Source: Macrostomum lignano
Lineage: Eukaryota
Assembly: GCA_002269645.1 (NCBI GenBank)
Contig: NIVC01000319.1
Location: 372,001-436,000, forward strand
DNA length: 64,000 bases
Direction: 5' to 3'
Below, piece by piece: positions 1 through 64,000 of the stretch. The notes below the pieces were generated by a model. It had not been told where the DNA came from. It ran no database searches and was given only the letters and a program-made list of their open reading frames with translations. Each line of letters opens with the position of its first letter. Within the stretch, counting starts at the first letter, position 1. Made by a program: the position numbers and the translations under genes.

Positions 1-79
1 AAAGCTACCCTTTGATCTAAAAAGAGTCACTTGAGCTGTTTTTATCGTCGATAATGACTCAGACGTGCTCCATTCGCAG

Positions 80-781
80 ATGGACCGGTTATCGGTGCGC
101 ATTCGCGAGGGCACAAATACACCCCGGGTGACGAGCGGCCTCCGGTTATCAAACTTGCCGTCGAAAGCAGATTTCCTAATTCGAAAATAATGATGCAAAT
201 ACCTTTGAAAACATTTCCTCCGCCTCTAATATTAGTCAATATTGCTGGCTTTGAAGTCGGCTCGAGTTTCCTCGTAGTGAAATTGGAGGCCTGTTTTTGC
301 GGCCTGAATCCGCGTAGGCAAGGGGTTGGCTGGATGGGAATATGTTCGGTTTGTCAGGCCGCTTATTAATTCACTGCAACGGCTTCGAAGCCCTTCTGGA
401 CCAAAATAGACAGTCCATGCGAGTTGGAACGCGTGCTGCTGACGGCTTTCAGGTACGAAATGGACAATAATATTTTTCGACAGCATATTTTCAAGGCGTT
501 TTTTAATCTATTTTTTATGCTTCTTCGGTTCAGTGGCACCTGGATAGTTGTCTCAGTTTCTCTTTCTGACATCTTGTTAATAAGGGCAGCAGGAGTCAAC
601 CTTGCAGTTTGGAAATTAATTACACACTAAGCAGTGCGCCTGCGGAGCCTTTGATTTTACCTGCAGCTTCAAACTCGAAGTCCAAGTTCAACTAATCTTT
701 TAGATGCCCTTCTTCGACGAACTCAATGTCAAAGCGAGTACTGAGAATTTGAGCTATCAATTTTGCAAGACACAAGTCTGA
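80..781 (+). CDS. Candidate small spliced gene fragment antisense to the Hv intron (exons ~80-127, 358-452, 704-781), product unknown
   Basis: The splice sites are phase-compatible: ttcgcag|80, 127|GTGACG, ttgtcag|358, 452|GTACGA, and actaatcttttag|704 (branch-point-like ACTAAT). The joined frame reads ..GPVIGAHSRGHKYTPGGRLLIHCNGFEALLDQNRQSMRVGTRAADGFQMPFFDELNVKASTENLSYQFCKTQV*. No recognisable homology. Confidence 0.28.
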
Positions 782-812
782 TTCAGATTCCATTGTACAA
801 TTATCTACTCAC

Positions 813-1336
813 CTCGAACTTCTCTCGCACAAAGTTCCGACCGAGGCAGACAATTTTCAGCGCCACCTCGAGGACGAACAGGCCGAGAATCCCAATGCTG
901 ACGAAGTGCAGCACGGCTGAGACGTCGTGCAGCACCTTGGCGTGGCTGAACTCCTGCTGGAAGTTGGCGAACGCCGAAGTCGCCGACGAATACGACCGGT
1001 TGGTGTCACCCCAGGCGGCGGCGCCGGCGTCGCTGGCGACGTGTCGACGCAACCGCGGCTGGTGGGACCCGGCTACCGACGGACTGGGCGAGCTCGCTCC
1101 GGGCTGCCCGCCAGCCACCGAGGAGGTCACGTTGCATGAGATGCTGGAGTTCTGACTCAGCGTCAGGAGCACGTCGGCCATGTTGGTCACCAGGCGCTCG
1201 GCAAACTGAGGCGACGACGTCAGCTCCGGACTGAAGGCCGGCAGCAGGAGGCCTCGCTCGCCGAGCTGCTTGGCGAATGTTCGATTGACGAATCCGGCAG
1301 TCTGCACGAAGGCGTCCTCGAGCTCCTGCTTCTCGC
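813..1336 (-). CDS. HVCN1: Voltage-gated proton channel (Hv1-like) exon: long S1-S2 loop + S2 helix
   Basis: VLHFVSIGILGLFVLEVALKIVCLGRNFVREKFE aligns to human Hv1 S2/S2-S3 ([34 protein letters not shown]), keeping H140, F150, E153, K157 and E171 equivalents. Acceptor ttgcag|GC at 1336 (phase 1); donor GAG|GTGAGT at 813. Confidence 0.92.
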
Positions 1337-1974
1337 CTGCAATTCGCAAATTTGTGAGGCGCCGGTGTTTCGGATTCAGGCAATTTTGAGCTTGAGAAGT
1401 TTGGAGTTGTGAAACCGACCCAGCGAAATAGCATCGAGACAAAGTGACCGACTCGCTTTGGGTGGATCCCTAGGATAGCAGCTCCATTTCCGATTGGAGT
1501 CTCCTACCATAGGGTTTTTTGCATCAACTGATAGCTCGTATCGGGATGCAGTGCTCGGTGCTGCAATCCATTGGTTACACAGCCACATGGACTCGAGCTT
1601 CAGCTCTGCTAACTCTCATCTGTTTTCTACATGTCTTCATCCCTGACTAATCCTTTGGGATAACTAAAATCAACAGCATTGAGCTTAAATTTCCCGAGAT
1701 TCCGAGAACCCTTTAGAAAATCTCTCGACTGCGTAAGCAGTTTCCATCATCAACAAAATTCTCCGCTATTCGGCCATTTTCGAATATTCCGTCCTTGCAG
1801 CCTCTTCCATCATCTTCCTAAGCCCCTTTCAGGTAAATCTCAAATTCCAAAGATTTCCACAAACCCATGCAGATTAAACCTGGATGCGGTGTGCATCCCG
1901 GATGGATGCATCGGACTCCAGGAACGATGGATGAATAAATTATGGAGGCTTAAATCGGAGAATAAACCCCACCC

Positions 1975-2160
1975 AGCATATCCTGACAGCCCACAGTCAG
2001 GCACTGAGCATATCCTGACAGCCCACAGTCAGGCATTCAGCATATCCTGACAGCCCACAGTCAGGCACTGAGCATATCCTGACAGCCCACAGTCAGGCCC
2101 TCAGCATATCCTGACAGCCCACAGTCAGGCACTCAGCATATCCTGACACCCCACAGACGG
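1975..2160. repeat. 32-bp minisatellite, ~6 copies, each with a CCTGAC-N8-GTCAGG hairpin
   Basis: The unit agcatatcctgacagcccacagtcaggcactg recurs at 1975, 2007, 2039, 2071, 2103 and 2135. Confidence 0.95.
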
Positions 2161-2183
2161 CACCTATAGTCTTGGCTACTTAC

Positions 2184-2563
2184 TGGTGATGGCCTTGATC
2201 TCCAGGATGATCTCGGCGATTACAATGACGGCGTCGATGAGCACGAAGGCGCAAAGGATGATCTGCACTACGTTGGACCGGATTGCGTACAGCAGCCGCT
2301 CCTTCCATCTGAAATGCCGGTGGCGGGAGGAGCGCCTGAGGCTTCCGCTGGCGTCGCCATTTGCCGCCGCCGTTGCAGCTGCCGCCGCCGACCGAGGCGT
2401 GGACGGCAACGTCGGCGACAGGAGGCTGAGCAGCGACGATGAAGCTGACGAGGAGGAGGCGGCGGCAAACAGCAGCGGCGGCCTGGCCGGTGGCCCGCCG
2501 CCGAGGGCTCCTCCGTCGTCGCATTCATCGGATTCGTCACCGGATGACCGGTGGCGATAGCGG
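2184..2563 (-). CDS. HVCN1: Hv1-like exon: N-terminal cytoplasmic segment + S1 helix (common exon)
   Basis: SNVVQIILCAFVLIDAVIVIAEIILEIK matches human Hv1 S1 ([28 protein letters not shown]), including the selectivity Asp (D112 equivalent) and E119. Donor ACC A|GTAAGT at 2184 (phase 1) joins in frame to the 1336 acceptor. The frame is open to a phase-2 acceptor gggcgcag|C at 2563, with no ATG inside the N-terminal part. Confidence 0.92.
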
Positions 2564-2590
2564 CTGCGCCCAAACCGAGGCAGCTTGACT

Positions 2591-3036
2591 GCTTCTGTCT
2601 GCTTCTGTCTGCTTCTGTCTGCTTCTGTCTGCTTCTGTCTGCTTCTGTCTGCTTCTGTCTGCTTCTGTCTGCTTCTGTCTGCTTCTGTCTGCTTCTGTCT
2701 GCTTCTGTCTGCTTCTGTCTGCTTCTGTCTGCTTCTGTCTGCTTCTGTCTGCTTCTGTCTGCTTCTGTCTGCTTCTGTCTGCTTCTGTCTGCTTCTGTCT
2801 GCTTCTGTCTGCTTCTGTCTGCTTCTGTCTGCTTCTGTCTGCTTCTGTCTGCTTCTGTCTGCTTCTGTCTGCTTCTGTCTGCTTCTGTCTGCTTCTGTCT
2901 GCTTCTGTCTGCTTCTGTCTGCTTCTGTCTGCTTCTGTCTGCTTCTGTCTGCTCCTGTCTGCTTCTGTCTGCTTCTGTCTGCTTCTGTCTGCTTCTGTCT
3001 GCTTCTGTCTGCTTCTGTCTGCTTCTGTCTGCTTCT
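2591..3036. repeat. (GCTTCTGTCT)n 10-bp satellite, ~44 copies
   Basis: Near-perfect tandem array. Confidence 0.98.
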
Positions 3037-4726
3037 CCTGCTTTTCGATGCTTCTAAATCCTTCGGGGTCCAAGTTTGTCAGCTCAGATAAGGCCGAGTC
3101 TTAGGAAGGCCGCACTGCTCAGTTGTCGGACTCTTTTGATCCGGGTCAAGCAATGCCCACCCCCCCCCTCAGCCTCAGCCGGTGCCAACCCGCGGAGAGC
3201 ATCAGGGAAGGCAGGGAGCGAGTTGTCCGGAATGCCTGCTCCCTATTGGCCCAGTGAGATTGGATGCTCAGCTGAGGAGTTCCAGACGGAGGCTTGAGCA
3301 GGGAAGGGACCATGAGCTGCTTGTTGATTAAAATAGGTTGTTTGTTAAACCGCTTCGATAGCTTTTGAATCCAAGTCGCTTTATTTGGTGCTTTCGATCG
3401 AAAGGATTTGGTATTTAAATCCCTCAATTGCGACATTCAGTGGTCAATTTTTTAACTCAGACACAGATTTGTCCTCTTTTAGCTCGAGATTGTGCCGAGC
3501 TGAGAGAAAGGCCTGAGGGAGCAGAACTAAGGTCAGGCCAGCTTCCCAGACTAATTACCGCTGGGTTCCCCCGGCTCTCGGGAGAGTCTCGAACTCAGAC
3601 TAAGTGCGGCCGCTCTGTGACAGCTCGCGTCTCCATCAAGGCATCAAAGGCTCCGGGAGGGGGGAGCTGGAGAGGCGGCCTCTCTGTGTGCCCCTGGATT
3701 CCTGGGAATTCCCAGCTAGCAGCGAAGGTAGCGAAGACGAGGCGGCGTTGTCACGGAAACGAGGACTCGAGCAGGGAGCTCCGGAGGCTGAGTCTGGGGC
3801 GGCGGCGGCTGTTTTTTGACATGGAAATTTTCCAGTTTGCGCGCAACAGACGCGGTGGGGGGCATTTTCGTGCATGAAACTGCTGCAAAGATATAAATTC
3901 TGCCGTGTCCATCAAATGAGGGAATATTATTTGAAGGGCTGCAGACACCCTGGCACAACGCCTTCGGCGACATCGTCCAAACCAGTGCTGACGGCAATTC
4001 TGTCCATTCCGCTGACTTCTGAGCACACAAGCGCGCGGATACCGCATGTACGCAGGCACAGCACTCATACACTCGCTCACACAGGGTGTACAGAGGCCCT
4101 GAACTTTTAATGGTCAGGCATGTACACTCTGTGTGCCTAGGGAGTTGGACTTCATGGGACTGATCGAACCAGGGGCTGCAGAGCTCCGTTGCCTGTCCAG
4201 ATGTGTAGCTCGGGATGTCCATGACTCGGCTGTCATTTTGCTGCTGCGAAGGGGGCAAGGAAGACAAAGCGGCGGGTTTTCCCCGCTCCCCAATCATTGA
4301 TCCCTTTGCGAAAGCAAGTCAGCTGCTCACAGTCACCGCCCTTTACATGCAGAAAAACTGAAGGAGAGGCAATAAAAACCAGCTCAGACAGGGAGAGTGA
4401 AAGTGAGTTTATTGTATTGGATTATGATTATTATTATCGCACACGCATTGTCCCGGGCACAAAGGCCGGTGAAAAAAGCTGCCGATCCCCTCTTTTGAGC
4501 ACAAAGGCGAGCGGACGGAAAATCCAGGATTAAAACAAAAGGTTTGGCAGGGGAAACTCCGGCAGGGGAGGCTTCGATCGCGAATTAAAAAGCTGGGCGG
4601 AACTGCCGCCTTCCGGTTGCTATGGGATATTTTTAGCTGCCTTGCCATACGAGCTCGAAATTCGATCAATTGGTAGACGGCCGATCCGCTCAGTAGCCGA
4701 ATAATGTGTTTTAAAAGTACACCATT

Positions 4727-4925
4727 TTAGCAATCCACTTCTTTTATTCATCCTTGACGTTGGCTAGATTAGCAATCCATTTTATCCAATTCATATCTGA
4801 TTAGCTAGATTAGCAATTCAATTCTATTCCTTCATTCATGATTGGCTGGATTAGCAATCCATTCTGTTTCTATATTAATTCAGTGCTTTGGCTAGATTAG
4901 CAATCCATTTTATCCAATTCATTCA
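4727..4925 (-). repeat. Degenerate inverted copies of the 40-bp minisatellite at 5501-6390
   Basis: ttggctagattagcaatcca motifs (~5, spaced ~41-47 bp) are the reverse complement of tggattgctaatctagccaa. Confidence 0.85.
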
Positions 4926-5500
4926 TGATTAACATAAACCCAATTTTACGCGTGCTGCAGAATACGCAACAGAAGCATTAAAGAGTCAAAGGAAAAATGA
5001 ATAAACAATTTCATCCTTAAAACTCTATCCATTTGCAAAACACGCATAGAAAATTTAGCTTTTTCCTACTGTCAGTAGTGCAATATGTCAGAAATCTAAA
5101 ATACAATATTTTTCTGTAACCAAAACCGGCTGCCCTCTGCAACACGCCAAGGGATATCGATTCCGGGGATTACTGGGCTGCACATGGAGGGGAAAGTTTG
5201 TTTTGGGACAAGTTTGAGCTTTAAGAAGATTAGCTGTCGATTGCCGCTGCAGACTAAGCTAATTACCAGCGCCTCTATCCCGCTGCCGGGATCTGAAAGG
5301 CCGGCCCCTGCGACTCATAATCTGCTCCAGTCGATCATTCTCTGTCCCCGGGGATCCGAGACGGATCTCCCCTTGTCTTGAAGGCTTTCAGTTTCTGTGC
5401 CATTATTTTTAAACTGCAAACCGGCTTTCTGTCAACTGGCCCGCCGGGACGCCGCCTCAAATCGATGAGGGATATTGGGCCTGCAGCTGCTGCCTGTTCG

Positions 5501-6390
5501 CAATTGGATTGCTAATCTAGCCAACCATGGATTTGCTAATACAATGGATTGCTAATCTAGCCAATCATGGATTAGCTAATACAATGGATTGCTAATCTAG
5601 CCAATCATGGATTAGCTAATACATTGGATTGCTAATCTAGCCAACCATGGATTTGCTAATACAATGGATTGCTAATCTAGCCAATCATGGATTTGCTAAT
5701 ACAATGGATTGCTAATCTAGCCAATCATGGATTAGCTAATACAATGGATTGCTAATCTAGCCAATCATGGATTAGCTAATACAATGGATTGCTAATCTAG
5801 CCAATCATGGATTTGCTAATACAATGGATTGCTAATCTAGCCAATCATGGATTAGCTAATACAATGGATTGCTAATCTAGCCAATCATGGATTAGCTAAT
5901 ACAATGGATTGCTAATCTAGCCAATCATGGATTTGCTAATACAATGGATTGCTAATCTAGCCAATCATGGATTTGCTAATACAATGGATTGCTAATCTAG
6001 CCAATCATGGATTAGCTAATACAATGGATTGCTAATCTAGCCAATCATGGATTAGCTAATACATTGGATTGCTAATCTAGCCAATCATCGATTAGCTAAT
6101 ACAATGGATTGCTAATCTAGCCAATCATGGATTTGCTAATACAATGGATTGCTAATCTAGCCAATCATGGATTTGCTAATACAATGGATTGCTAATCTAG
6201 CCAATCATGGATTTGCTAATACAATGGATTGCTAATCTAGCCAATCATGGATTAGCTAATACAATGGATTGCTAATCTAGCCAATCATGGATTAGCTAAT
6301 ACAATGGATTGCTAATCTAGCCAACCATGGATTAGCTAATACAATAGATCGCTAATCTAGCCAATCATGGATTAGCTAATACAATGGATT
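5501..6390. repeat. 40-bp minisatellite, ~22 copies
   Basis: Unit tggattgctaatctagccaatcatggattagctaatacaa, period 40. Confidence 0.98.
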
Positions 6391-6427
6391 TCAGCTCAAG
6401 CAACAGCAGCGGTAAGAAATCACTCAC

Positions 6428-6553
6428 GACTTTTTTCTCCGCTTCGTATTCACGGAGCCGATTTCGCTCTGCAGGATGGCCAAGTCAATGTTGTCCTTCT
6501 GCAGCTGCTTGATGAACTTTTTGTTGTTCATCCAGCCGAACTGGTAGGAGTAC
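6428..6553 (-). CDS. Candidate upstream Hv exon A (first exon from ATG 6531, or internal phase 2-2 exon)
   Basis: Reads YSYQFGWMNNKKFIKQLQKDNIDLAILQSEIGSVNTKRRKK and ends AAG TC|GTGAGT (phase 2). A possible acceptor cccgcag|G lies at 6553. Coding-like codon usage. Confidence 0.55.
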
Positions 6554-6681
6554 CTGCGGGCCGGTGACAGCTTGACATTCAAATGTACCTTCTTTGCTTC
6601 AGAATGCGAATCGTTGAAATTTTGATTCTTTATGTCCTGCTTTCGGCTTGGATTTGGTTTGCTTGTGTTATGAATCATGCT

Positions 6682-6985
6682 GATAACCAGCACTGTACAT
6701 TGCGTCTATAGATAACCAGCACTGTACATTGCGTCTATAGATAACCAGCACTGTACATTGTGTCCATAGATAACCAGCACTGTACATTGTGTCCATAGAT
6801 AACCAGCACTGTACATTGTGTCTATAGATAACCAGCACTGTACATTGTGTCCATAGATAACCAGCACTGTACATTGTGTCTATAGATAACCAGCACTGTA
6901 TATTGTGTCCATAGATAACCAGCACATTGTGTCCATAGATGACTAGCACTGTACATTGTGTCTATTATGTCTATAGATAAGCAGC
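6682..6985. repeat. 29-bp minisatellite, ~10 copies
   Basis: Unit gataaccagcactgtacattgtgtccata. Confidence 0.95.
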
Positions 6986-7475
6986 ACTTTACAATGTGTC
7001 TAAAGATAAGCAGTAATTTTAACCACAAGTCAGTTTTCAGTCATATTCACAGTTAAAGTTCAGTTTTATAAAGTTAAGGCTGGAAATTCAGTCATCAAGT
7101 GCACATTGCCCCACACACTGCTGAGTTCTTCGCTGGCCTCTGAGACTTTGGCAGACGCTTTGAATTCGACTGCTGCCTCCTCAGCTCCCGCAGCCCCAGG
7201 CAACCTCAGCTGACCCCGAAAAAGAAAACATCAGCCGGAGGGGGCAAACAAACGGCCGAAGAAGCGGATGCCGTGATTGAGTGGGGTTTGGGGCGATCGC
7301 GGAGCTTCAAGTTCCGCTGGGAAGAACTGGGACAGCAATTAAGCGTGACCCCGGATCCCGGCGGCATCCCCGACTGTCGGGGACTCGGCTGTTTGCGAAT
7401 TCCGCTAGGAGCTTCTGGAGTGGCGATCAAGTATTATAGCACAGGCCTTCACACATTTGTGTCTTTGTGTCTTAG

Positions 7476-7664
<189 letters not shown>

Positions 7665-8493
7665 CACCCTTATTTAGTCCCAGCACTTGAACACCCAGAA
7701 TGAACAGCAGCTAAGAGAGGAAAGGCCTTAACAGGGGCTACAATAGACTGGGCAGTGCTGAGTTTCATGTATGTTTCGCTTCAACAATCTTCACACGGCT
7801 TCCGCTCCGTGCCCTTATAGGTTAAAACTGCCCGGGTTTTCAATAAAAACTTCCTTAAAGTTTAACGAAAAGAAAAGAAATGCGAGCGCAAATCTGGAGT
7901 GTTTCGCGTCTGGATCAGCGAGCCGGAGCGGCTGGACTTCAAGCTGAGTTGGCAGGCCTCGCGATTCCCCAAACAACTGCAAAGAGTGCGCGCGGCGCCT
8001 CGAACTTTCGAATAAACGGCGTCGTAAAGCCGCAGCCGCAGCCGCAGCAACTACGCGCTGCAGAGAAAGCAGAAGAAAGCCATTTTAGTATCCGCCCAGA
8101 GTTCGAGAGCGCGCGGCGGCGGAAATGTGTCCCTCCAAAATATTTTTTGCTTGCTGCATCCTCTGCGCCCGGTGCAGCTGCGCAGAAAGCTGCTGGCACA
8201 GCGGATCCCCAGGCCTGCCCGCCCCCGCCCTGGGTGTCCAGCTGCTGCTGATAGCCGCTGGTCTTAAAATGATGCGGTGTCGCTCCAGCCCCGGCTGCCA
8301 GGGGTGGGGGGGGAGCTTCTCGGGTCGGAGGAGAAACCCGAATTGTGGAAAAATATTTACTTAGAAGGAAAAAGTCTACAGGTGCTCCGGGACGGCAGAG
8401 AATCGTAATTAAGATGAAGTGGAAGCTGCTTCGCTGTGTGGTAAAGTAAATGAGACAGGTTTGATTTCATGGAAAAGGCATTGAAAGAAGACG

Positions 8494-9572
8494 GTCACTC
8501 AGACACAGTCACTCAGACACAGTCACTCAGCCGCAGTCACTCAGCCACAGTCACTCAGACACAGTCACTCAGCCACAGTCACTCAGACAGTCACTCAGCC
8601 ACAGTCACTCAGACACAGTCACTCAGACAGTCACTCAGCCACAGTCACTCAGACAGTCGCTCAGCCACAGTCACTCAGACACAGTCACTCAGCCACAGTC
8701 ACTCAGACAGTCACTCAGCCACAGTCACTCAGACACAGTCACTCAGACACAGTCACTCAGACAGTCGCTCAGCCACAGTCACTCAGACACAGTCACTCAG
8801 ACACAGTCACTCAGACACAGTCACTCAGACACATTCCCTCAGACACAGTCACTCAGACACAGTCCCTCAGACACAGTCACTCAGGCAGTCACTCAGCCGC
8901 AGTCACTCAGACACAGTCACTCAGACACAGTCACTCAGACACAGTCACTCAGACAGTCACTCAGCCACAGTCACTCAGACAGTCGCTCAGCCACAGTCAC
9001 TCAGACACAGTCACTCAGCCACAGTCACTCAGACAGTCACTCAGCCACAGTCACTCAGACACAGTCACTCAGCCACAGTCACTCAGACACAGTCACTCAG
9101 ACACAGTCACTCAGACACAGTCACTCAGACACAGTCACTCAGACACAGTCACTCAGACACATTCCCTCAGACACAGTCACTCAGACACAGTCCCTCAGAC
9201 ACAGTCACTCAGGCAGTCACTCAGCCGCAGTCACTCAGACACAGTCACTCAGACACAGTCACTCAGACAGTCACTCAGACACAGTCACTCAGCCACAGTC
9301 ACTCAGACAGTCACTCAGCCACAGTCACTCAGACACAGTCACTCAGACACAGTCACTCAGACAGTCGCTCAGCCACAGTCACTCAGACACAGTCACTCAG
9401 ACACAGTCACTCAGACACAGTCACTCAGACACATTCCCTCAGACACAGTCACTCAGACACAGTCCCTCAGACACAGTCACTCAGGCAGTCACTCAGCCGC
9501 AGTCACTCAGACACAGTCACTCAGACACAGTCACTCAGACAGTCACTCAGACACAGTGACTCAGACACAGTC
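8494..9572. repeat. 14/12-bp minisatellite (CAGTCACTCAGACA)n with higher-order variants
   Basis: Tandem array; the 389-aa ORF over it is repeat-derived. Confidence 0.97.
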
Positions 9573-11235
9573 GCAGGGGACACAGGGAACCTTTCGCTCA
9601 TGAAAAACACAGTCAATCGTTTAACCAAAAACAGGTGATAAAAAGCGCAGATCCGGAAACGCGAAGATGTCACAAATGGTGGGGGGCGCGGGCGGGGCGG
9701 TGGAATCGGGTGCAGATGGGGATCCCAGATTCCGAGGGGTATCGGGTGGTGTTTCATTCTGCGGCCCCACTTGAAGGCAGCAAGTTGCGATGCGGCTGTT
9801 TCTCACGCCGCCAAGCGAGTTTGTTTATCAGAACCGCACCGCCGCAAGCAAGTGCGCGAGGAGGACACCGGCAGGACCAGCTGCCTCTCGACTCCAATCG
9901 TCGCGCAAAAGTCCAAATATTCGGTCCCGTGGCGGGGGAGTTTTGTTTTACTGCGTCCCATTTTTGTTATAAACAAATGTCGATTTAGCAATCCGGGGGT
10001 TAATGCCTCAAGCTGCTGCACTGACGGTTATTCGAGATCCAAGCTCCGATCCACCGATCGGGTTCAAGACTTGACCGATCATCCGGGCGGAGCCGCTGAC
10101 CCTGGCTCTGCTCGGCCATGGGAACTCGGCCCTGTCGCTGCCACGTGCCCTGAATGACAGAACTGATTCAAAGCGGCCGTGAGCCTCGGCTCCGTCTTTT
10201 AATTAATGACGCCCAGCCTTCCTTTTACCCAGGGACAGCGGCAGCTCAGCATCGGAGCCGAGCGGGAAGAGAAATGGACTTTGAGCGATGGAAACTCCTG
10301 GAATGAAGGGAATTCTAGCGCCAATTTCCGATAAAACTCCTTCTTGGGAGAGGACTTTCCAAATGCCTATCCGCGTGGGCCCGGACATTCAATCGAGTTT
10401 GGCCTCAGCCTCTTTTGTGTCCCCTCCGTCTCACGGCTGGCTGCGCGGCTCCGAGTTTTATGCGGCGGCGGCCGTCCTCTCTCTGACTGAGATCAGACTG
10501 ATCGCTATCCCACGAAGTCCGCGCGCCGCCCGTGTTTCTCTATCGATATTGAGCTCAGCCAGACCGGCTCCATGATCTATGATTTATTGCCAGCTGAGTA
10601 AATTGCAATCTCTCTAGTCTCTATTTATTCATCAGTAGCTGCGGTGGTTGTAGCGGCGCAAACTGGATCGATAATGGATCGATAAAGGAGTGAGGTGGAC
10701 GGCCCAGGGAGGAGGGCGGTTGTACATGTACATTGCGAATGCACATTGATTCAATTGATGGGTTGAATGGCAGAGGGTGGGGCGATTTAATTTGGGTTCC
10801 GGGGTGCTTTCCGCCGCCCACTGTGTTTGGGGTGGGTCCCGGCGCGCACTTGTCTCGGGGCTGGGTGCGCCGCGGCCTAGGCGGGGGTGGGTGTCAGTGA
10901 GGGCTTTCGTGCTTTGTACCCGCCTCGCACTGTCTCGCTTCGCTGGGCTTGCGTAGAACGCACATTGATTCAATCGATGGGGGAATGGCGGAGGGTGGGG
11001 AATGATTCAATTTGGGGTTCAACACAGGAGGCTGTATTGAGGGTGAACCAAACCCCAGGGCGCTGAGAATGTACATTGTGTGACAATGAGAAAACGCGTA
11101 CGCTGCGGAATAGGCCTGGCTGCCCAATTATTGCCTCCTTGCTGGCTGGCAGCACTCACAGCCCTCACTCAAACTAACTGACCAAGCTCGCCAGGCCAAA
11201 CTGAGATGCCTGCACCGAGGGCTCCTTGAGCTCAC

Positions 11236-11504
11236 CCGTTACGGCCCCGCCTAGAGAGCCGACGGCCACCACCACCGCTGCCGCTTGTCGATCGTCCACC
11301 TGGCGGATCACCTGGCGTGGCAGCGGCATTTTCGGCCGAGTCGGCAATGCTCTCGGCAGCGGTGACCGCCGCGGCGGCTGCCTCGGCCTCCTCCTGATCC
11401 TGGTCCGTCTCCACTAGGAAGACGGCGGCATTTCGCCGCGTCCGAAATCGGCTGGGAGACGGCGGCGCGTTCTTGTCCGAGCCGCGGAGTTGCTGCTTGT
11501 CCAT
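11236..11504 (-). CDS. Candidate alternative first Hv exon B
   Basis: aacaagATGG start with an in-frame TGA 10 codons upstream. Reads MDKQQLRGSDKNAPPSP...RRGRN and ends AAC GG|GTGAGC (phase 2); 269 nt = 89 codons + 2. Confidence 0.55.
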
Positions 11505-11881
11505 CTTGTTGGGATCCGCGGGACTTCTGCCGGCTCAACAGTCTTGCCGGCCTGCCACTTCTCGGGATATTTTCCCCATTGCAGCGCCGGGAATGGGGCT
11601 GAGGCGGTCCGGGATTGGGCTCCTGCCTGGCTTTCTGGGATTGGACCAGGCGCGCCGGAAATTCCGCACATTCCTGCGGCCCTCTGGAGAGCCACGGAGG
11701 CCTTTCAAGGGATGCCAGAGCGATGCGTTGGAAATGGAATGTGACGGGGGATGACATGACTGTCCCTGTTTCACTGTTGGGATTGGCTGGCTGTTTGTAG
11801 CAAAATGGTAGTTTAGGACATTTATGAGGGCTGAACTACCCCAGCCCCAAGCTATACCATGCCCTCACTAAATACTTCACT

Positions 11882-12160
11882 GTCTGCCTCACTGCCTGCC
11901 TCACTGCCTGCCTCACTGCCTGCCTCACTGCCTGCCTCACTGCCTGCCTCACTGCCTGCCTCATTGCCTGCCTCACTGCCTGCCTCACTGCCTGCCTCAC
12001 TGCCTGCCTCACTGCCTGCCTCACTGCCTACCTCACTGCCTACCTCACTGCCTGCCTCACTGCCTGCCTCACTGCCTGCCTCACTGCCTGCCTCATTGCC
12101 TGCCTCACTGCCTGCCTCACTGCCTGCCTCACTGCCTGCCTCACTGCCTGCCTCACTGCC
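11882..12160. repeat. (CTCACTGCCTGC)n 12-bp satellite
   Basis: Tandem array. Confidence 0.97.
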
Positions 12161-12450
12161 TGGCTCACCACTTCAAGGATGACTAAAGTAGCGTCTACAA
12201 CTGAGTGGTTAAGTAGTCCATCAGTTCTTCCCTCACTGCCTTCCTCACAAGAAAGCTCAAATTTTAATTCAGATAAACGGCCTGCTGATGACTGCTGAGG
12301 TAAAACTTATATGAAGTATAGACTTTAAAAACACGATGCCCTACTTATTTGTTTGTGGTTGCTTTAAACAGTAGTATGTATTGCAAATGCTCTATTTTTT
12401 CCAAAACTTTTTTTGTTGACTAAAGCTAATTAGATCTTAACCTCAAAAAT

Positions 12451-13103
<653 letters not shown>

Positions 13104-13682
13104 GGAATTGCCACGAATCCCAGCACCAAGTTGTCTTATCTGCCTTAGGCCACGGGGGCTCACCTATCGCATGCGGCTGTTGAGCTAATCCTCCCAGCCC
13201 TTAATCCCCATGGAAGCGGAATAGGTATTCAGTGAGTTGCCAGGCGCCGGTTATTCCCAGCTGATTAGCTGTCCAACCGGGCGAGCAGAGCCCTCTCTGC
13301 CCACTGAAGCAGTCCACGGGGGGGGGGCTTTGCAGTTCTCAGCTGAGCTCTGGCGTGAAAGGCAAAAATCATCATTTAAGTAGAATTCGTGAAGAGGCAG
13401 CCCGTCCTCCGGACTCTCTAGCAATCGCCTGTTATTGCCTGTTAGCGACTGCGTGCTGTTCTTTGGGGATATCCGGAAAATAAATTAATAACCAGCTAAT
13501 ATAATTAGGCTTCAGGGAGTTGGGAGATAATGATGATTGGGAAATGGGAGATCTATTTTTCTGACTTAAATATCAGCAGCAGCAGCAGCACCTGAAGTTT
13601 GAAATTAAATTTTTAAAAAAGCCAATTTTCGCTAATCTCTTACCCATAAGTGCTAAAAATTAATGAGTCAGGAAGTGAAAGC

Positions 13683-13842
13683 GGCGGTAGATATGGCGGT
13701 AGATATATTGGTAGGTATGGCGGTAGATATGGCGGTAGGTATGGCGATAGATAGCAGTAGATATGGCGGTAGATATGGCGGTAGATATGGCGGTAGATAT
13801 GGCGGTAGATATGGCGGTAGATATGGCTGGTAGATATGGCTG
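13683..13842. repeat. (GGCGGTAGATAT)n 12-bp satellite
   Basis: Tandem array. Confidence 0.95.
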
Positions 13843-14167
13843 GTAGATATAACAGTACCGACAGACATGGTGACGAAAGTGGTGCAAGAAGTGGCGCCCA
13901 AACGACAAGGGAGAGCCCAGAGAATGGCGCAAGAACCTGTACGCCAAAAGTTGCTACACTGCCTGGGAGTATCTCTGCGCTCGAACTTGAACTTTAGTTT
14001 ATGACCCATTAACTGAAGTCACGATAGTACGAACTTGACGCGAACTTGAAACTTGAAGGGCGTTAAGTACGCTTGACCCCTATAAAATACACCAGGATGA
14101 GTCGAAACTGCCAGGAGGCCCGAGGCCGCCGCCAGCCCTCACTAAGCGGCTCGAGTCTGCGTCTCAC

Positions 14168-14370
14168 TTTCTACTGCGGCTGTCAGCGGCCGCCGCCTCG
14201 GCCTCTCGCTCGGCCGAGTCACCGCTGGCCGCGTAGTCCAGATAGAGGCTCCACAGCGACGCTGATACGTCCTCGAAGAAGCTGCCGCTGTCGCTGAGGG
14301 AGCCGCAGCTGCTGGCGGAGAGGCTGTGGTTCGAGGCAGACTTGCTGATGCGGCTCTTGCAGGTCGGCAT
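14168..14370 (-). CDS. Candidate alternative first Hv exon C
   Basis: tctaacATG start. Reads MPTCKSRISKSASNHSLSASSCGSLSDSGSFFEDVSASLWSLYLDYAASGDSAEREAEAAAADSRSR and ends AGA AA|GTGAGA (phase 2). The frame is also open further upstream, to 14742. Confidence 0.55.
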
Positions 14371-15417
14371 GTTAGACGCGAGCCGGGGGTTGGGGGACTC
14401 AGACGAGGAGACCGCAGATGGAGGGCGAATAAATGGCAAGGATTTCTGGGAGAACCGCTGTTTGTTATACGCGTGCCGGAGGCGAGGGGGGGTGCGGCAG
14501 AGGAAGGGAAACCCGGGGAAGGGAGATGGGGATTTTTGTCCCATCTTGGCTGGGAATGATGCTTGGAGCACAGGCCGTGAGGAGTTTGTGCGAGATTTGA
14601 GCCAGGCTGGGGCTCTCGGAGGCGCCGATGACCAATGATTGTACATCTGGCAGCCTCCGCCCCGCTCGCACGCGAGTTCTTCATTCCATAAATGCTGAGC
14701 CATCAGTGTTTGGGGATGGGGCAGCCAGTCAGAGCGTGACACCTTCCATATTCAGAATGATGGAGAGGCCGCATTGTAGTCAGTGATGGATGCCCGACAA
14801 CAGCTCCCGCCATTTTCTGCGACAGATCTCAGCAGCAGACATGAATCAAGTGCAAATTGCTGCCAATACACTTGAATTTCCATCTTACTTACTAGTAGTA
14901 GGCAGTAGAGCATTTCAACTGTAGGATTTATTAGTGAAGTAGACTGTGAAATAGGCATAACGCTAATGAATAGCGGTTTCTATATTATGAGAAACCAGTC
15001 GATGCGAAATTATTCTGGAGATTAATTAAGATGTCCGAGTTTTCCGAGCAAAATAGCTGGGGATTAAATCTCGTAATAAACTTCTCCGGATTCTGCACCC
15101 GCCTACGCGCACACAAAAAGACTTGAGCAGAAATTCTTGCCTAAGCTGAAATCCTCATTGAACAGGCGGACAGGTGATGCGCAACCGCGATGAGCTCTTC
15201 ATGAAGGAGAAAAAGAAAGTAAAAGATGAACTTCTTTTCAAGTCGGGGCAACGCGTCATGCTTGAGACAAGTGCTGCCCTCTTAATTGAGGCTGAGTCGC
15301 GTGATTTTTGAGTTACAATTTGAACTCATGGACAGCTGCATTCCAAGGGAGTCAGACTTAATTAAGAGGCAGGTGAGCCTGGTGAGGCAGGCCAGAGCAT
15401 GTAGGAGCTATGGGGAG

Positions 15418-15715
15418 ATAGGGAGATGGGGATATGGGGAGATGGGAATTGGGAATATGGGGATATGGGGAGATGGGAATATGGGAATATGGGGATATGG
15501 GGAGATGGGGAGATGGGAAGATGGGGAGATGGGAATATGGGGAGATGGGAATATGGGGAGATGGCAGATGGAAGATGGGGAGAAAGGGAGATGGGAAGAT
15601 GGGGAGATGGCAGATGGGAAGATGGAGAGATGGGGAGATGGGAAGATGGGGAGATGGCAGATGGAAGATGGGGAGAAAGGGAGATGGGAAGATGGGGAGA
15701 TGAGAGAATAGGGAT
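15418..15715. repeat. Degenerate GGAGATG/GGAAGATG-rich satellite
   Basis: Tandem degenerate repeats. Confidence 0.9.
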
Positions 15716-16524
15716 CTGGGGGATGGTAAGAAGAGGAGCTGGGAAGATGGGAATTAAGTACGTGAGAAATGCAGAGGTGCGCAGAGCACGGAGAGACAGG
15801 GCGGTGCGGAGGCGGCGGTCCGGGGGCAATTCTTGTATCTGATTAGCCGCTGGTCTGATTGACTCCGGCGGGATGCCGTGCACTGCAGCAAATGAATGGA
15901 GCGGGACGGAGGGCAAGGATGGCGGCGGCGGGGAGGGACGGAGGGCCCCTTGGGCTGCAGGAACAGAAAAGGAGATGATTTGGTGGGAGATGAGGCCCAG
16001 CTTCCCAACCCGGAAGAGCCACCCGGAGAACGGAGGCTCTGGGGGGGTCAAGCTTGGCTTCACAATGGAGTGGCTGGAGGGCCTCTCAGCTCGAATCAGC
16101 AGTCCGTTGCAACGCGGCTTGAGCTGGGGAGATGGGGCGAGAGGGGAAGGACGGGGCAGAGACTTTCACGGACTCCGCGGCTCCCCCAGTGAAAGAAAGT
16201 TCTCATAGGTTCTCATTATTTCCTAAACCAGATCGAATTGCCAGATCACAGCACGGTCACAAGAATTTGCTTTTAGAAGGAAGAGCTGAATTAGGTGGCA
16301 GCGAAGTTTGCAACTTTTTCGTAAGAATTTTTCAGGAAAATCGAGCGGCAATGGGTGTCGGATTTCCCAAGATCGATGGGCGGCGTGTGGGAGCGCTGGC
16401 TGCTTTCTCACGCCTTGAGTGAGATTACAAGCGGCTGTGGCAGCCCGCGAGCTAGAATGAGATTTGATGGCTCCCGGAAGGATCGGGACAGCTTCTGAAG
16501 AATTGGGGAGGTCAGGGTGGAGTT

Positions 16525-16975
16525 CAGGGTGGTCCCTGAAGTATTGGGCGGTCCTTGAAGGATTGGGCGGCCCCTGAAGGATTGGGCGGTCCTTGAAGGA
16601 TTGGGTGGTCCTTAAAGGATTGGGTTGTCCCTGAAGGATCGGGTTGTCCCTGAAAGATCAGGCGGACCCTGAAGGATCGGGCGGTCCCTAAAGGATAAAA
16701 CGGTCCCTGAAGGATTGGGCGGTCCTTGAAGGGTCGATGCGGTCCCTGAAGAAAATTCCCTGAAGGATCGGGCGGTCTCTGAAGGGTCGGTGCGGTCCCT
16801 GAAGAAAATTCCCTGAAGGATCGGGCGGTCTCTGAAGGGTCGGTGCGGTCCCTGAAGAAAATTCCCTGAAGGATCGGGCGGTCTCTGAAGGGTCGGTGCG
16901 GTCCCTGAAGAAAATCCCTGAAGGATCGGGCGGTCTCTGAAGGGTCGGTGCGGTCCCTGAAGAAAATTCCCTGAA
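16525..16975. repeat. ~19-bp minisatellite (ggtccctgaaggatcgggc) with higher-order units
   Basis: Tandem array. Confidence 0.92.
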
Positions 16976-17503
16976 GCCCCGTTGCCAAAAACTCCCCAAG
17001 CAGGAGCGGCTCCACTTGTCCCCTAACCGAGGCAGCAGCAGCAACAACTATCCCCCCTCCCATATCTTGCCGATATCTGCATCTGCACAAATATTAATAT
17101 TTCGTCGTTGCCAGGGGAAATTCCGGCACCCGACCTCGGCTGAGGAAAGTCACTTGAATTCCCAGTAATTTTTGCATTCATCAAAATACGCTTAGAGGCA
17201 GACAGACGGGCGATGAGGAAGTTGAGGGAATTGAGGAATTTTCTCCCACGGCCTGCCTGGCTGCCAGCAATAAATGGGAAATGAAGAGGCAGGCAGAAAA
17301 TTACGATAAAGGGACGAGTCTTCTGCTTTTTGTGGTCCAGTTGCTTAATATCTGAGTCTGTCACTCCGTTAGTTATTCGTTGTTTCCCTCCTGACCTTCC
17401 ATGACCTTCCCTGATGCCGAATGTTGACGAGTTCCGAGGATGTTTTAAATCTGAGCTACTCAACGCCCCTCAGCGCCCCTCCATTCCCAGCGGCCCTTCT
17501 CAC

Positions 17504-17802
17504 TCGTCCAGCAGCGCTTTCTCGCGCGAGTGGCTCCGCCCGGAGTCCACAGACTCGGTCCGCTCCCGGCTGGTGCCGCCGAGGCCGGAGCCGCCACCCA
17601 CCGAGGACTGGCCGCTGTCGGTGCTCGCCTGCCTGCCGCCGAGACCGCCGGCCGCCCCGCCTCCGGTTGCAGCTGCCGCGGCCTGGATGGCCCATTCGCA
17701 TTCCGTTGACCAGTCGCCGCTGCCGCCGCAGCTGCCGCCTCTGAGCAGATGCTTGGCTGCCAGGAGCTTGGCCATGGAGCTGCTCGAGTGCGGTCTTCCC
17801 AT
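17504..17802 (-). CDS. Candidate alternative first Hv exon D
   Basis: Reads MGRPHSSSSMAKLLAAKHLLRGG...SHSREKALLD and ends GAC GA|GTGAGA (phase 2); 299 nt = 99 codons + 2. GC-rich, Gly/Ser/Ala-rich like the other exons. Confidence 0.55.
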
Positions 17803-17898
17803 CAGTTGACGCAGAGCTTCAAGGCTTTTTATTGACAACCCGGGCCTCGCCCACCCGGAGATTCCCATTGGCCAACTGTCCCAGCCGTGTGTGGGAGT

Positions 17899-17902
<4 letters not shown>

Positions 17903-17964
<62 letters not shown>
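17903..17964. repeat. (GA)n microsatellite
   Basis: Perfect dinucleotide run. Confidence 0.99.
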
Positions 17965-17966
<2 letters not shown>

Positions 17967-18711
17967 CTGCTGTCCCGTGCTCATCTGTCCGCAAGCCCGG
18001 GGCATAAATATTGAAGCAACCAGCCTTCAAACTTCAGCCGGCTTGGGAATTGATAATCGAGCCGCGAAGTCCCGGTTTCCCGCGGCTTGACCCCCCCCCC
18101 CCCGCCCTGGCCTCTCTGTTCTCCTTCTCAGAAGCTGGGAGCTCGATAAGTCTCGAATCTCCGCCGCGCCTGTTGTCAAGAACTGCGAGTTTCTGCGGCT
18201 CGCGGATACAATAACAGCGGAGGGCATTATAGCAGCTCATTATGATAGCAGCTTATTACTCGAACTCAGCCCGTGGGAATTCTCGCCGAGGCAATCAGTC
18301 GGATTCGAGTTTCGGCGCCCCACCCCCTCTCTCTAAACTCCCGGCAAAAGGAGTTGTGGGAAGTCGGAGCCAGGGAAATAAGTAAGGGAAAATGAGAAGA
18401 GAAGCCCCCTGCCCCTCCTTGCCGGTCTCTTTGAGTGGCTCGAACTGCGGGACCCGCCCGGCTGTTTTTGAGGCACTCCAGCGAGAAATGAAATGTTCTC
18501 GGAGCCTCGGGGGCGGGCCGCGCGGAGGCCTCCGTGCTAAACCTCACCGGTAAGGCGGATTTTCTACTGTAGGAAATGCGTGTAATCACGGTGAGTAATG
18601 CGCCAGACCAGCTCCCCTGATGAGGATTTGTGCCGGATAATATCGCCAATCACTTCCCCTATCCTGTTTCTGCTGAAAGGCCTCACTGATCCGCCACCGA
18701 GGGCCCTGGTG

Positions 18712-19080
18712 GACCTAAACTGACCCGCCTGACCTAAACTGACCCGTCTGACCTAAACTGACCCGTCTGACCTAAACTGACCCGTCTGACCTAAACTGAC
18801 CCATCTGACCTAAACTGACCCGTCTGACCTAAACTGACCCGTCTGACCTAAACTGACCCGTCTGACCTAAACTGACCCATCTGACCTAAACTGACCCGTC
18901 TGACCTAAACTGACCCGTCTGACCTAAACTGACCCGTCTGACCTAAACTGACCCATCTGACCTAAACTGACCCATCTGACCTAAACTGACCCGTCTGACC
19001 TAAACTGACACGCCGGACATAAACTGACGCGCCTGACCTAAACTGACCGGACTGAACCTAAACTGACGAGCATGATCTAC
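18712..19080. repeat. 19-bp minisatellite (CTGACCTAAACTGACCCGT)n
   Basis: Tandem array that degenerates at the right end. Confidence 0.96.
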
Positions 19081-19886
19081 CGGTAAACTGACGAACCCGG
19101 ACTAAGCTAAGCTAAACTTTCTGACCTAATCGAGGGCTGAATTGCTATCCTGTCCCAAAGAACCTCTTGACCCAATGGCGCCTGATCCCATCAGCCTGAT
19201 CCCATGACTTCTTCCCAACAGATATTGAATCATTGCAGCTCAACAGTTAACACAAACTTACAATCGTGCATTGCTACTATTATCAGTAGTATGTTGCAGA
19301 CTCGAGCTCATCAGTTTACACCGCTTTCTCTCGGCAAAGTTTAGGCTGGCGGCACTGCCAGTGCCATCATCATCAATCTCCACCCAGCCCGATCTAACAA
19401 AGCGCGGTTGCTATAAAAAACCCGCTGTCCTGCTCAAGTCGCCTTGGCAGCGGATCTTTGAGCACGGAAAAGCGTTGCCTTGAGCAGCTCAAAGCCCTCC
19501 CGGGGCCGGGCCCGGCTCACACAATGGGCGAATTAGGTCACGCTTGAACTCAAAGAACGATGAGGCGCGGCCTTTTTCCTCCCACCGCAGCTTCCCAAGC
19601 CAGTGATAGAAAAAAACTTGTCAGATGCGGAGCGCTCAGAGCGGCCGACAAACTTCCGTCCTGACATTTTTTTCTGTTGACTTCCGCTTCCACGTGCGGC
19701 TGGCTGCGTCCAGCAGATGAAGCCGCCGACATCAGTCACCGGGAGGGTGACAGAGCTAGAGGGCAGCGCAGGCAGCAAACTTGCCGCCAAAGGCCTGGCA
19801 TTCACCCAGGCTGCAGTAACAGCTCAAGCAGCCCGTCCGCACCGATAACTCTCGTTTTGAGCAGCTCAGCTCACCAGTCAGTTTTA

Positions 19887-20348
19887 TAGAGCCTACCTGA
19901 CACTCACTGCAGAGCCTACCTGACACTCACTTCAGAGCCTACCTGACACTCACTGCAGAGAACCTACCTGACACTCACTGCAGAGCCTACCTGACACTCA
20001 CTGCAGAGCCTACCTGACACTAACTGCAGAGCCTACCTGACACTCGCTGCAGAGCCTACCTGACACTCACTGCAGAGAGCCTACCTGACACTCACTGCAG
20101 AGCCTACCTGACACTCACTGCAGAGCCTACCTGACACTCACTGCAGAGCCTACCTGACACTCGCTGCAAAGCCTACCTGACACTCACTGCAGAGCCTACC
20201 TGACACTCACTGCAGAGCCTACCTGACACTCACTGCAGAGCCTACCTGACACTCACTGCAAAGCCTACCTGACACTCGCTGCAGAGCCTACCTGACACTC
20301 GCTGCAGAGCCTACCTGACACTCACTGCAGAGCCTACCTGACACTCGC
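19887..20348. repeat. 23-bp minisatellite (GAGCCTACCTGACACTCACTGCA)n, ~20 copies
   Basis: Tandem array. Confidence 0.97.
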
Positions 20349-20820
20349 TCATTATTAGTATCTAATAAGAACTCAGAGTAACAGCAGAGCAAGAAAAAGC
20401 AATTTCACTTCATTCAGCAGCCGGTTCATTTCCCTTCCTCATCACGCTCCCGTCCCGCCTCATCAGCCCCCATTCCTGATGTTTTATTATCACATCGCCG
20501 CTGCGGGGAATGAAAGCCGATCTCATTTCACCCCGCAGTGCTCACCTAGGGCTCAATATTCCAGCTCTGCATCTCACCGCGGGCCTCAGCGCCCCCGCTT
20601 AGAGTGCATTTCGAGCTGTTTGCATTCGATTCGGCTTGGGATGCGATTTTTCTGATGTGTAGCCATCAATCAGCTGGGTGATCCCCGCTGGAGGAGTTTT
20701 CTTTTAGGGCCGCCTGTCAGTGCCGAGAGCTGGCGGGGTGAACACGGCATAAACCGGGGGGAGCTGCACTTCTCGTGACGATTGAGTTGACATTTCTGTC
20801 TATAGTACATGCTAGTCTCA

Positions 20821-21432
20821 AATCCTGAGTCCCGAATCCTGAGTCCCGAATCCTGAGTCCCGAATCCTGAGTCCCGAATCCTGAGTCCCGAATCCTGAGT
20901 CCCGAATCCTGAGTCCCGAATCCTGAGTCCCGAATCCTGAGTCCCGAATCCTGAGTCCCGAATCCTGAGTCCCGAATCCTGAGTCCCGAATCCTGAGTCC
21001 CGAATCCTGAGTCCCGAATCCTGAGTCCCGAATCCTGAGTCCCGAATCCTGAGTCCCGAATCCTGAGTCCCGAATCCTGAGTCCCGAATCCTGAGTCCCG
21101 AATCCTGAGTCCCGAATCCTGAGTCCCGAATCCTGAGTCCCGAATCCTGAGTCCCGAATCCTGAGTCCCGAATCCTGAGTCCCGAATCCTGAGTCCCGAA
21201 TCCTGAGTCCCGAATCCTGAGTCCCGAATCCTGAGTCCCGAATCCTGAGTCCCGAATCCTGAGTCCCGAATCCTGAGTCCCGAATCCTGAGTCCCGAATC
21301 CTGAGTCCCGAATCCTGAGTCCCGAATCCTGAGTCCCGAATCCTGAGTCCCGAATCCTGAGTCCCGAATCCTGAGTCCCGAATCCTGAGTCCCGAATCCT
21401 GAGTCCCGAATCCTGAGTCCCGAATCCTGAGT
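20821..21432. repeat. (AATCCTGAGTCCCG)n 14-bp perfect satellite, ~43 copies
   Basis: Perfect tandem array. Confidence 0.99.
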
Positions 21433-21997
21433 GTCAGGTTAATATAGTGTCAGGTGGATATAGTGTCAGATGGATATACATGTAGTGTCAGATAGATATA
21501 GTGTCAGATGGATAGAGTCAGCTTGTGAGCGTACGAAGGACTTTATTAGGAGCAGAGAATTTTTCCATTAAAAAAGTAAGCAGACAGAGAAATTGGGATG
21601 AGCACGATTTTGTAATTCCAGCTCCCAAAAGTGCTGCTCCAACGAGGCGCAGAAATCTCCCAGTCCCGGAGGATCAGTGCGGGCTCAGGTAGGGGATCAC
21701 TCAGCCAAAAAAACAATTCATAATTCAGTTTGCTGAGCCACCAGAAGCCACAGCTTGCGTGACGCACTTGCTGCATGTCTCAGGCCGTTTTTAGGGCCGG
21801 AGACCCCACGGACCTCTGCGGCCTCAGAACTGAATTTTAGAAGTTTGCCGCAGCTGCTGTCACCAAGGCGGGTCAATCCCATCAGTTTGGGGAGGCTTGA
21901 ATCCTTAATCCATAAAATTTCAGCGAGCGGCTGGCTCGGCGCCAGGGACTTGCCGTATCTGTCAGCCTGTCTATCATCTGATCACTACTCTAGACCG

Positions 21998-23002
21998 ACT
22001 CCTCTTCTCTCCTTCTCTCCCTTCTCTGCCTTCTCTCCCCTTCTCTCCCCTTCTCTCCCTTCTCTCCCTTCTCTCCCCTTCTCTATCCTTCTCTCCCTTC
22101 TCTCCCTTCTCTTCCCTCCTCTCCCTTCTCTCCCCTTCTCTCCCCTTCTCTATCCTTCTCTCCCTTCTCTCCCTTCTCTTCCCTCCTCTCCCTTCTCTCC
22201 CCTTCTCTCCCCTTCTCTACCCTTCTCTACCCTTCTCTTCCATTCTCGCCCTTCTCTCCCTTCTCTGCCGTTCTCTACCCTTCTCTCCCTTCTCTCCCTT
22301 CTCTCCCCTTCTCTCCCTTCTCTCCCTTCTCTCCCCTTCTCTCCCCTTCTCTCCCTTCTCTCCCCTTCTCTATCCTTCTCTCCCTCCTCTCCCTTCTCTC
22401 CCCTTCTCTCCCCTTCTCTATCCTTCTCTCCTTTCTCTCCCTTCTCTCCCCTTCTCTCCCCTTCTCTCCCCTTCTCTATCCTTCTCTCCCTTCTCTTCCT
22501 TCTCTCCCCTTCTCTCCCCTTCTCTACCCTTCTCTACCCTTCTCTCCCTTCTCTCCCCTTCTCTCCCCTTCTCTACCCTTCTCTTCCCTTCTCTCCCTTC
22601 TCTCCCCTTCTCTCCCCTTCTCTCCCTTCTCTCCCTTCTCTCCCCTTCTCTATCCTTCTCTCCCTTCTCTCCCTTCTCTTCCCTCCTCTCCCTTCTCTCC
22701 CCTTCTCTCCCCTTCTCTATCCTTCTCTCCCTTCTCTCCCTTCTCTTCCCTCCTCTCCCTTCTCTCCCTTCTCTCCCCTTCTCTCCCTTCTCTACCCTTC
22801 TCTACCCTTCTCTTCCATTCTCGCCCTTCTCTCCCTTCTCTGCCGTTCTCTACCCTTCTCTCCCTTCTCTCCCTTCTCTGCCCTTCTCTACCCTTCTCTT
22901 CCCTTCTCTTCCCTTCTCTATCCTTCTCTCCCTTCTCTCCCCTTCTCTACCCTTCTCTACCCTTCTCTACCCTTCTCTCCCCTTCTCTACCCTTCTCTCC
23001 CC
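21998..23002. repeat. CT-rich (polypyrimidine) degenerate satellite
   Basis: About 1 kb of cttctctccc-like units. Confidence 0.97.
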
Positions 23003-23484
23003 TATAGTATCCGTTCTCTTACTTGCCACTAGAAATTCTCAAATAATTGCTGGGCGAAACAGAACCCCCCCTTGTTTTCAGCTGCCAGCCGGTTTCTTGA
23101 CCGCCTGACTGATTGATTAACAACAGCTCTCGAACGGGAAGACCCCCCAGTCCTTTGCTGTCAGCTGTTTAAACGGATCGGCAATCAAGCGGAGAGAGCG
23201 GCAGGACCGGCCGGCAGTAGCGCGGCTTTTTTAATTGGACGCACTGGCCGACGCCACACTCAGCGCGCACTTTTTCGCCGACTTTCTGATTCCTGCGTCG
23301 ATCGTTTTTCTTTTACTGCTTTCGGGAAGCTCCGCAGATCAGAGAGTCTCTCGGTGGATCGATAAATTGATTTTTAATAAAACACTCGCAGTGCACACAA
23401 ATTGTTCCTTTTTGGGGCTTTTGCACTCGAGAATAACTTTTGCACCGGAAAGAATGAAATCCAATCGCAAAAAAATAAACTCAC

Positions 23485-23606
23485 TCGTCAAGCAGGCCGG
23501 AGCTGGCGGAGGCTGCGCCCGGCATCATCATCTCGCCGGAGTCGTCGCTGTCCTCGCTAGCCTGCTTTCGGACCACATCCCGGATGAGACTCTGCATGGC
23601 TGACAT
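23485..23606 (-). CDS. Candidate alternative first Hv exon E
   Basis: Reads MSAMQSLIRDVVRKQASEDSDDSGEMMMPGAASASSGLLD and ends GAC GA|GTGAGT (phase 2); 122 nt = 40 codons + 2. Same LLD(E/D) ending as exon D. Too short for the ORF track. Confidence 0.55.
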
Positions 23607-23650
23607 CCTTGAGCCTGCAGTACACACTCTTGGCTTCCAACTCGAAGTGT

Positions 23651-24318
23651 CCTCGGATCGCCCTGAAGATTTGCTTGTTTACCGGATCTGCCCTCGGCTC
23701 GCCCTGAAGATTTGCTTGTTTACCGGATCTGCCCTCGGCTCGCCCTGAAGATTTGCTTGTTTACCGGATCTGCCCTCGGATCGCCCTGAAGATTTGCTTG
23801 TTTACCGGATCTGCCCTCGGCTCGCCCTGAAGATTTGCTTGTTTACCGGATCTGCCCTCGGATCGCCCTGAAGATTTGCTTGTTTACCGGATCTGCCCTC
23901 GGCTCGCCCTGAAGATTTGCTTGTTTACCGGATCTGCCCTCGGATCGCCCTGAAGATTTGCTTGTTTACCGGATCTGCCCTCGGCTCGCCCTGAAGATTT
24001 GCTTGTTTACCGGATCTGCCCTCGGATCGCCCTGAAGATTTGCTTGTTTACCGGATCTGCCCTCGGCTCGCCCTGAAGATTTGCTTGTTTACCGGATCTG
24101 CCCTCGGATCGCCCTGAAGATTTGCTTGTTTACCGGATCTGCCCTCGGATCGCCCTGAAGATTTGCTTGTTTACCGGATCTGCCCTCGGCTCGCACTGAA
24201 GATTTGCTTGTTTACCGGATCTGCCCTCGGATCGCCCTGAAGATTTGCTTGTTTACCGGATCTGCCCTCGGCTCGCCCTGAAGATTTGCTTGTTTACCGG
24301 ATCTGCCCTCGGCTCGCA
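23651..24318. repeat. 41-bp minisatellite, ~16 copies
   Basis: Unit cctcgg(a/c)tcgccctgaagatttgcttgtttaccggatctgc. Confidence 0.98.
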
Positions 24319-25656
24319 CTATTTTTTATCTCTCTGATTTGCCGCACAAATCTCGACAGCCCCAACCCAATGCGCCGATTTGAGACTGGAGAGCTCCGAC
24401 GAGTGCCCGACTTGAGAGCAGATGAGATTAGTCCTTCAGTACAAATCAAAGCTGGCGACCAGGAACGCGTGTCGCCGGACGAACCCCTGAGGGACTCGTT
24501 AAAATAAACCAGAGCTTGGCCTTGGCCTGTTAGAGTGAGCCACGAGCGGGAGAAAAGGATGGGGAGACTGACAGAGCCGCGGAGAATGGCGAGAATTTGC
24601 ACCCACCCACCCCATGGCTGTGACGGCCTGCATCATCAACGATTGGAAGCTGGCGATTGGGGAGGCTAACGGGGCGCGTTGCCAAGCGGCCTAGCAACCA
24701 TCGTATCCTCCATTCACTGTCTGTTTTTGAGGGTGGAGACGGGGCAATGCCGACCGAAAGTAGTGATGAAGTACCCCCGCTTGACAACAGCCAGAGAGAG
24801 GCTGCTTCGACTTCTGAGAGCTCAAAGCATCGGCCAAATATGGCAAGTGAGTAGTTCGGCATTGAGCAGCCACTCTCGCACGAATTGAATTTGATGGACC
24901 GCCTGCTTCGCTGCGGCACAATGGGGCAATCATGATGAGGCCTGGCATGGGTTGGAGTGCACGCTCGATAAATTTATTAAAGACGAGTCTTTCAGGAAGT
25001 TGTCTCGCCAGCCGGTGAGGAGGTAATTTTCAGTTTTCCCTCTGCATGTTGGCTGTAGCGGTGAGCGATAGTCGATCGCACAAGCTGCACTCCGATCAAC
25101 TGCCGCGACGGTGAAATCGAGCCCGGGACCCTCTGAGTCATTTTTGCGTGGATGCCAAGTACTGACTGGATGAAACTCAAAAAATTTCCGTCACCAAACG
25201 ATTTTATTTTAATTAGATATCATTAAATCTCCGGCATCTAAATATGGATATGGATAGCAACTGCCGCGGGCGGTCAGTGAGCTCCCAACGATGGATCTGT
25301 AATAAGATCGGCCTAATTAACTTCAAAGGACGCAAATGCAAAATAACGCAAATTAGTGTTTTTGAAGCCACTGCATGGATTCTGGCACTGCCTCAGGGTA
25401 AAACTACGAGGGTCAAGAGAGCCAGCATAAATTAAAGCATTTGGCGTATTACATGCAATGGTCCGATTATAGAAGCAGCGAGTGTAATTACTATTAATCC
25501 AAAGTTACCGTTAATACGAGCATATCCCAAAGGTCAGCAATGCTGTCAAACGCTTAATTATCTTCCTTACGTGCTGTTTGCACAAGAAAACATAGGATTG
25601 TATGGCACTACTGTCAGTAAGACATTAAGCATACTGAATTTGAAAAAGTTTGAGTT

Positions 25657-26295
25657 TAAGCATCTGGGAGAGCAGCAGTCTGAGCATCTGGGAGAGCAGC
25701 AGTCTGAGCATCTGGGAGAGCAGCAGTCTGAGCATCTGGGAGAGCAGCAGTCTGAGCATCTGGGAGAGCAGCAGTCTGAGCATCTGGGAGAGCAGCAGTC
25801 TGAGCATCTGGGAGAGCAGCAGTCTGAGCATCTGGTAGAGCAATCAGCAGTCTAAGCATCTGGGAGAGCAGCAGTCTGAGCATCTGGGAGAGCAGTCAGC
25901 AGTCTGAGCATCTGGGAGAGCAGTCAGCAGTCTGAGCATCTGGGAGAGCAATCAGCAGTCTGAGCATCTGGGAGAGCAATCAGCAGTCTGAGCATCTGGG
26001 AGAGCAGCAGTCTGAGCATCTGGGAGAGCAGCAGTCTGAGCATCTGGTAGAGCAGTCAGCAGTCTGAGCATCTGGTAGAGCAGTCAGCAGTCTGAGCATC
26101 TGGGAGAGCAGCAGTCAGCATCTGGGAGAGCAGCAGTCTGAGCATCTGGGAGAGCAGCAGTCTGAGCATCTGGTAGAGCAGTCAGCAGTCTGAGCATCTG
26201 GTAGAGCAGTCAGCAGTCTGAGCATCTGGGAGAGCAGCAGTCAGCATCTGGGAGAGCAGCAGTCTGAGCATCTGGGAGAGCAGCAGTCTGAGCAG
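25657..26295. repeat. 24-bp minisatellite (GAGCATCTGGGAGAGCAGCAGTCT)n
   Basis: Tandem array with 28-bp variants. Confidence 0.97.
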
Positions 26296-26569
26296 CCGGG
26301 AGTCTTCAGTCTTCCTTTCTTCCAGTCTTCCATGCTAGTCTTCTGCTAGTCTTGCTGTGCTTCTGTCATCCGGTCTACATTTCTGAGCAAGTCTGCCACC
26401 CTGCCCCTTCTCCGCGACACTGCGTGGCGACCTGTCAGACAGGGAATGCAATCAGTGTTTTGCATGTGTTGGTTTTTGGTTTGTTGAATTATAAGGAACC
26501 ATTGCAGAACGCAACCCAGACAACGTTGGATTCTGTGAGCCTCATAAACATAGGTATCGTACTTTGACG

Positions 26570-27235
26570 GGGGGAGAGGGGAACAGGGGTAGAGGGGGCG
26601 AGAGAGAGAGGATCGAAGAGAGAGGGGGAGAGAGGAGATTGGTGAAAAGAGAGAGGGAAGAGAGAGGAAGAGAGGGGGAGAGAGGAGAGAGGGGAGAGTT
26701 GACAGGTGACAGAAAGGAAGAGAGGGGGAGAGAGGAGAGTTGGGAGAGTTGACAGGTGAGAGAAAGGAAGAGAGGGGAGAAGGGCAGGGCAGGGGGCAGG
26801 GCAGGACAGGGTAGGACAGGGCAGGGCAGGGCAGGGCAGGGCAGGGCAGGGCAGGGCAGGGCAGGGCAGGGCAGGGCAGGGCAGGGCAGGGCAGGGCAGG
26901 GCAGGGCAGGGCAGGGCAGGGCAGGGCAGGGCAGGGCAGGGCAGGGCAGGGCAGGGCAGGGCAGGGCAGGGCAGGGCAGGGCAGGGCAGGGCAGGGCAGG
27001 GCAGGGCAGGGCAGGGCAGGGCAGGGCAGGGCAGGGCAGGGCAGGGCAGGGCAGGGCAGGGCAGGGCAGGGCAGGGCAGGGCAGGGCAGGGCAGGGCAGG
27101 GCAGGGCAGGGCAGGCAGGGCAGGGCAGGGCAGGGCAGGGCAGGGCAGGGCAGGGCAGGGCAGGGCAGGGCAGGGCAGGGCAGGGCAGGGCAGGGCAGGG
27201 CAGGGCAGGGCAGGGCAGGGCAGGGCAGGGCAGGC
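26570..27235. repeat. AG-rich tract followed by (GGGCA)n, ~90 copies
   Basis: Purine-rich tract, then a pentamer array. Confidence 0.98.
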
Positions 27236-27454
27236 ATAGAATTCTAGATAAAACTTAACTTATGCAATGGTTAGGCCTAGTAGAGCCATTTGATTTTTTT
27301 AATCTTAGGCCAAGGTCCTAAGCTAGTCTAAACCTTATTTTAGTAAAACTTATTCTTAGACCCTTTGCCTCTAATTAGGGCCTAACAGTAACAACTGGTA
27401 ACTGGCTAATTCTAGCCAAGCCTATCTACAAAAAGTCAACATGCATGCATGCAT

Positions 27455-27606
27455 AACCTTGGGAATCACTCGGCCATTTCTATTGGAAACACACACATGT
27501 AAGTCGCTATTGGACAGAACAATAGTCACATACTGTACTGCTGCCAGCTAATAGCGACTTACATGTGTGTGTTGCCAATAGAAAAGGCTGGGTGAAACCC
27601 TAGGTT
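27455..27606. mobile_element. Foldback/MITE-like inverted repeat (~57-bp arms, ~37-nt spacer)
   Basis: tttctattggaaacacacacatgtaagtcgctatt is mirrored by aatagcgacttacatgtgtgtgttgccaatagaaa. Pairing extends outward with mismatches. No clear TSD. Confidence 0.7.
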
Positions 27607-27894
27607 GCGCCCAAGAATGAAAGTCAAGGAGTGCATGTCATGCAATTTAAAAAACTGATTTTAGACAATGTTTTATCCTATTAATCATAGTCTTATTGGC
27701 ATTGCCTTGAAGTGAGTGCACTGAATAGGGCCTACTACTAAACTTTTCATAGCAAGCAAAATGACCAAATTCAGGATGCCTGCACATTTTGAGAAAGTAA
27801 AATAAAGGAGACTGTTTCTGTTTGACTGATCCCAAAAAAGGAGATTTTATTTGGTAACGTAACAATATGGACCTAAACATACATCACTCATTAG

Positions 27895-28018
27895 CAGTGT
27901 TGGGCACAATTCCGATACTCCGATACTCCGATACCCAAAAGGTATCGCCGATAGTATCGGAGTATCGGAAGTCGATACTTTTTTGACAGTATCGGACTTC
28001 GGTAACTTCCGATGCAAT
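27895..28018. mobile_element. Probable left end of a hAT-type non-autonomous element, interrupted by LTR insertions
   Basis: CAGTGTTGGGCA terminus followed by repeated ccgatact/agtatcgg subterminal motifs; the motif resumes at 29026 after the solo LTR. The matching right end was not found. Confidence 0.45.
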
Positions 28019-29020
28019 TGAGGTGGGGGCGAAGAAAAGGAGAAAAAAATAATTTATTTAATTTGAATATCTTTGTGTTTGAAATCGGTCGGTTGCTTAC
28101 ACCAATTTAAGGTGGGGCGGTTCAACTTTGAATTGTCGTCTGCGTTGTCTCGGCACTCGTAAAGCCGGAAAATTTCACGAACTGATGCGTTTAGCTTCTC
28201 CGTTGATACTCCGTCTGCCGGGTCCTCAATTCCGGGGGGGGGGGTAGTCGTAATTCGCAGTCGAGCAGTCTTTTAACGGCACGGTCGTTCAATTGGGTCT
28301 TCAGACGCCGTAAATTTTGTATCTGTCGATATGCTCGGTTTGTTAACTATCAGTAGTAAAGTAGCGCTGCCACCACCGTAATTTCGTATTACGGAACGTT
28401 AAGGGCCTCAGAGCTTTCTTTGAGATGAGACTAATTGGTTGTTTTACGCCCCGCGGCAAATGACTCAATAGAAACTAAAGGCTTCGATTAGGAACGAGTG
28501 AATAAATATTGTCGTCACTTCTTATTATTTAACACTGGATAGGCACTAGTTAAACAAATTACTAAGAATTACTAAAGTATTATTATTAATTATTAATTCG
28601 CTACAAGAGTAGATTCGGCGGTGCCGAGAGAAATTAATGAAATAAATTGGGGTTATGCACTGAGCAAATGAGAGATTAGCTACGGTCCAGAACAGAACCA
28701 GAACAAAAGGGGGGTTGAAAACTGAAACTAAACACGCAAGAATTTATACGCAGAACTCGGCTAATTCCCGGGAGTGGGACACAAGGGGGAACACCGGGTG
28801 GAACACACGAGGGAAAAAGGAATAAAACCGGCGGTGGTTACGTGGCAAAACACGTTAAAACAAGGATGCGACCAGGGAAAGGACCAGCCGGGGGAACAAT
28901 GGTGGGAGCAACCGGGGGAACGGGAAACATCAATCAAAGGAACACAGTTAGGTTACGTCAAGCAGTCCACCGATGGGAGGCGTTGCGTTGCTGCCAACTG
29001 CAACTGCCTGCCGAACCCCA
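28019..29020 (-). mobile_element. Solo LTR of a family related to the adjacent gypsy element
   Basis: TGAGGTGGGG...ACCCCA termini, ~1.0 kb. Blocks such as gctgccaccaccgtaattt..gtattacggaacg..ctcagagctttctttgagatgaga and gcaaatgactcaata are shared with the 29199 LTR. Flanks gcaat/gtagt do not form a perfect TSD. Confidence 0.75.
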
Positions 29021-29198
29021 GTAGTCCCGATACTTTTGAAATTTTGAGCATGCAAATAATCAAATTTTCTTTAAAATGGATGAAATAGTTGCGTTCTTTT
29101 ACAGAAAGTTATGATCAAAACTTCACTTTTTGGTCAATGATGCTGAAATAGTAAATTTTTTCTTTTTTAAAACTAGTTTTTAGAACTTTTTAAAATAT

Positions 29199-30237
29199 TG
29201 AGGTGGGGCGGAGAAGAATCTTTTGGAAGTTCTGAGTTTTGAAAATTTGTTGACACCAGTGAGGTGGGGGTAGAGAAGATTTAAACTCCTGGGTTGAGGG
29301 TCGGCCGAAATTCTTCGAAACCGGTGGCGTTGCGTTCGCACGAATAAAACCGGAAAAATCGCGCAGATGAATCACAACGGAATTTCTTCTCCTTTTCTCC
29401 GACTGCCGGGTTCTCAAGTCCGGGGGGAGGGTAGTCGTAATCGTAGCAGAGCGGTCGTTTAGCGGCTCGGGTCGTTCAAAGGGATGAAACACCGGAGATT
29501 TCTGGCTCCGTAAATTAATGCGTCGATGTGTTGAACTGGTTACTTTCAGTAGGGTAGTTGCTGCCACCACCGTAATTTACGTATTACGGAACGGATAAGT
29601 CTCAGAGCTTTCTTTGAGATGAGAACTTGGTTATTTTACGCCCCACGGGCAAATGACTCAATAAATGCTATGGCTTATGTCAGCAGATTAAATATGATTC
29701 GGAATAATGGTTTATGGGCTTGGTTTATTAATAATAATGCAGGCTTATGATTAGTAATTTTGATTTTTCAGACGACTGAGATGTTCACGGGCGCCGGTGC
29801 GCTAAATAAACTTAAAAAAAAACGAAAATTAGATTAAGGAAATAGGGGGTCGAAAACCAAAAAGGGGAAGGGTGGGGAGAAAGGTTAGAAAACAACTCAT
29901 CGTGCGCAGATTATAAATAAAGAGAGAATTACATGCACATCGTTTGGAAGTTAAACTGGACAGGCCGATGGAGCAAAGTTTCAATGCGTGGAAACTTTGG
30001 GTGGACGGCTTGCCGCAGAGGAAAAGGGAGAAAAATTTTAACAAAATCCACCGCAAGGGAGCGCGTTTTAGCACCCAGTGGAAACTAAAACAGTGGCTGG
30101 ACGGCCACTTGACGGAAAATGATGCGCCAGAAATTCACTAGATGGATACGAAAGTAAAAAAAAATTAATGTTTATTGGGCATGCAACTTAGCGTAATTGT
30201 TTGATTAAGTGTTCATCAGTGGCACTCGACTGCCACA
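29199..30237 (-). repeat. 3' LTR
   Basis: Near-identical to 42249-43287. By eye there are 3 substitutions (29298/42348, 30018/43068, 30201/43251) and 2 G-run indels. Confidence 0.96.
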
Positions 30238-30267
30238 TGCGCGGGGTGGCCGGAGGGTTGCGCAGAG

Positions 30268-31847
30268 TTAGCAGCAGCCGCTGCTTCCTTGGCCACCGCG
30301 GCGTCCGCGTCCGGCAGCTCGGCCGCCTCGGTTGGCCGGGTGGTCTCCTCGAGCAGGATGCTCGGGGTCGGCGTTCCTCGCCGTTCTGGGCCGGTCGCTA
30401 GCTGAGCTGGCCGCCGGGGGCCAGCCATGTATTTGTACGTGACCGTCGACGATGTGGAGGCGCTCAGGGTATTTCTCTATCGCACAGTCCCAGAAAGCTC
30501 GTAGGCGCGGAAACCAGCCGCCTTCTAGGTGGCCAGCTTCAAAATAGGCCAACGCCAGAAGTAGAGCCAGGGCCGGGCGGAATTGGGTCGGTCTCAGGCG
30601 GAACAGTTCCTCGGCCCGTGTTAACTGCTCGTCCAGTAAGTCTTTCGTCGCCGCCGGAGGCATCAGGACACAGAGCCGGCGCCAGGGGGCATCAATTTGT
30701 ACCCGCCCCTTCTGGGCGGCGAGGTCGAAAGCGTCGAATAAAACTTTGCGCAGGCGTAGGCGCGCCGGTGTTGCGCCGGCCGTGGCGGAATTCCAAACTC
30801 GCAGCTTGGCCGCCTCATCAGGGCGAAGCCATGGGTAGGGATTCCAATCCCGGGATCCCGGGATCCCGGGATCCCGGGATTGGGGCCAAAAATCCGGGAT
30901 TTGAATCCCGGGATTTTTTTGGGAATCGAATCCCGGGATTTTTAATCCCGGGATTGCAAAAGTCCGGGATCGGGATCCCGGGATTTCAAGGCCTTAATCC
31001 CGGGATTGGTCCGGGATTAGAACAACCTTTCAATGCCTAAATTAGATAATTTAAAGTCTAAACGTTTATTTGAATAATAAAACATTTATTTGTTTTTGCT
31101 GTTTCTCAATGAAACGCTAAACATTTGCAAAGCTCCTGTCCTAATTGATCTAAAAATTGTTAATGTGAACTGTAAATGATAGATAATTTTAACTTTTTTC
31201 GTTTTCCACCACGAGACGAGACTGAGGGCCTTTTCATAGTGCTTGTTCTGGTTCCAGAAGCAGAACCAATTTGTGAAGTATAACTTTTTGTCTCCATAAC
31301 TATAGGGAGATACGTGCTATAAAGTTTTTATTATTGAATGACAGTCGCCAAAAAGAAAGTGAAAAATCGTGCAAAGTGAGGCTGTTAAGGCAGTCAAATA
31401 TTAACAGAGTTTAATAGTTATACTGCTGTTTTTCTTGGAATTCCGAACCGATTCTGGTTCTGGAATTGGTAACATGAAAAGGCCCTGAGACTCTGAGAGT
31501 CGCGAGACCATGACTACTGCACGCGGCACGCCGCACAGTCCGTCTTAGGATTCCAATCCCGGGATCCCGGGATCCCGGGATTGGGGCCAAAAATCCGGGA
31601 TTTGAATCCCGGGATTTTTTTTGGAATCGAATCCCGGGATTTTTAATCCCGGGATTGCAAAAGCACCGGGATTCCGGGATTTTGAATCCCGGGATTTCAA
31701 CAGCATCGGGATTTCGGGACTATTCAATCCCGGGATTGTAAAATGTCGGGATTTTGGAATCCCTAGCCATGGGGCGCGCTGCAGGGTCGCTTGAAGCTCG
31801 GGCGCTTGCAGAGCGGGCGGCTCCTGAGGTGCCGTTCCTTCCAACAT
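30268..31847 (-). pseudogene. Third (accessory) ORF of the retroelement, 213 aa after removing the MITE; function unknown
   Basis: Removing 30836-31765 plus one TSD (938 bp) leaves 642 nt in one open frame: MLEGTAPQEPPALQAPELQATLQRAPW|LRPDEAAKLRVWNS...LMPPAATKDLL...KYPERLHIVDGHVQIHGW...GCC*. Confidence 0.7.
30836..31765. mobile_element. Non-autonomous hAT (Ac-type TAGGG ends) MITE, 930 bp
   Basis: TIR TAGGGATTCCAA / TTGGAATCCCTA, 8-bp TSD GCCATGGG (30828-35, 31766-73), many palindromic ATCCCGGGAT subterminal motifs. Confidence 0.92.
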
Positions 31848-32436
31848 TACATGTCCTCCATAATAGCCGTTTGGGCAGAGTTTTCAGTTGAAGCAATAAG
31901 GGAAAATAATTATGATGGTGAGCAAAATATATACAGGATAGTGGATAAATATATGCAGGAGTATGAACAAGTTGGCTGGCAGATAAATAACAAATAGGAC
32001 GAATAGCTAGGAGCGCAGGAATTCAATTTACAAATTGAGAAAATCAGTTCCGAGCCAAGTTGCGGTTTAAATACTCCAAAAAGGTTATCCACTGGCTGGA
32101 GAAAGGGTGTTCCAACCAGAGAAACCAGCCACCACCATACGCGGATGGGGGGGTTGAATGAACGAAAGGCCATAAAACAGATAACCGCGCGGCAGGGGGA
32201 GGTCCGAAATTAAAGAATTGAAATGGGGCGCCTGAGCGGCTCACACAAAATAGGTCGGCGGTTAGGATAGCTGAATAGCGCGTAAACAGATAGAAAAATA
32301 AAGGAGCAATTGGCGGGCTCCATACTAAGATAATATTGAAAGAACAGTTTAGTGACCGGGGCTCCATAAGGAGTTACAGGAGCGGGGGCTCACAAATGGC
32401 ACTGGGTAGGGGAGCCCAACTGGGCAGCCCTTACAA

Positions 32437-35344
32437 CAGGGGCGGGCAAACTTTTTAGAGAGTGGGCCAAATAATACTTTCGTTGAACAGCCGCGGGCCG
32501 GAGCTCAATAACGAGGCAACTTTCTTGGTAGATAGAAATACAGTTTAGTTTATTTGCTTATCAAGCTTTTAATAGTATGTTTCATTACAATTAGTGAAAT
32601 ACATGTATCATTGAATATGCAGATATTTGCTTTATATAAAGCCGAATTAACAAATGAGAAGTTTAAGTAAAAATGACGTTTAAAAAATTACGTAACTGCT
32701 CTTACATCCGATGGCAATAACATCAGCGCTGATGAAAAAGTTATTAGTTACTTGCTATAGATGATACAGTTGATATTTAATGAAGGAAAATAGTACTAGC
32801 AATAGAAAAAATGGACAATAAAAAGTGACATTGACAGGGAATTATAATAGGAAAGATACAAAAAGAAATACATTGACAAAATGCTCGAACAATGATGGGC
32901 AGTGATAGCATGCCGTTAGAGGAGATATTAGTGACAAATTTTGGTTGACAGACATGCCCAATCTACAGTCTGTTAGCAGAAATTCAGTCATTTGAACTTA
33001 ATGAGATGGGTGGTACTGTCTGCCCTGAAGAAGTGCTTCAAAATCCGGCTTGATAGACGAAGTAGACAGCAGAAGGATATCATTAAGATGGCGGTCTGAA
33101 ATCTGGGAACGAAGGCGAGATTTGGTGAAGCTCATTTTGGAAAACAGCTGTTCGCAGCAATAGGTGCTCCCAAACATGGCCACAATACGTTGAACATGGG
33201 CGATGTAGTTTGGAAAGTTGTTGGATGGGAGAACAAGGTCCCGAAAGAAGGCTAGAGGGGAGGAAGTGCGGAACTTTGCCTTCAGTCCATCGTTGTACTG
33301 CAGCTCAACCAACTCCATCTGCAGGGCAGCTGGGGCATCATCCACCGAGCAGTCAAAGGGAGCAGTGAGGAGCTTGAAGTCCACAGCCAGGCGTCTGACT
33401 CCTGCAAAGCGGGAGGCAAACTCCTCCCGCAGAGAAGCCACAACCCCTGCGCAAGTGACCAGGTCCACGTCATCTGGGGCACAGGCAGCAAGACGAGGAA
33501 AGTGCACAAACTGACCAGCAGTCAGCTGAGCCTCCCACAAGCGTAGCTTGACCTCGAATGCAGTGATCTCAGCGTGCATGTCCGTCACAAGAATTTCTTG
33601 GCCTTGAAGTTTTATATTGAGGGCATTCAGGTGTGCAGTGACATCAGTCAGCAGGGCCAGGCGAGCAAGCCATTTTGGGTCAGAAAAGCAGTCCGCATGG
33701 GGCAGATTCTTCTGGCGCAAAAATGTGACAATCTCCTGCTGCAGGTCACACACACGAGAAAGCATGGCCCCACGGCTCAGCCAGCGGACTTCGCAGAAGT
33801 AGAGCAGGTCTCCATATTGCGTATTCACATCGTCCACTAGAGTCTGGAACTGGCGATGGTTGAGGCTGCTAGAGAGGATGGAGTTGACAACTTTCACCAC
33901 AATCGACATGACATCAGCAAGTTTGGCAGACTTGGCGCACAGGGCCTCCTGATGAATAATGCAATGCATCTTTTGTATTGGCTGGGTATGGCCGGCAGCC
34001 TCACAGTGATGCACTAGGAGTGATGCGGCGCCTTTCCTCTCTCCAGTCATTGCTGGGGCACCATCGGTCGTCACACACACAAGGCGAGAAAGATCAAGTG
34101 AGTGCTGCTCAACACACTGAAGCACAGCATCAAAGATGTCCTTGCCAGTGGTGGTGCCATGCAGTGGGACAAGCTGCAGAAACTCCTCGTGAATCTTGAG
34201 GTCAAAAGTGACTCCTCGGATAAAAATGGCCAGCTGGGCTGTATCTTTCATGTCAGTGCTCTCGTCAAGAGCTAGGGAGAAGGCAACTAGATCAGAGCAG
34301 CAGGTCTTCAGCAAGTCGTGCACATTGTCCGACATCTCCTCAATGCGCCGTCGAACAGTACGGGATGAGAGGCTCACGCTCTCAAAAGCAGAACGCTGTT
34401 CTGGACAGACAGAGTTCACCACAGTCACAAGGCACTCCTTGATGAAGTCCCCATCCGAGAAAGGCTTCATCCGGCAAGCTAGTAGATGGGAGACCTCGTA
34501 GCTTGCACGAGTCACCTTGTCGGCCTCAGTGGTCTGCTTGCGGAAGAGCAAAGTCGTCTTCTGCAGGTTGCCAGACAGCTTTGTGATAGCTTCTTTCTTC
34601 TTATCAGCAGGCATTGAAGCATAGGCTGATGTTTGGTGATTAGTTTCCCAGTGGCGACGCACATTGAATTCTTTAAGGACGGCCACAATCTTAAAACAGA
34701 TAAGACACTGCGCCTGGCCAAAGCGCTCAACAAAAAAGTACTTCTCCTGCCAATCAGCTTTAAAGGCCCGACACTCGAGATCTACTTTTCTCTTTTTAGC
34801 AGGTTGAGGTGTAGTAGACATGATTAGATAGATAGATGGAAGGCACACTGTGACACTGAGGGAAATTTTATTTTAGGGGAACTTTTAGTTAATAGGCACA
34901 TAAATAAACAGATTCGGGGGGAGGTGGTCTACCAACAGCAGGCTGCAGCCTGCTAAACAATGCAGGGGCCAAACCAACTCTTTTCTCTCTGGATAATATA
35001 ACAATGTCTAAGGCTTGATAGGAAGACTGCTAGAAAGGGGAAGAGAACTTATGGACGTACGCCACGTGCCCAGAGGGAAAGACAGCCAAATTGAGCTTAA
35101 GGTTGGGCACAGCCCATACCTTCGAATCTTAGAATCTGACAATATACTATATAAAGGGAGAGGGGAATAAGTCTTGTTTGCTTATTAGAGTCTAGACTCC
35201 TTAGTAGAGCCTTAGAATCTGGAAAATCTAGTGCCAGACTTATGCGGGCCAGATTTTAATGCAAATGAGAAGCTATGTGGCGGGCCAGAAAATAAAGCCT
35301 CGCGGGCCGGATCTGGCCCGCGGGCCGGAGTTTGCCCGCCCTAG
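32437..35344 (-). mobile_element. Autonomous hAT DNA transposon, Buster/SPIN type (2908 bp)
   Basis: 16-bp TIRs CAGGGGCGGGCAAACT / CTAGGGCGGGCAAACT (2 mismatches), perfect 8-bp TSD CCTTACAA with central TA (32429-36, 35345-52), and GCGGGCC subterminal motifs. Confidence 0.96.
32998..34821 (-). CDS. hAT transposase (Buster/SPIN, GTF2IRD2/EPM2AIP1-like), 607 aa from first ATG, uninterrupted
   Basis: NLS PAKKRKV; BED-like CLIC..HWETNH; catalytic ALDESTD, TTDGAPAM and STYCCEQLFS; CIIH motif; EVRWLSRG. Confidence 0.95.
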   Translation of the reverse strand: MSTTPQPAKKRKVDLECRAFKADWQEKYFFVERFGQAQCLICFKIVAVLKEFNVRRHWETNHQTSAYASMPADKKKEAITKLSGNLQKTTLLFRKQTTEADKVTRASYEVSHLLACRMKPFSDGDFIKECLVTVVNSVCPEQRSAFESVSLSSRTVRRRIEEMSDNVHDLLKTCCSDLVAFSLALDESTDMKDTAQLAIFIRGVTFDLKIHEEFLQLVPLHGTTTGKDIFDAVLQCVEQHSLDLSRLVCVTTDGAPAMTGERKGAASLLVHHCEAAGHTQPIQKMHCIIHQEALCAKSAKLADVMSIVVKVVNSILSSSLNHRQFQTLVDDVNTQYGDLLYFCEVRWLSRGAMLSRVCDLQQEIVTFLRQKNLPHADCFSDPKWLARLALLTDVTAHLNALNIKLQGQEILVTDMHAEITAFEVKLRLWEAQLTAGQFVHFPRLAACAPDDVDLVTCAGVVASLREEFASRFAGVRRLAVDFKLLTAPFDCSVDDAPAALQMELVELQYNDGLKAKFRTSSPLAFFRDLVLPSNNFPNYIAHVQRIVAMFGSTYCCEQLFSKMSFTKSRLRSQISDRHLNDILLLSTSSIKPDFEALLQGRQYHPSH

Positions 35345-35869
35345 CCTTACAACATTCCCAGGCTCGAGCAAAATCGAACAAAGAGCAGGGGTCGAGTCAC
35401 CTTAAATGCCTTCCACTGAGGACAAGGCCTAGAACAGGGGCGCTTGACCTGAGCGGGCAGAAGACAGTTTGGCCCTTAGACAGTGGGCTTACAAACCGGA
35501 AGGAAAATTAAAATACCTACAGTTTAATCAAACTGTAAGGTGTACAAATTCACTGCTTTCCTGAAAGCATTAGAAAAGGGGGGGGCACTTCTGCACTTTG
35601 AACGTGTGCGAAGAAGCTTACAGCAACAGGGATGCGCAAAATTTAGATGAAAAGAGGAAACGCAAAATAAAGCAATGATCTTACTGTATCGCATTGTTTA
35701 ATGAGGACGCGTTGATTAAATATTGTCGCATTGGTGCGTGCTTTTCACCGCAAAGCGTAAGGAAATTTACAGAGCGCATGGTGCTGATTAATGAATTCGC
35801 ATTTAATAAAATTAGCAAAGTTTTACGCTATACATGAGCACCGGAAACTATGCACTGCTTTTACCGGAA

Positions 35870-36110
35870 AGCATAAGGAAAAGAGAAACTGCTTTTAACC
35901 CTGAAGCATAAGGAAAAGTACATTGGAACGACGCCTGCTTTTATCCTGAAAGCATAAGGAAAATGGCAAAATGAAACTGCTTTTAACCCTGAAGCATAAG
36001 GAAAAGTACATTGGAACGACGCCTGCTTTTATCCTGAAAGCATAAGGAAAATGGCAAAATGAAACTGCTTTTAACCCTGAAGCATAAGGAAAAGTACATT
36101 GAATTTAAAC
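35870..36110. repeat. 88-bp dimeric tandem repeat in the retroelement's post-pol non-coding region
   Basis: gcataaggaaaa recurs at 35906/35994/36082 and 35952/36040. Confidence 0.85.
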
Positions 36111-36265
36111 GGAAAATTAAAATCGGCTTTCAGCACAGAGCAGGTGCAGAGAAAGCTTACAGCAAAATTAGAATTGGAACGCGTTCGCAAATATAACTAC
36201 TAATAGTAATGCGCATCAGAAGTTAGCAACTTGGCGCAACAGAAAACTCATTGGTAATTACCTTT

Positions 36266-39200
36266 TCAGATCTCGAGCTCCATACCGATGTCAGGCAGAT
36301 CCGGGTCGCCTTCAGACAGCACTTCCGGATGGCGGAGGCTCGGCTCGAACAATTGGCTGCCGCGCAGGTCAGGCTGAGCTGCGACTGGCTGTTCTGGAGC
36401 GGGCTGATCGGCTGGGTCGACTTCGCTTTCATCGCTCGACTCGTAGGGCAACATTGGCCGCTCTGTCTGGCGCGGCGGCTCCTGCGGTCGATCTGCCATC
36501 ATCTGCGGCACCTTTATGATGTTGTTGCGGTGTACGAGCATTTCAGCTGGGCGTTCCCGTCGGGCTGTTGCTGGCTGGATCCAGTAGGCTACTTCGCCGA
36601 CCCTCCTGTTGACCTTGTACATGCTTTTGTACGGCCGGTGAAACTTCGGCAGCTCGCCCAACTCGAGCTTCGGGTTGGCCAGGCAAACCAGGTCTCCGGG
36701 CTGCAGTTCCACGGGCTTGGGTCGGTTCTCGTAGTACTCTTCACGGCGTTGGATCTCAGCTCGCAATCGCTGTCGCACAATCCTTTCAGTCTCGGCCAGT
36801 CTACGCTGATGCTTTGCGATGTACTCGGGGAGGTCCGGCGATACGTCCAGGCGGTCTAGGGTGTTATCGATCGGATACCGGTAGGGCACTCCGTAGATGA
36901 CGTAATGCGGCGAGAATCCCGTCGTACGATTGACAGCTGATCGCAAGGCTGTCAGAGCGGCTGGCAACATCTTGTCCCACTGTTGATGATCTTCGAGAAG
37001 ACAAGTGAGCACCTTCTTGATGTTTTTGTTGCACGATTCAGCTTGACCGTTGGCCCAGGGCGAGTATGGCGGCGTCGTTGTCTGCCGGATGCCATAGACT
37101 TCGCAGAAATGTCGAAACTCGTGCCCTGTGAACTGTTTGCCTTGGTCCGAATGGATCCACGCGGGGATTCCGGTGATCGGGAAGACTTGCTCTTGCAGGA
37201 GAGTTATTATCGTCTTGGCGCGCTGATTCTTCATGGCGAAGGCGAAGGGGTACTTTGACGTCGTGTCGACGTAGGTGAGGATGTACTTGTTGCCTCGGTC
37301 TGTCGGGTCTCCAGTGGGGCCCATGATGTCGATCGCACATCGCCCATAGATTTCGCAGACCGGAAATGATTGTACATGCGCTGGGATGCGTCGCCGTCCT
37401 TTACTCTGAGTGCAGGTCTGGCAGGAAGCGACATAGTCGGACACGGCCTTGGCCAGGGCCGGTCGCCAGAACCTCTCGCGCACCTTTGCGATGGTGAGAT
37501 CTCGGCCCATGTGTCCGCAGTAGGGCGAACCATGCAGGTCGGCAAACACTGTGGCGTCGAGACTCTTCGGCAGGACGATCCTCGCATTGTCCTCCTCGCC
37601 AACATCGTCGAGATGGATGACTAATAGTCCGTCGTCTCGGACTTCCAATTGCTCATAGAATGCTAAGAGATTTCGCTCATCTCTTGTTAGATTTAATCGC
37701 TGATTCAGCGGCGGCTTCGGTTGTCGACTTTCAATTAAGTTGATCATCATCGCGATGGCGGAGTCAGCACGCTGATGGGTCTGGAGCTCCTCACGTGTGA
37801 CTGGTCTCGGGATGTGATCAGTTAAGTTCAAAGTTTGGCGTCTGTTAGTCGAATTAGTCGGCGCGGCTTCGGCTGTGGCGGCATGGTTCGGGGTCTGGAG
37901 CTCCCTCCGCATAATCGCTACTCTGGCCGGTTGCCGGGTCGATGAAGAATTTGAGGGCCGATCCTCGTCGGTCATGTCAGCGTCGGCTTCGTCAGCATTA
38001 GATTCGTCAGCAGATGAGAGTGAGTCAGCGGAACTGTCGGTATCAAGGCTGAATCTCACCTTCTTGAACACAGGACGGCGAGCGGGTTGGCAGCGGTCTT
38101 CGTTGGCTGCGCTGTGGTCGCTATCCTCGTCGCCTTCAGCTAGTAGCCGGCGGCCCCTTGACGGGCAACATGTCGTGCTGCTAAAACTGGTGGGCGACCT
38201 CTGTGAGTCCCAATAACGACTGGCAGATGGCCTCGACTTCGTCGCCGGCGGATGCAGCTCTGTCAGCGGCTTGCTGTCGGCTGTCGGTGTTGCGGGCGGC
38301 GTAGTCTCGCCGTTGGACTCAGTTGATTTCGTCGGCGGCTTTCGTCGGTGACGGCGGGTCGGTCGCTTCTTGCTCGGTGGAGGACTAGGGTGGCTGCTGT
38401 CGTGGACCTTCGGCGCCGCTGCGCCAGTTATCGCGGCTGGCTGCTTACTTTGGTCCTCGACGGCGGCCTCTCGCTGAGCCTCCTCCAAACATTCAGCGTC
38501 GTCCTCAGGCCGTCTTGAGAGGCCGTCGGCGTTTTGGTGCTGACTTGATTTTCGATGCTGGATCTCGAACTCGAATTCGCTGAGGCGCTGTAGCCATCGT
38601 CCAAAGATTCCTTCTTGCTGAGTTCGCCTCAGGATGCAGGTTAATGCGGCATGGTCGGTTCGGCAGATGAACTTCTTGGCCAGCAGGTAGAATCTGAAGT
38701 GTCGCATTCCATCTACGACTGCCAAGAGTTCCTGTTTCGTAATCGGATAACGGGCTTCGGCCGGTTTGAGTCGCCGGGAGAAATAGCCGATTGGTCGCTC
38801 TACTCCATCAGCTTGGCGTTGGCTCAGGCAGGCTCCGATTCTGGTCGCAGAAGCATCCGTATCCAGGATAAACATTACTTCCGGATCCTCGCTGAACTGC
38901 GGATACGCGAGCACTGATGTCGAAGTCATGGCTGCTTTGAGCTGATCAAACGCGTCTTGCTGGGCTTTTCCCCATAGACAATTGAAATTTCTAATCTTCT
39001 TTTCCTTGATTAGGTCGTGGAGCGGAGCTGCAAGTTCTGCGTAGCCAGGTACGAATTTAGCATAGTAAGCGCACGTGCAGACAAAACTCTTAAGCTGTCG
39101 GGCTGTTCTTGGTCTTGGCCAGGTTTGAATAGCTTCGATTTTCGCCGGGTCGGTCTTGATTCCATCTTTGGTTACTACGTGTCCCAGGTAGTGGAGGCTT

Positions 39201-40273
39201 GCCCGAAATAAATGGCACTTCTTGCCTTTGAACTTTAGATTAGCTTCTTGGACTCTCTTAAATACTTCTTCCATATGCCGTAGGTGGTCGTTAAATTTCT
39301 TAGAATAGACGATTACGTCATCCAGGTAAGCGATAGCACTTTTGTAGGCAATCCCGTTGAGCACAGCGTTCATGAGGCGCATGAAGCTGGCTGGAGCTGA
39401 ACTTAACCCCATTGGCATAACATTGTAGGCGAACTGTCCGCGGTGCAGCGTGGCAAAGGCAGTCAGGTCTTGATCTTCCGGACGCAGAGGAATCTGATAG
39501 TAGCCGCTATTCAAATCGAATGCACTAAATAGCTGGCTTTCTTCGAGGCTGGCGAATGCTTCTTGAATATTAGGAATCGGGTACGGAAAATACTCGCACT
39601 TTTGATTCAGACTCCGGAAATCTCGTACAATTCTTAGGCTGCCGTCCTTCTTCGGGATGATCACCAGCGGGGTGTTGTAGCTGGAGAAGCTCGGTCGAAT
39701 CACGCCTTTGGCCAGCAGATCGTCGAGTAACTGGTCCACCTTGGGTAGCAGGTGCGGCGGGATCCTTCGCGTTGGGAGATGCACCGGATCTTTGTCCTTC
39801 AGTACGATGTTGTGGGTGACCAGATGAGTTCGGCCGAGATCGTGTGGCCCCTGCGAGAAGATGGTCTGGTACTTTCTCAATAGCTCGATGACTTGAGCGC
39901 GCTGGTCCCTGGACAGATCCTCGCTGATATCGATCTCCTTAATCCAAGCATCGGGATCCTCGTCTTGGATTTGATTGACAGAGTCTTCTGATTTCAGCAG
40001 CGGGAAGAAATGTAGCTCGGGCAGTCTGATTGGTCTAGCAATCCCGACTAGGGCATTCGCTCGCACTTTGATGGCTGTAGTGCCACGGTTGATCATTTCG
40101 ATAGCGCCTTCTCCATTAGCCATGGAAATCAGGGCAGGCGCGGCGTCCAAGTGCTGCACATCTTCTTCGCGACGAGCCGGTTTCAGCGGCTTGATCACGG
40201 CGGGTGTACCCTGGTTTTCTTCTCGTCCTTTGGCTAATTTGATTTTAATTCGGGCAGATGATAACGGCGGCAC
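36266..40273 (-). CDS. pol: reverse transcriptase, RNase H, long linker, integrase
   Basis: RT motifs DFRSLN, YYQIPL and YLDD; RNase H LDTDAS and CRTDH; integrase zinc finger (H..H..CQTC); core IDIMG/HSDQG/AES; C-terminal GPY/F-like KFHRPYKSMYKV. Confidence 0.95.
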   Translation of the reverse strand: MPPLSSARIKIKLAKGREENQGTPAVIKPLKPARREEDVQHLDAAPALISMANGEGAIEMINRGTTAIKVRANALVGIARPIRLPELHFFPLLKSEDSVNQIQDEDPDAWIKEIDISEDLSRDQRAQVIELLRKYQTIFSQGPHDLGRTHLVTHNIVLKDKDPVHLPTRRIPPHLLPKVDQLLDDLLAKGVIRPSFSSYNTPLVIIPKKDGSLRIVRDFRSLNQKCEYFPYPIPNIQEAFASLEESQLFSAFDLNSGYYQIPLRPEDQDLTAFATLHRGQFAYNVMPMGLSSAPASFMRLMNAVLNGIAYKSAIAYLDDVIVYSKKFNDHLRHMEEVFKRVQEANLKFKGKKCHLFRASLHYLGHVVTKDGIKTDPAKIEAIQTWPRPRTARQLKSFVCTCAYYAKFVPGYAELAAPLHDLIKEKKIRNFNCLWGKAQQDAFDQLKAAMTSTSVLAYPQFSEDPEVMFILDTDASATRIGACLSQRQADGVERPIGYFSRRLKPAEARYPITKQELLAVVDGMRHFRFYLLAKKFICRTDHAALTCILRRTQQEGIFGRWLQRLSEFEFEIQHRKSSQHQNADGLSRRPEDDAECLEEAQREAAVEDQSKQPAAITGAAAPKVHDSSHPSPPPSKKRPTRRHRRKPPTKSTESNGETTPPATPTADSKPLTELHPPATKSRPSASRYWDSQRSPTSFSSTTCCPSRGRRLLAEGDEDSDHSAANEDRCQPARRPVFKKVRFSLDTDSSADSLSSADESNADEADADMTDEDRPSNSSSTRQPARVAIMRRELQTPNHAATAEAAPTNSTNRRQTLNLTDHIPRPVTREELQTHQRADSAIAMMINLIESRQPKPPLNQRLNLTRDERNLLAFYEQLEVRDDGLLVIHLDDVGEEDNARIVLPKSLDATVFADLHGSPYCGHMGRDLTIAKVRERFWRPALAKAVSDYVASCQTCTQSKGRRRIPAHVQSFPVCEIYGRCAIDIMGPTGDPTDRGNKYILTYVDTTSKYPFAFAMKNQRAKTIITLLQEQVFPITGIPAWIHSDQGKQFTGHEFRHFCEVYGIRQTTTPPYSPWANGQAESCNKNIKKVLTCLLEDHQQWDKMLPAALTALRSAVNRTTGFSPHYVIYGVPYRYPIDNTLDRLDVSPDLPEYIAKHQRRLAETERIVRQRLRAEIQRREEYYENRPKPVELQPGDLVCLANPKLELGELPKFHRPYKSMYKVNRRVGEVAYWIQPATARRERPAEMLVHRNNIIKVPQMMADRPQEPPRQTERPMLPYESSDESEVDPADQPAPEQPVAAQPDLRGSQLFEPSLRHPEVLSEGDPDLPDIGMELEI

Positions 40274-40282
40274 AGTTGTGCT

Positions 40283-40852
40283 CTAGGCCGTGTAGATTCT
40301 GCACGTTGTAGCTTCAGTTCGCGTGTAGCGTAGCGGTGCGGCTGTGCCGTCCTTGAAAAACAGCATTCCGGCGGCGAGGTCCAGTGATGTGCTGTACTTC
40401 TCCAGGAACTCGAAGCCCAGAATGTTGTCATGCGATCCTTTCGCTAGCAGAAACTTGACTGTAGGCTCAAAATTACCAATCTTCACTTTGATGGATAGTT
40501 CTCCTGCCATCTGAATTGGTTCACCATTGTAGGTCACAATGCGCTGAAGGCAGGGCTTGATTTGGCCACGCAGGGTCGGGTCGTCAGTACATAGGCGGTG
40601 CCAGGTGCTGAATCCTAGGACTTCACACTTGGACCCGGTATCAAGCAAGAAAGCAAAATAGCGGCCTTGAATCTCACCAGTTAAAAACGGATCTCTCCGA
40701 GGTCGCTTGGGTGCAGAATTCTGTACAGGTGCGGCGGAGGCTGTCTCAGCAGTGGCCTGCTGAGCGACTAAAGTCCTCGGCGGGGACTTCAGTGCTGGCG
40801 CGGCTGCTGGATGGCGCTGCCCCCGATGGCGCGTCCAGCCGTCCCGTTTCCC
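40283..40852 (-). CDS. Aspartic protease (-1 frame relative to gag), separated from RT by an in-frame TAG
   Basis: FLLDTGS and NILGFEFL motifs. TAG at 40283-85 is in frame with pol (YTA*STTVPP). Confidence 0.9.
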   Translation of the reverse strand, partial: GKRDGWTRHRGQRHPAAAPALKSPPRTLVAQQATAETASAAPVQNSAPKRPRRDPFLTGEIQGRYFAFLLDTGSKCEVLGFSTWHRLCTDDPTLRGQIKPCLQRIVTYNGEPIQMAGELSIKVKIGNFEPTVKFLLAKGSHDNILGFEFLEKYSTSLDLAAGMLFFKDGTAAPLRYTRTEATTCRIYTA

Positions 40853-42180
40853 GAGCTGCCGTTGCGCTGGGACGCGGTGCTGGCCGACCGCCGGTGCGGG
40901 CACTCATCGGCACGATGCTCGCGATTGCACCTGTAACACATGGCATTCTGCCGTCGCAACTGGTAAGGCGGCGGCCTTGAACTCGGCTGCTGCTGCTGCT
41001 GCTGCTGCTGCTGACGTGGACCTCCTGCTGGCGGCGTTCTCGGCGGCGGGTTGCTGCCGTCTCGTGGTTGCTGAAGTCGATGGAACGGTTGCTGTGGCAC
41101 CATTCGCGTGCCGGGTGTCGTAAATTGGGCGCTTCCGTCAGCGCTGCGGCGAGGAGTCGAGGGTACCAGACATCTGGAGCGTTGGCCCCACGAGTCCCGC
41201 GGCTGGTGGCGAGGCTCCAATGGCTCCGGGGTGTCGTTGTCGCGCGATCCCCGTGAGTAGAATTCTCGCATCTCGTTACTCAATGTCTCCAGTAGGCGTC
41301 GCTGCTCCTGCAGAGTTTCGGCTTGTTGTTCCATCACTTCACGCAACCAGTTCTCCTCGGGCCGAGATGACTTGTCGTGTTGCACCACAGTGGGCGTCTG
41401 ACCATTGTCATCTTCGAGGACCCGGACATGTCTCGCTGCTGGCGGCGGTGCTACTCGCTGAGCCAGACTAGCTGCTGTCTCCAAGCGTAGCACGGCCCGT
41501 CTCGCTGCGGTCAGATTCTGCGGTCGCACCAGGATTAGCTGTTCTCTCGCCGACTGAGCAATCCGCACTCCCACTGTGAACTGATCCACCAGTTCAGCCT
41601 GCTTCTAAACCGGGGTAAAATGCGGAAATGCTCTATCGGCCAGAGCAATTAGTCGATCGCCATAGTCGTCAACGCTCTCGTTCTTGCCTTGCTGGCAGCT
41701 TCGGAACTGCTCCCGGTACTCCAGCGTGTCGGCCACATGCGTAAAACGTTCAGACAATCGCTGTTTGAACTCACCAAACGTTAGATTATCTGGCAGCTCC
41801 ATCCTGACGACTGCGGGATAGGTGGTGGCGATGTCCAGATTCACGAGGACCTCCGCCTTCTTGCGTCTGTCGTCTGTGATCCCGTTGAGCTCGCAACGCT
41901 CTTCCAGAGCCTGGATCCAGACGTCGAATTCCTGGTTCTGCGTATACCGCTGAATCTTGACCGGTTTCGGCGCTGGAGCTCGATCCTGCTGCTGGGGCTG
42001 CTGGTACACATGATGATGGTGTTGCGGCTGGCCCAGGCTGGTCTGCTCCAGTCGCCGGCGCAACTCTTCGGTCACCGCGCGAATCATCTCGTCGTAGGTC
42101 GGTCTTGTCGTTGAGTTGTCGGGGCCCGCGGCGTTGGCTGTCGCGTCCGCGGTCGTTGAATTAGTATTAGTTGAAGCCAT
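40789..42180 (-). pseudogene. gag (463 codons from ATG 42180) with internal in-frame TAG at 41605-07
   Basis: Capsid-like QGKNESVDDYGDRLIALADRAF; zinc knuckle CYRCNREHRADEC (CX2CX3HX4C). The two track ORFs are in the same frame across PHFTPV*KQAELVDQF. Confidence 0.87.
40846..40852 (-). promoter_or_regulatory. -1 ribosomal frameshift slippery site G GGA AAC with downstream GC-rich hairpin
   Basis: Gag frame TCG GGA AAC, PR frame GGG AAA CGG. About 4 nt downstream is CGGCTGGA...TCCAGCAGCCG, which can pair. Confidence 0.72.
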
Positions 42181-42229
42181 AGTAGTGTAGCGTTTGAACG
42201 ACTCGTTGAAAGGGTTTTGGCGTCTCGTT

Positions 42230-42247
42230 ATCCCACCGCTGCCACCA
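42230..42247 (-). promoter_or_regulatory. Primer-binding site complementary to the tRNA-Leu 3' end
   Basis: TGGTGGCAGCGGTGGGAT, 1 nt from the 5' LTR. Its complement ATCCCACCGCTGCCACCA is the conserved eukaryotic tRNA-Leu 3' end. Confidence 0.85.
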
Positions 42248-42248
42248 A

Positions 42249-43287
42249 TGAGGTGGGGCGGAGAAGAATCTTTTGGAAGTTCTGAGTTTTGAAAATTTGT
42301 TGACACCAGTGAGGTGGGGGTAGAGAAGATTTAAACTCCTGGGTTGACGGTCGGCCGAAATTCTTCGAAACCGGTGGCGTTGCGTTCGCACGAATAAAAC
42401 CGGAAAAATCGCGCAGATGAATCACAACGGAATTTCTTCTCCTTTTCTCCGACTGCCGGGTTCTCAAGTCCGGGGGAGGGTAGTCGTAATCGTAGCAGAG
42501 CGGTCGTTTAGCGGCTCGGGTCGTTCAAAGGGATGAAACACCGGAGATTTCTGGCTCCGTAAATTAATGCGTCGATGTGTTGAACTGGTTACTTTCAGTA
42601 GGGTAGTTGCTGCCACCACCGTAATTTACGTATTACGGAACGGATAAGTCTCAGAGCTTTCTTTGAGATGAGAACTTGGTTATTTTACGCCCCACGGGCA
42701 AATGACTCAATAAATGCTATGGCTTATGTCAGCAGATTAAATATGATTCGGAATAATGGTTTATGGGCTTGGTTTATTAATAATAATGCAGGCTTATGAT
42801 TAGTAATTTTGATTTTTCAGACGACTGAGATGTTCACGGGCGCCGGTGCGCTAAATAAACTTAAAAAAAAACGAAAATTAGATTAAGGAAATAGGGGGTC
42901 GAAAACCAAAAAGGGGAAGGGTGGGGGAGAAAGGTTAGAAAACAACTCATCGTGCGCAGATTATAAATAAAGAGAGAATTACATGCACATCGTTTGGAAG
43001 TTAAACTGGACAGGCCGATGGAGCAAAGTTTCAATGCGTGGAAACTTTGGGTGGACGGCTTGCCGCAAAGGAAAAGGGAGAAAAATTTTAACAAAATCCA
43101 CCGCAAGGGAGCGCGTTTTAGCACCCAGTGGAAACTAAAACAGTGGCTGGACGGCCACTTGACGGAAAATGATGCGCCAGAAATTCACTAGATGGATACG
43201 AAAGTAAAAAAAAATTAATGTTTATTGGGCATGCAACTTAGCGTAATTGTGTGATTAAGTGTTCATCAGTGGCACTCGACTGCCACA
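42249..43287 (-). repeat. 5' LTR
   Basis: Direct repeat of 29199-30237, adjacent to the PBS. Confidence 0.96.
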
Positions 43288-44737
43288 ATATCCTGCGCCA
43301 TCACTTTATAAATCAGTTGTTTTACATGTACATGTAGTTTGCAGTTTGTAGTCTGAAATTTGTAGTTTGTAGTTTGTAGTCCGATCGATTCTACAATTTC
43401 CACATTAGTATTGTTCTAGCAATCTTCGCCCCCGATGGGGGACATCTGGATAGAATCCTTGTTCTTTGTTCCTTGTTCTTTTCTGTGCTTGATCAACTGT
43501 ACTTGTGGCTTTCTTCTAAGTGAGCATAGAAGCACTAGGCAGTGTGTATTTCTATGGCCAAGGATATGTGAACAAATGCATGCTGCTTACAGCAAGAAGC
43601 ACTTATAAAAATTGGATTTTCGTGGCATGACAGCTAAAATAAGCTGCTAACTTTTAAGGCATATATATAAGGCATATACTTTGAATTTTATATGTAAAAA
43701 TGTTACGACCCTATTTACATGGAATGGCCCATATGATTTTTTAAACACACATTAATATTTGTGGAAGCAAGCAAAAGTGACACTACTTCTTGGACACCCC
43801 TTGCTATTTCAATAGAAATTTATTCATTGCTATATTCTTTTTTATTATATGGACTATACTTTTCTAGTATGTTGTACATGGCAAAAAAGCAAGAAATCTT
43901 TGATGCTTTTTAAAGAAACATCAGTTGCAACTTTAAAGAAAATCAAAATCATTGTTGCAAATGATTATATTGATACATGTACAACTATTAGATTGGCCAT
44001 ATTGGCTAGCAATTATACATGTATATACAAAACATACAATTTTTATACATAGCCTAAAATATACAAATGACAAAATTGCACAACAAAAGATGTATCTAAA
44101 TGGTCAAGGAGTCAGTTGACCTTTTAAAAATTTAAGATGTCTTTCCTAAAAATTAATCTAGAAAATTTGGCCAATCAGGGCTAATCTTAGTCATGTTCTT
44201 AGGTAGGCCTAATAGAATATCAACTATATTAAGTAGGCAAAAAAGTAAGGAAAGTGCTTTCTATAGAAGATTTTCTATAAATATACTTTTGTTAATTTTC
44301 CTTTGCTTTGCTAGTTAAAAACTATAACTCTCTTTTCTACTATGAATACTTATTAATGTATTTTAAATAAATTAAGCAAACTTCAAATATTATATATAAA
44401 GACATCCCATGGCTATAATAAGGCTGTTATAATAGTGTTTTTAATACTTACACTTCTGCTATACATTTATATATCTTATATCTAAAGCTGAGTGGACCAA
44501 TTGATTGATTGATTGATTAACAACTGGGTTTAACGCGTATATTCTCCTAGATGGTTGGCAACTCAAATGCGAGACATATCTATCAATGCAAAATTTTCCT
44601 ACACAACAAATAGGCTATTTTAATGTTGAAATTTTCAAAATTAAGTCTGTTAAAAGGTAGAAAACTGTTTTCTTAACCTTTTTTGGCTATTTTTTCTGCT
44701 CTAAACTGAAAATTTGCATCCATTTTGAGCGATTGTG

Positions 44738-44908
44738 TTACAACTTTTTCCTATCTTGGCAATGTATTTTCTCTCCAGTGGGGGGATTGGGGCATTCTAA
44801 ATGGCTGCATATGTACACTTGGACCCTTGCTAATTGGCGGACAATGAAATTCAATGCACAAACTTGCAAACCTTTTACTGTAGCAGGCCCTATAGGAAAA
44901 AGTTGTAA
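44738..44908. repeat. 17-bp inverted repeat pair (possible MITE remnant)
   Basis: ttacaactttttcctat ... ataggaaaaagttgtaa. Confidence 0.5.
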
Positions 44909-45084
44909 AATCGCGGACAGTGTCCGGCGCACTTTCTGAAACTTTTCTAAAGCATAGCGCGCGCACAGGTGCATCGCCTGCGCGCGCTGCCCTTTCTTAC
45001 TGGCTGCTGCTCTAGCAAATACATATACATGGAAATGGGTATAATACCTCTGTTAAAGGGGCTTATACACGTAATTTATTAAGT

Positions 45085-45358
45085 TTAGAGATGTTCCGAA
45101 AATTCAATTTCAATTTTGAAAAAATTTAGAAGTGAAAATTTTGGTAGTGTCTAAAAAGTCGCTAAAAATAAACTACTTTCTACTACATATACATGTATTA
45201 CTTTTTGCTTAAGCAGTAAATTGAAAGTAAAAAAGTGAGTGTTGATCATACTAAACTTTGTTTTTCTAATTATGATTTCGGGAAATTTCAATTTTGATTT
45301 TAGAAAGTTGGCAAATTTTGATTTTGACGAAACTGCAGATCTTTCGGAACATCTCTAA
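45085..45358. mobile_element. MITE-like element with 17-bp TIRs
   Basis: TTAGAGATGTTCCGAAA ... TTTCGGAACATCTCTAA; no convincing TSD. Confidence 0.6.
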
Positions 45359-46391
45359 TAGTCCTAAAGCACAGTAAAATAGTTTGACTCTTTTCTAAAG
45401 CGCGCGTCCGCAGGTTTTTAACATTTATTCCAATAGGGGTAGCAGGCAGTGAATGTACACTAAAAAATTCAATGCTTTAAACTAAGAAATTTCTAACCCA
45501 AACTGTTCCTCAAGTTTTAAACTTTCAGAGAAGAGACTTAAATTGCTAGAAAGATCTGTTAATGCTAAGTTCGGGGATATAAGTTTTTTGCTTTAAATAT
45601 GAAAAAAATAATACAGCAATCAAAAAACAATTTCCTTACTTTTAACTTTCTGCAAAGATTGTACTCATTTTGGGGTTGAATCAGGTTTTGACCAACCCCT
45701 ACCAGTTGGGGAGTTTCAATTTTTAACTGCCACTGTAGTGGAAGGGGGTTGATCGCTGTATATTGGAGGGTTGATTTAGATTGCGCAATCATTTTGTTAA
45801 CTTTATTTGAGATTGATACTGACTGATGGAGAAATTGATTGCGCAACCAATTGTTTCACTTGGTTCAATTTTTATAGTATTGGCACCTTTGAACACGCAG
45901 CTCTGAGCAGCTCTTACCCTAACCCTAATCCTCGCCATTGAGTCCAGAGAGTTGATTTCTGTTTGACGGAGAGGCTTTCGATGGTTTTCAGTTTCATGGA
46001 GAGGATTTTTTGGAGATTCTTTGGAGATGAGTTTTATGATGGGATTCGGGTCGAGGGATTCAGCCGATGTATTTCAGGGAATGGAATTCTGGTGACGGGA
46101 GTTCTTCCCCTTACTCCTCCAGTGGAGGAGTTGGCCTTGTTATTTCTATTGTCTGTTGGAAGTAGGCTCAGCTTTATTTATACTATCAAGCCAGTGTATC
46201 CTAGATTTATCTTGATGGTATATATTTAATATAATGGGCCTTATGTTTTAAAATTCTTTAGTTTTGTTCCTATGCAATTTTATACAAGATATACATAGTA
46301 TTAACATACATAGTATTTTCTCTGAAAGTTTAACAAAGACTGCATTTGTAGCTCTTAGATAAGTCATAGCCAAACTGTGACCGCCGCAGGC

Positions 46392-46556
46392 ATGAGCAGC
46401 CAAATGGCATCAACAGGTGGTGGCAGGAAGCCGCGATTCGTCCATCCAGACTACAGCCTGGCCCCCAACTGCGGAGTGACCTACGGTGTCCGCTATGTTG
46501 GCAGTGTGCCAGTGCTGGCCAGCACCAGGTCGCTCAAGACTGACATGCGAAACCAG
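46392..46556 (+). CDS. Shc: Shc adaptor exon 1 (PTB N-terminus)
   Basis: FVHPDYSLAPNCGVTYGVRYVGSVPVLASTRSLKTDMRNQ aligns to the Shc PTB start (WLHP..[28 protein letters not shown]). Ends CAG|GCGAGT. ATG is preceded by ccgcag|GC, a possible cis or trans acceptor. Confidence 0.9.
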
Positions 46557-46807
46557 GCGAGTTTGCTGAGCCATGCGTGATTCAGCTTTTCTGTCTGATA
46601 TGCCTCACAATTTCCGGCAGTCTTAGCAATCCGATTTTAGCTACAGACTATGTTACACTTGTGAGAGATTGTATAGTTGCTTTTTGCCTAGTGCAGACGA
46701 GAGCTGGCCATTGTGTCTTTGTTGCTCTTAGTATTTTTGGCGCTGCGAACACTATTTAGTCACCGTTTGAGTCTCTGGTCTCGCTTAGTCTAAATTCTTT
46801 TTCATCC

Positions 46808-47545
46808 TAGTCTGAACTTTCTGTTCCATCCCAGTCTGAAGTCTTTGTTCCTTCCATCTTAATCTGAAGTCTTTGTTCCATCTTAATCTGAAGTCTTTGT
46901 TCCATCCTAATCTGAAGTCTTTGTTCCTTCCATCTTAATCTGAAGTCTTTGTTCCATCTTAATCTGAAGTCTTTGTTCCATCCTAATCTGAAGTCTTTGT
47001 TTCTTCCATCTTAATCTGAAGTCTTTGTTCCTTCCATCTTAATCTGAAGTCTTCGTTCCATCCCAGTCTGAAGTCTCTGTTCCATCCCAGTCTGAAGTCT
47101 GTTCCATTCCAGTCTGAAGTTTCTGTTCCATTCCAGTCTAAAGTCTCTGTTCCATCCTAAACTGAAGTCTTTGTTCCATCCCAGTCTGAAGTCTTTGTTC
47201 CATCCCAGTCTAAAGTCTCTGTTCCATCCCAGTCTGAAGTCTTTGTTCCATCCCAGTCTAAAGTCTCTGTTCCATCCTAAACTGAAGTCTTTGTTCCATC
47301 CCAGTCTGAAGTCTTTGTTCCATCCCAGTCTGAAGTCTCTGTTCCATCCCAGTCTAAAGTCTCTGTTCCATCCCAGTCTGAAGTCTTTGTTCCACCACAA
47401 TCTGAAGTCTCTGTTCCATCCCATTCTGAAGTCTTTGTTCCACCACAATCTGAAGTCTTTGTTCCATCCCAGTCTGAAGTCTGTTCCACCACAATCTGAA
47501 GTCTTTGTTCCATCCCAGTCTGAAGTCTGTTCCATCCTGGCCTGG
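46808..47545. repeat. 24-bp minisatellite (TCTGAAGTCTTTGTTCCATCCCAG)n in Shc intron 1
   Basis: Tandem array. Confidence 0.96.
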
Positions 47546-47616
47546 TCTCTGTTCCATCCGAGTGTTAAGTCTTTGTCCTGTCCCAGTCTGAGCGCCAGCG
47601 CCCCTCCCTCCGCCAG

Positions 47617-48063
47617 GTGACGCGGGCCGCCATCTGCATGTGCTGCGAGTCGGCCGGGCTGCTGATGCCGGGCAAGAAGCGCCGGGACAAGGCCATCGCC
47701 AAGCTGCTTGGCGACCGGCCGGCCATGCAGCACAGCGGCTGCAGCGTCAATATCACCGTCACTACGCAGAGCATCAACGTGGTTGCCATGGATACGCAGG
47801 CGGTGATAGCCAACCACGATCTGGTTAACGTGTCCTTCGCCAGCGGCGGCGACGCCGACACCATGGACTACGTTGCCTACGTTGCTAAGGACGCTCTCCA
47901 GGGCCGGGCCTGTTACGTAATCGAATGTCCGGACGGCCTGGCCTCGGACGTGGTGTCCACTATCGGCCAGGCGTTCGAGTTGCGCTACAAAGGCCTCTAC
48001 TGCGCACCGGTGGCCTCCACGGCCCCTGCGTCTGCCGCCGCTGCGCCTGCGGCTTCCGGTTAT
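47617..48063 (+). CDS. Shc: Shc exon 2 (PTB core)
   Basis: VSFASGGDADTMDYVAYVAKDALQGRACYVIECPDGLASDVVSTIGQAFELRY is the Shc PTB, with pTyr-binding S151/K169/R175 equivalents kept. Acceptor cgccag|GTG; donor TAT|GTGAGT. Confidence 0.95.
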
Positions 48064-48224
48064 GTGAGTTTGGCGTACTTTGTCCTGCTTGTGAATCATT
48101 CTTTGCGCAAGCTCTCAGATGCTGTAGCGCCACTGGCACAGACTTACTTTGGGTATACCGGTAGATATAGATGAAATTCATTGTAGGAGAAATGCTTTAC
48201 TAAACCCAGTAGCAGCAGCAAGTG

Positions 48225-48994
48225 CCTCACAACTTCCGGCAGTCTTAGCACTGAAACTTTTCCAGCTACAGACTATGTTACACTTGTGAGAGATTGAACT
48301 CAGTTATGTGCAGCCGAGAGTTGGCCCTGCATCTGTCAGCATCTTTTGCTGATTGCCGATTTGTCTGGGCCATAGTGAGCGCTGCGTACAGACTCTCCCA
48401 GATCCCCATGCTGTCATACAGACTCTCCCAGATCCCCATGCTGTTATACAGACTCTCCCAGATCCCCATGCTGTTATACAGACTCTTCCAGATCCCCATG
48501 CTGTCATACAGACTCTCCCAGATCCCCATGCTGTAATACAGACTCTCCCAGATCCCCATGCTGTCATACAGACTCTCCCAGATCCCCATGCTGGGACACA
48601 GACTCTTCCAGATCCCCATGCTGTTATACAGACTCTTCCAGATCCCCATGCTGTCATACAGACTCTCCCAGATCCTCATGCTGTTATACAGACTCTCCCA
48701 GATCCTCATGCTGTTATACAGACTCTCCCAGATCCTCATGCTGTTATACAGACTCTCCCAGACCCCGTGGTGATACAAAAAATGTACAGCACAGCCATTA
48801 GTTAGATAATTGTAAATTTATTAAATCATGTCCTCACAATTTCCGGCAGTCGTAGCCCCCACCCGCAGCTACAGACTATGTTACACTTGTGAGAGATTGA
48901 ACTCAGTTATGTGCAGCCGAGAGTTGGCCCTGCATCTGTCAGCACCTTTTGCTGATTGTGGATTTGTCTTGGCCATAGTGAGAGCTGCGCACAG
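48225..48994. repeat. Composite repeat block, copy 1: A-(30-mer)n-B-A
   Basis: A = cctcacaa(t/c)ttccggcagtc...gctgcg(t/c)acag (~165 bp); 30-mer = acagactctcccagatccccatgctgtcat. Partial A also at 46603. Confidence 0.9.
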
Positions 48995-49319
48995 AATTCA
49001 ATTTTATGTATAAAAACAGAAATACTGCGCCTATCCCGGATCCTCATTTTCTTGGCCAGCCTCCCAGATCGTCAGTAGCTGGGCACGCTAGTAGCCAACT
49101 TCCCAGATCCTTTAAGTAGTCCTAAAGTAAAAGCTTAAAAACTTAAAAACGGGTAGCCAGCAGTCTCTATAAAGCTGTCGTAGCGTCAGTTCGATCCTAC
49201 GTACGTCGAAACTTTTACACCGCGGAAATAGGAACTAAGAACGATTTTATCTTACGATGGCTTTATAGAACGGGCGGGCCCTTTGTCAATTAAATATGAG
49301 CTGCCTTTGGCTTTAAAAA

Positions 49320-50713
49320 TTAAAAAGTATTTAAGTTACACCTGAGCGGCATGCCAGTCGGCAAAGCAGGGGGCTGCGCAGCGCACAGTCCAGGGTTGCC
49401 TTCACAGGAGCCGCAGCCGAACACGGTTTTCTTGGCCTGGCCGTTCTTGTAGCACTGCCTGCACCGCTTCGTTGGTCGGGCTTGCGCTTCGGTGGCTTCA
49501 ATGCGCTTCAGCGAGTGCTGTTGGTGAGCCACTGCTGGCTGCTGCTGTGCCCAAGCAGCTCTTACACGACCTGGTCCAGAGGAGTCGATAAAGTTCTTGT
49601 TTATGGTCTCCAGAAACTTTAAAAACTCCAGTGTACCGCCACACGATCGGTACACAACCCAGCCGTTTCTGGACAGTACAAGAAAAAGGTTCGCGCCGAG
49701 CTTTGTGGGCCACTTCTGAGTCCGCCGGCATGGGTTGTATGGCTGCAAGGCAGAGTTCCAGCCTGTCGACACCACCTATAAATCTGTTTTATGAGTTGTT
49801 TCCATCGAAGTTATTGCAGTCATAGAAGCGCAGCTGGCTACTGATCTGTTGGTACCTGTCCCTTGTTAGGCAAGCGAGTTTTTGGAAGAAAGGTGCTGCG
49901 TAGAAATCATCTTTGCTCCAATAGTTGGCGGTCTCGGGCTTTTTAACTATTCCCATGTAAAGCGACATGGCGACAAACTTCTTCATCTCGTCCACGGTCA
50001 CGTCTTTCCACGCAGAGAACCTTTGAGGCAAGTTTGGCATCGATGCTTGTAACTCGTCGAATTTGCGCCACGCTGCGCATTGGTCCAAGCGCAGAGCTGT
50101 TGCAGCAGGTCAGCAGTCAGAAACAGCTTGAAAAACGCAGCCGGATCGTCATCGGCAGTCTCTGGCAAGTCAGGATCCATACCAGGCATTCCCAAGAACT
50201 CGGGCTCTGCATCTGGCCGTTGATCCTGCCCAGCTTCCCGTGCCACCCAAGCATCATTTGGCAAGCCTCTGGCGTCTTCATTTGGCTGGAGATGCAGGTC
50301 CTCCTCTTCTTCATCTTCAACCTCGTCCGCTGCTAGCCAGCCTTCCTCCTCCTGTAGTTCGGAGTCGGTATCCGGATCAAATTAATTAACTAATCAATCA
50401 ATTAATTAATTAATCAATCAAACAAATTAATTAAATAAATCAATTAATTAATTAGCACTTGACTTTGATCATGTAACTTCAAGCTTTCTTGATTTGATGA
50501 ATTCCACAATTTTACTGTGTCATTTATACCCACCCACCCGTCCATCAGGCATCAACCCCACACCACTTTGTTTTTTGCTTTCATGTTTATCCTTTTCTGC
50601 TACGAGTATAAGCTAATCCGCCGGCTATCGCAGGCTACGGGGGTGTAAAAAATATGCTAAAATAGTCTATGGCCTGCTCTGCAGGCCATTCCGCAAGCTA
50701 CGCTGGTAAGGGG
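49320..50713 (-). mobile_element. Internally deleted, frameshifted piggyBac (PGBD-like) remnant
   Basis: N-terminal pieces DPAAFFKLFLT..WTNAQ and WKDVTVDEMKKFVAMSLYMG..YWS..LRFYD are joined directly to NRFIGGVDRL. These are followed by RRTQKWPTK and a Cys-rich domain (KRCRQC..CGSC..GLC). Possible terminus AAGGGG|TTTTAA at 50713; the other end was not found. Confidence 0.85.
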
Positions 50714-50740
50714 TTTTAAACGCTGGTACTAAAAAGAAAG

Positions 50741-51690
50741 TCTTCACAATTTCCGGCAGTCGTAGCCCCCACCCGCAACTACAGACTATGTTACACTTGT
50801 GAGAGATTGAACTCAGTTATGTGCAGCCGAGAGTTGGCCCTGCATCTGTCAGCATCTTTTGCTGATTGCCGATTTGTCTGGGCCATAGTGAGCGCTGCGT
50901 ACAGACTCTCCCAGATCCCCATGCTGTTATACAGACTCTTCCAGATCCCCATGCTGTTATACAGACTCTCCCAGATCCCCATGCTGTCATACAGACTCTT
51001 CCAGATCCCCATGCTAGGACACAGACTCTCCCAGATCCCCATGCTGTCATACAGACTCTCACAGATCCCCATGCTGTCATACAGACTCTTCCAGATCCCC
51101 ATGCTGGGACACAGACTCTTCCAGATCCCCATGCTGTTATACAGACTCTCCCAGATCCCCATGCTGTCATACAGACTCTTCCAGATCCCCATGCTAGGAC
51201 ACAGACTCTCCCAGATCCCCATGCTGTCATACAGACTCTCACAGATCCCCATGCTGTCATACAGACTCTTCCAGATCCCCATGCTGGGACACAGACTCTC
51301 CCAGATCCCCATGCTGTTATACAGACTCTCCCAGATCCCCATGCTGTTATACAGACTCTCCCAGATCCCCATGCTGTTATACAGACTCTCCCAGATCCCC
51401 ATGCTGTCATACAGACTCTCCCAGATCCTCATGCTGTTATACAGACTCTCCCAGACCCCGTGGTGATACAAAAAATGTACAGCACAGCCATTAGTTAGAT
51501 AATTGTAAATTTATTAAATCATGTCCTCACAATTTCCGGCAGTCGTAGCCCCCACCCGCAGCTACAGACTATGTTACACTTGTGAGAGATTGAACTCAGT
51601 TATGTGCAGCCGAGAGTTGGCCCTGCATCTGTCAGCACCTTTTGCTGATTGTGGATTTGTCTTGGCCATAGTGAGCGCTGCGTACAGACT
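50741..51690. repeat. Composite repeat block, copy 2: A-(30-mer)n-B-A
   Basis: Direct duplicate of 48225-48994 with more 30-mers. Confidence 0.9.
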
Positions 51691-52189
51691 TGACTGCTAA
51701 AGTGACCCTAAGCAATGTCTAATTGTTTAATTAGGGTCTCTGATTGGCTAAATAAACTTTAGTCAGTTATCTTATTCATTAATTTATACATGGAAGTGGC
51801 TGTGGCACTGCAGCTGCCTGCCCAAGTGTATCCTATTCAGGTGTGTAAAGCAAATTGGAAGGCCACAAAAGCTTAAATAAGTTGGCTACAGTTGTCGAGC
51901 CAGGCATTGAGTTTGATTTCTCTAGGCTAATTACATGCATAAGCTAAACATGGAGATACACTGGCGTATTTCCCCCCCCCTCATCTTCTTTGGCCAGCCT
52001 CCACTGTAGTCCTACACCTTCACTGTGTGCAATTTGCGTCGCTAATTTAGTTTGTTAATGATACGCCTTGACATTTTGGACCCGTGTGGGCTGCAAGTGT
52101 TAATTGTGTGTGCCAGCCCCTCTGCTCGCTTATCGAGTGGTCGAATCTGACAGACAGCCAAATGTCATTGCGGTTTTATTTACTGCCAT

Positions 52190-52856
52190 CGCTATCATTA
52201 TTATCACCATAAACGCCATCATCATCACCATCATCATCACCATCATCATCAACACCGTCATCATCATCACCGTCACCACCACCATCATCACCGTCACCAC
52301 CACCATCATCACACCATCATCACCACCATCATCATCACCATCATCACACCATCATCACCACCATCATCATCACCATCATCAACACCATCACCATCAACAC
52401 CGTCACCATCATCATCACCATCACCATCATCATCATCATCACCATCATCAACACCGTCACCATCATCACCATCATCATCACCATCATCAACACCATCACC
52501 ATCATCATCACCATCATCAACACCATCACCATCATCATCACCGTCATCAACACCGTCATCAACACCGTCACCATCATCATCACCATCATCAACACCATCA
52601 CCATCATCATCACCATCATCAACACCGTCACCATCATCATCACCATCATCAACACCGTCACCATCATCATCACCATCATCAACACCGTCACCATCACCAT
52701 CATCATCACCATCATCACCATCATCATCACCATCATCACCATCATCATCACCATCATCAACACCATCACCATCACCATCATCATCACCATCATCATCATC
52801 ACACCATCACCATCACCATTACCATCATCAACACCGTCACCATCAGCATCAGCATC
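52190..52856. repeat. (CAT/CAC)n degenerate trinucleotide satellite
   Basis: About 220 triplets with frame-shifting interruptions. Confidence 0.95.
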
Positions 52857-52876
52857 TCTGCCCATCCACCCATCAG

Positions 52877-52988
52877 AGGCCCGGGACGAACGGGGCGGCC
52901 CATCAGCCGGCGGCCTTCACTCCTAGCGCGGATGCTCAGCAGAAGCCCAGCAGCAAGCAGAACGACAGCAGAGGCGGCATCGGCTTGG
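52877..52988 (+). CDS. Shc: Shc exon 3 (CH1 linker), predicted
   Basis: catcag|AGG (phase 0) to TTG G|GTGAGC (phase 1) bridges the phase-0 exon-2 donor and the phase-1 exon-4 acceptor. Reads RPGTNGAAHQPAAFTPSADAQQKPSSKQNDSRGGIGL. Confidence 0.68.
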
Positions 52989-53243
52989 GTGAGCACGGAT
53001 TCTCTGATCAACTGTAAATCCTTGTGTTGAGCAGTCAAGCCAGAAGTCCGCAGTTAGTTGTCGTGGTTAAAAAATCTGTCTAATTACAATGACTTTGAAC
53101 CAGGCTTAAGTTAAACTATTCTACTGAATGTTCATTCTTCTCTACTGGTAGTAGAAATAAAGAAAGTCGCATGTATAAGTTAGCTCCTCTACTGGTAGTA
53201 GAAATAATAGAAATTTGCTAACTATATTTTTTTGATCGCTTAG

Positions 53244-53716
53244 AAGCGCCTGCTCCTGCGCTCCCGCCGCGCCTGGCGCCAGCCACGGCCGGCATCGATT
53301 CCGCCGCTGCGGCCACCGCTTCAAGCGCCTACCTGGTGCCGACACCCAGCGCAGCCGCCGACACCGCTGCGACGGGGCCTGAGCAGCCGTCGCTCTCACA
53401 GCCGTGGTACCACGGCCTGGTGACCCGCCTCGACGCGGAGGCCCTCCTGAAGTCCGAGGGCGACTATCTGGTCCGCTCCGCGTCCGGCCAGCCCGGACAG
53501 TTCGTGCTGAGCGGCCGCCTGTCCGGCTTGGGTCCTGGCGGACAGCCGAGGTTCAAGCACCTGCTGCTCATCGACCCTGAGGGCCGGGTTCGAACCCGGG
53601 ACCGAGTGTTCGACAGCGTGGAGCAGCTGATCCGCTTCCACTGCGACAGCCGGCTGCCGATTGTCAGCGAGGACAGCGAGCTGGTGCTGGGCCAGGCGGT
53701 GCACCGGCGCCGGTGA
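53244..53716 (+). CDS. Shc: Shc exon 4 (CH1 end + SH2 domain, stop)
   Basis: PWYHGLVTRLDAEALLKSEGDYLVRSA..GQFVLSG..KHLLLIDPEGRVRTRDRVFDSVEQLIRFH..LPIVS..LVLGQAV is the Shc SH2. Acceptor tttttttgatcgcttag (NAGNAG). Confidence 0.92.
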
Positions 53717-53879
53717 CTCTTCGGGCTGCTGCGGGGTTGACGTTGGCCCTGTAGCTGTAGCTGAGCCCTGTAGCTGTGCATATTTTTGAAGGCCTAACTT
53801 CGCTTCAGAATCACGGAGAAAACAAAGAAAAAACAAAAACCTGGAAGTCAGGGATGCTGAGGATATTTTTGTGTAGTAA

Positions 53880-54008
53880 TGGCGCTACTGTCTCACCCAA
53901 GGCGCCAACTTGGCGCTAATGTCTTACCAAAAGGCGCCAACTTGGCGCTAATGTCCCACCGAAGACGCCAACTTGGCGCTAATGTCTATCCGAAGGCGCC
54001 AACTTGGA
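53880..54008. repeat. 31-32-bp repeat x4 with perfect palindrome GCGCCAA-C-TTGGCGC
   Basis: Units start near 53901, 53933, 53964 and 53995. Confidence 0.9.
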
Positions 54009-54784
54009 TGCACCTACAGATGTAACCTGGAAATGTAAATTACTTTACTATATAAGTATTTGACCTTCATATGTCCTTGAGACGATAAATTGCCTATTTA
54101 GTGCTATGCAAAAGAGACAAATCCCTAAGCGAAATTGAGCCTTCAGAAATTTATGTAATTTTCAAGTGTGCAGTCTTCTACATGTAGCAGTGGTCTTTGT
54201 CTGTAACGGGGGGTCAGTTTTACGGGAAATCTATATAATTACAGTACATTCGGAATTCCAGATATCCCAGAGGACTTGCTTTTTGAATGCTGCTATTTAT
54301 AGTTTTGTTATACTTTTGAAGGGGGCGCCAGCCCTGACCCAAAGATTTCGGTGCGCTGATTCCGCCAGAATTTTCACTCTGTTAGTTTTTTCCCCGGGCC
54401 CGAAACTCAACCCGTTCAACTTCTGCGTCTTCCACGAAATCTTTCGGACTTCAGTTTTTGTTGGGCTTTGCGATTTCGCATTCACTACTGCACAGTAGTA
54501 TATAGATTTATTTGTCTACATTTTTATGCTTCTGCTGCATCAGTTCACTCATTAATAATCTATTTTTAATCTATTTTTATAATTATAAATATATTGCTTG
54601 TAATTATGTATTCGCGATGATCTCCATTTGAACAGCTTGTTTAGCTTTGTTTCTGAAGAAATTTTTTATCATTTGTGTATTTCTGCACTATGCACTGCTT
54701 TTGGATTTGCGACTCAGATAGATCAATGTTTGTGTGCACCGCCTTTTTATTTTTGTGCGGCTGTACCATTGTAGCCTGGGGTCT

Positions 54785-56462
54785 GGCTGATCTACCAGGC
54801 AGAGATCTATCTGATTTATCAGGCAGAGATCTATCTGATCTACCAGGCAGAGATCTATCTGATCTATCAGTCAGAGATCTATCTGATCTACCAGGCAGAA
54901 ATCTATCTGATCTATCAGTCAGAGATCTATCTGATCTACCAGTCAGAGATCTATCTGATCTATCAGTCAGAGATCTATCTGATCTACCAGGCAGAAATCT
55001 ATCTGATCTACCAGTCAGAGATCTATCTGATCTATCAGTCAGAGATCTATCTGATCTATAAATCAGAGATCTATCTGATCTATCAGTCAGAGATCTATCT
55101 GATCTATCAGTCAGGGATCTATCTGATCTACCAGTCAGGGATCTATCTGATCTATCAGTCAGAGATCTATCTGATCTACCAGTCAGGGATCTATCTGATC
55201 TATCAGTCAGAGATCTATCTGATCTATCAGTCAGAGATCTATCTGATCTATCAGTCAGAGATCTATCTGATCTACCAGGCAGAGATCTATCTGATCTACC
55301 AGGCAGAGATTTATCTGATCTATCAGTCAGAGATCTATCTGATCTACCAGTCAGAGATCTATCTGATCTACCAGTCAGAGATCTATCTGATCTACCAGTC
55401 AGAGATCTATCTGATCTATCAGTCAGAGATCTATCTGATCTATCAGTCAGAGATCTATCTGATCTATCAGTCAGAGATCTATCTGATCTATCAGTCAGAG
55501 ATCTATCTGATCTATCAGTCAGAGATCTATCTGATCTACCAGTCAGAGATCTATCTGATCTATCAGTCAGAGATCTATCTGATCTATCAGTCAGAGATCT
55601 ATCTGATCTATCAGTCAGAGATCTATCTGATCTATCAGTCAGAGATCTATCTGATCTATCAGTCAGAGATCTATCTGATCTACCAGTCAGAGATCTATCT
55701 GATCTACCAGTCAGAGATCTGACTGATAGATCTCTGACTGATCTATCTATCAGTCAGAGATCTATCTGATCTATCAGTCAGAGATCTATCTGATCTATAA
55801 GCCAGCGATCTATCTGATCTATCAGTCAGAGATCTATCTGATCTACCAGTCAGAGATCTATCTGATCTATCAGTCAGAGATCTATCTGATCTATCAGTCA
55901 GAGATCTATCTGATCTACCAGTCAGAGATCTATCTGATCTACCAGTCAGAGATCTATCTGATCTATCAGTCAGAGATCTATCTGATCTATCAGTCAGAGA
56001 TCTATCTGATCTATCAGTCAGAGATCTATCTGATCTATAAGGCAGCGATCTATCTGATCTATCAGTCAGAGATCTATCTGATCTATCAGTCAGAGATCTA
56101 TCTATCTGATCTACCAGGCAGAGATCTATCTGATCTATCAGTCAGAGATCTATCTGATCTACCAGTCAGAGATCTATCTGATCTACCAGTCAGATATCTA
56201 TCAGATCTATCAGTCAGATCTATCTGATCTACCAGGCAGAGATCTATCTGATCTATCAGTCAGAGATCTATCTGATCTATCAGTCAGAGATCTATCTGAT
56301 CTACCAGTCAGAGATCTATCTGATCTATCAGTCAGAGATCTATCTGATCTACCAGTCAGAGATCTATCTGATCTACCAGTCAGAGATCTATCTGATCTAT
56401 CAGTCAGAGATCTATCTGATCTACCAGGCAAGATCTATCTGATCTACCAGGCAGAGATCAGT
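54785..56462. repeat. 24-bp minisatellite (GATCTATCTGATCTATCAGTCAGA)n, ~70 copies
   Basis: Tandem array with one inverted unit near 55719-55743. Confidence 0.98.
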
Positions 56463-57034
56463 CAGGTCTATCTGCTATCCAGCGCTAATCCGGGAGCTGA
56501 CAATTTGTCAATAAGAATCCACCAATATGCTGTCAGTAGCCATGCATGCAATCCGGATGTCCCGCAGCTCACAGCCGGACCCGCACTATCACTGGAATCC
56601 GATTTTCATTGCTCTGCTCTGTTCGCAATCGCGGCAGCGACATTGTATGTTTTACGAGTAAATGTGTAATTTTGTAGAATTTTTTATCGATTACCAACGA
56701 ATCAAGTTGGATGAGTTTTTTAGCCAGATGAGAGTGATTTTATCAATTAAATATATTTAATCTATACGCGATCAAAGACGCTGTGTTCAGTTGATTTATT
56801 GCTGTCGTTTCTGCGCTTCAAATATAAATTCTGCTGCGGCTTCAGCTGGCGGCGATTTCCTTCAATTGTCTTTTTTCTGCTTTTCTTGGTTCATTGTGTA
56901 GGCCTCACTGCCTACTACCTAAGGTAAATTGTGTGCCTGTTAGTAGTAGTAGAATACCAATATTTAATGAAATAAATAGTTTATGAAATGCTTTAAAATT
57001 GTTTATTAATTTAGACTCAGTTGTCAGTCTGAGT

Positions 57035-57256
57035 CTAAAACACCGGTGAATGAGTCTTCATACCGGGAATCTACAAACACCGGTGAATGAGTCTTCATAC
57101 CGGGAATCTAAAAACACCAGTGAATGAGTTTTCATACCGGGAATCTAAAAACACCAGTGAATGAGTCTTCATACCAGGAATCTAAAAACACCGGTGAATG
57201 AGTCTTCATATCGAGAGGCTAAAACACCGGTGAATGAGTCTTCATACCGGGAATCC
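57035..57256. repeat. ~38-bp minisatellite with imperfect hairpin ccggtgaatgagtcttcataccgg, ~6 copies
   Basis: Tandem array. Confidence 0.9.
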
Positions 57257-57747
57257 GTAATTCGCTCCGGTGAATTAAAGGGTATCGCGATACGAGCCCT
57301 CTACAATAGGAGTGGTGCTTCTGAGCAAAAAGGCAGGTATCTCAGGCTCATGTACGCTCACTGATGCAGCGCACAAGTTTGCTTCACCACAGCCGCCTCC
57401 ATGCAATCTCGTGACTTCACAGGCAACTGGGCAGCAGAGATCTCATTTCCTGCGAAGCTGGCAGGGACCACTGTGAGGTGCGGCAGCCCCGTTGCCGAAC
57501 TCCATCAGCCAATCAGGCCGCCCGGTCTCTGCGTATCTGCGAGCCCAGCGCCCGGCTGCCTCTCCCTCCAGTGCTGCATCGCAATTCCGCGCAGATAAGC
57601 GGCTGGGCGGCCTGCTTTAGAGCGCCGGGTCCCCAGCTGCCTAAGCAATTCGTCCGCCCACCTGCACCCCAAGATTTGGCCGCCAACCCCCGCCCTGATT
57701 ACTTGAGCCTGATCATCGATTGTGCAGCCAGTCGTCTGCCAGTCAGC

Positions 57748-57877
57748 ATGTCCACCGCCTGCTGCCCAGCTGCCGACACTGAGGCTGCGGCCGCTGCCCG
57801 CATCAACAAGGAGATCGAGAAGCAGGTCAGAGCAGACTTCAAGCTGAGCCAGAAGGTCATTCAGCTGCTGCTGCTGG
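57748..57877 (+). CDS. Heterotrimeric G-protein alpha subunit exon 1 (Gq-like)
   Basis: MSTACCPAADTEAAAAARINKEIEKQVRADFKLSQKVIQLLLLG: CC palmitoylation motif, RINxEIExQ helix. Donor CTG G|GTGAGC at the usual LLLG| position. Confidence 0.9.
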
Positions 57878-57886
57878 GTGAGCGGC

Positions 57887-57887
<1 letters not shown>

Positions 57888-57930
<43 letters not shown>
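57888..57930. repeat. (GTCT)n microsatellite next to the G-alpha exon 1 donor
   Basis: About 11 perfect units. Confidence 0.95.
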
Positions 57931-57931
<1 letters not shown>

Positions 57932-59109
57932 CGTTTTTGTTTGCTCTTTATTTGCTATCTGCAGCACCCGCAGGTTTATTTGCAGCCACAATGGCCTCAC
58001 AATGTGGCGTTATGCACAGCGACTCCCACGAGGCAGTTCTGATCGTCCCGAGTGTCCCAATTAGCAGTCCGCCTGTCCCTGTTCTCTCCAGTGTATTCTC
58101 TGAAGAGAATTTGATGCGGCCTCAGGCTTCCATGATTCTGGGAATAACAAAGAGTTGTGCTTTGTGTTCGATGCACACTAATTTGCAGGAGAGCTGATGA
58201 GGCCTAATGTTGCTTGTGTCCCGTGTTTCTGCCCTGGATTCTGTTTGCTTTGAGATGCAGAGAGTAGTAACTGAGGATCTGGGAGGCTGGAACTGGAAGT
58301 CCCCGGCAGGCACGGTAATGATAGGGCAGAGTTTCACCGAGGATCTACTTCGTACAGAGTGGCTGCTACTCGCAGTAGTACTTTGTCTTTGGTTGCCGCC
58401 AAATGAAGCTCCATCCCGGAACTCGCATTAGCAGTCACCAGTCTCCAGGCAGCCCAGCTGGCCATCTGACAATAATCAGAGAATTCAGGCACTTAACACC
58501 CGCAGGCCATTTCATTTCGTATTTCTGTTTTTTTGGTGGGGTTGAAAAAATATGAAAGGCCCCGGCTGTGCCGGAGTCTGGGGCGGCTTGTCAAGTTAAT
58601 CAGCTGCATCTGCCAGCCAGGCCTGAGCTGATTCCCCCCCCCCCAATCCGGCCAAATCCCAATTGGGAAAATCAGGCGCATGGAGAGGCCGGGGCTATCG
58701 TCTCCACTGATCCGGTGGCCGCGTCACCTCGGCTCTCGCGTCTCCCCTGTCCCCCTTGCCCGCCGCCTTCATCATCACCGGTCTCGGCCTGAGCTGCTGC
58801 CGCTGCTCGCCATCACGAGAAATTGAGAACCCCAAAAATGGCGGCATTCGTCTCGTTTAGCCATGCAGCCGAAAAGCGGCTGGGGCGACGGTTCGGAGTG
58901 GGGCAGCGAGACTGGAGCTTGGCCTTTTGAATTGACAGCATAGATGGCTGTCGTGAGCGTGCTTGAATTTTCTCTGAATATGAGCTTTTTGTATGTTTTT
59001 TCTTGTTGCTCTTTTAGCCCCAAGCAATGGTATTGTACTTTATTCTTAGTGCATTTCATTTAGATTACTTTTGTGTGGCGTTTTTGAGACTGGCTTGGGG
59101 TTCCCGCAG

Positions 59110-59865
59110 TTTATAACCCTGGATAATTGTTAGTGGCTGGGGTTGGCGCAGTTCTTAACCCTGGGTTATTGTTAGTGGCTGGGGTTGGCGCAGTTTATAA
59201 CCCTGGGTTATTGTTAGTGGCTGGGGTTGGCGCAGTTTATAACCCTGGGTTGTTGTTAGTGGCTGGGGTTGGCGCAGTTTATAACCCTGGGTTATTGTTA
59301 GTGGCTGGGGTTGGCGCAGTTTATAACCCTGGGTTAGTGCCCTTAGTGGCTGGGGTTGGCGCAGTTCCGTGGGTTATTGTTAGTGGCTGGGGTTGGCGCA
59401 GTTTATAACCCTGGGTTATTGTTAGTGGCTGGGGTTGGCGCAGTTTATAACCCTGGGTTAGTGCCCTTAGTGGCTGGGGTTGGCGCAGTTCCGTGGGTTA
59501 TTGTTAGTGGCTGGGGTTGGCGCAGTTTATAACCCTGGGTTATTGTTAGTGGCTGGGGTTGGCGCAGTTTATAACCCTGGGTTAGTGCCCTTAGTGGCTG
59601 GGGTTGGCGCAGTTCCGTGGGTTATTGTTAGTGGCTGGGGTTGGCGCAGTTTATAACCCTGGGTTATTGTTAGTGGCTGGGGTTGGCGCAGTTTATAACC
59701 CTGGGTTAGTGCCCTTAGTGGCTGGGGTTGGCGCAGTTCCGTGGGTTATTGTTAGTGGCTGGGTTTGGCGCAGTTTATAACCCTGGTTAATTGTTAGTGG
59801 CTGGGGTTGGCGCAGTTTATAACCCTGGGTTAGTGCCCTTAGTGGCTGGGGGTTGGCGCAGTTTA
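59110..59865. repeat. 42-bp minisatellite with higher-order variants
   Basis: Unit ccctgggttattgttagtggctggggttggcgcagtttataa. Confidence 0.96.
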
Positions 59866-60630
59866 TCACCCGGAGGATTGAGACTGGTTTGCTGGGGGTT
59901 GGTGTTGTTTGTCACCGTGTTTTTACGAGCTCGTAACAGTTCTTTTTAAAGGAATTTTGATGTTCGTTTAGAATGACAAATTTCATCTAAAGTATTACAG
60001 AACCAAGCTGTACGTTTTATTCATCTAAACTGCTTGTCGCGACTTTCTTAAGTCATTTCTTTAGTTTACCTTCACTCTGTTTACTCTGTTTTCTCTCTAT
60101 CTCTCTGTCCAGCTCCACTTTGTTATTCTTATCTCTCTCCCTTGCTGCCTTCTGATTGGCTCTCCATTCTCGCCTCTCTTTAGTCGCGCACTCCACCCCT
60201 CTTTTTATTCTGGGCTCAACCACCCTCCTTAAGTTGGTTTATAAATACACTGGTTTAGGCCCTGCGCCCACTTTCTGCCCACAATAACAGTTTATTATCT
60301 AATTGTTCAGTTCAACCATAAGGCCTCTCCTTGGGCCAATGTACAGTGTAGAATTTACATTCACAATAAAGTTAAGGAGTTTTATGACAATCGCGCGGCG
60401 GGCTCGCAATTTAATTGCGGTGTTGACTGAATTTGTCGTTTACCAACCAGTCTGATAGACGATCGATGAAAGAGAGCGGGGGTATAAAGCTGGTCTGAAA
60501 CGGCTAAAATGCGGTGTGCGAAGCGTTTTTTCATCAACCCCCTAATCTGCTCTGATCTTGTTTGTGTTATTTTACAACACAGAGGATGGCGCAGTTGCAG
60601 ATGGGGGCTGTATGTTATGCGCCCAATTAA

Positions 60631-61399
60631 TCTCTACCTATAAAAATCAAAACTCTGTCTGTCTGTCTGTGGACAAATTACTTCGCTATGGACTCCCAAA
60701 CCGCTCAACCAAATTACACCAAACTTTACACCCACCCTAAACTTACTACGGAGAATGTCTTAGGCTACCTTTTAATTTCCTAGACTCAAGTCTTCCAACC
60801 TAAAAGTACAAAAAACTGCTCAAAATGCGCGATTTTTTCACTAAATCCTCCATAGCGCCGCTCCACTTCTACCGATTCTCTTCAAATTTGATACAGACAA
60901 TTTTCAACTATTTTGACACAATCGTGTAAAATTTCAAATCTTAAAGTTAATCCTGAAAGCCGCTGTGCACTTTTAAAGTTGGGCTGTTTTTTTCAGCGTA
61001 GCAACCACCCCAACCTCCGCCCGCCTGCCTCTCTTTCCCGATCTGGGCCCAGATGTGTAAAATGGTTTCAAAATTGACTAACTTTCAGCTGCCATAAGTT
61101 TTCTCCACGTAAAGCGATTGACTTCAAACTTGACACAATTCTTCATTGACTCATTCTCTGTCAAAATGTAAAATTTCAACTCTGTAACCCAATCAGAACA
61201 GAAACTGTAAGCACGTGAAGTTTGTCTGCTTTTTCTGTTGTTTGTGCCACTCACTCACTCATTCCCCCAGAGCCAGACGAAGGGTCAGGCGATAGGGCTC
61301 AATGTACATAGCGAATGTACAGTGTTTTGGAATAACTTTTTAATAGCCTTCGCTGTACCCCCGCGAGTGGAGAGGCTACGTTTAGCCATAACAGTTTAG
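60631..61399 (+). mobile_element. Probable non-autonomous Helitron
   Basis: A|TC 5' end followed by ctacctataaaa..(CTGT)n. Three internal degenerate repeats (ccgattctcttcaaatttgatacag-like). 3' hairpin GGCTA-CGTT-TAGCC 12 nt before a ..TTAG|T end. Confidence 0.55.
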
Positions 61400-61786
61400 T
61401 GAGAAATTCTAACCACTGCCTTCCCCTCTGTATAGGCAAACTCTGCAGCAGTTTAACAGTGGATGGCAATTGGCAAATCGAGGCAATCCAGCATGGTTTG
61501 TAAAAGCGAAATATTTATGAAAAGGCGATGCGATGCAATGAAATACAACCCTACTAAATTAGGCACACCATGGAAATTTTAAGTTTCTCTTAAAGTTTCT
61601 CTTAAACTTTGAAATTTAAATGGCCTAAGAAATGCGTATTTCCTTGGTTGTTAGACTGATGCAGACTGCAGTGGAGCTGAAGATACACAAATTCCTTTCA
61701 GGGCTGCAAATTGGCAAGAAAGATGACGTGATCAAAGCATGAGAACAACCATGAGAGTAGTACGTCCCACAAACTGGCTTTCGAAG

Positions 61787-62692
61787 CAGGGATCGGCAGA
61801 CTTTTACTTCAAAAGCCAGATAAAGAATCCAGCTTATGTGCGGGCCAGATGAGAGTGGAAAGGAGAAGGAATAGACTAATTAGTATTAGAAGAGAGGAGA
61901 GGCGAGAGGGGGATAAGAGAAAACATGGAAGATAAGAGGAGAGACAAGTGGTGAGGAGAGAGCAGAGAAGAAGGGAGGAAGAAGCGAGAGGAGGGGAGAA
62001 AGGAGGGAGAGGAAAGAGTAAATGTAAGAAGAGGGGAGAGATGAGACAGAGGATCGATGAGAGGAAAGTAGAGAAGAGTGAGAAGAGAGTAGAGATGAGA
62101 GAGCAGAAAGAAGATGACAGAGGGTCAAGAGGAGGAGAGGAGAGGAGAGAGTAGAAAGGATAAAGAAGAGAGGAGATAAGAGGGGGAGAGAGGAGTGAGA
62201 AGAGAAGAGATAGAGATAAGAGAGGGGTGTAAGAAGAGGGGAGAAAGGAGAGATGAGATTGTAGAGATGAGACAGATTAAAGGAGAGATGAGAGAGTAAA
62301 GATGAGAGATGAAAAAGGTGAGAGGAGAGTGCAGAGAGACGAGAGAAGACAAGAGAGGGAGACAGTATAGAAGAGGGAAGAGAAGAGAAGAGGAGAGGAG
62401 AAAGGAGAAAGGAAAGAGAGGAGTCAGAAGAGGTGAAAGAGAAGAGTACAGAGGAGATAAGTGAGAGAACGTATAAGAGAGTAAAGATGACAGATGAGAG
62501 AGCAGAGATGAGGGTGAACAGACGAGAGATGGGAGAGTAGAGAGAACAGAGGAGAGAGAAGAGAGAAGAGATTACAGAGACTAGAGGAGAGAGGAGAGAC
62601 AGGGAGAGAGAAGAGGAAATAGGAGAATGAAGAGGGGAGAGAGTAGAGAGGAGAAGAGAGATGGGAGAGGAGAGATAAGAGAGAGAGAGAGT

Positions 62693-62723
<31 letters not shown>

Positions 62724-63248
62724 CGCAGAGCAGAGAGAAACGAGAAGAGATAAGAGAGAAAAGATAAAAGAATAGAAAGGAGAGATGAGAGAGTAGAGGA
62801 GAGAGTTAAGAGATGAGAGAAAAGAATAGAGAGGAGAAGGAAGAGACGAGAGAGAAGAGGGGGAGAGAGGAGAGAGGAGAGGAGGGTCAACGAGAAACGA
62901 AAACGAAAACGAAAAAGTAGAGAGGAGGGAGGAGAGGAGAGAGAAAAGAAGAGGGAATTGAGATGAGATAAGAGATATGAAAGAGAAGAAAGATGAGGGA
63001 GGATACGAAAGAAGATGGGAGAGAGGAGAGAGGAGAGCAGAGAGAAAACAAAAAGTAGAAAGGAGAGAGGAGAGGAGAGAGAAAAGAATAGGGAAGAGAT
63101 GAGGGAAGATATGAGAGAAGAGAGGAGAGAAGAGAGAGGAGAGACGAGGGACAAGAGAGAAGAAAGGAAACAGAAGAGACGATAGAAATTTTAAAGGATC
63201 CAAGGGACATAGGGAGAGTACATATTGGCCAGAGTTTGCCAATACATG
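61787..63248. mobile_element. Degenerate Buster-type hAT MITE enclosing a 1.3-kb AG-rich tract
   Basis: Ends CAGGGATCGGCAGACT and (reverse complement) CATGTATTGGCAAACTCTGGCC resemble the 32437 TIR. Internal ttatgtgcgggccagat resembles 35240. Flanks tttcgaag/ttttagag match 5 of 8. Confidence 0.55.
61890..63180. repeat. AG-rich low-complexity tract
   Basis: Almost exclusively purines on the + strand. Confidence 0.97.
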
Positions 63249-63942
63249 TTTTAGAGTCAGACAGACATTGCCTGACATTCTGCGCAGTACCCCAGCCAAC
63301 AATATCAACGTTTGCCTCAAACCCTAATTTTACACGAATGTGCTCCATTTTATGTCTACCTCTATCCTACTAACTATTAACAAGTTTTTGTTTGTGTATG
63401 GCCTTAGATTTCAGAATACATGCAAAAGTAGTTCCGGGTATTGGAATTCCCCGGGTTCAAAATCCGCGGGTTTCAACAGCTTGTTCATATTTATTTGGAA
63501 AATTGGTATATGCTCGTAAAACTCCACAATTGGAAGTGGGTCAAATTCGAAAAACAATGTTTTTTAATGCTTGAAATCAAGTATTCGAATTTTTTATTTG
63601 AATTTGAACGCACCCCATGGGGCTTAAGAGAGCTTATATAAAACTTCAAACGATGAAAAATTCGATTTTAAAGTGGGTCAAATATTCGAAGAATTGTGTT
63701 TTTTATTGCTTTCAATGTTTGAATTTTGAATTTGAATGCCTCCGTGGGGGCTTATTGCGCCAATGCGCTGGTATTCTCTAATTTTATTTAGTCTTATTAT
63801 TTTCACGAGAAGCCTTCGAAAATTTGCGCAGTATTTTGACTGTTTCGAACTTTATTCGTCAGTGCAATTGTCAGTGCAATTGTTTTACTGTTTTCCTATG
63901 CAGCGACAGAGAACATATGATTCATAATTCTCTGCATTGCAG

Positions 63943-64000
63943 GCACGGGAGAGTCGGGCAAGTCGACTGTCCGCAAGCAGATGCAGATCATTCACATCAA
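63943..64000 (+). CDS. G-alpha exon 2 (P-loop), truncated by window end
   Basis: ttgcag|GC ACG GGA GAG TCG GGC AAG TCG ACT gives G|TGESGKSTVRKQMQIIHI, in phase with exon 1. Confidence 0.92.

Follow-up and report, generated by a model that had tools for sequence, protein, structure and literature searches.

The only functionally characterised 'unconventional' voltage-gated proton (Hv) channel is AcHv3 of Aplysia californica (XP_005094274, 980 aa; Chaves et al., FEBS J 2022, PMC10911540). In the same study, the S1-S2 loops of AcHv2 and AcHv3 comprise 79 and 299 residues, respectively, and channel function is described in HEK-type cells, with no mention of cleavage or glycosylation; the sole reported cleavage of an Hv1, cited there, is N-terminal and occurs in human sperm (PMC10911540). 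Large S1-S2 loops have also been published for annelids, bryozoans, and nemerteans (Chaves et al., Biomolecules 2023, PMC10377628), in a review that describes two Hv channels in Platyhelminthes and does not mention Macrostomum. An earlier note on the DNA analyzed here, which proposed an Hv1-like proton channel with a long S1-S2 loop, had cautioned that some invertebrate Hv paralogues may have long loops, and the published cases of AcHv2, AcHv3, annelids, bryozoans, and nemerteans bear this out. Because long loops have already been published for the Hv3-like branch of Lophotrochozoa, the length of the loop described below is a known trait; it is not novel, and the gene is a further member of the published large-loop proton-channel branch. 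A literature search for glycosylation, cleavage, or furin processing of S1-S2 loops in Hv channels returned nothing relevant (the 2023 FEBS J bivalve Hv4 paper lay outside this search).

The gene lies on the minus strand of the window, a stretch of 64,000 nucleotides from the free-living flatworm Macrostomum lignano, where three in-frame exons (6678-6428, 2563-2184, and 1336-813) yield 385 residues. This partial product comprises the N-terminus, S1, a 138-residue S1-S2 loop, and S2. Our best overall explanation, to which we assign a probability of roughly 0.6, is that it represents the N-terminal 385 residues of an M. lignano Hv3-like channel whose loop is probably glycosylated and may be cut by a proprotein convertase. 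The exon junctions, all at canonical splice sites, were set on the basis of sequence signals and the gene models of a paralogue, giving the following structure:

6428 to 6678, minus strand: exon 1, with the putative start codon (6678-6676) and the cytoplasmic N-terminus
6555-6463, minus strand: RYSYQFGWMNNKKFIKQLQKDNIDLAILQSE motif in the exon 1 N-terminus; frame, ATG, and donor read from the sequence
2564 to 6427, minus strand: intron 1, ~3.9 kb, with a microsatellite and tandem arrays (Tandem Repeats Finder)
2184 to 2563, minus strand: exon 2, with a low-complexity cytoplasmic segment, S1, and the first four loop residues
1337 to 2183, minus strand: intron 2, 847 bp, 48% GC, GTAAGT...TTGCAG, phase 1
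813 to 1336, minus strand: exon 3, with the other 134 loop residues (1336-936) and S2 (935-843), ending ...REKFE
1 to 812, minus strand: first 812 bp of intron 3, 44% GC

Exon 1 ends at a phase 2 donor (GTGAGT at 6427), and the N-termini of cestode and trematode relatives, used as tblastn queries, match at 6579-6427 (E down to 1e-10). Its GC3 is 0.47 in the first 120 nt versus 0.86 in the remainder, a low initial value that leaves the true 5' end (ATG or trans-splice site) uncertain; in the gene model, ~180 residues precede S1, which is long for an Hv. Intron 1 contains a (CTGCTTCTGT)n microsatellite at 2589-3036 (45 copies) as well as 40/41-bp tandem arrays (Tandem Repeats Finder), and the gene as a whole sits amid very repeat-rich DNA. 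The acceptor at the end of this intron, gcgcag/C at 2564/2563, is in phase 2, matching the phase 2 donor of exon 1, and the exon 2 frame is without ATG, GTG, or TTG from the intron 1 repeat to 2409.

Exon 2 encodes S1 at 2271-2197, with the codon of the selectivity-filter Asp at 2235-2233, followed by the loop residues KAIT (2196-2185). It is joined in frame to exon 3 (...EIKAIT-S-EKQELED...) across intron 2, in which Tandem Repeats Finder places a 32-bp x 6 tandem repeat at 1970-2163, and the ITS/EK junction recurs in the paralogue gene model P0001. Exon 3 has its donor (GTGAGT) at 812, and database fragments run on past the end of the exon as EKFE/IVDA. The bounds proposed earlier for the locus, 813-2563, correspond to the 3' end of the exon encoding loop and S2 and the 5' end of the exon encoding S1. 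S3 and S4 have no match in any minus-strand frame of the window, nor by tblastn with P0001 and P0002; the exons for S3, S4, and the C-terminus lie beyond the left edge of the window (left of position 1).

The S1 and S2 residues were assigned by HMMER alignment to the solved Hv1 structures 3WKV and 5OQK, and the Hv signature residues claimed at the outset for both helices are present. S1, VLIDAVIVIAEIILE, contains the equivalents of D112, E119, and D123(E), and its segment VLIDAVIV aligns with VVLDALLV of human and mouse Hv1, with an Asp as the selectivity-filter residue (human D112). S2, VLHFVSIGILGLFVLEVALK, contains the equivalents of H140, F150, E153, and K157. Among solved structures, Hv1 gives the best matches; the closest proteins are M. 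lignano entries named 'Voltage-gated hydrogen channel 1', and all named database relatives, like all solved-structure matches, are Hv channels. A Pfam scan of the partial product returned no family at E up to 1; detection of the Pfam ion-transport family requires a sequence with S3-S4, such as P0002 or AcHv3.

In a word-index homology search, the untrimmed query gave two matches and missed known flatworm relatives, its low-complexity N-terminus apparently saturating the candidates. The trimmed query retrieved P0208, an M. lignano database fragment of 129 residues that is 100% identical over an 86-residue overlap, continues into S4 (...LLWRIVRVING), and ends just after it; S3-S4 is known from this fragment alone, not from window DNA. 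The P0208 equivalents of D174, D185, W207, R208, R211, and N214 are intact. S4 thus keeps the Trp, R2, R3, and the Asn, and has Leu in place of R1 (R205). Loss of the RxWRxxR signature, with its conserved Trp, had been named beforehand as evidence against an Hv1-like channel, and a loss is found, since S4 reads LLWRIVR without R1; R1 is likewise absent in every long-loop flatworm relative. With its first S4 arginine missing, the channel is not a canonical Hv1, and as the S3-S4 linker (KLESTEVS, P0208) has no His at the H193 position, the two-His Zn2+ site is incomplete. What stands of the original designation is therefore membership of the voltage-gated proton-channel family, but not a strict Hv1 identity. 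We are highly confident that the gene encodes an Hv3-like 'unconventional' channel with a genuine long loop. By analogy with the family, its Asp-Arg pair would form a proton-selective path, and with two S4 arginines only, its gating probably depends weakly on voltage, as measurements have shown for AcHv3.

The absence of R1 could also mean that the protein no longer works as a gated proton channel at all, having become a constitutive leak, a voltage-sensor-like protein (compare the proposal for TMEM266), or a decaying duplicate. AcHv3, which shares the R1 loss, shows a proton leak and a voltage dependence of ~60 mV per e-fold, yet remains proton selective. The very repeat-rich surroundings of the gene, together with the fragmentary public gene models of both the gene and its paralogue, would suit such a loss; against this, the frame is open through three exons with coding-type GC3, and all examined Hv signature residues but R1 are intact (S1 and S2 here, S3 and S4 from P0208). 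The transmembrane segments are moreover 81-84% identical to those of the paralogue (84% for S1), which indicates purifying selection, and we regard a lost channel as improbable.

The loop spans 138 residues between EIILEI and VLHD, close to the ~135 aa first estimated. All of the elements initially described in it, namely four sequons (NRT, NSS, NVT, NRS), one Cys, and PRLRR/HV, can be read in the minus-strand sequence:

1278 to 1286, minus strand: sequon NRT; NET in the paralogue
1125 to 1151, minus strand: NSS..CNVT block, with NSS at 1151-1143, the sole loop Cys at 1136-1134, and NVT at 1133-1125; kept in the paralogue
1044 to 1055, minus strand: RLRR, candidate proprotein-convertase site, residues 305-308 of the partial product (PRLRR/HV)
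993 to 1001, minus strand: sequon NRS; not conserved, with a Gly run at this place in the paralogue

The possibility that this long loop is an annotation artefact, with part of exon 3 being intronic or an alternative acceptor skipping the loop, draws some credit from the fact that this GC-rich stretch is open in all three frames, so that an open frame alone proves little. Composition and splice signals, however, support the initial reading of the loop as coding sequence. GC3 is 0.82-0.85 in all sub-segments of the loop, the same as in S1 and S2, and the loop middle has 74% GC with a GC3 of 0.82, whereas the flanking introns have 44-48% GC. There is no strong donor-like site inside the loop (0 sites match GTRAGT at 5/6 positions) and no in-phase alternative acceptor, as the three pyrimidine-rich (at least 70%) AGs, at 1231, 957, and 867, are all out of phase with the phase 1 donor. 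From one conserved loop end to the other, both M. lignano paralogues stay in frame despite a 21-residue difference in length, RLRR is kept inside the variable part, and every R1-less relative is long-looped, cloned AcHv3 included. An artefact of this kind thus has a very slim chance of being correct. An intron within the loop was ruled out by composition and splice phase, and an additional transmembrane segment by a Kyte-Doolittle scan, in which the best 19-residue mean in the loop is 0.75 versus 2.9 for S1 and 2.3 for S2.

The stretch around RLRR is S/G/A/P-rich, and the P1 Arg precedes the S2 His anchor by 46 residues. In shuffles of this loop (n=20,000), at least four sequons occur with P = 0.015 and any R-x-[KR]-R with P = 0.019; these chance figures for a single loop are moderate, and both features recur in relatives. 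Three sequons, the Cys, and RLRR are also found in the M. lignano paralogue. The first ~75 loop residues are 56% identical between the paralogues and are predicted to be helical (AlphaFold, low confidence), and the loop middle is 21% identical, with large indels, among which RLRR is invariant. An AlphaFold model of the 385-residue product, built from a three-row alignment, has a mean pLDDT of 43.8 and a pTM of 0.23, with loop pLDDT <60 throughout, and is too poor for a fold search; its secondary structure, which at low confidence places RLRR in coil between helices, was hence taken as a hint only.

The better conserved, predicted helical first part of the loop might be thought to belong to a folded extracellular module that senses a ligand, as the earlier note had suggested, or an ion, all the more as the S1-S2 loop tunes the activation voltage range in other Hv channels (PMC7910559). 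The results give this idea little encouragement: Pfam gives no match at E up to 1, the only solved-structure matches at E < 0.05 are the Hv1 S1 and S2 helices, and the AlphaFold model offers low-confidence helices and coil below the pLDDT of 60 noted above. The poor identity of the loop middle between the paralogues, and the loops of different phyla, which are unalignable and range from ~90 to 580 residues, likewise speak against a folded module, which we consider unlikely.

A profile search of 1.84 billion representatives returned 589 family matches. The S1 Asp and the S2 His are 28 residues apart in canonical RLWR channels, 160 in this gene, and 106-598 in the R1-less channels without exception. 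Relatives were found in cestodes, trematodes, a nemertean, a bryozoan, bivalves, and octopus, and include AcHv3 itself (P0059, 980 aa). The nearest are from cestodes (Rodentolepis, Hymenolepis) and trematodes (Clonorchis, Schistosoma), followed by Tubulanus (nemertean) and Bugula (bryozoan), and all of these nearest relatives share [L/I]-x-W-R-x-x-R as well as a post-S4 motif, ...QR.EFRI.LQKRARR.

Motifs were counted in the loops of 55 R1-less, long-loop representatives, which are interrelated and in many cases gene predictions, so that the counts do not represent independent events. R-x-[KR]-R occurs 28 times, versus 2.2 from full shuffles (max 9 in 500) and 4.6 from 15-residue block shuffles (max 12 in 1000), a 6- to 13-fold enrichment. 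It is carried by 24/55 proteins, versus 2.1 expected, with carriers in flatworm, bryozoan, bivalves, cephalopod, and gastropod, and two sites are present in the paralogue P0001, AcHv3, P0035, and P0053. Per 1000 residues, there are 3.3 such motifs in the loops, 1.3 in the cytoplasmic tails, and 1.0 in the N-termini, at similar Arg/Lys content. Sequons are likewise abundant in the 55 loops (186 observed versus 95 +/- 8.6 expected, ~2-fold), with 22 per 1000 residues versus 9.8 in the tails (2.3x). This branch-wide recurrence of R-x-[KR]-R above chance is unreported in the literature searched.

The motif is not universal, as the loops of the nearest flatworm relatives, the cestodes and trematodes, are without it and have 3-10 Cys instead, whereas RLRR is kept in the Macrostomum loops, which have 1-3 Cys. 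Conservation of the convertase motif, for which the earlier note had proposed an alignment, is seen in the paralogue and in 24/55 representatives, but not in the parasitic flatworms.

In Hv channels, the N-terminus is inside and the S1-S2 loop outside. Because of this established topology, the loop should face the exterior or lumen, for which the absence of a membrane-like stretch, the density of sequons relative to the tails, and the S/G/A/P-rich, putatively coiled context of RLRR give indirect support, and the glycosylation and furin-type nick proposed initially are both topologically possible; both also gain comparative support from the paralogue and from the branch-wide enrichment. Judging from the sequence patterns, the loop is probably glycosylated, and cleavage at RLRR is a tentative proposal that we place somewhat short of even odds.

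A competing view, which we take seriously while leaning against it, is that the loop serves as a fast-evolving, glycosylated, mostly disordered spacer that is never cut, its basic clusters being partly compositional or kept for other reasons, for example, in the case of RLRR, binding to outer-mouth acidic residues or lipid head groups, or to sulfated glycans. The weak identity and large indels of the paralogue loop middles would fit such a spacer, as would the molecular dynamics of the AcHv2/3 paper, which gave no defined loop structure (PMC10911540). The two views differ in what they make of the basic motifs. The loops are enriched in the reverse motif R[KR]xR as well (11 versus 2.2), which means that part of the signal is basic clustering, and 31/55 representatives, all parasitic flatworms among them, are without R-x-[KR]-R; the forward motif is nevertheless 2.5x as frequent as the reverse one, and K-x-[KR]-K is not enriched (1 versus 2.2). 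Of the 28 forward sites, 19 lie 24-60 residues before the S2 His, versus 7.4 expected, and in 17/28 the following residue is Ala or Ser (the His at P1' in this gene is unusual). Such directionality is more in keeping with a protease site than with a charge patch.

Under the preferred reading of a glycosylated and convertase-cut loop, S1 and S2 would seem to extend as helices into the loop, which would further contain one more helix and a Ser/Gly/Ala/Pro-rich linker that evolves fast. Glycans are probably attached at the conserved sequons (N-x-T after S1, NSS, and CNVT), and the RLRR of the linker is a probable proprotein-convertase (furin-type) site that would be cut in the late secretory pathway. 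Such a cut would yield a two-chain channel, made up of a glycan-bearing S1 fragment and an S2-S4 fragment with a new N-terminus of ~45 residues, and the two chains would stay joined through helix packing. Where a relative has two sites, as the paralogue and AcHv3 do, a segment of the loop would be excised. Whether Hv3-like channels as a group are routinely cut by convertases between S1 and S2, to give a two-chain ('split') voltage-sensor domain with cut-dependent gating or leak, is a broader and more doubtful proposition. If it were true, the odd biophysics of AcHv3 in furin-competent HEK-type cells might be that of a processed channel.

The gene adds a free-living flatworm that is a tractable laboratory model (RNAi, transgenesis) to the large-loop branch, which is useful if unsurprising. 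At the level of the family, convertase-type motifs and sequons appear to be selectively kept in the loops, the motifs at a preferred distance from S2, and this pattern offers the first concrete, testable idea of what the loop is for. If cleavage does occur, proteolysis inside a voltage-sensor domain would be a new way of regulating proton flux.

Compared with known systems, the gene most resembles AcHv3 in its S1 Asp selectivity filter, in an S4 that lacks R1 but keeps the Trp, R2, and R3, and in a sequon-rich loop with R-x-[KR]-R motifs (SRFRR/S and RRRKR/S in AcHv3, which was recovered by the same family profile search). The two differ in that the AcHv3 loop is His-rich and unalignable with the loop described here, and its S4 reads LPWR, with Pro before the Trp, where this gene has Leu (LLWR). 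The C-terminus of AcHv3 has 535 residues; that of this gene is outside the window. A Pro before the S4 Trp (xPWRxxR) is typical of molluscs, brachiopods, and phoronids, whereas other large-loop lophotrochozoans are without it (PMC10377628). With Leu at this position, the gene fits this wider group, with which it shares a big S1-S2 loop without the S4 proline, rather than the mollusc Hv3 subfamily. The same review (PMC10377628) describes schistosome channels as having an elongated S3-S4 loop, whereas in the sequences retrieved here the insertion lies between the S1 and S2 anchors.

Canonical Hv1 (human HVCN1; 3WKV, 5OQK) shares the S1 and S2 signatures and, through P0208, the D174-N214 equivalents, but has R205 (R1) and H193 where this gene has Leu and no His, respectively, and its S1 Asp and S2 His are 28 rather than 160 residues apart. 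Cleavage of the loop has, to our knowledge, been shown for no Hv channel. In the alpha and gamma subunits of ENaC, furin excises a piece of a loop. Like this gene, ENaC has convertase motifs in an extracellular segment of a channel subunit, and by analogy paired sites, where present, could excise a piece of the Hv loop. The folds are unrelated, however, and here the cut would fall inside the four-helix voltage-sensor domain, between S1 and S2.

The channel gene lies on the minus strand, in eukaryotic, repeat-rich, intron-containing DNA, and its exons 1 to 3 have canonical splice sites with the reading frame kept across the joins. Exon 1 was located by tblastn, with cestode and trematode N-termini matching 6579-6427 (E down to 1e-10) and sharing with it the motif RYSYQFGWMNNKKFIKQLQKDNIDLAILQSE. 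The bounds 813 and 2563, between which the earlier note had placed an Hv1-like channel with a long, furin-site loop, are exactly the outer ends of exon 3 and exon 2. S3, S4, and the C-terminus lie outside the 64-kb window. The features of the partial product are as follows:

6678-6428, minus strand: exon 1, with a putative ATG; donor GTGAGT, phase 2
2563-2184, minus strand: exon 2; acceptor gcgcag/C, phase 2; donor GTAAGT, phase 1
1336-813, minus strand: exon 3; acceptor ttgcag, phase 1; donor GTGAGT
Start of the 385-residue product, minus strand: cytoplasmic N-terminus
2271-2197, minus strand: S1, VVQIILCAFVLIDAVIVIAEIILEI
2196-936, minus strand: S1-S2 loop, 138 residues, split by the 847-bp intron 2
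935-843, minus strand: S2

Repeats lie close to these exons. A 45-copy (CTGCTTCTGT)n microsatellite in intron 1 (2589-3036) lies just 26 bp ahead of the exon 2 acceptor; because all three minus-strand frames through it are open and encode RQKQTEADRS repeats, ORF-based reading or gene finding might mistakenly carry the exon on into it. A 32-bp x 6 tandem array in a channel-gene intron (1970-2163) comes within about 20 bp of the exon 2 donor, and intron 1 also holds arrays with units of 41 bp (x 4) and 40 bp (x 12 or more) (4763-4931; 5505-6000 and beyond). Microsatellites and minisatellites are unusually abundant across the window and give rise to long spurious ORFs (e.g., 8469-9638, 12426-13163, 21755-23032, 26542-27237, 50791-51498, 52104-53030, and 61886-63320).

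Other ORFs accompany the channel gene. The fragment at 47617-48174 (plus strand) carries a Shc-type PTB/PID domain (Pfam PF00640, E = 5.9e-24); its best database relatives are SHC-transforming-protein-like, at most 53% identical, with no named M. lignano protein among them. An intact 616-residue ORF at 32998-34848 (minus strand) matches two Pfam families weakly, below their cut-offs: the Spin-doc zinc finger (PF18658, 26.9 bits; cut-off 27.3) and DUF4371 (18.6; cut-off 32.1). It could derive from a transposase or be a domesticated gene. On the same strand, neighbouring long ORFs of 1335, 206, 266, and 233 residues (~36266-42306) look, from the ORF list, like a pol-type polyprotein with gag-like parts, as in an LTR-retrotransposon-like element. 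The ORF at 57478-58197 (plus strand), with ...RINKEIEKQVRADFKLSQKVIQLLLLGE, recalls a heterotrimeric G-protein alpha subunit at its N-terminus; it has no Pfam match at E <=0.01, probably since it spans no more than a short first exon.

HMMER alignment to the Hv1 structures 3WKV and 5OQK confirms the claimed signature residues, equivalents of D112 and E119 in S1 and of H140, F150, E153, and K157 in S2, and also places a D123(E) equivalent in S1. The fragment P0208 (UniProt A0A1I8I230, Macrostomum lignano, 129 aa), recovered with a trimmed query, is 100% identical to the window product over 86 residues (GSHQPRLRR to REKFE), including the fast-evolving part of the loop, which assigns the window to M. 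lignano. Beyond REKFE it reads IVDAVVIMISFVADIVFVKLESTEVSVMVLFLLWRIVRVING, and because it runs on from there, the exon 3 donor is used as placed. Read from this identical fragment, S4 of the window gene is LLWRIVR, in which Trp, R2, R3, and Asn are kept and R1, the outermost arginine, is Leu; the S3-S4 linker of P0208 contains no His. With RxWRxxR lost, an outcome the earlier note had listed as a refutation, the channel is not Hv1-like in the strict sense.

The loop holds the sequons NRT, NSS, NVT, and NRS, a single Cys, and PRLRR/HV, all as previously described. Several features argue against a hidden intron or a downstream acceptor skipping the loop. From the N-terminal through the middle to the C-terminal part of the loop, GC3 stays at 0.82-0.85, and it is 0.85 in S1 and S2, with the gene's introns at 44-48% GC; the exon 3 interior has no site with GTRAGT at 5 of 6 positions; and none of its three pyrimidine-rich (>=70%) acceptor-like AGs (1231, 957, and 867) has the phase needed to join the phase-1 donor of exon 2. 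The models P0001 (A0A1I8F401) and P0002 (A0A1I8HS36) represent a M. lignano paralogue that shares the ITS/EK junction and stays in frame from conserved loop start to conserved loop end, with a length difference of 21 residues. By these sequence signals the loop is coding. It contains no membrane-like stretch (best 19-residue hydropathy mean 0.75 vs 2.9 for S1 and 2.3 for S2), and hence lies wholly on one membrane side.

Identity to the paralogue differs strongly by segment: 84% in the S1 region, 56% over the first 75 loop residues, 21% in the loop middle, and 81% in the loop end and S2. The paralogue retains the N-x-T sequon after S1, NSS, C-N-V-T, and an exact RLRR, and has an extra basic site, RRRKR/L, 69 residues upstream of RLRR. 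The near-identical P0001 and P0002 read LLCAHCRVING and LLWRIVRVING in S4; the former suggests a compensated frameshift, through an error of assembly or gene modelling, more than a real variant. None of the public M. lignano Hv models (P0001, P0002, and P0208), all three of them fragments, has a start Met.

An extracellular ligand-sensing module, also suggested by the earlier note, left no sign of a discrete unit: the window product has no Pfam domain, and an AlphaFold model based on an alignment of three rows, unreliable at mean pLDDT 43.8 but matching the sequence pattern in its secondary structure, shows, at low confidence, S1 prolonged into the loop (helix 164-209), loop helices 213-237 and 253-272, a coil containing RLRR (273-327), and a helix leading into S2 (328-384). 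The gene encodes an Hv-family voltage-sensor-type protein whose filter residue is Asp, whose S2 is intact, and whose S4 lacks R1; its long loop is confined to one side of the membrane, rich in sequons, and carries a conserved RLRR. We put the probability of this channel identity with a genuine loop at about 0.9. The original reading is thereby upheld in part: strict Hv1 likeness does not stand, and the ligand module finds no support.

A profile run against 1.84 billion representative proteins found 589 hits, the best 150 of which were anchored on the S1 Asp and S2 His. Among these 150, the Asp-to-His distance is 28 in canonical channels (S4 RLWRxxR), up to ~150 in an AcHv2-like group with R1 present, and 106-598 in every R1-less channel (LLW, LPW, VPW, and similar); it is 160 in the window product and 179 in the paralogue. 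Relatives occur in cestodes (Rodentolepis nana and Hymenolepis microstoma), trematodes (Clonorchis sinensis and Schistosoma mekongi), a nemertean (Tubulanus polymorphus), a bryozoan (Bugula neritina), bivalves (Dreissena, Saccostrea, Mactra, Mya, Mizuhopecten, and Mytilus), a cephalopod (Octopus), and a gastropod (Aplysia californica XP_005094274, 980 aa, which is AcHv3). R1-less channels of flatworms, the nemertean, the bryozoan, and several more (P0003-P0012, P0015-P0020, and P0027) share two further motifs, an N-terminal ...L.(K/E)DNID...L..E and a post-S4 (E/K)(K/R)QR.EFRI.LQKRARR, often followed by CKP...KEQT.NALKSIAALTTG. We found no mention of either in the Hv literature examined; they may be branch markers or docking sites.

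Shuffles of the window loop alone give P = 0.015 for at least four sequons and P = 0.019 for R-x-[KR]-R. In 55 long-loop representatives without R1 (mutually related, many of them gene predictions), whose S1-S2 loops total 8,415 residues, R-x-[KR]-R occurs 28 times in those loops, against 2.2 expected from full shuffles (max 9 of 500) and 4.6 from 15-residue block shuffles (max 12 of 1000), and general basic clustering accounts for part of the signal. The reverse motif R[KR]xR occurs 11 times (2.2 expected) and K-x-[KR]-K once (2.2 expected). Per 1000 residues, R-x-[KR]-R reaches 3.3 in loops, 1.3 in cytoplasmic C-tails, and 1.0 in N-termini, at similar Arg/Lys content. Nineteen of the 28 sites fall 24-60 residues before the S2 His (7.4 if uniform), the P1 Arg of the window RLRR being 46 before it, and 17 are followed by Ala or Ser. 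Sequons number 186 (95 +/- 8.6 expected), or 22 per 1000 residues vs 9.8 in tails.

This bias in direction and position fits putative proprotein-convertase sites in a glycosylated loop that faces the lumen or the cell exterior. Conservation among relatives, proposed earlier as a check on RxRR, is borne out by RLRR in the paralogue and by R-x-[KR]-R in 24/55 proteins (2.1 expected); the remaining 31 lack the motif and include all parasitic flatworms, whose loops are Cys-rich instead. The main rival, a disordered, glycosylated spacer that is never cleaved, would accommodate these absences and the basic clustering more readily than the motif's direction and position, and we consider it possible, if less likely than not. 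Glycosylation of the loop is probable from the comparative statistics, and cleavage at the candidate RLRR is put forward tentatively, at somewhat under even odds. Among the papers that could be searched, none ties furin, cleavage, or glycosylation to an Hv S1-S2 loop; the family-level excess of convertase motifs ahead of S2 offers a modest and easily tested new lead.

On the cleavage reading, the loop would be N-glycosylated at conserved sequons and cut after RLRR in the late secretory pathway, leaving an S1 chain and an S2-S4 chain joined by helix packing; as the loop has no Cys downstream of RLRR, no intramolecular disulfide would span the cut.

Long loops were already known as a trait of this family, the branch having been described: AcHv2 has an S1-S2 loop of 79 residues and AcHv3 one of 299 with S4 LPWRxxR (PMC10911540), while annelids, bryozoans, and nemerteans have large S1-S2 loops without the S4 proline, and flatworms two Hv genes (PMC10377628). 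By sequence, the Macrostomum gene is a new addition to this long-loop, R1-less branch. The same 2023 review describes an elongated S3-S4 loop common to two schistosome Hv channels (PMC10377628), whereas trematode P0008-P0012 have a 247-282-residue insertion between S1 Asp and S2 His and a short S3-S4 linker (e.g., DVLYVRYVSETAAAMVVLLLWR); different genes, or a slip in the review, may explain the mismatch. In our loop survey, AcHv3 carries SRFRR/S and RRRKR/S. It conducts protons selectively, with leak, and has a voltage dependence of ~60 mV per e-fold (PMC10911540). By analogy with AcHv3 and from general Hv knowledge, the Macrostomum channel would be proton selective and weakly voltage dependent, possibly acting in intracellular or secretory membranes.

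Follow-up and report, generated by a model that had tools for sequence, protein, structure and literature searches.

Two alternative accessory genes in the slot between pol and the 3' LTR of a gypsy retrotransposon family in Macrostomum lignano

A gypsy retrotransposon of the flatworm Macrostomum lignano carries, between pol and its 3' LTR, an open reading frame split by a MITE, and it raises the question of what this third gene is and how it is kept across the family. The window, the whole stretch of DNA that we analysed, comprises 64,000 nucleotides (contig NIVC01000319.1, positions 372,001 to 436,000 of the forward strand); positions below are those of the window unless a locus is named. 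The element and its nested insertions are laid out as follows.

42249..43287, minus strand: 5' LTR (TG...CA), 1039 bp, 99.5% identical to the 3' LTR
42230..42247, minus strand: primer binding site, TGG at its start, one base past the LTR
40789..42180, minus strand: gag (Pfam Retrotrans_gag, E 1e-4)
36266..40903, minus strand: pol (PR-RT-RNaseH-INT, from Pfam domains), overlapping the end of gag in another frame
35740..36089, minus strand: hairpin-like motif of ~24 nt, repeated as 7 units in an array directly 3' of pol, a candidate RNA element
32437..35344, unstranded: nested hAT DNA transposon (8-bp target duplication; Pfam)
32998-34872, minus strand: transposase frame inside the nested hAT element
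31766..31847, minus strand: 5' piece of ORF3-A, 27 codons plus 1 base, including one copy of the 8-bp duplication
30836..31765, unstranded: MITE, 930 bp, with a hAT-type 8-bp duplication and a 10-bp terminal inverted repeat
30419..30835, minus strand: remainder of the A-specific helical core of ORF3-A (from alignment, predicted structure and A/B maps)
30268..30418, minus strand: Arg/Gly-rich tail, in a frame common to the B-type partners C392 and C422 (from the A/B comparison)
30238..30267, minus strand: C-rich stretch, with no polypurine tract, at the site where one is expected
29199..30237, minus strand: 3' LTR, pairing with the 5' LTR

The assignment to Ty3/gypsy agrees with the PR-RT-RNaseH-INT order downstream of gag (Pfam) and with the TG...CA LTRs, target duplication and primer binding site, all of which are present; the names of the reverse transcriptase homologues do not point to a named clade such as Mag, CsRN1, Gmr1/Osvaldo or Mdg3/Micropia. 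The two LTRs differ by 3 mismatches and 2 gaps, the 4-bp target duplication (ATAT) lies at 43288-43291 and 29195-29198, and the primer binding site presumably matches tRNA-Leu. Both gag and pol contain one nonsense codon (41605-41607 and 40283-40285, respectively) private to the window copy, since 28/28 and 30/30 of the other copies aligned at these sites are open. The window copy is therefore dead, and because both stops are private we reject programmed read-through. A conserved C-rich stretch ending in GCA precedes the 3' LTR in the window and in 38 other copies. No polypurine tract was found before the 3' LTR, the last 15 nt containing 6-7 purines in 13 of 14 copies and 10 in the remaining one; a hairpin in its place was unsupported (z -2.1 to +1.0, 14 copies). 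The Gag zinc knuckle (40900-40990) has the spacing CX2CX3HX4C, the usual one being CX2CX4HX4C. The 2.9-kb hAT element has a 600-aa transposase frame with a Spin-doc zinc finger and a hAT dimerisation domain, and a loose contig end in another sequencing run suggests that this insertion exists there too.

The sequence-only reading of this locus had proposed that excising the 930-bp MITE with one duplication restores a 213-aa stop-free frame in the env position on the gag-pol strand, and a natural MITE-free copy bears this out. The 8-mers flanking the MITE (30828-30835 and 31766-31773) are identical, and the two pieces of ORF3-A, both stop-free, are in register: 82 + 560 nt make 214 codons, or 213 aa and a stop, running from an ATG at 31847 to a stop at 30268-30270. 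In the MITE-free copy (L013) the pieces are contiguous and the 8-mer single, each window piece separately being 97.7-97.8% identical to it. The restored frame is on the strand of gag-pol, as proposed, and ends 30 nt short of the 3' LTR. The MITE itself is a young, abundant element, with family copies 93-100% identical (40 scored, from 1591 first-look candidates) and 8-bp duplications at 5/5 other insertions checked. Contigs of one run guessed to be RNA and of one other run span both junctions of the A arrangement with the MITE absent, which shows that this arrangement exists beyond the assembly and makes no statement on transcription; in these data, contigs only, no leader-to-ORF3 splice joint is listed. 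Run X1 has a loose end before the LTR at L013 position 9201, which we take to resemble the worm's spliced-leader sequence; if so, run X1 would be RNA and some insertion would be trans-spliced.

That the window's ORF3, here gene A, is a real accessory ORF we regard as nearly certain. In the genome, 137 candidates from a protein search were scored and 115 of them matched, at 40-95% identity and often stop-free, and in 48 larger loci that we mapped gene A mostly follows the gypsy family's own integrase and precedes an LTR. In the alignment, ~140 residues form a conserved core, whereas the basic tail varies. The frame is intact in MITE-free copies, and neutral evolution or loss was not seen: five pairs that we chose gave dN/dS of 0.08-0.15 in the core (Fisher p below 1e-11), with an integrase control at 0.02-0.03 in 3 pairs, and all 26 usable values out of 153 pairs were below 1, 125 pairs being saturated. 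The AlphaFold model (mean pLDDT 68) has a helical core of good local confidence and a disordered tail, in keeping with the globular-looking core that had been proposed; the short hydrophobic stretch noted earlier is modelled as one helix of this globular domain. Across 17 A cores, the strongest 19-residue hydropathy window scored 1.06 at the median and 1.62 at most. We saw no signal peptide in ORF3, judging by eye, and gene A showed no homology to viral fusion proteins in Pfam, viral folds or PDB folds. The matches, the purifying selection, the hydropathy and the absence of a family or fold match all agree with the proposal of an uncharacterised accessory gene that is not an envelope.

The sequence-only reading treated ORF3 as a single gene, and this did not hold. 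Two close copies of the element (C392 and C422) match the window copy only in the tail and LTR, and have a different ORF of 258 aa in the slot; gene A is thus one of two alternative occupants. We refer to the second as gene B (82 matches among 108 scored). It begins with ~110 acidic, proline-rich residues (10 of 11 N-termini having a net charge between -9 and -21), a domain that A lacks, and continues into a confidently predicted core of five helices (pLDDT 84.5) whose strongest hydropathy window has a median of 1.06 and a maximum of 1.73. Its core is likewise conserved, with dN/dS of 0.07-0.37 in 6 pairs and 13/13 usable values below 1, out of 105 pairs of which the others were mostly saturated. 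The Arg/Gly-rich basic tail described earlier is present, 28 of 33 intact ORFs having an RG motif within their last 32 aa, so that an arginine-rich basic motif is there, but it is not peculiar to gene A, since B-type partners share it.

Neither gene has a recognisable relative outside the family. Pfam gave no match below E 0.02 and solved-structure sequences none below E 0.39 for A or B, the ESM Atlas had no usable match to either core, and word-based searches found no relative of B or of the longer A relatives; for B, Foldseek and VIA also revealed none. The structure check suggested earlier, AlphaFold followed by Foldseek, returned no known fold, Foldseek being empty at E 0.001. The best VIA scores (Z 7.5 for A, 9.0 for B) are generic, and so, within the range of helical bundles, are those obtained when Translin/TRAX (C3PO) and CID domains were tested: Z 8.8 for B with 3zc0 (rmsd 2.9, 97 aligned) and Z 7.4 for A with 5mdt (rmsd 3.1, 95 aligned). 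The DnaJ domain of the gypsy clade with a J-domain ORF3 had no Pfam match in 17 A cores, 21 B cores and 4 longer sequences. A 26-residue match to a viral contig was taken as chance. Capture of a host or viral gene, one origin raised by the sequence-only reading, is unsupported because the sole two relatives among 1.84 billion proteins belong to the same family; public sources assign both to Macrostomum lignano.

Alignment of A-type with B-type copies clearly shows how sharply the two genes replace one another. Up to the start codon the closest partners have 93-99% identity, and the cores that follow are unalignable. In seven mapped pairs the stretch with this identity takes in the 5' LTR, gag-pol and the 1.5-kb spacer, which one A copy lacks; from the tail into the 3' LTR the identity is 90-97% in six pairs and 80% in one. 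Copies C195 (A) and C1081 (B), for example, are 98.6% identical over 7.8 kb, unalignable over ~0.55-0.75 kb and 96.9% identical thereafter. Of 12 pairs inspected, 10 have shared blocks that stop within ~50 bases of the start codon and restart close to where the core ends; the breakpoints hug the core, their exact positions varying by tens of bases, and no motif for site-specific recombination was found at the cassette edges in the 12 pairs. The partner copies that we checked are separate insertions with differing flanks, and gag, PR, RT and INT are found in both types.

We examined 139 copies (70 A, 67 B and 2 fused), a subset of all matches picked for their rank and for diversity, leaving out some near-duplicates. 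At a cut-off of 78% nucleotide identity the cores form 25 A lineages and 29 B lineages. For ten of the A lineages there is one distinct B lineage with which both flanks are shared, and these ten pairs comprise 46 of the 70 A copies and 35 of the 67 B copies. The remainder (15 of 25 A lineages and 19 of 29 B lineages, many represented by one old copy) are without a clean one-to-one partner on both flanks in this sample; A23 re-uses B3, and links based on the upstream flank only are many-to-many. Trees of the A cores and of the B cores from 11 pairs have two supported cherries in common and no supported conflict, and the core distances correlate (Mantel rho 0.35, p 0.016); Mantel tests of core against flank are weak (p 0.05-0.27), and both core trees are resolved at the shallower branches only. 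On the integrase tree, 7 of 9 testable A/B pairs are sisters, partly as a result of how pairs were selected. The A/B label changes 16 times on a 49-copy integrase tree, indistinguishable from random (16.6-16.8 when shuffled). The random label and the pairing together suggest that the ORF3 type switches freely with respect to pol while each sub-family keeps an A and a B of its own. To judge from these alignments, sub-families retain both genes across a divergence that saturates synonymous sites. We conclude that selection very probably keeps the dimorphism, which is best read as idiomorph-like.

What could maintain two genes in one slot? Our leading explanation, to which we give a probability of roughly 0.45, is that the two proteins cooperate in trans and that the gypsy family keeps both A and B for this reason. 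We place such complementation first because of an A-B fusion, the tail shared in frame and the one-to-one pairing of lineages. A-type and B-type genomes would be co-packaged and would recombine by template switching, which may homogenise the flanks, where they can be aligned, and leave the unalignable cores as they are. The mating-type idiomorphs of fungi, dissimilar cores within homogenised flanks, offer an analogy. It is established that co-packaged members of a family recombine while they are reverse-transcribed (PMC6894440). The persistence of both types in each sub-family would further require selection for the rarer one, such that a copy with the rarer gene gains and neither type is lost. 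It is tempting to speculate that A and B genomes, each fully coding, supply the two halves of a two-part regulator and so behave as two mating types, a possibility to which we give somewhat less than an even chance. If this were so, the element would thrive only where both types are expressed, enforcing co-packaging and outcrossing, and a sub-family would be a recombining species that carries both idiomorphs through every split.

In the fusion, which is present at C1020, C616 and C2108, a single frame without stops runs through both an A core and a B core. Two of the fused copies (L097:1363-2298 on C1020, and L098 on C616) represent one old locus with decayed gag-pol; they differ at 9 of 880 bases without gaps in the fused ORF, by 3-4% with gaps in the decayed gag-pol, and by 1.6% downstream. 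Because the copies compared come from one old locus and their gag-pol is decayed, the fusion may instead reflect co-option by the host. The fused ORF is annotated as a hypothetical protein.

The array behind pol bears on what the two proteins might do. Counted with a pattern derived from the same sequences, at least two units occur in 54 of 58 elements, always within the pol-ORF3 spacer, and the core of the motif is the same in 11/11 sub-families scanned. Three variants alter both sides of the stem, two break its closing pair, and an alternative stem can form in the commonest units. On this basis the array is a candidate structured RNA response element. The job that we favour for the pair, though at well below even odds, is that of a Rev/CERV-like regulator in which the Arg/Gly tail would bind RNA, probably the hairpin array, and the acidic, proline-rich N-terminus of B would recruit a host factor that exports or protects the genomic RNA. 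Retroviral Rev and Rex are the models for accessory proteins acting on genomic RNA. CERV of the C. elegans element Cer1 is described as a novel gypsy accessory protein for RNA export, made from a spliced mRNA (PMC10309623). Our genes resemble these systems in being novel gypsy accessory proteins, here with a basic motif and a candidate structured cis element; we see no sequence or fold link to those systems, and CERV is one protein (PMC10309623).

An alternative is that A and B define self-limiting immunity groups, each protein restraining copies of its own type, as in copy-number control or superinfection exclusion, so that the rarer type spreads. The swappable immunity regions of phages are analogous. 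This account, which we consider unlikely, would explain a stable, roughly even dimorphism and the free shuffling against pol, and it has a precedent in the self-encoded restriction factor reported for Ty1 (PMC7055915). However, with flanks alike in both types the target would have to sit in the core-coding RNA itself, and neither the A-B fusion nor the tail shared in frame is predicted.

Alternatively, A and B may be counter-defence or trafficking proteins suited to different cell types (testis, ovary, stem cells) or host factors, every sub-family needing both routes over time. The conservation and retention of both genes, and the extra acidic domain of B that is absent from A, are compatible with such a partition of niches. 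We nevertheless doubt it: partners have the LTR and upstream spacer in common, so that like transcription is expected, and frequent recombination between A and B implies co-expression within one cell.

A and B might also be very old paralogues that do the same job, with recombination re-seeding the sub-families. Their predicted cores have a similar five-helix layout, and 16 of the top-50 structural neighbours are common to both, mostly over the same chain ranges, which is what redundant equivalents might look like; the similarity of the profiles is not significant, however (hhalign E 0.31; Z 2.6 at only one of three settings). Re-seeding would also predict many-to-many links, as opposed to one-to-one pairs with matching trees, and drift should have removed one type from small sub-families over a divergence that saturates synonymous sites, which makes redundancy quite improbable. 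An envelope or small fusogen for cell-to-cell spread, for which the position between pol and the 3' LTR is the sole support, is highly improbable, given that most members have no transmembrane-grade segment, the helical models look soluble and no match was found in Pfam for A or B or among viral folds for A, in line with the sequence-only reading.

Complementation in trans also invites comparison with other partnerships among mobile elements. An autonomous and a non-autonomous element of soybean reportedly swap LTRs and bifurcate in parallel; one partner is said to be a parasite without enzymes of its own, with no alternative accessory genes involved. The grass endogenous pararetroviruses ePVCVL and ePVCVL2 are two genome types proposed to complement each other, and as in our family their shared non-coding regions are homogenised by recombination while their coding parts are dissimilar (PMC5491270). 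Unlike A and B types, which both have full gag-pol, those partners are each described there as without a core replication gene (PMC5491270), whereas A and B differ in one accessory core only and the pairing recurs in ten sub-families. Bdelloid rotifer LTR retrotransposons have ORF3s that are not env, and, as we see here, several types occur among related elements and are exchanged as modules (PMC5408684). Those ORF3s, however, encode enzymes of recognisable kinds (a GDSL esterase and a DEDDy exonuclease) that go with particular lineages (PMC5408684); in our family two unclassified genes alternate within each sub-family and have flanks in common. Exchange of a 3' gene by template switching is known from retroviral env swapping, which involves homologous envelope genes under receptor-driven selection (PMC10536682), unlike the fixed two-type, non-envelope system described here. 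The VANC anti-silencing proteins of VANDAL transposons are also encoded by the element, diverge between sub-families and go with non-coding tandem repeats, their targets varying between related elements (PMC5735166), whereas our hairpin motif is conserved across sub-families; VANC belongs to a DNA transposon and has no homology to A or B. Our literature searches, which covered mainly papers outside subscription journals, turned up no account of a system in which alternative accessory genes, two in number, are paired across sub-families of fully coding elements. The word 'ORF' is absent from the main text of a survey of M. lignano LTR elements (PMC12801592), and a term search of the available text of another paper gave no mention of the genus Macrostomum (PMC13524379).

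The usual view of retrotransposon copies is that of selfish individuals, or of a host and its parasite. An accessory locus with two alleles that is stable in ten sub-families, with the remaining genome shuffled, points to selection among copies that cooperate or limit one another. The system offers a pair of new protein domains, together with a candidate RNA element. Since transgenesis has been reported in M. lignano (PMC5730564), these make the upkeep of recombination and cooperation among transposons directly testable.

The slot also tolerates other cargo, as two copies have swapped A/B and the LTR for the module of another family. In these copies (L125:7729-8301 on C3194, and L126 on C305), gag-pol and spacer of the A/B family are joined to the ORF, here type C, and LTR of a distant gypsy family. 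This third cargo is ~191 aa long with 64 matches in the genome, and in the donor family pol often ends in a fused type C domain. The hairpin motif was absent from 13 loci of the donor family, but with only 1.5 kb of flank these are not a fair control.

Several odd copies were seen. Two loci (L094 on C292, L095 on C4115) have an intact A-type ORF, annotated as a gene, with no family integrase within 8 kb upstream, and are possibly domesticated or non-autonomous. Two others (L100 on C4905, L101 on C50) have the A ORF tandemly duplicated ~1.4 kb apart with the second copy broken, and in L086 (C2067) and L021 (C1811) the 1.5-kb spacer is missing and ORF3-A directly follows the integrase. The in-frame stops of broken A and B copies are mostly TAG in the match tables. 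Just outside the gypsy element, the window has a diverged fragment resembling the 3' part of the LTR (28200-28620), and at 18600-27250 it is densely packed with unrelated tandem repeats with periods of 5-41 nt.
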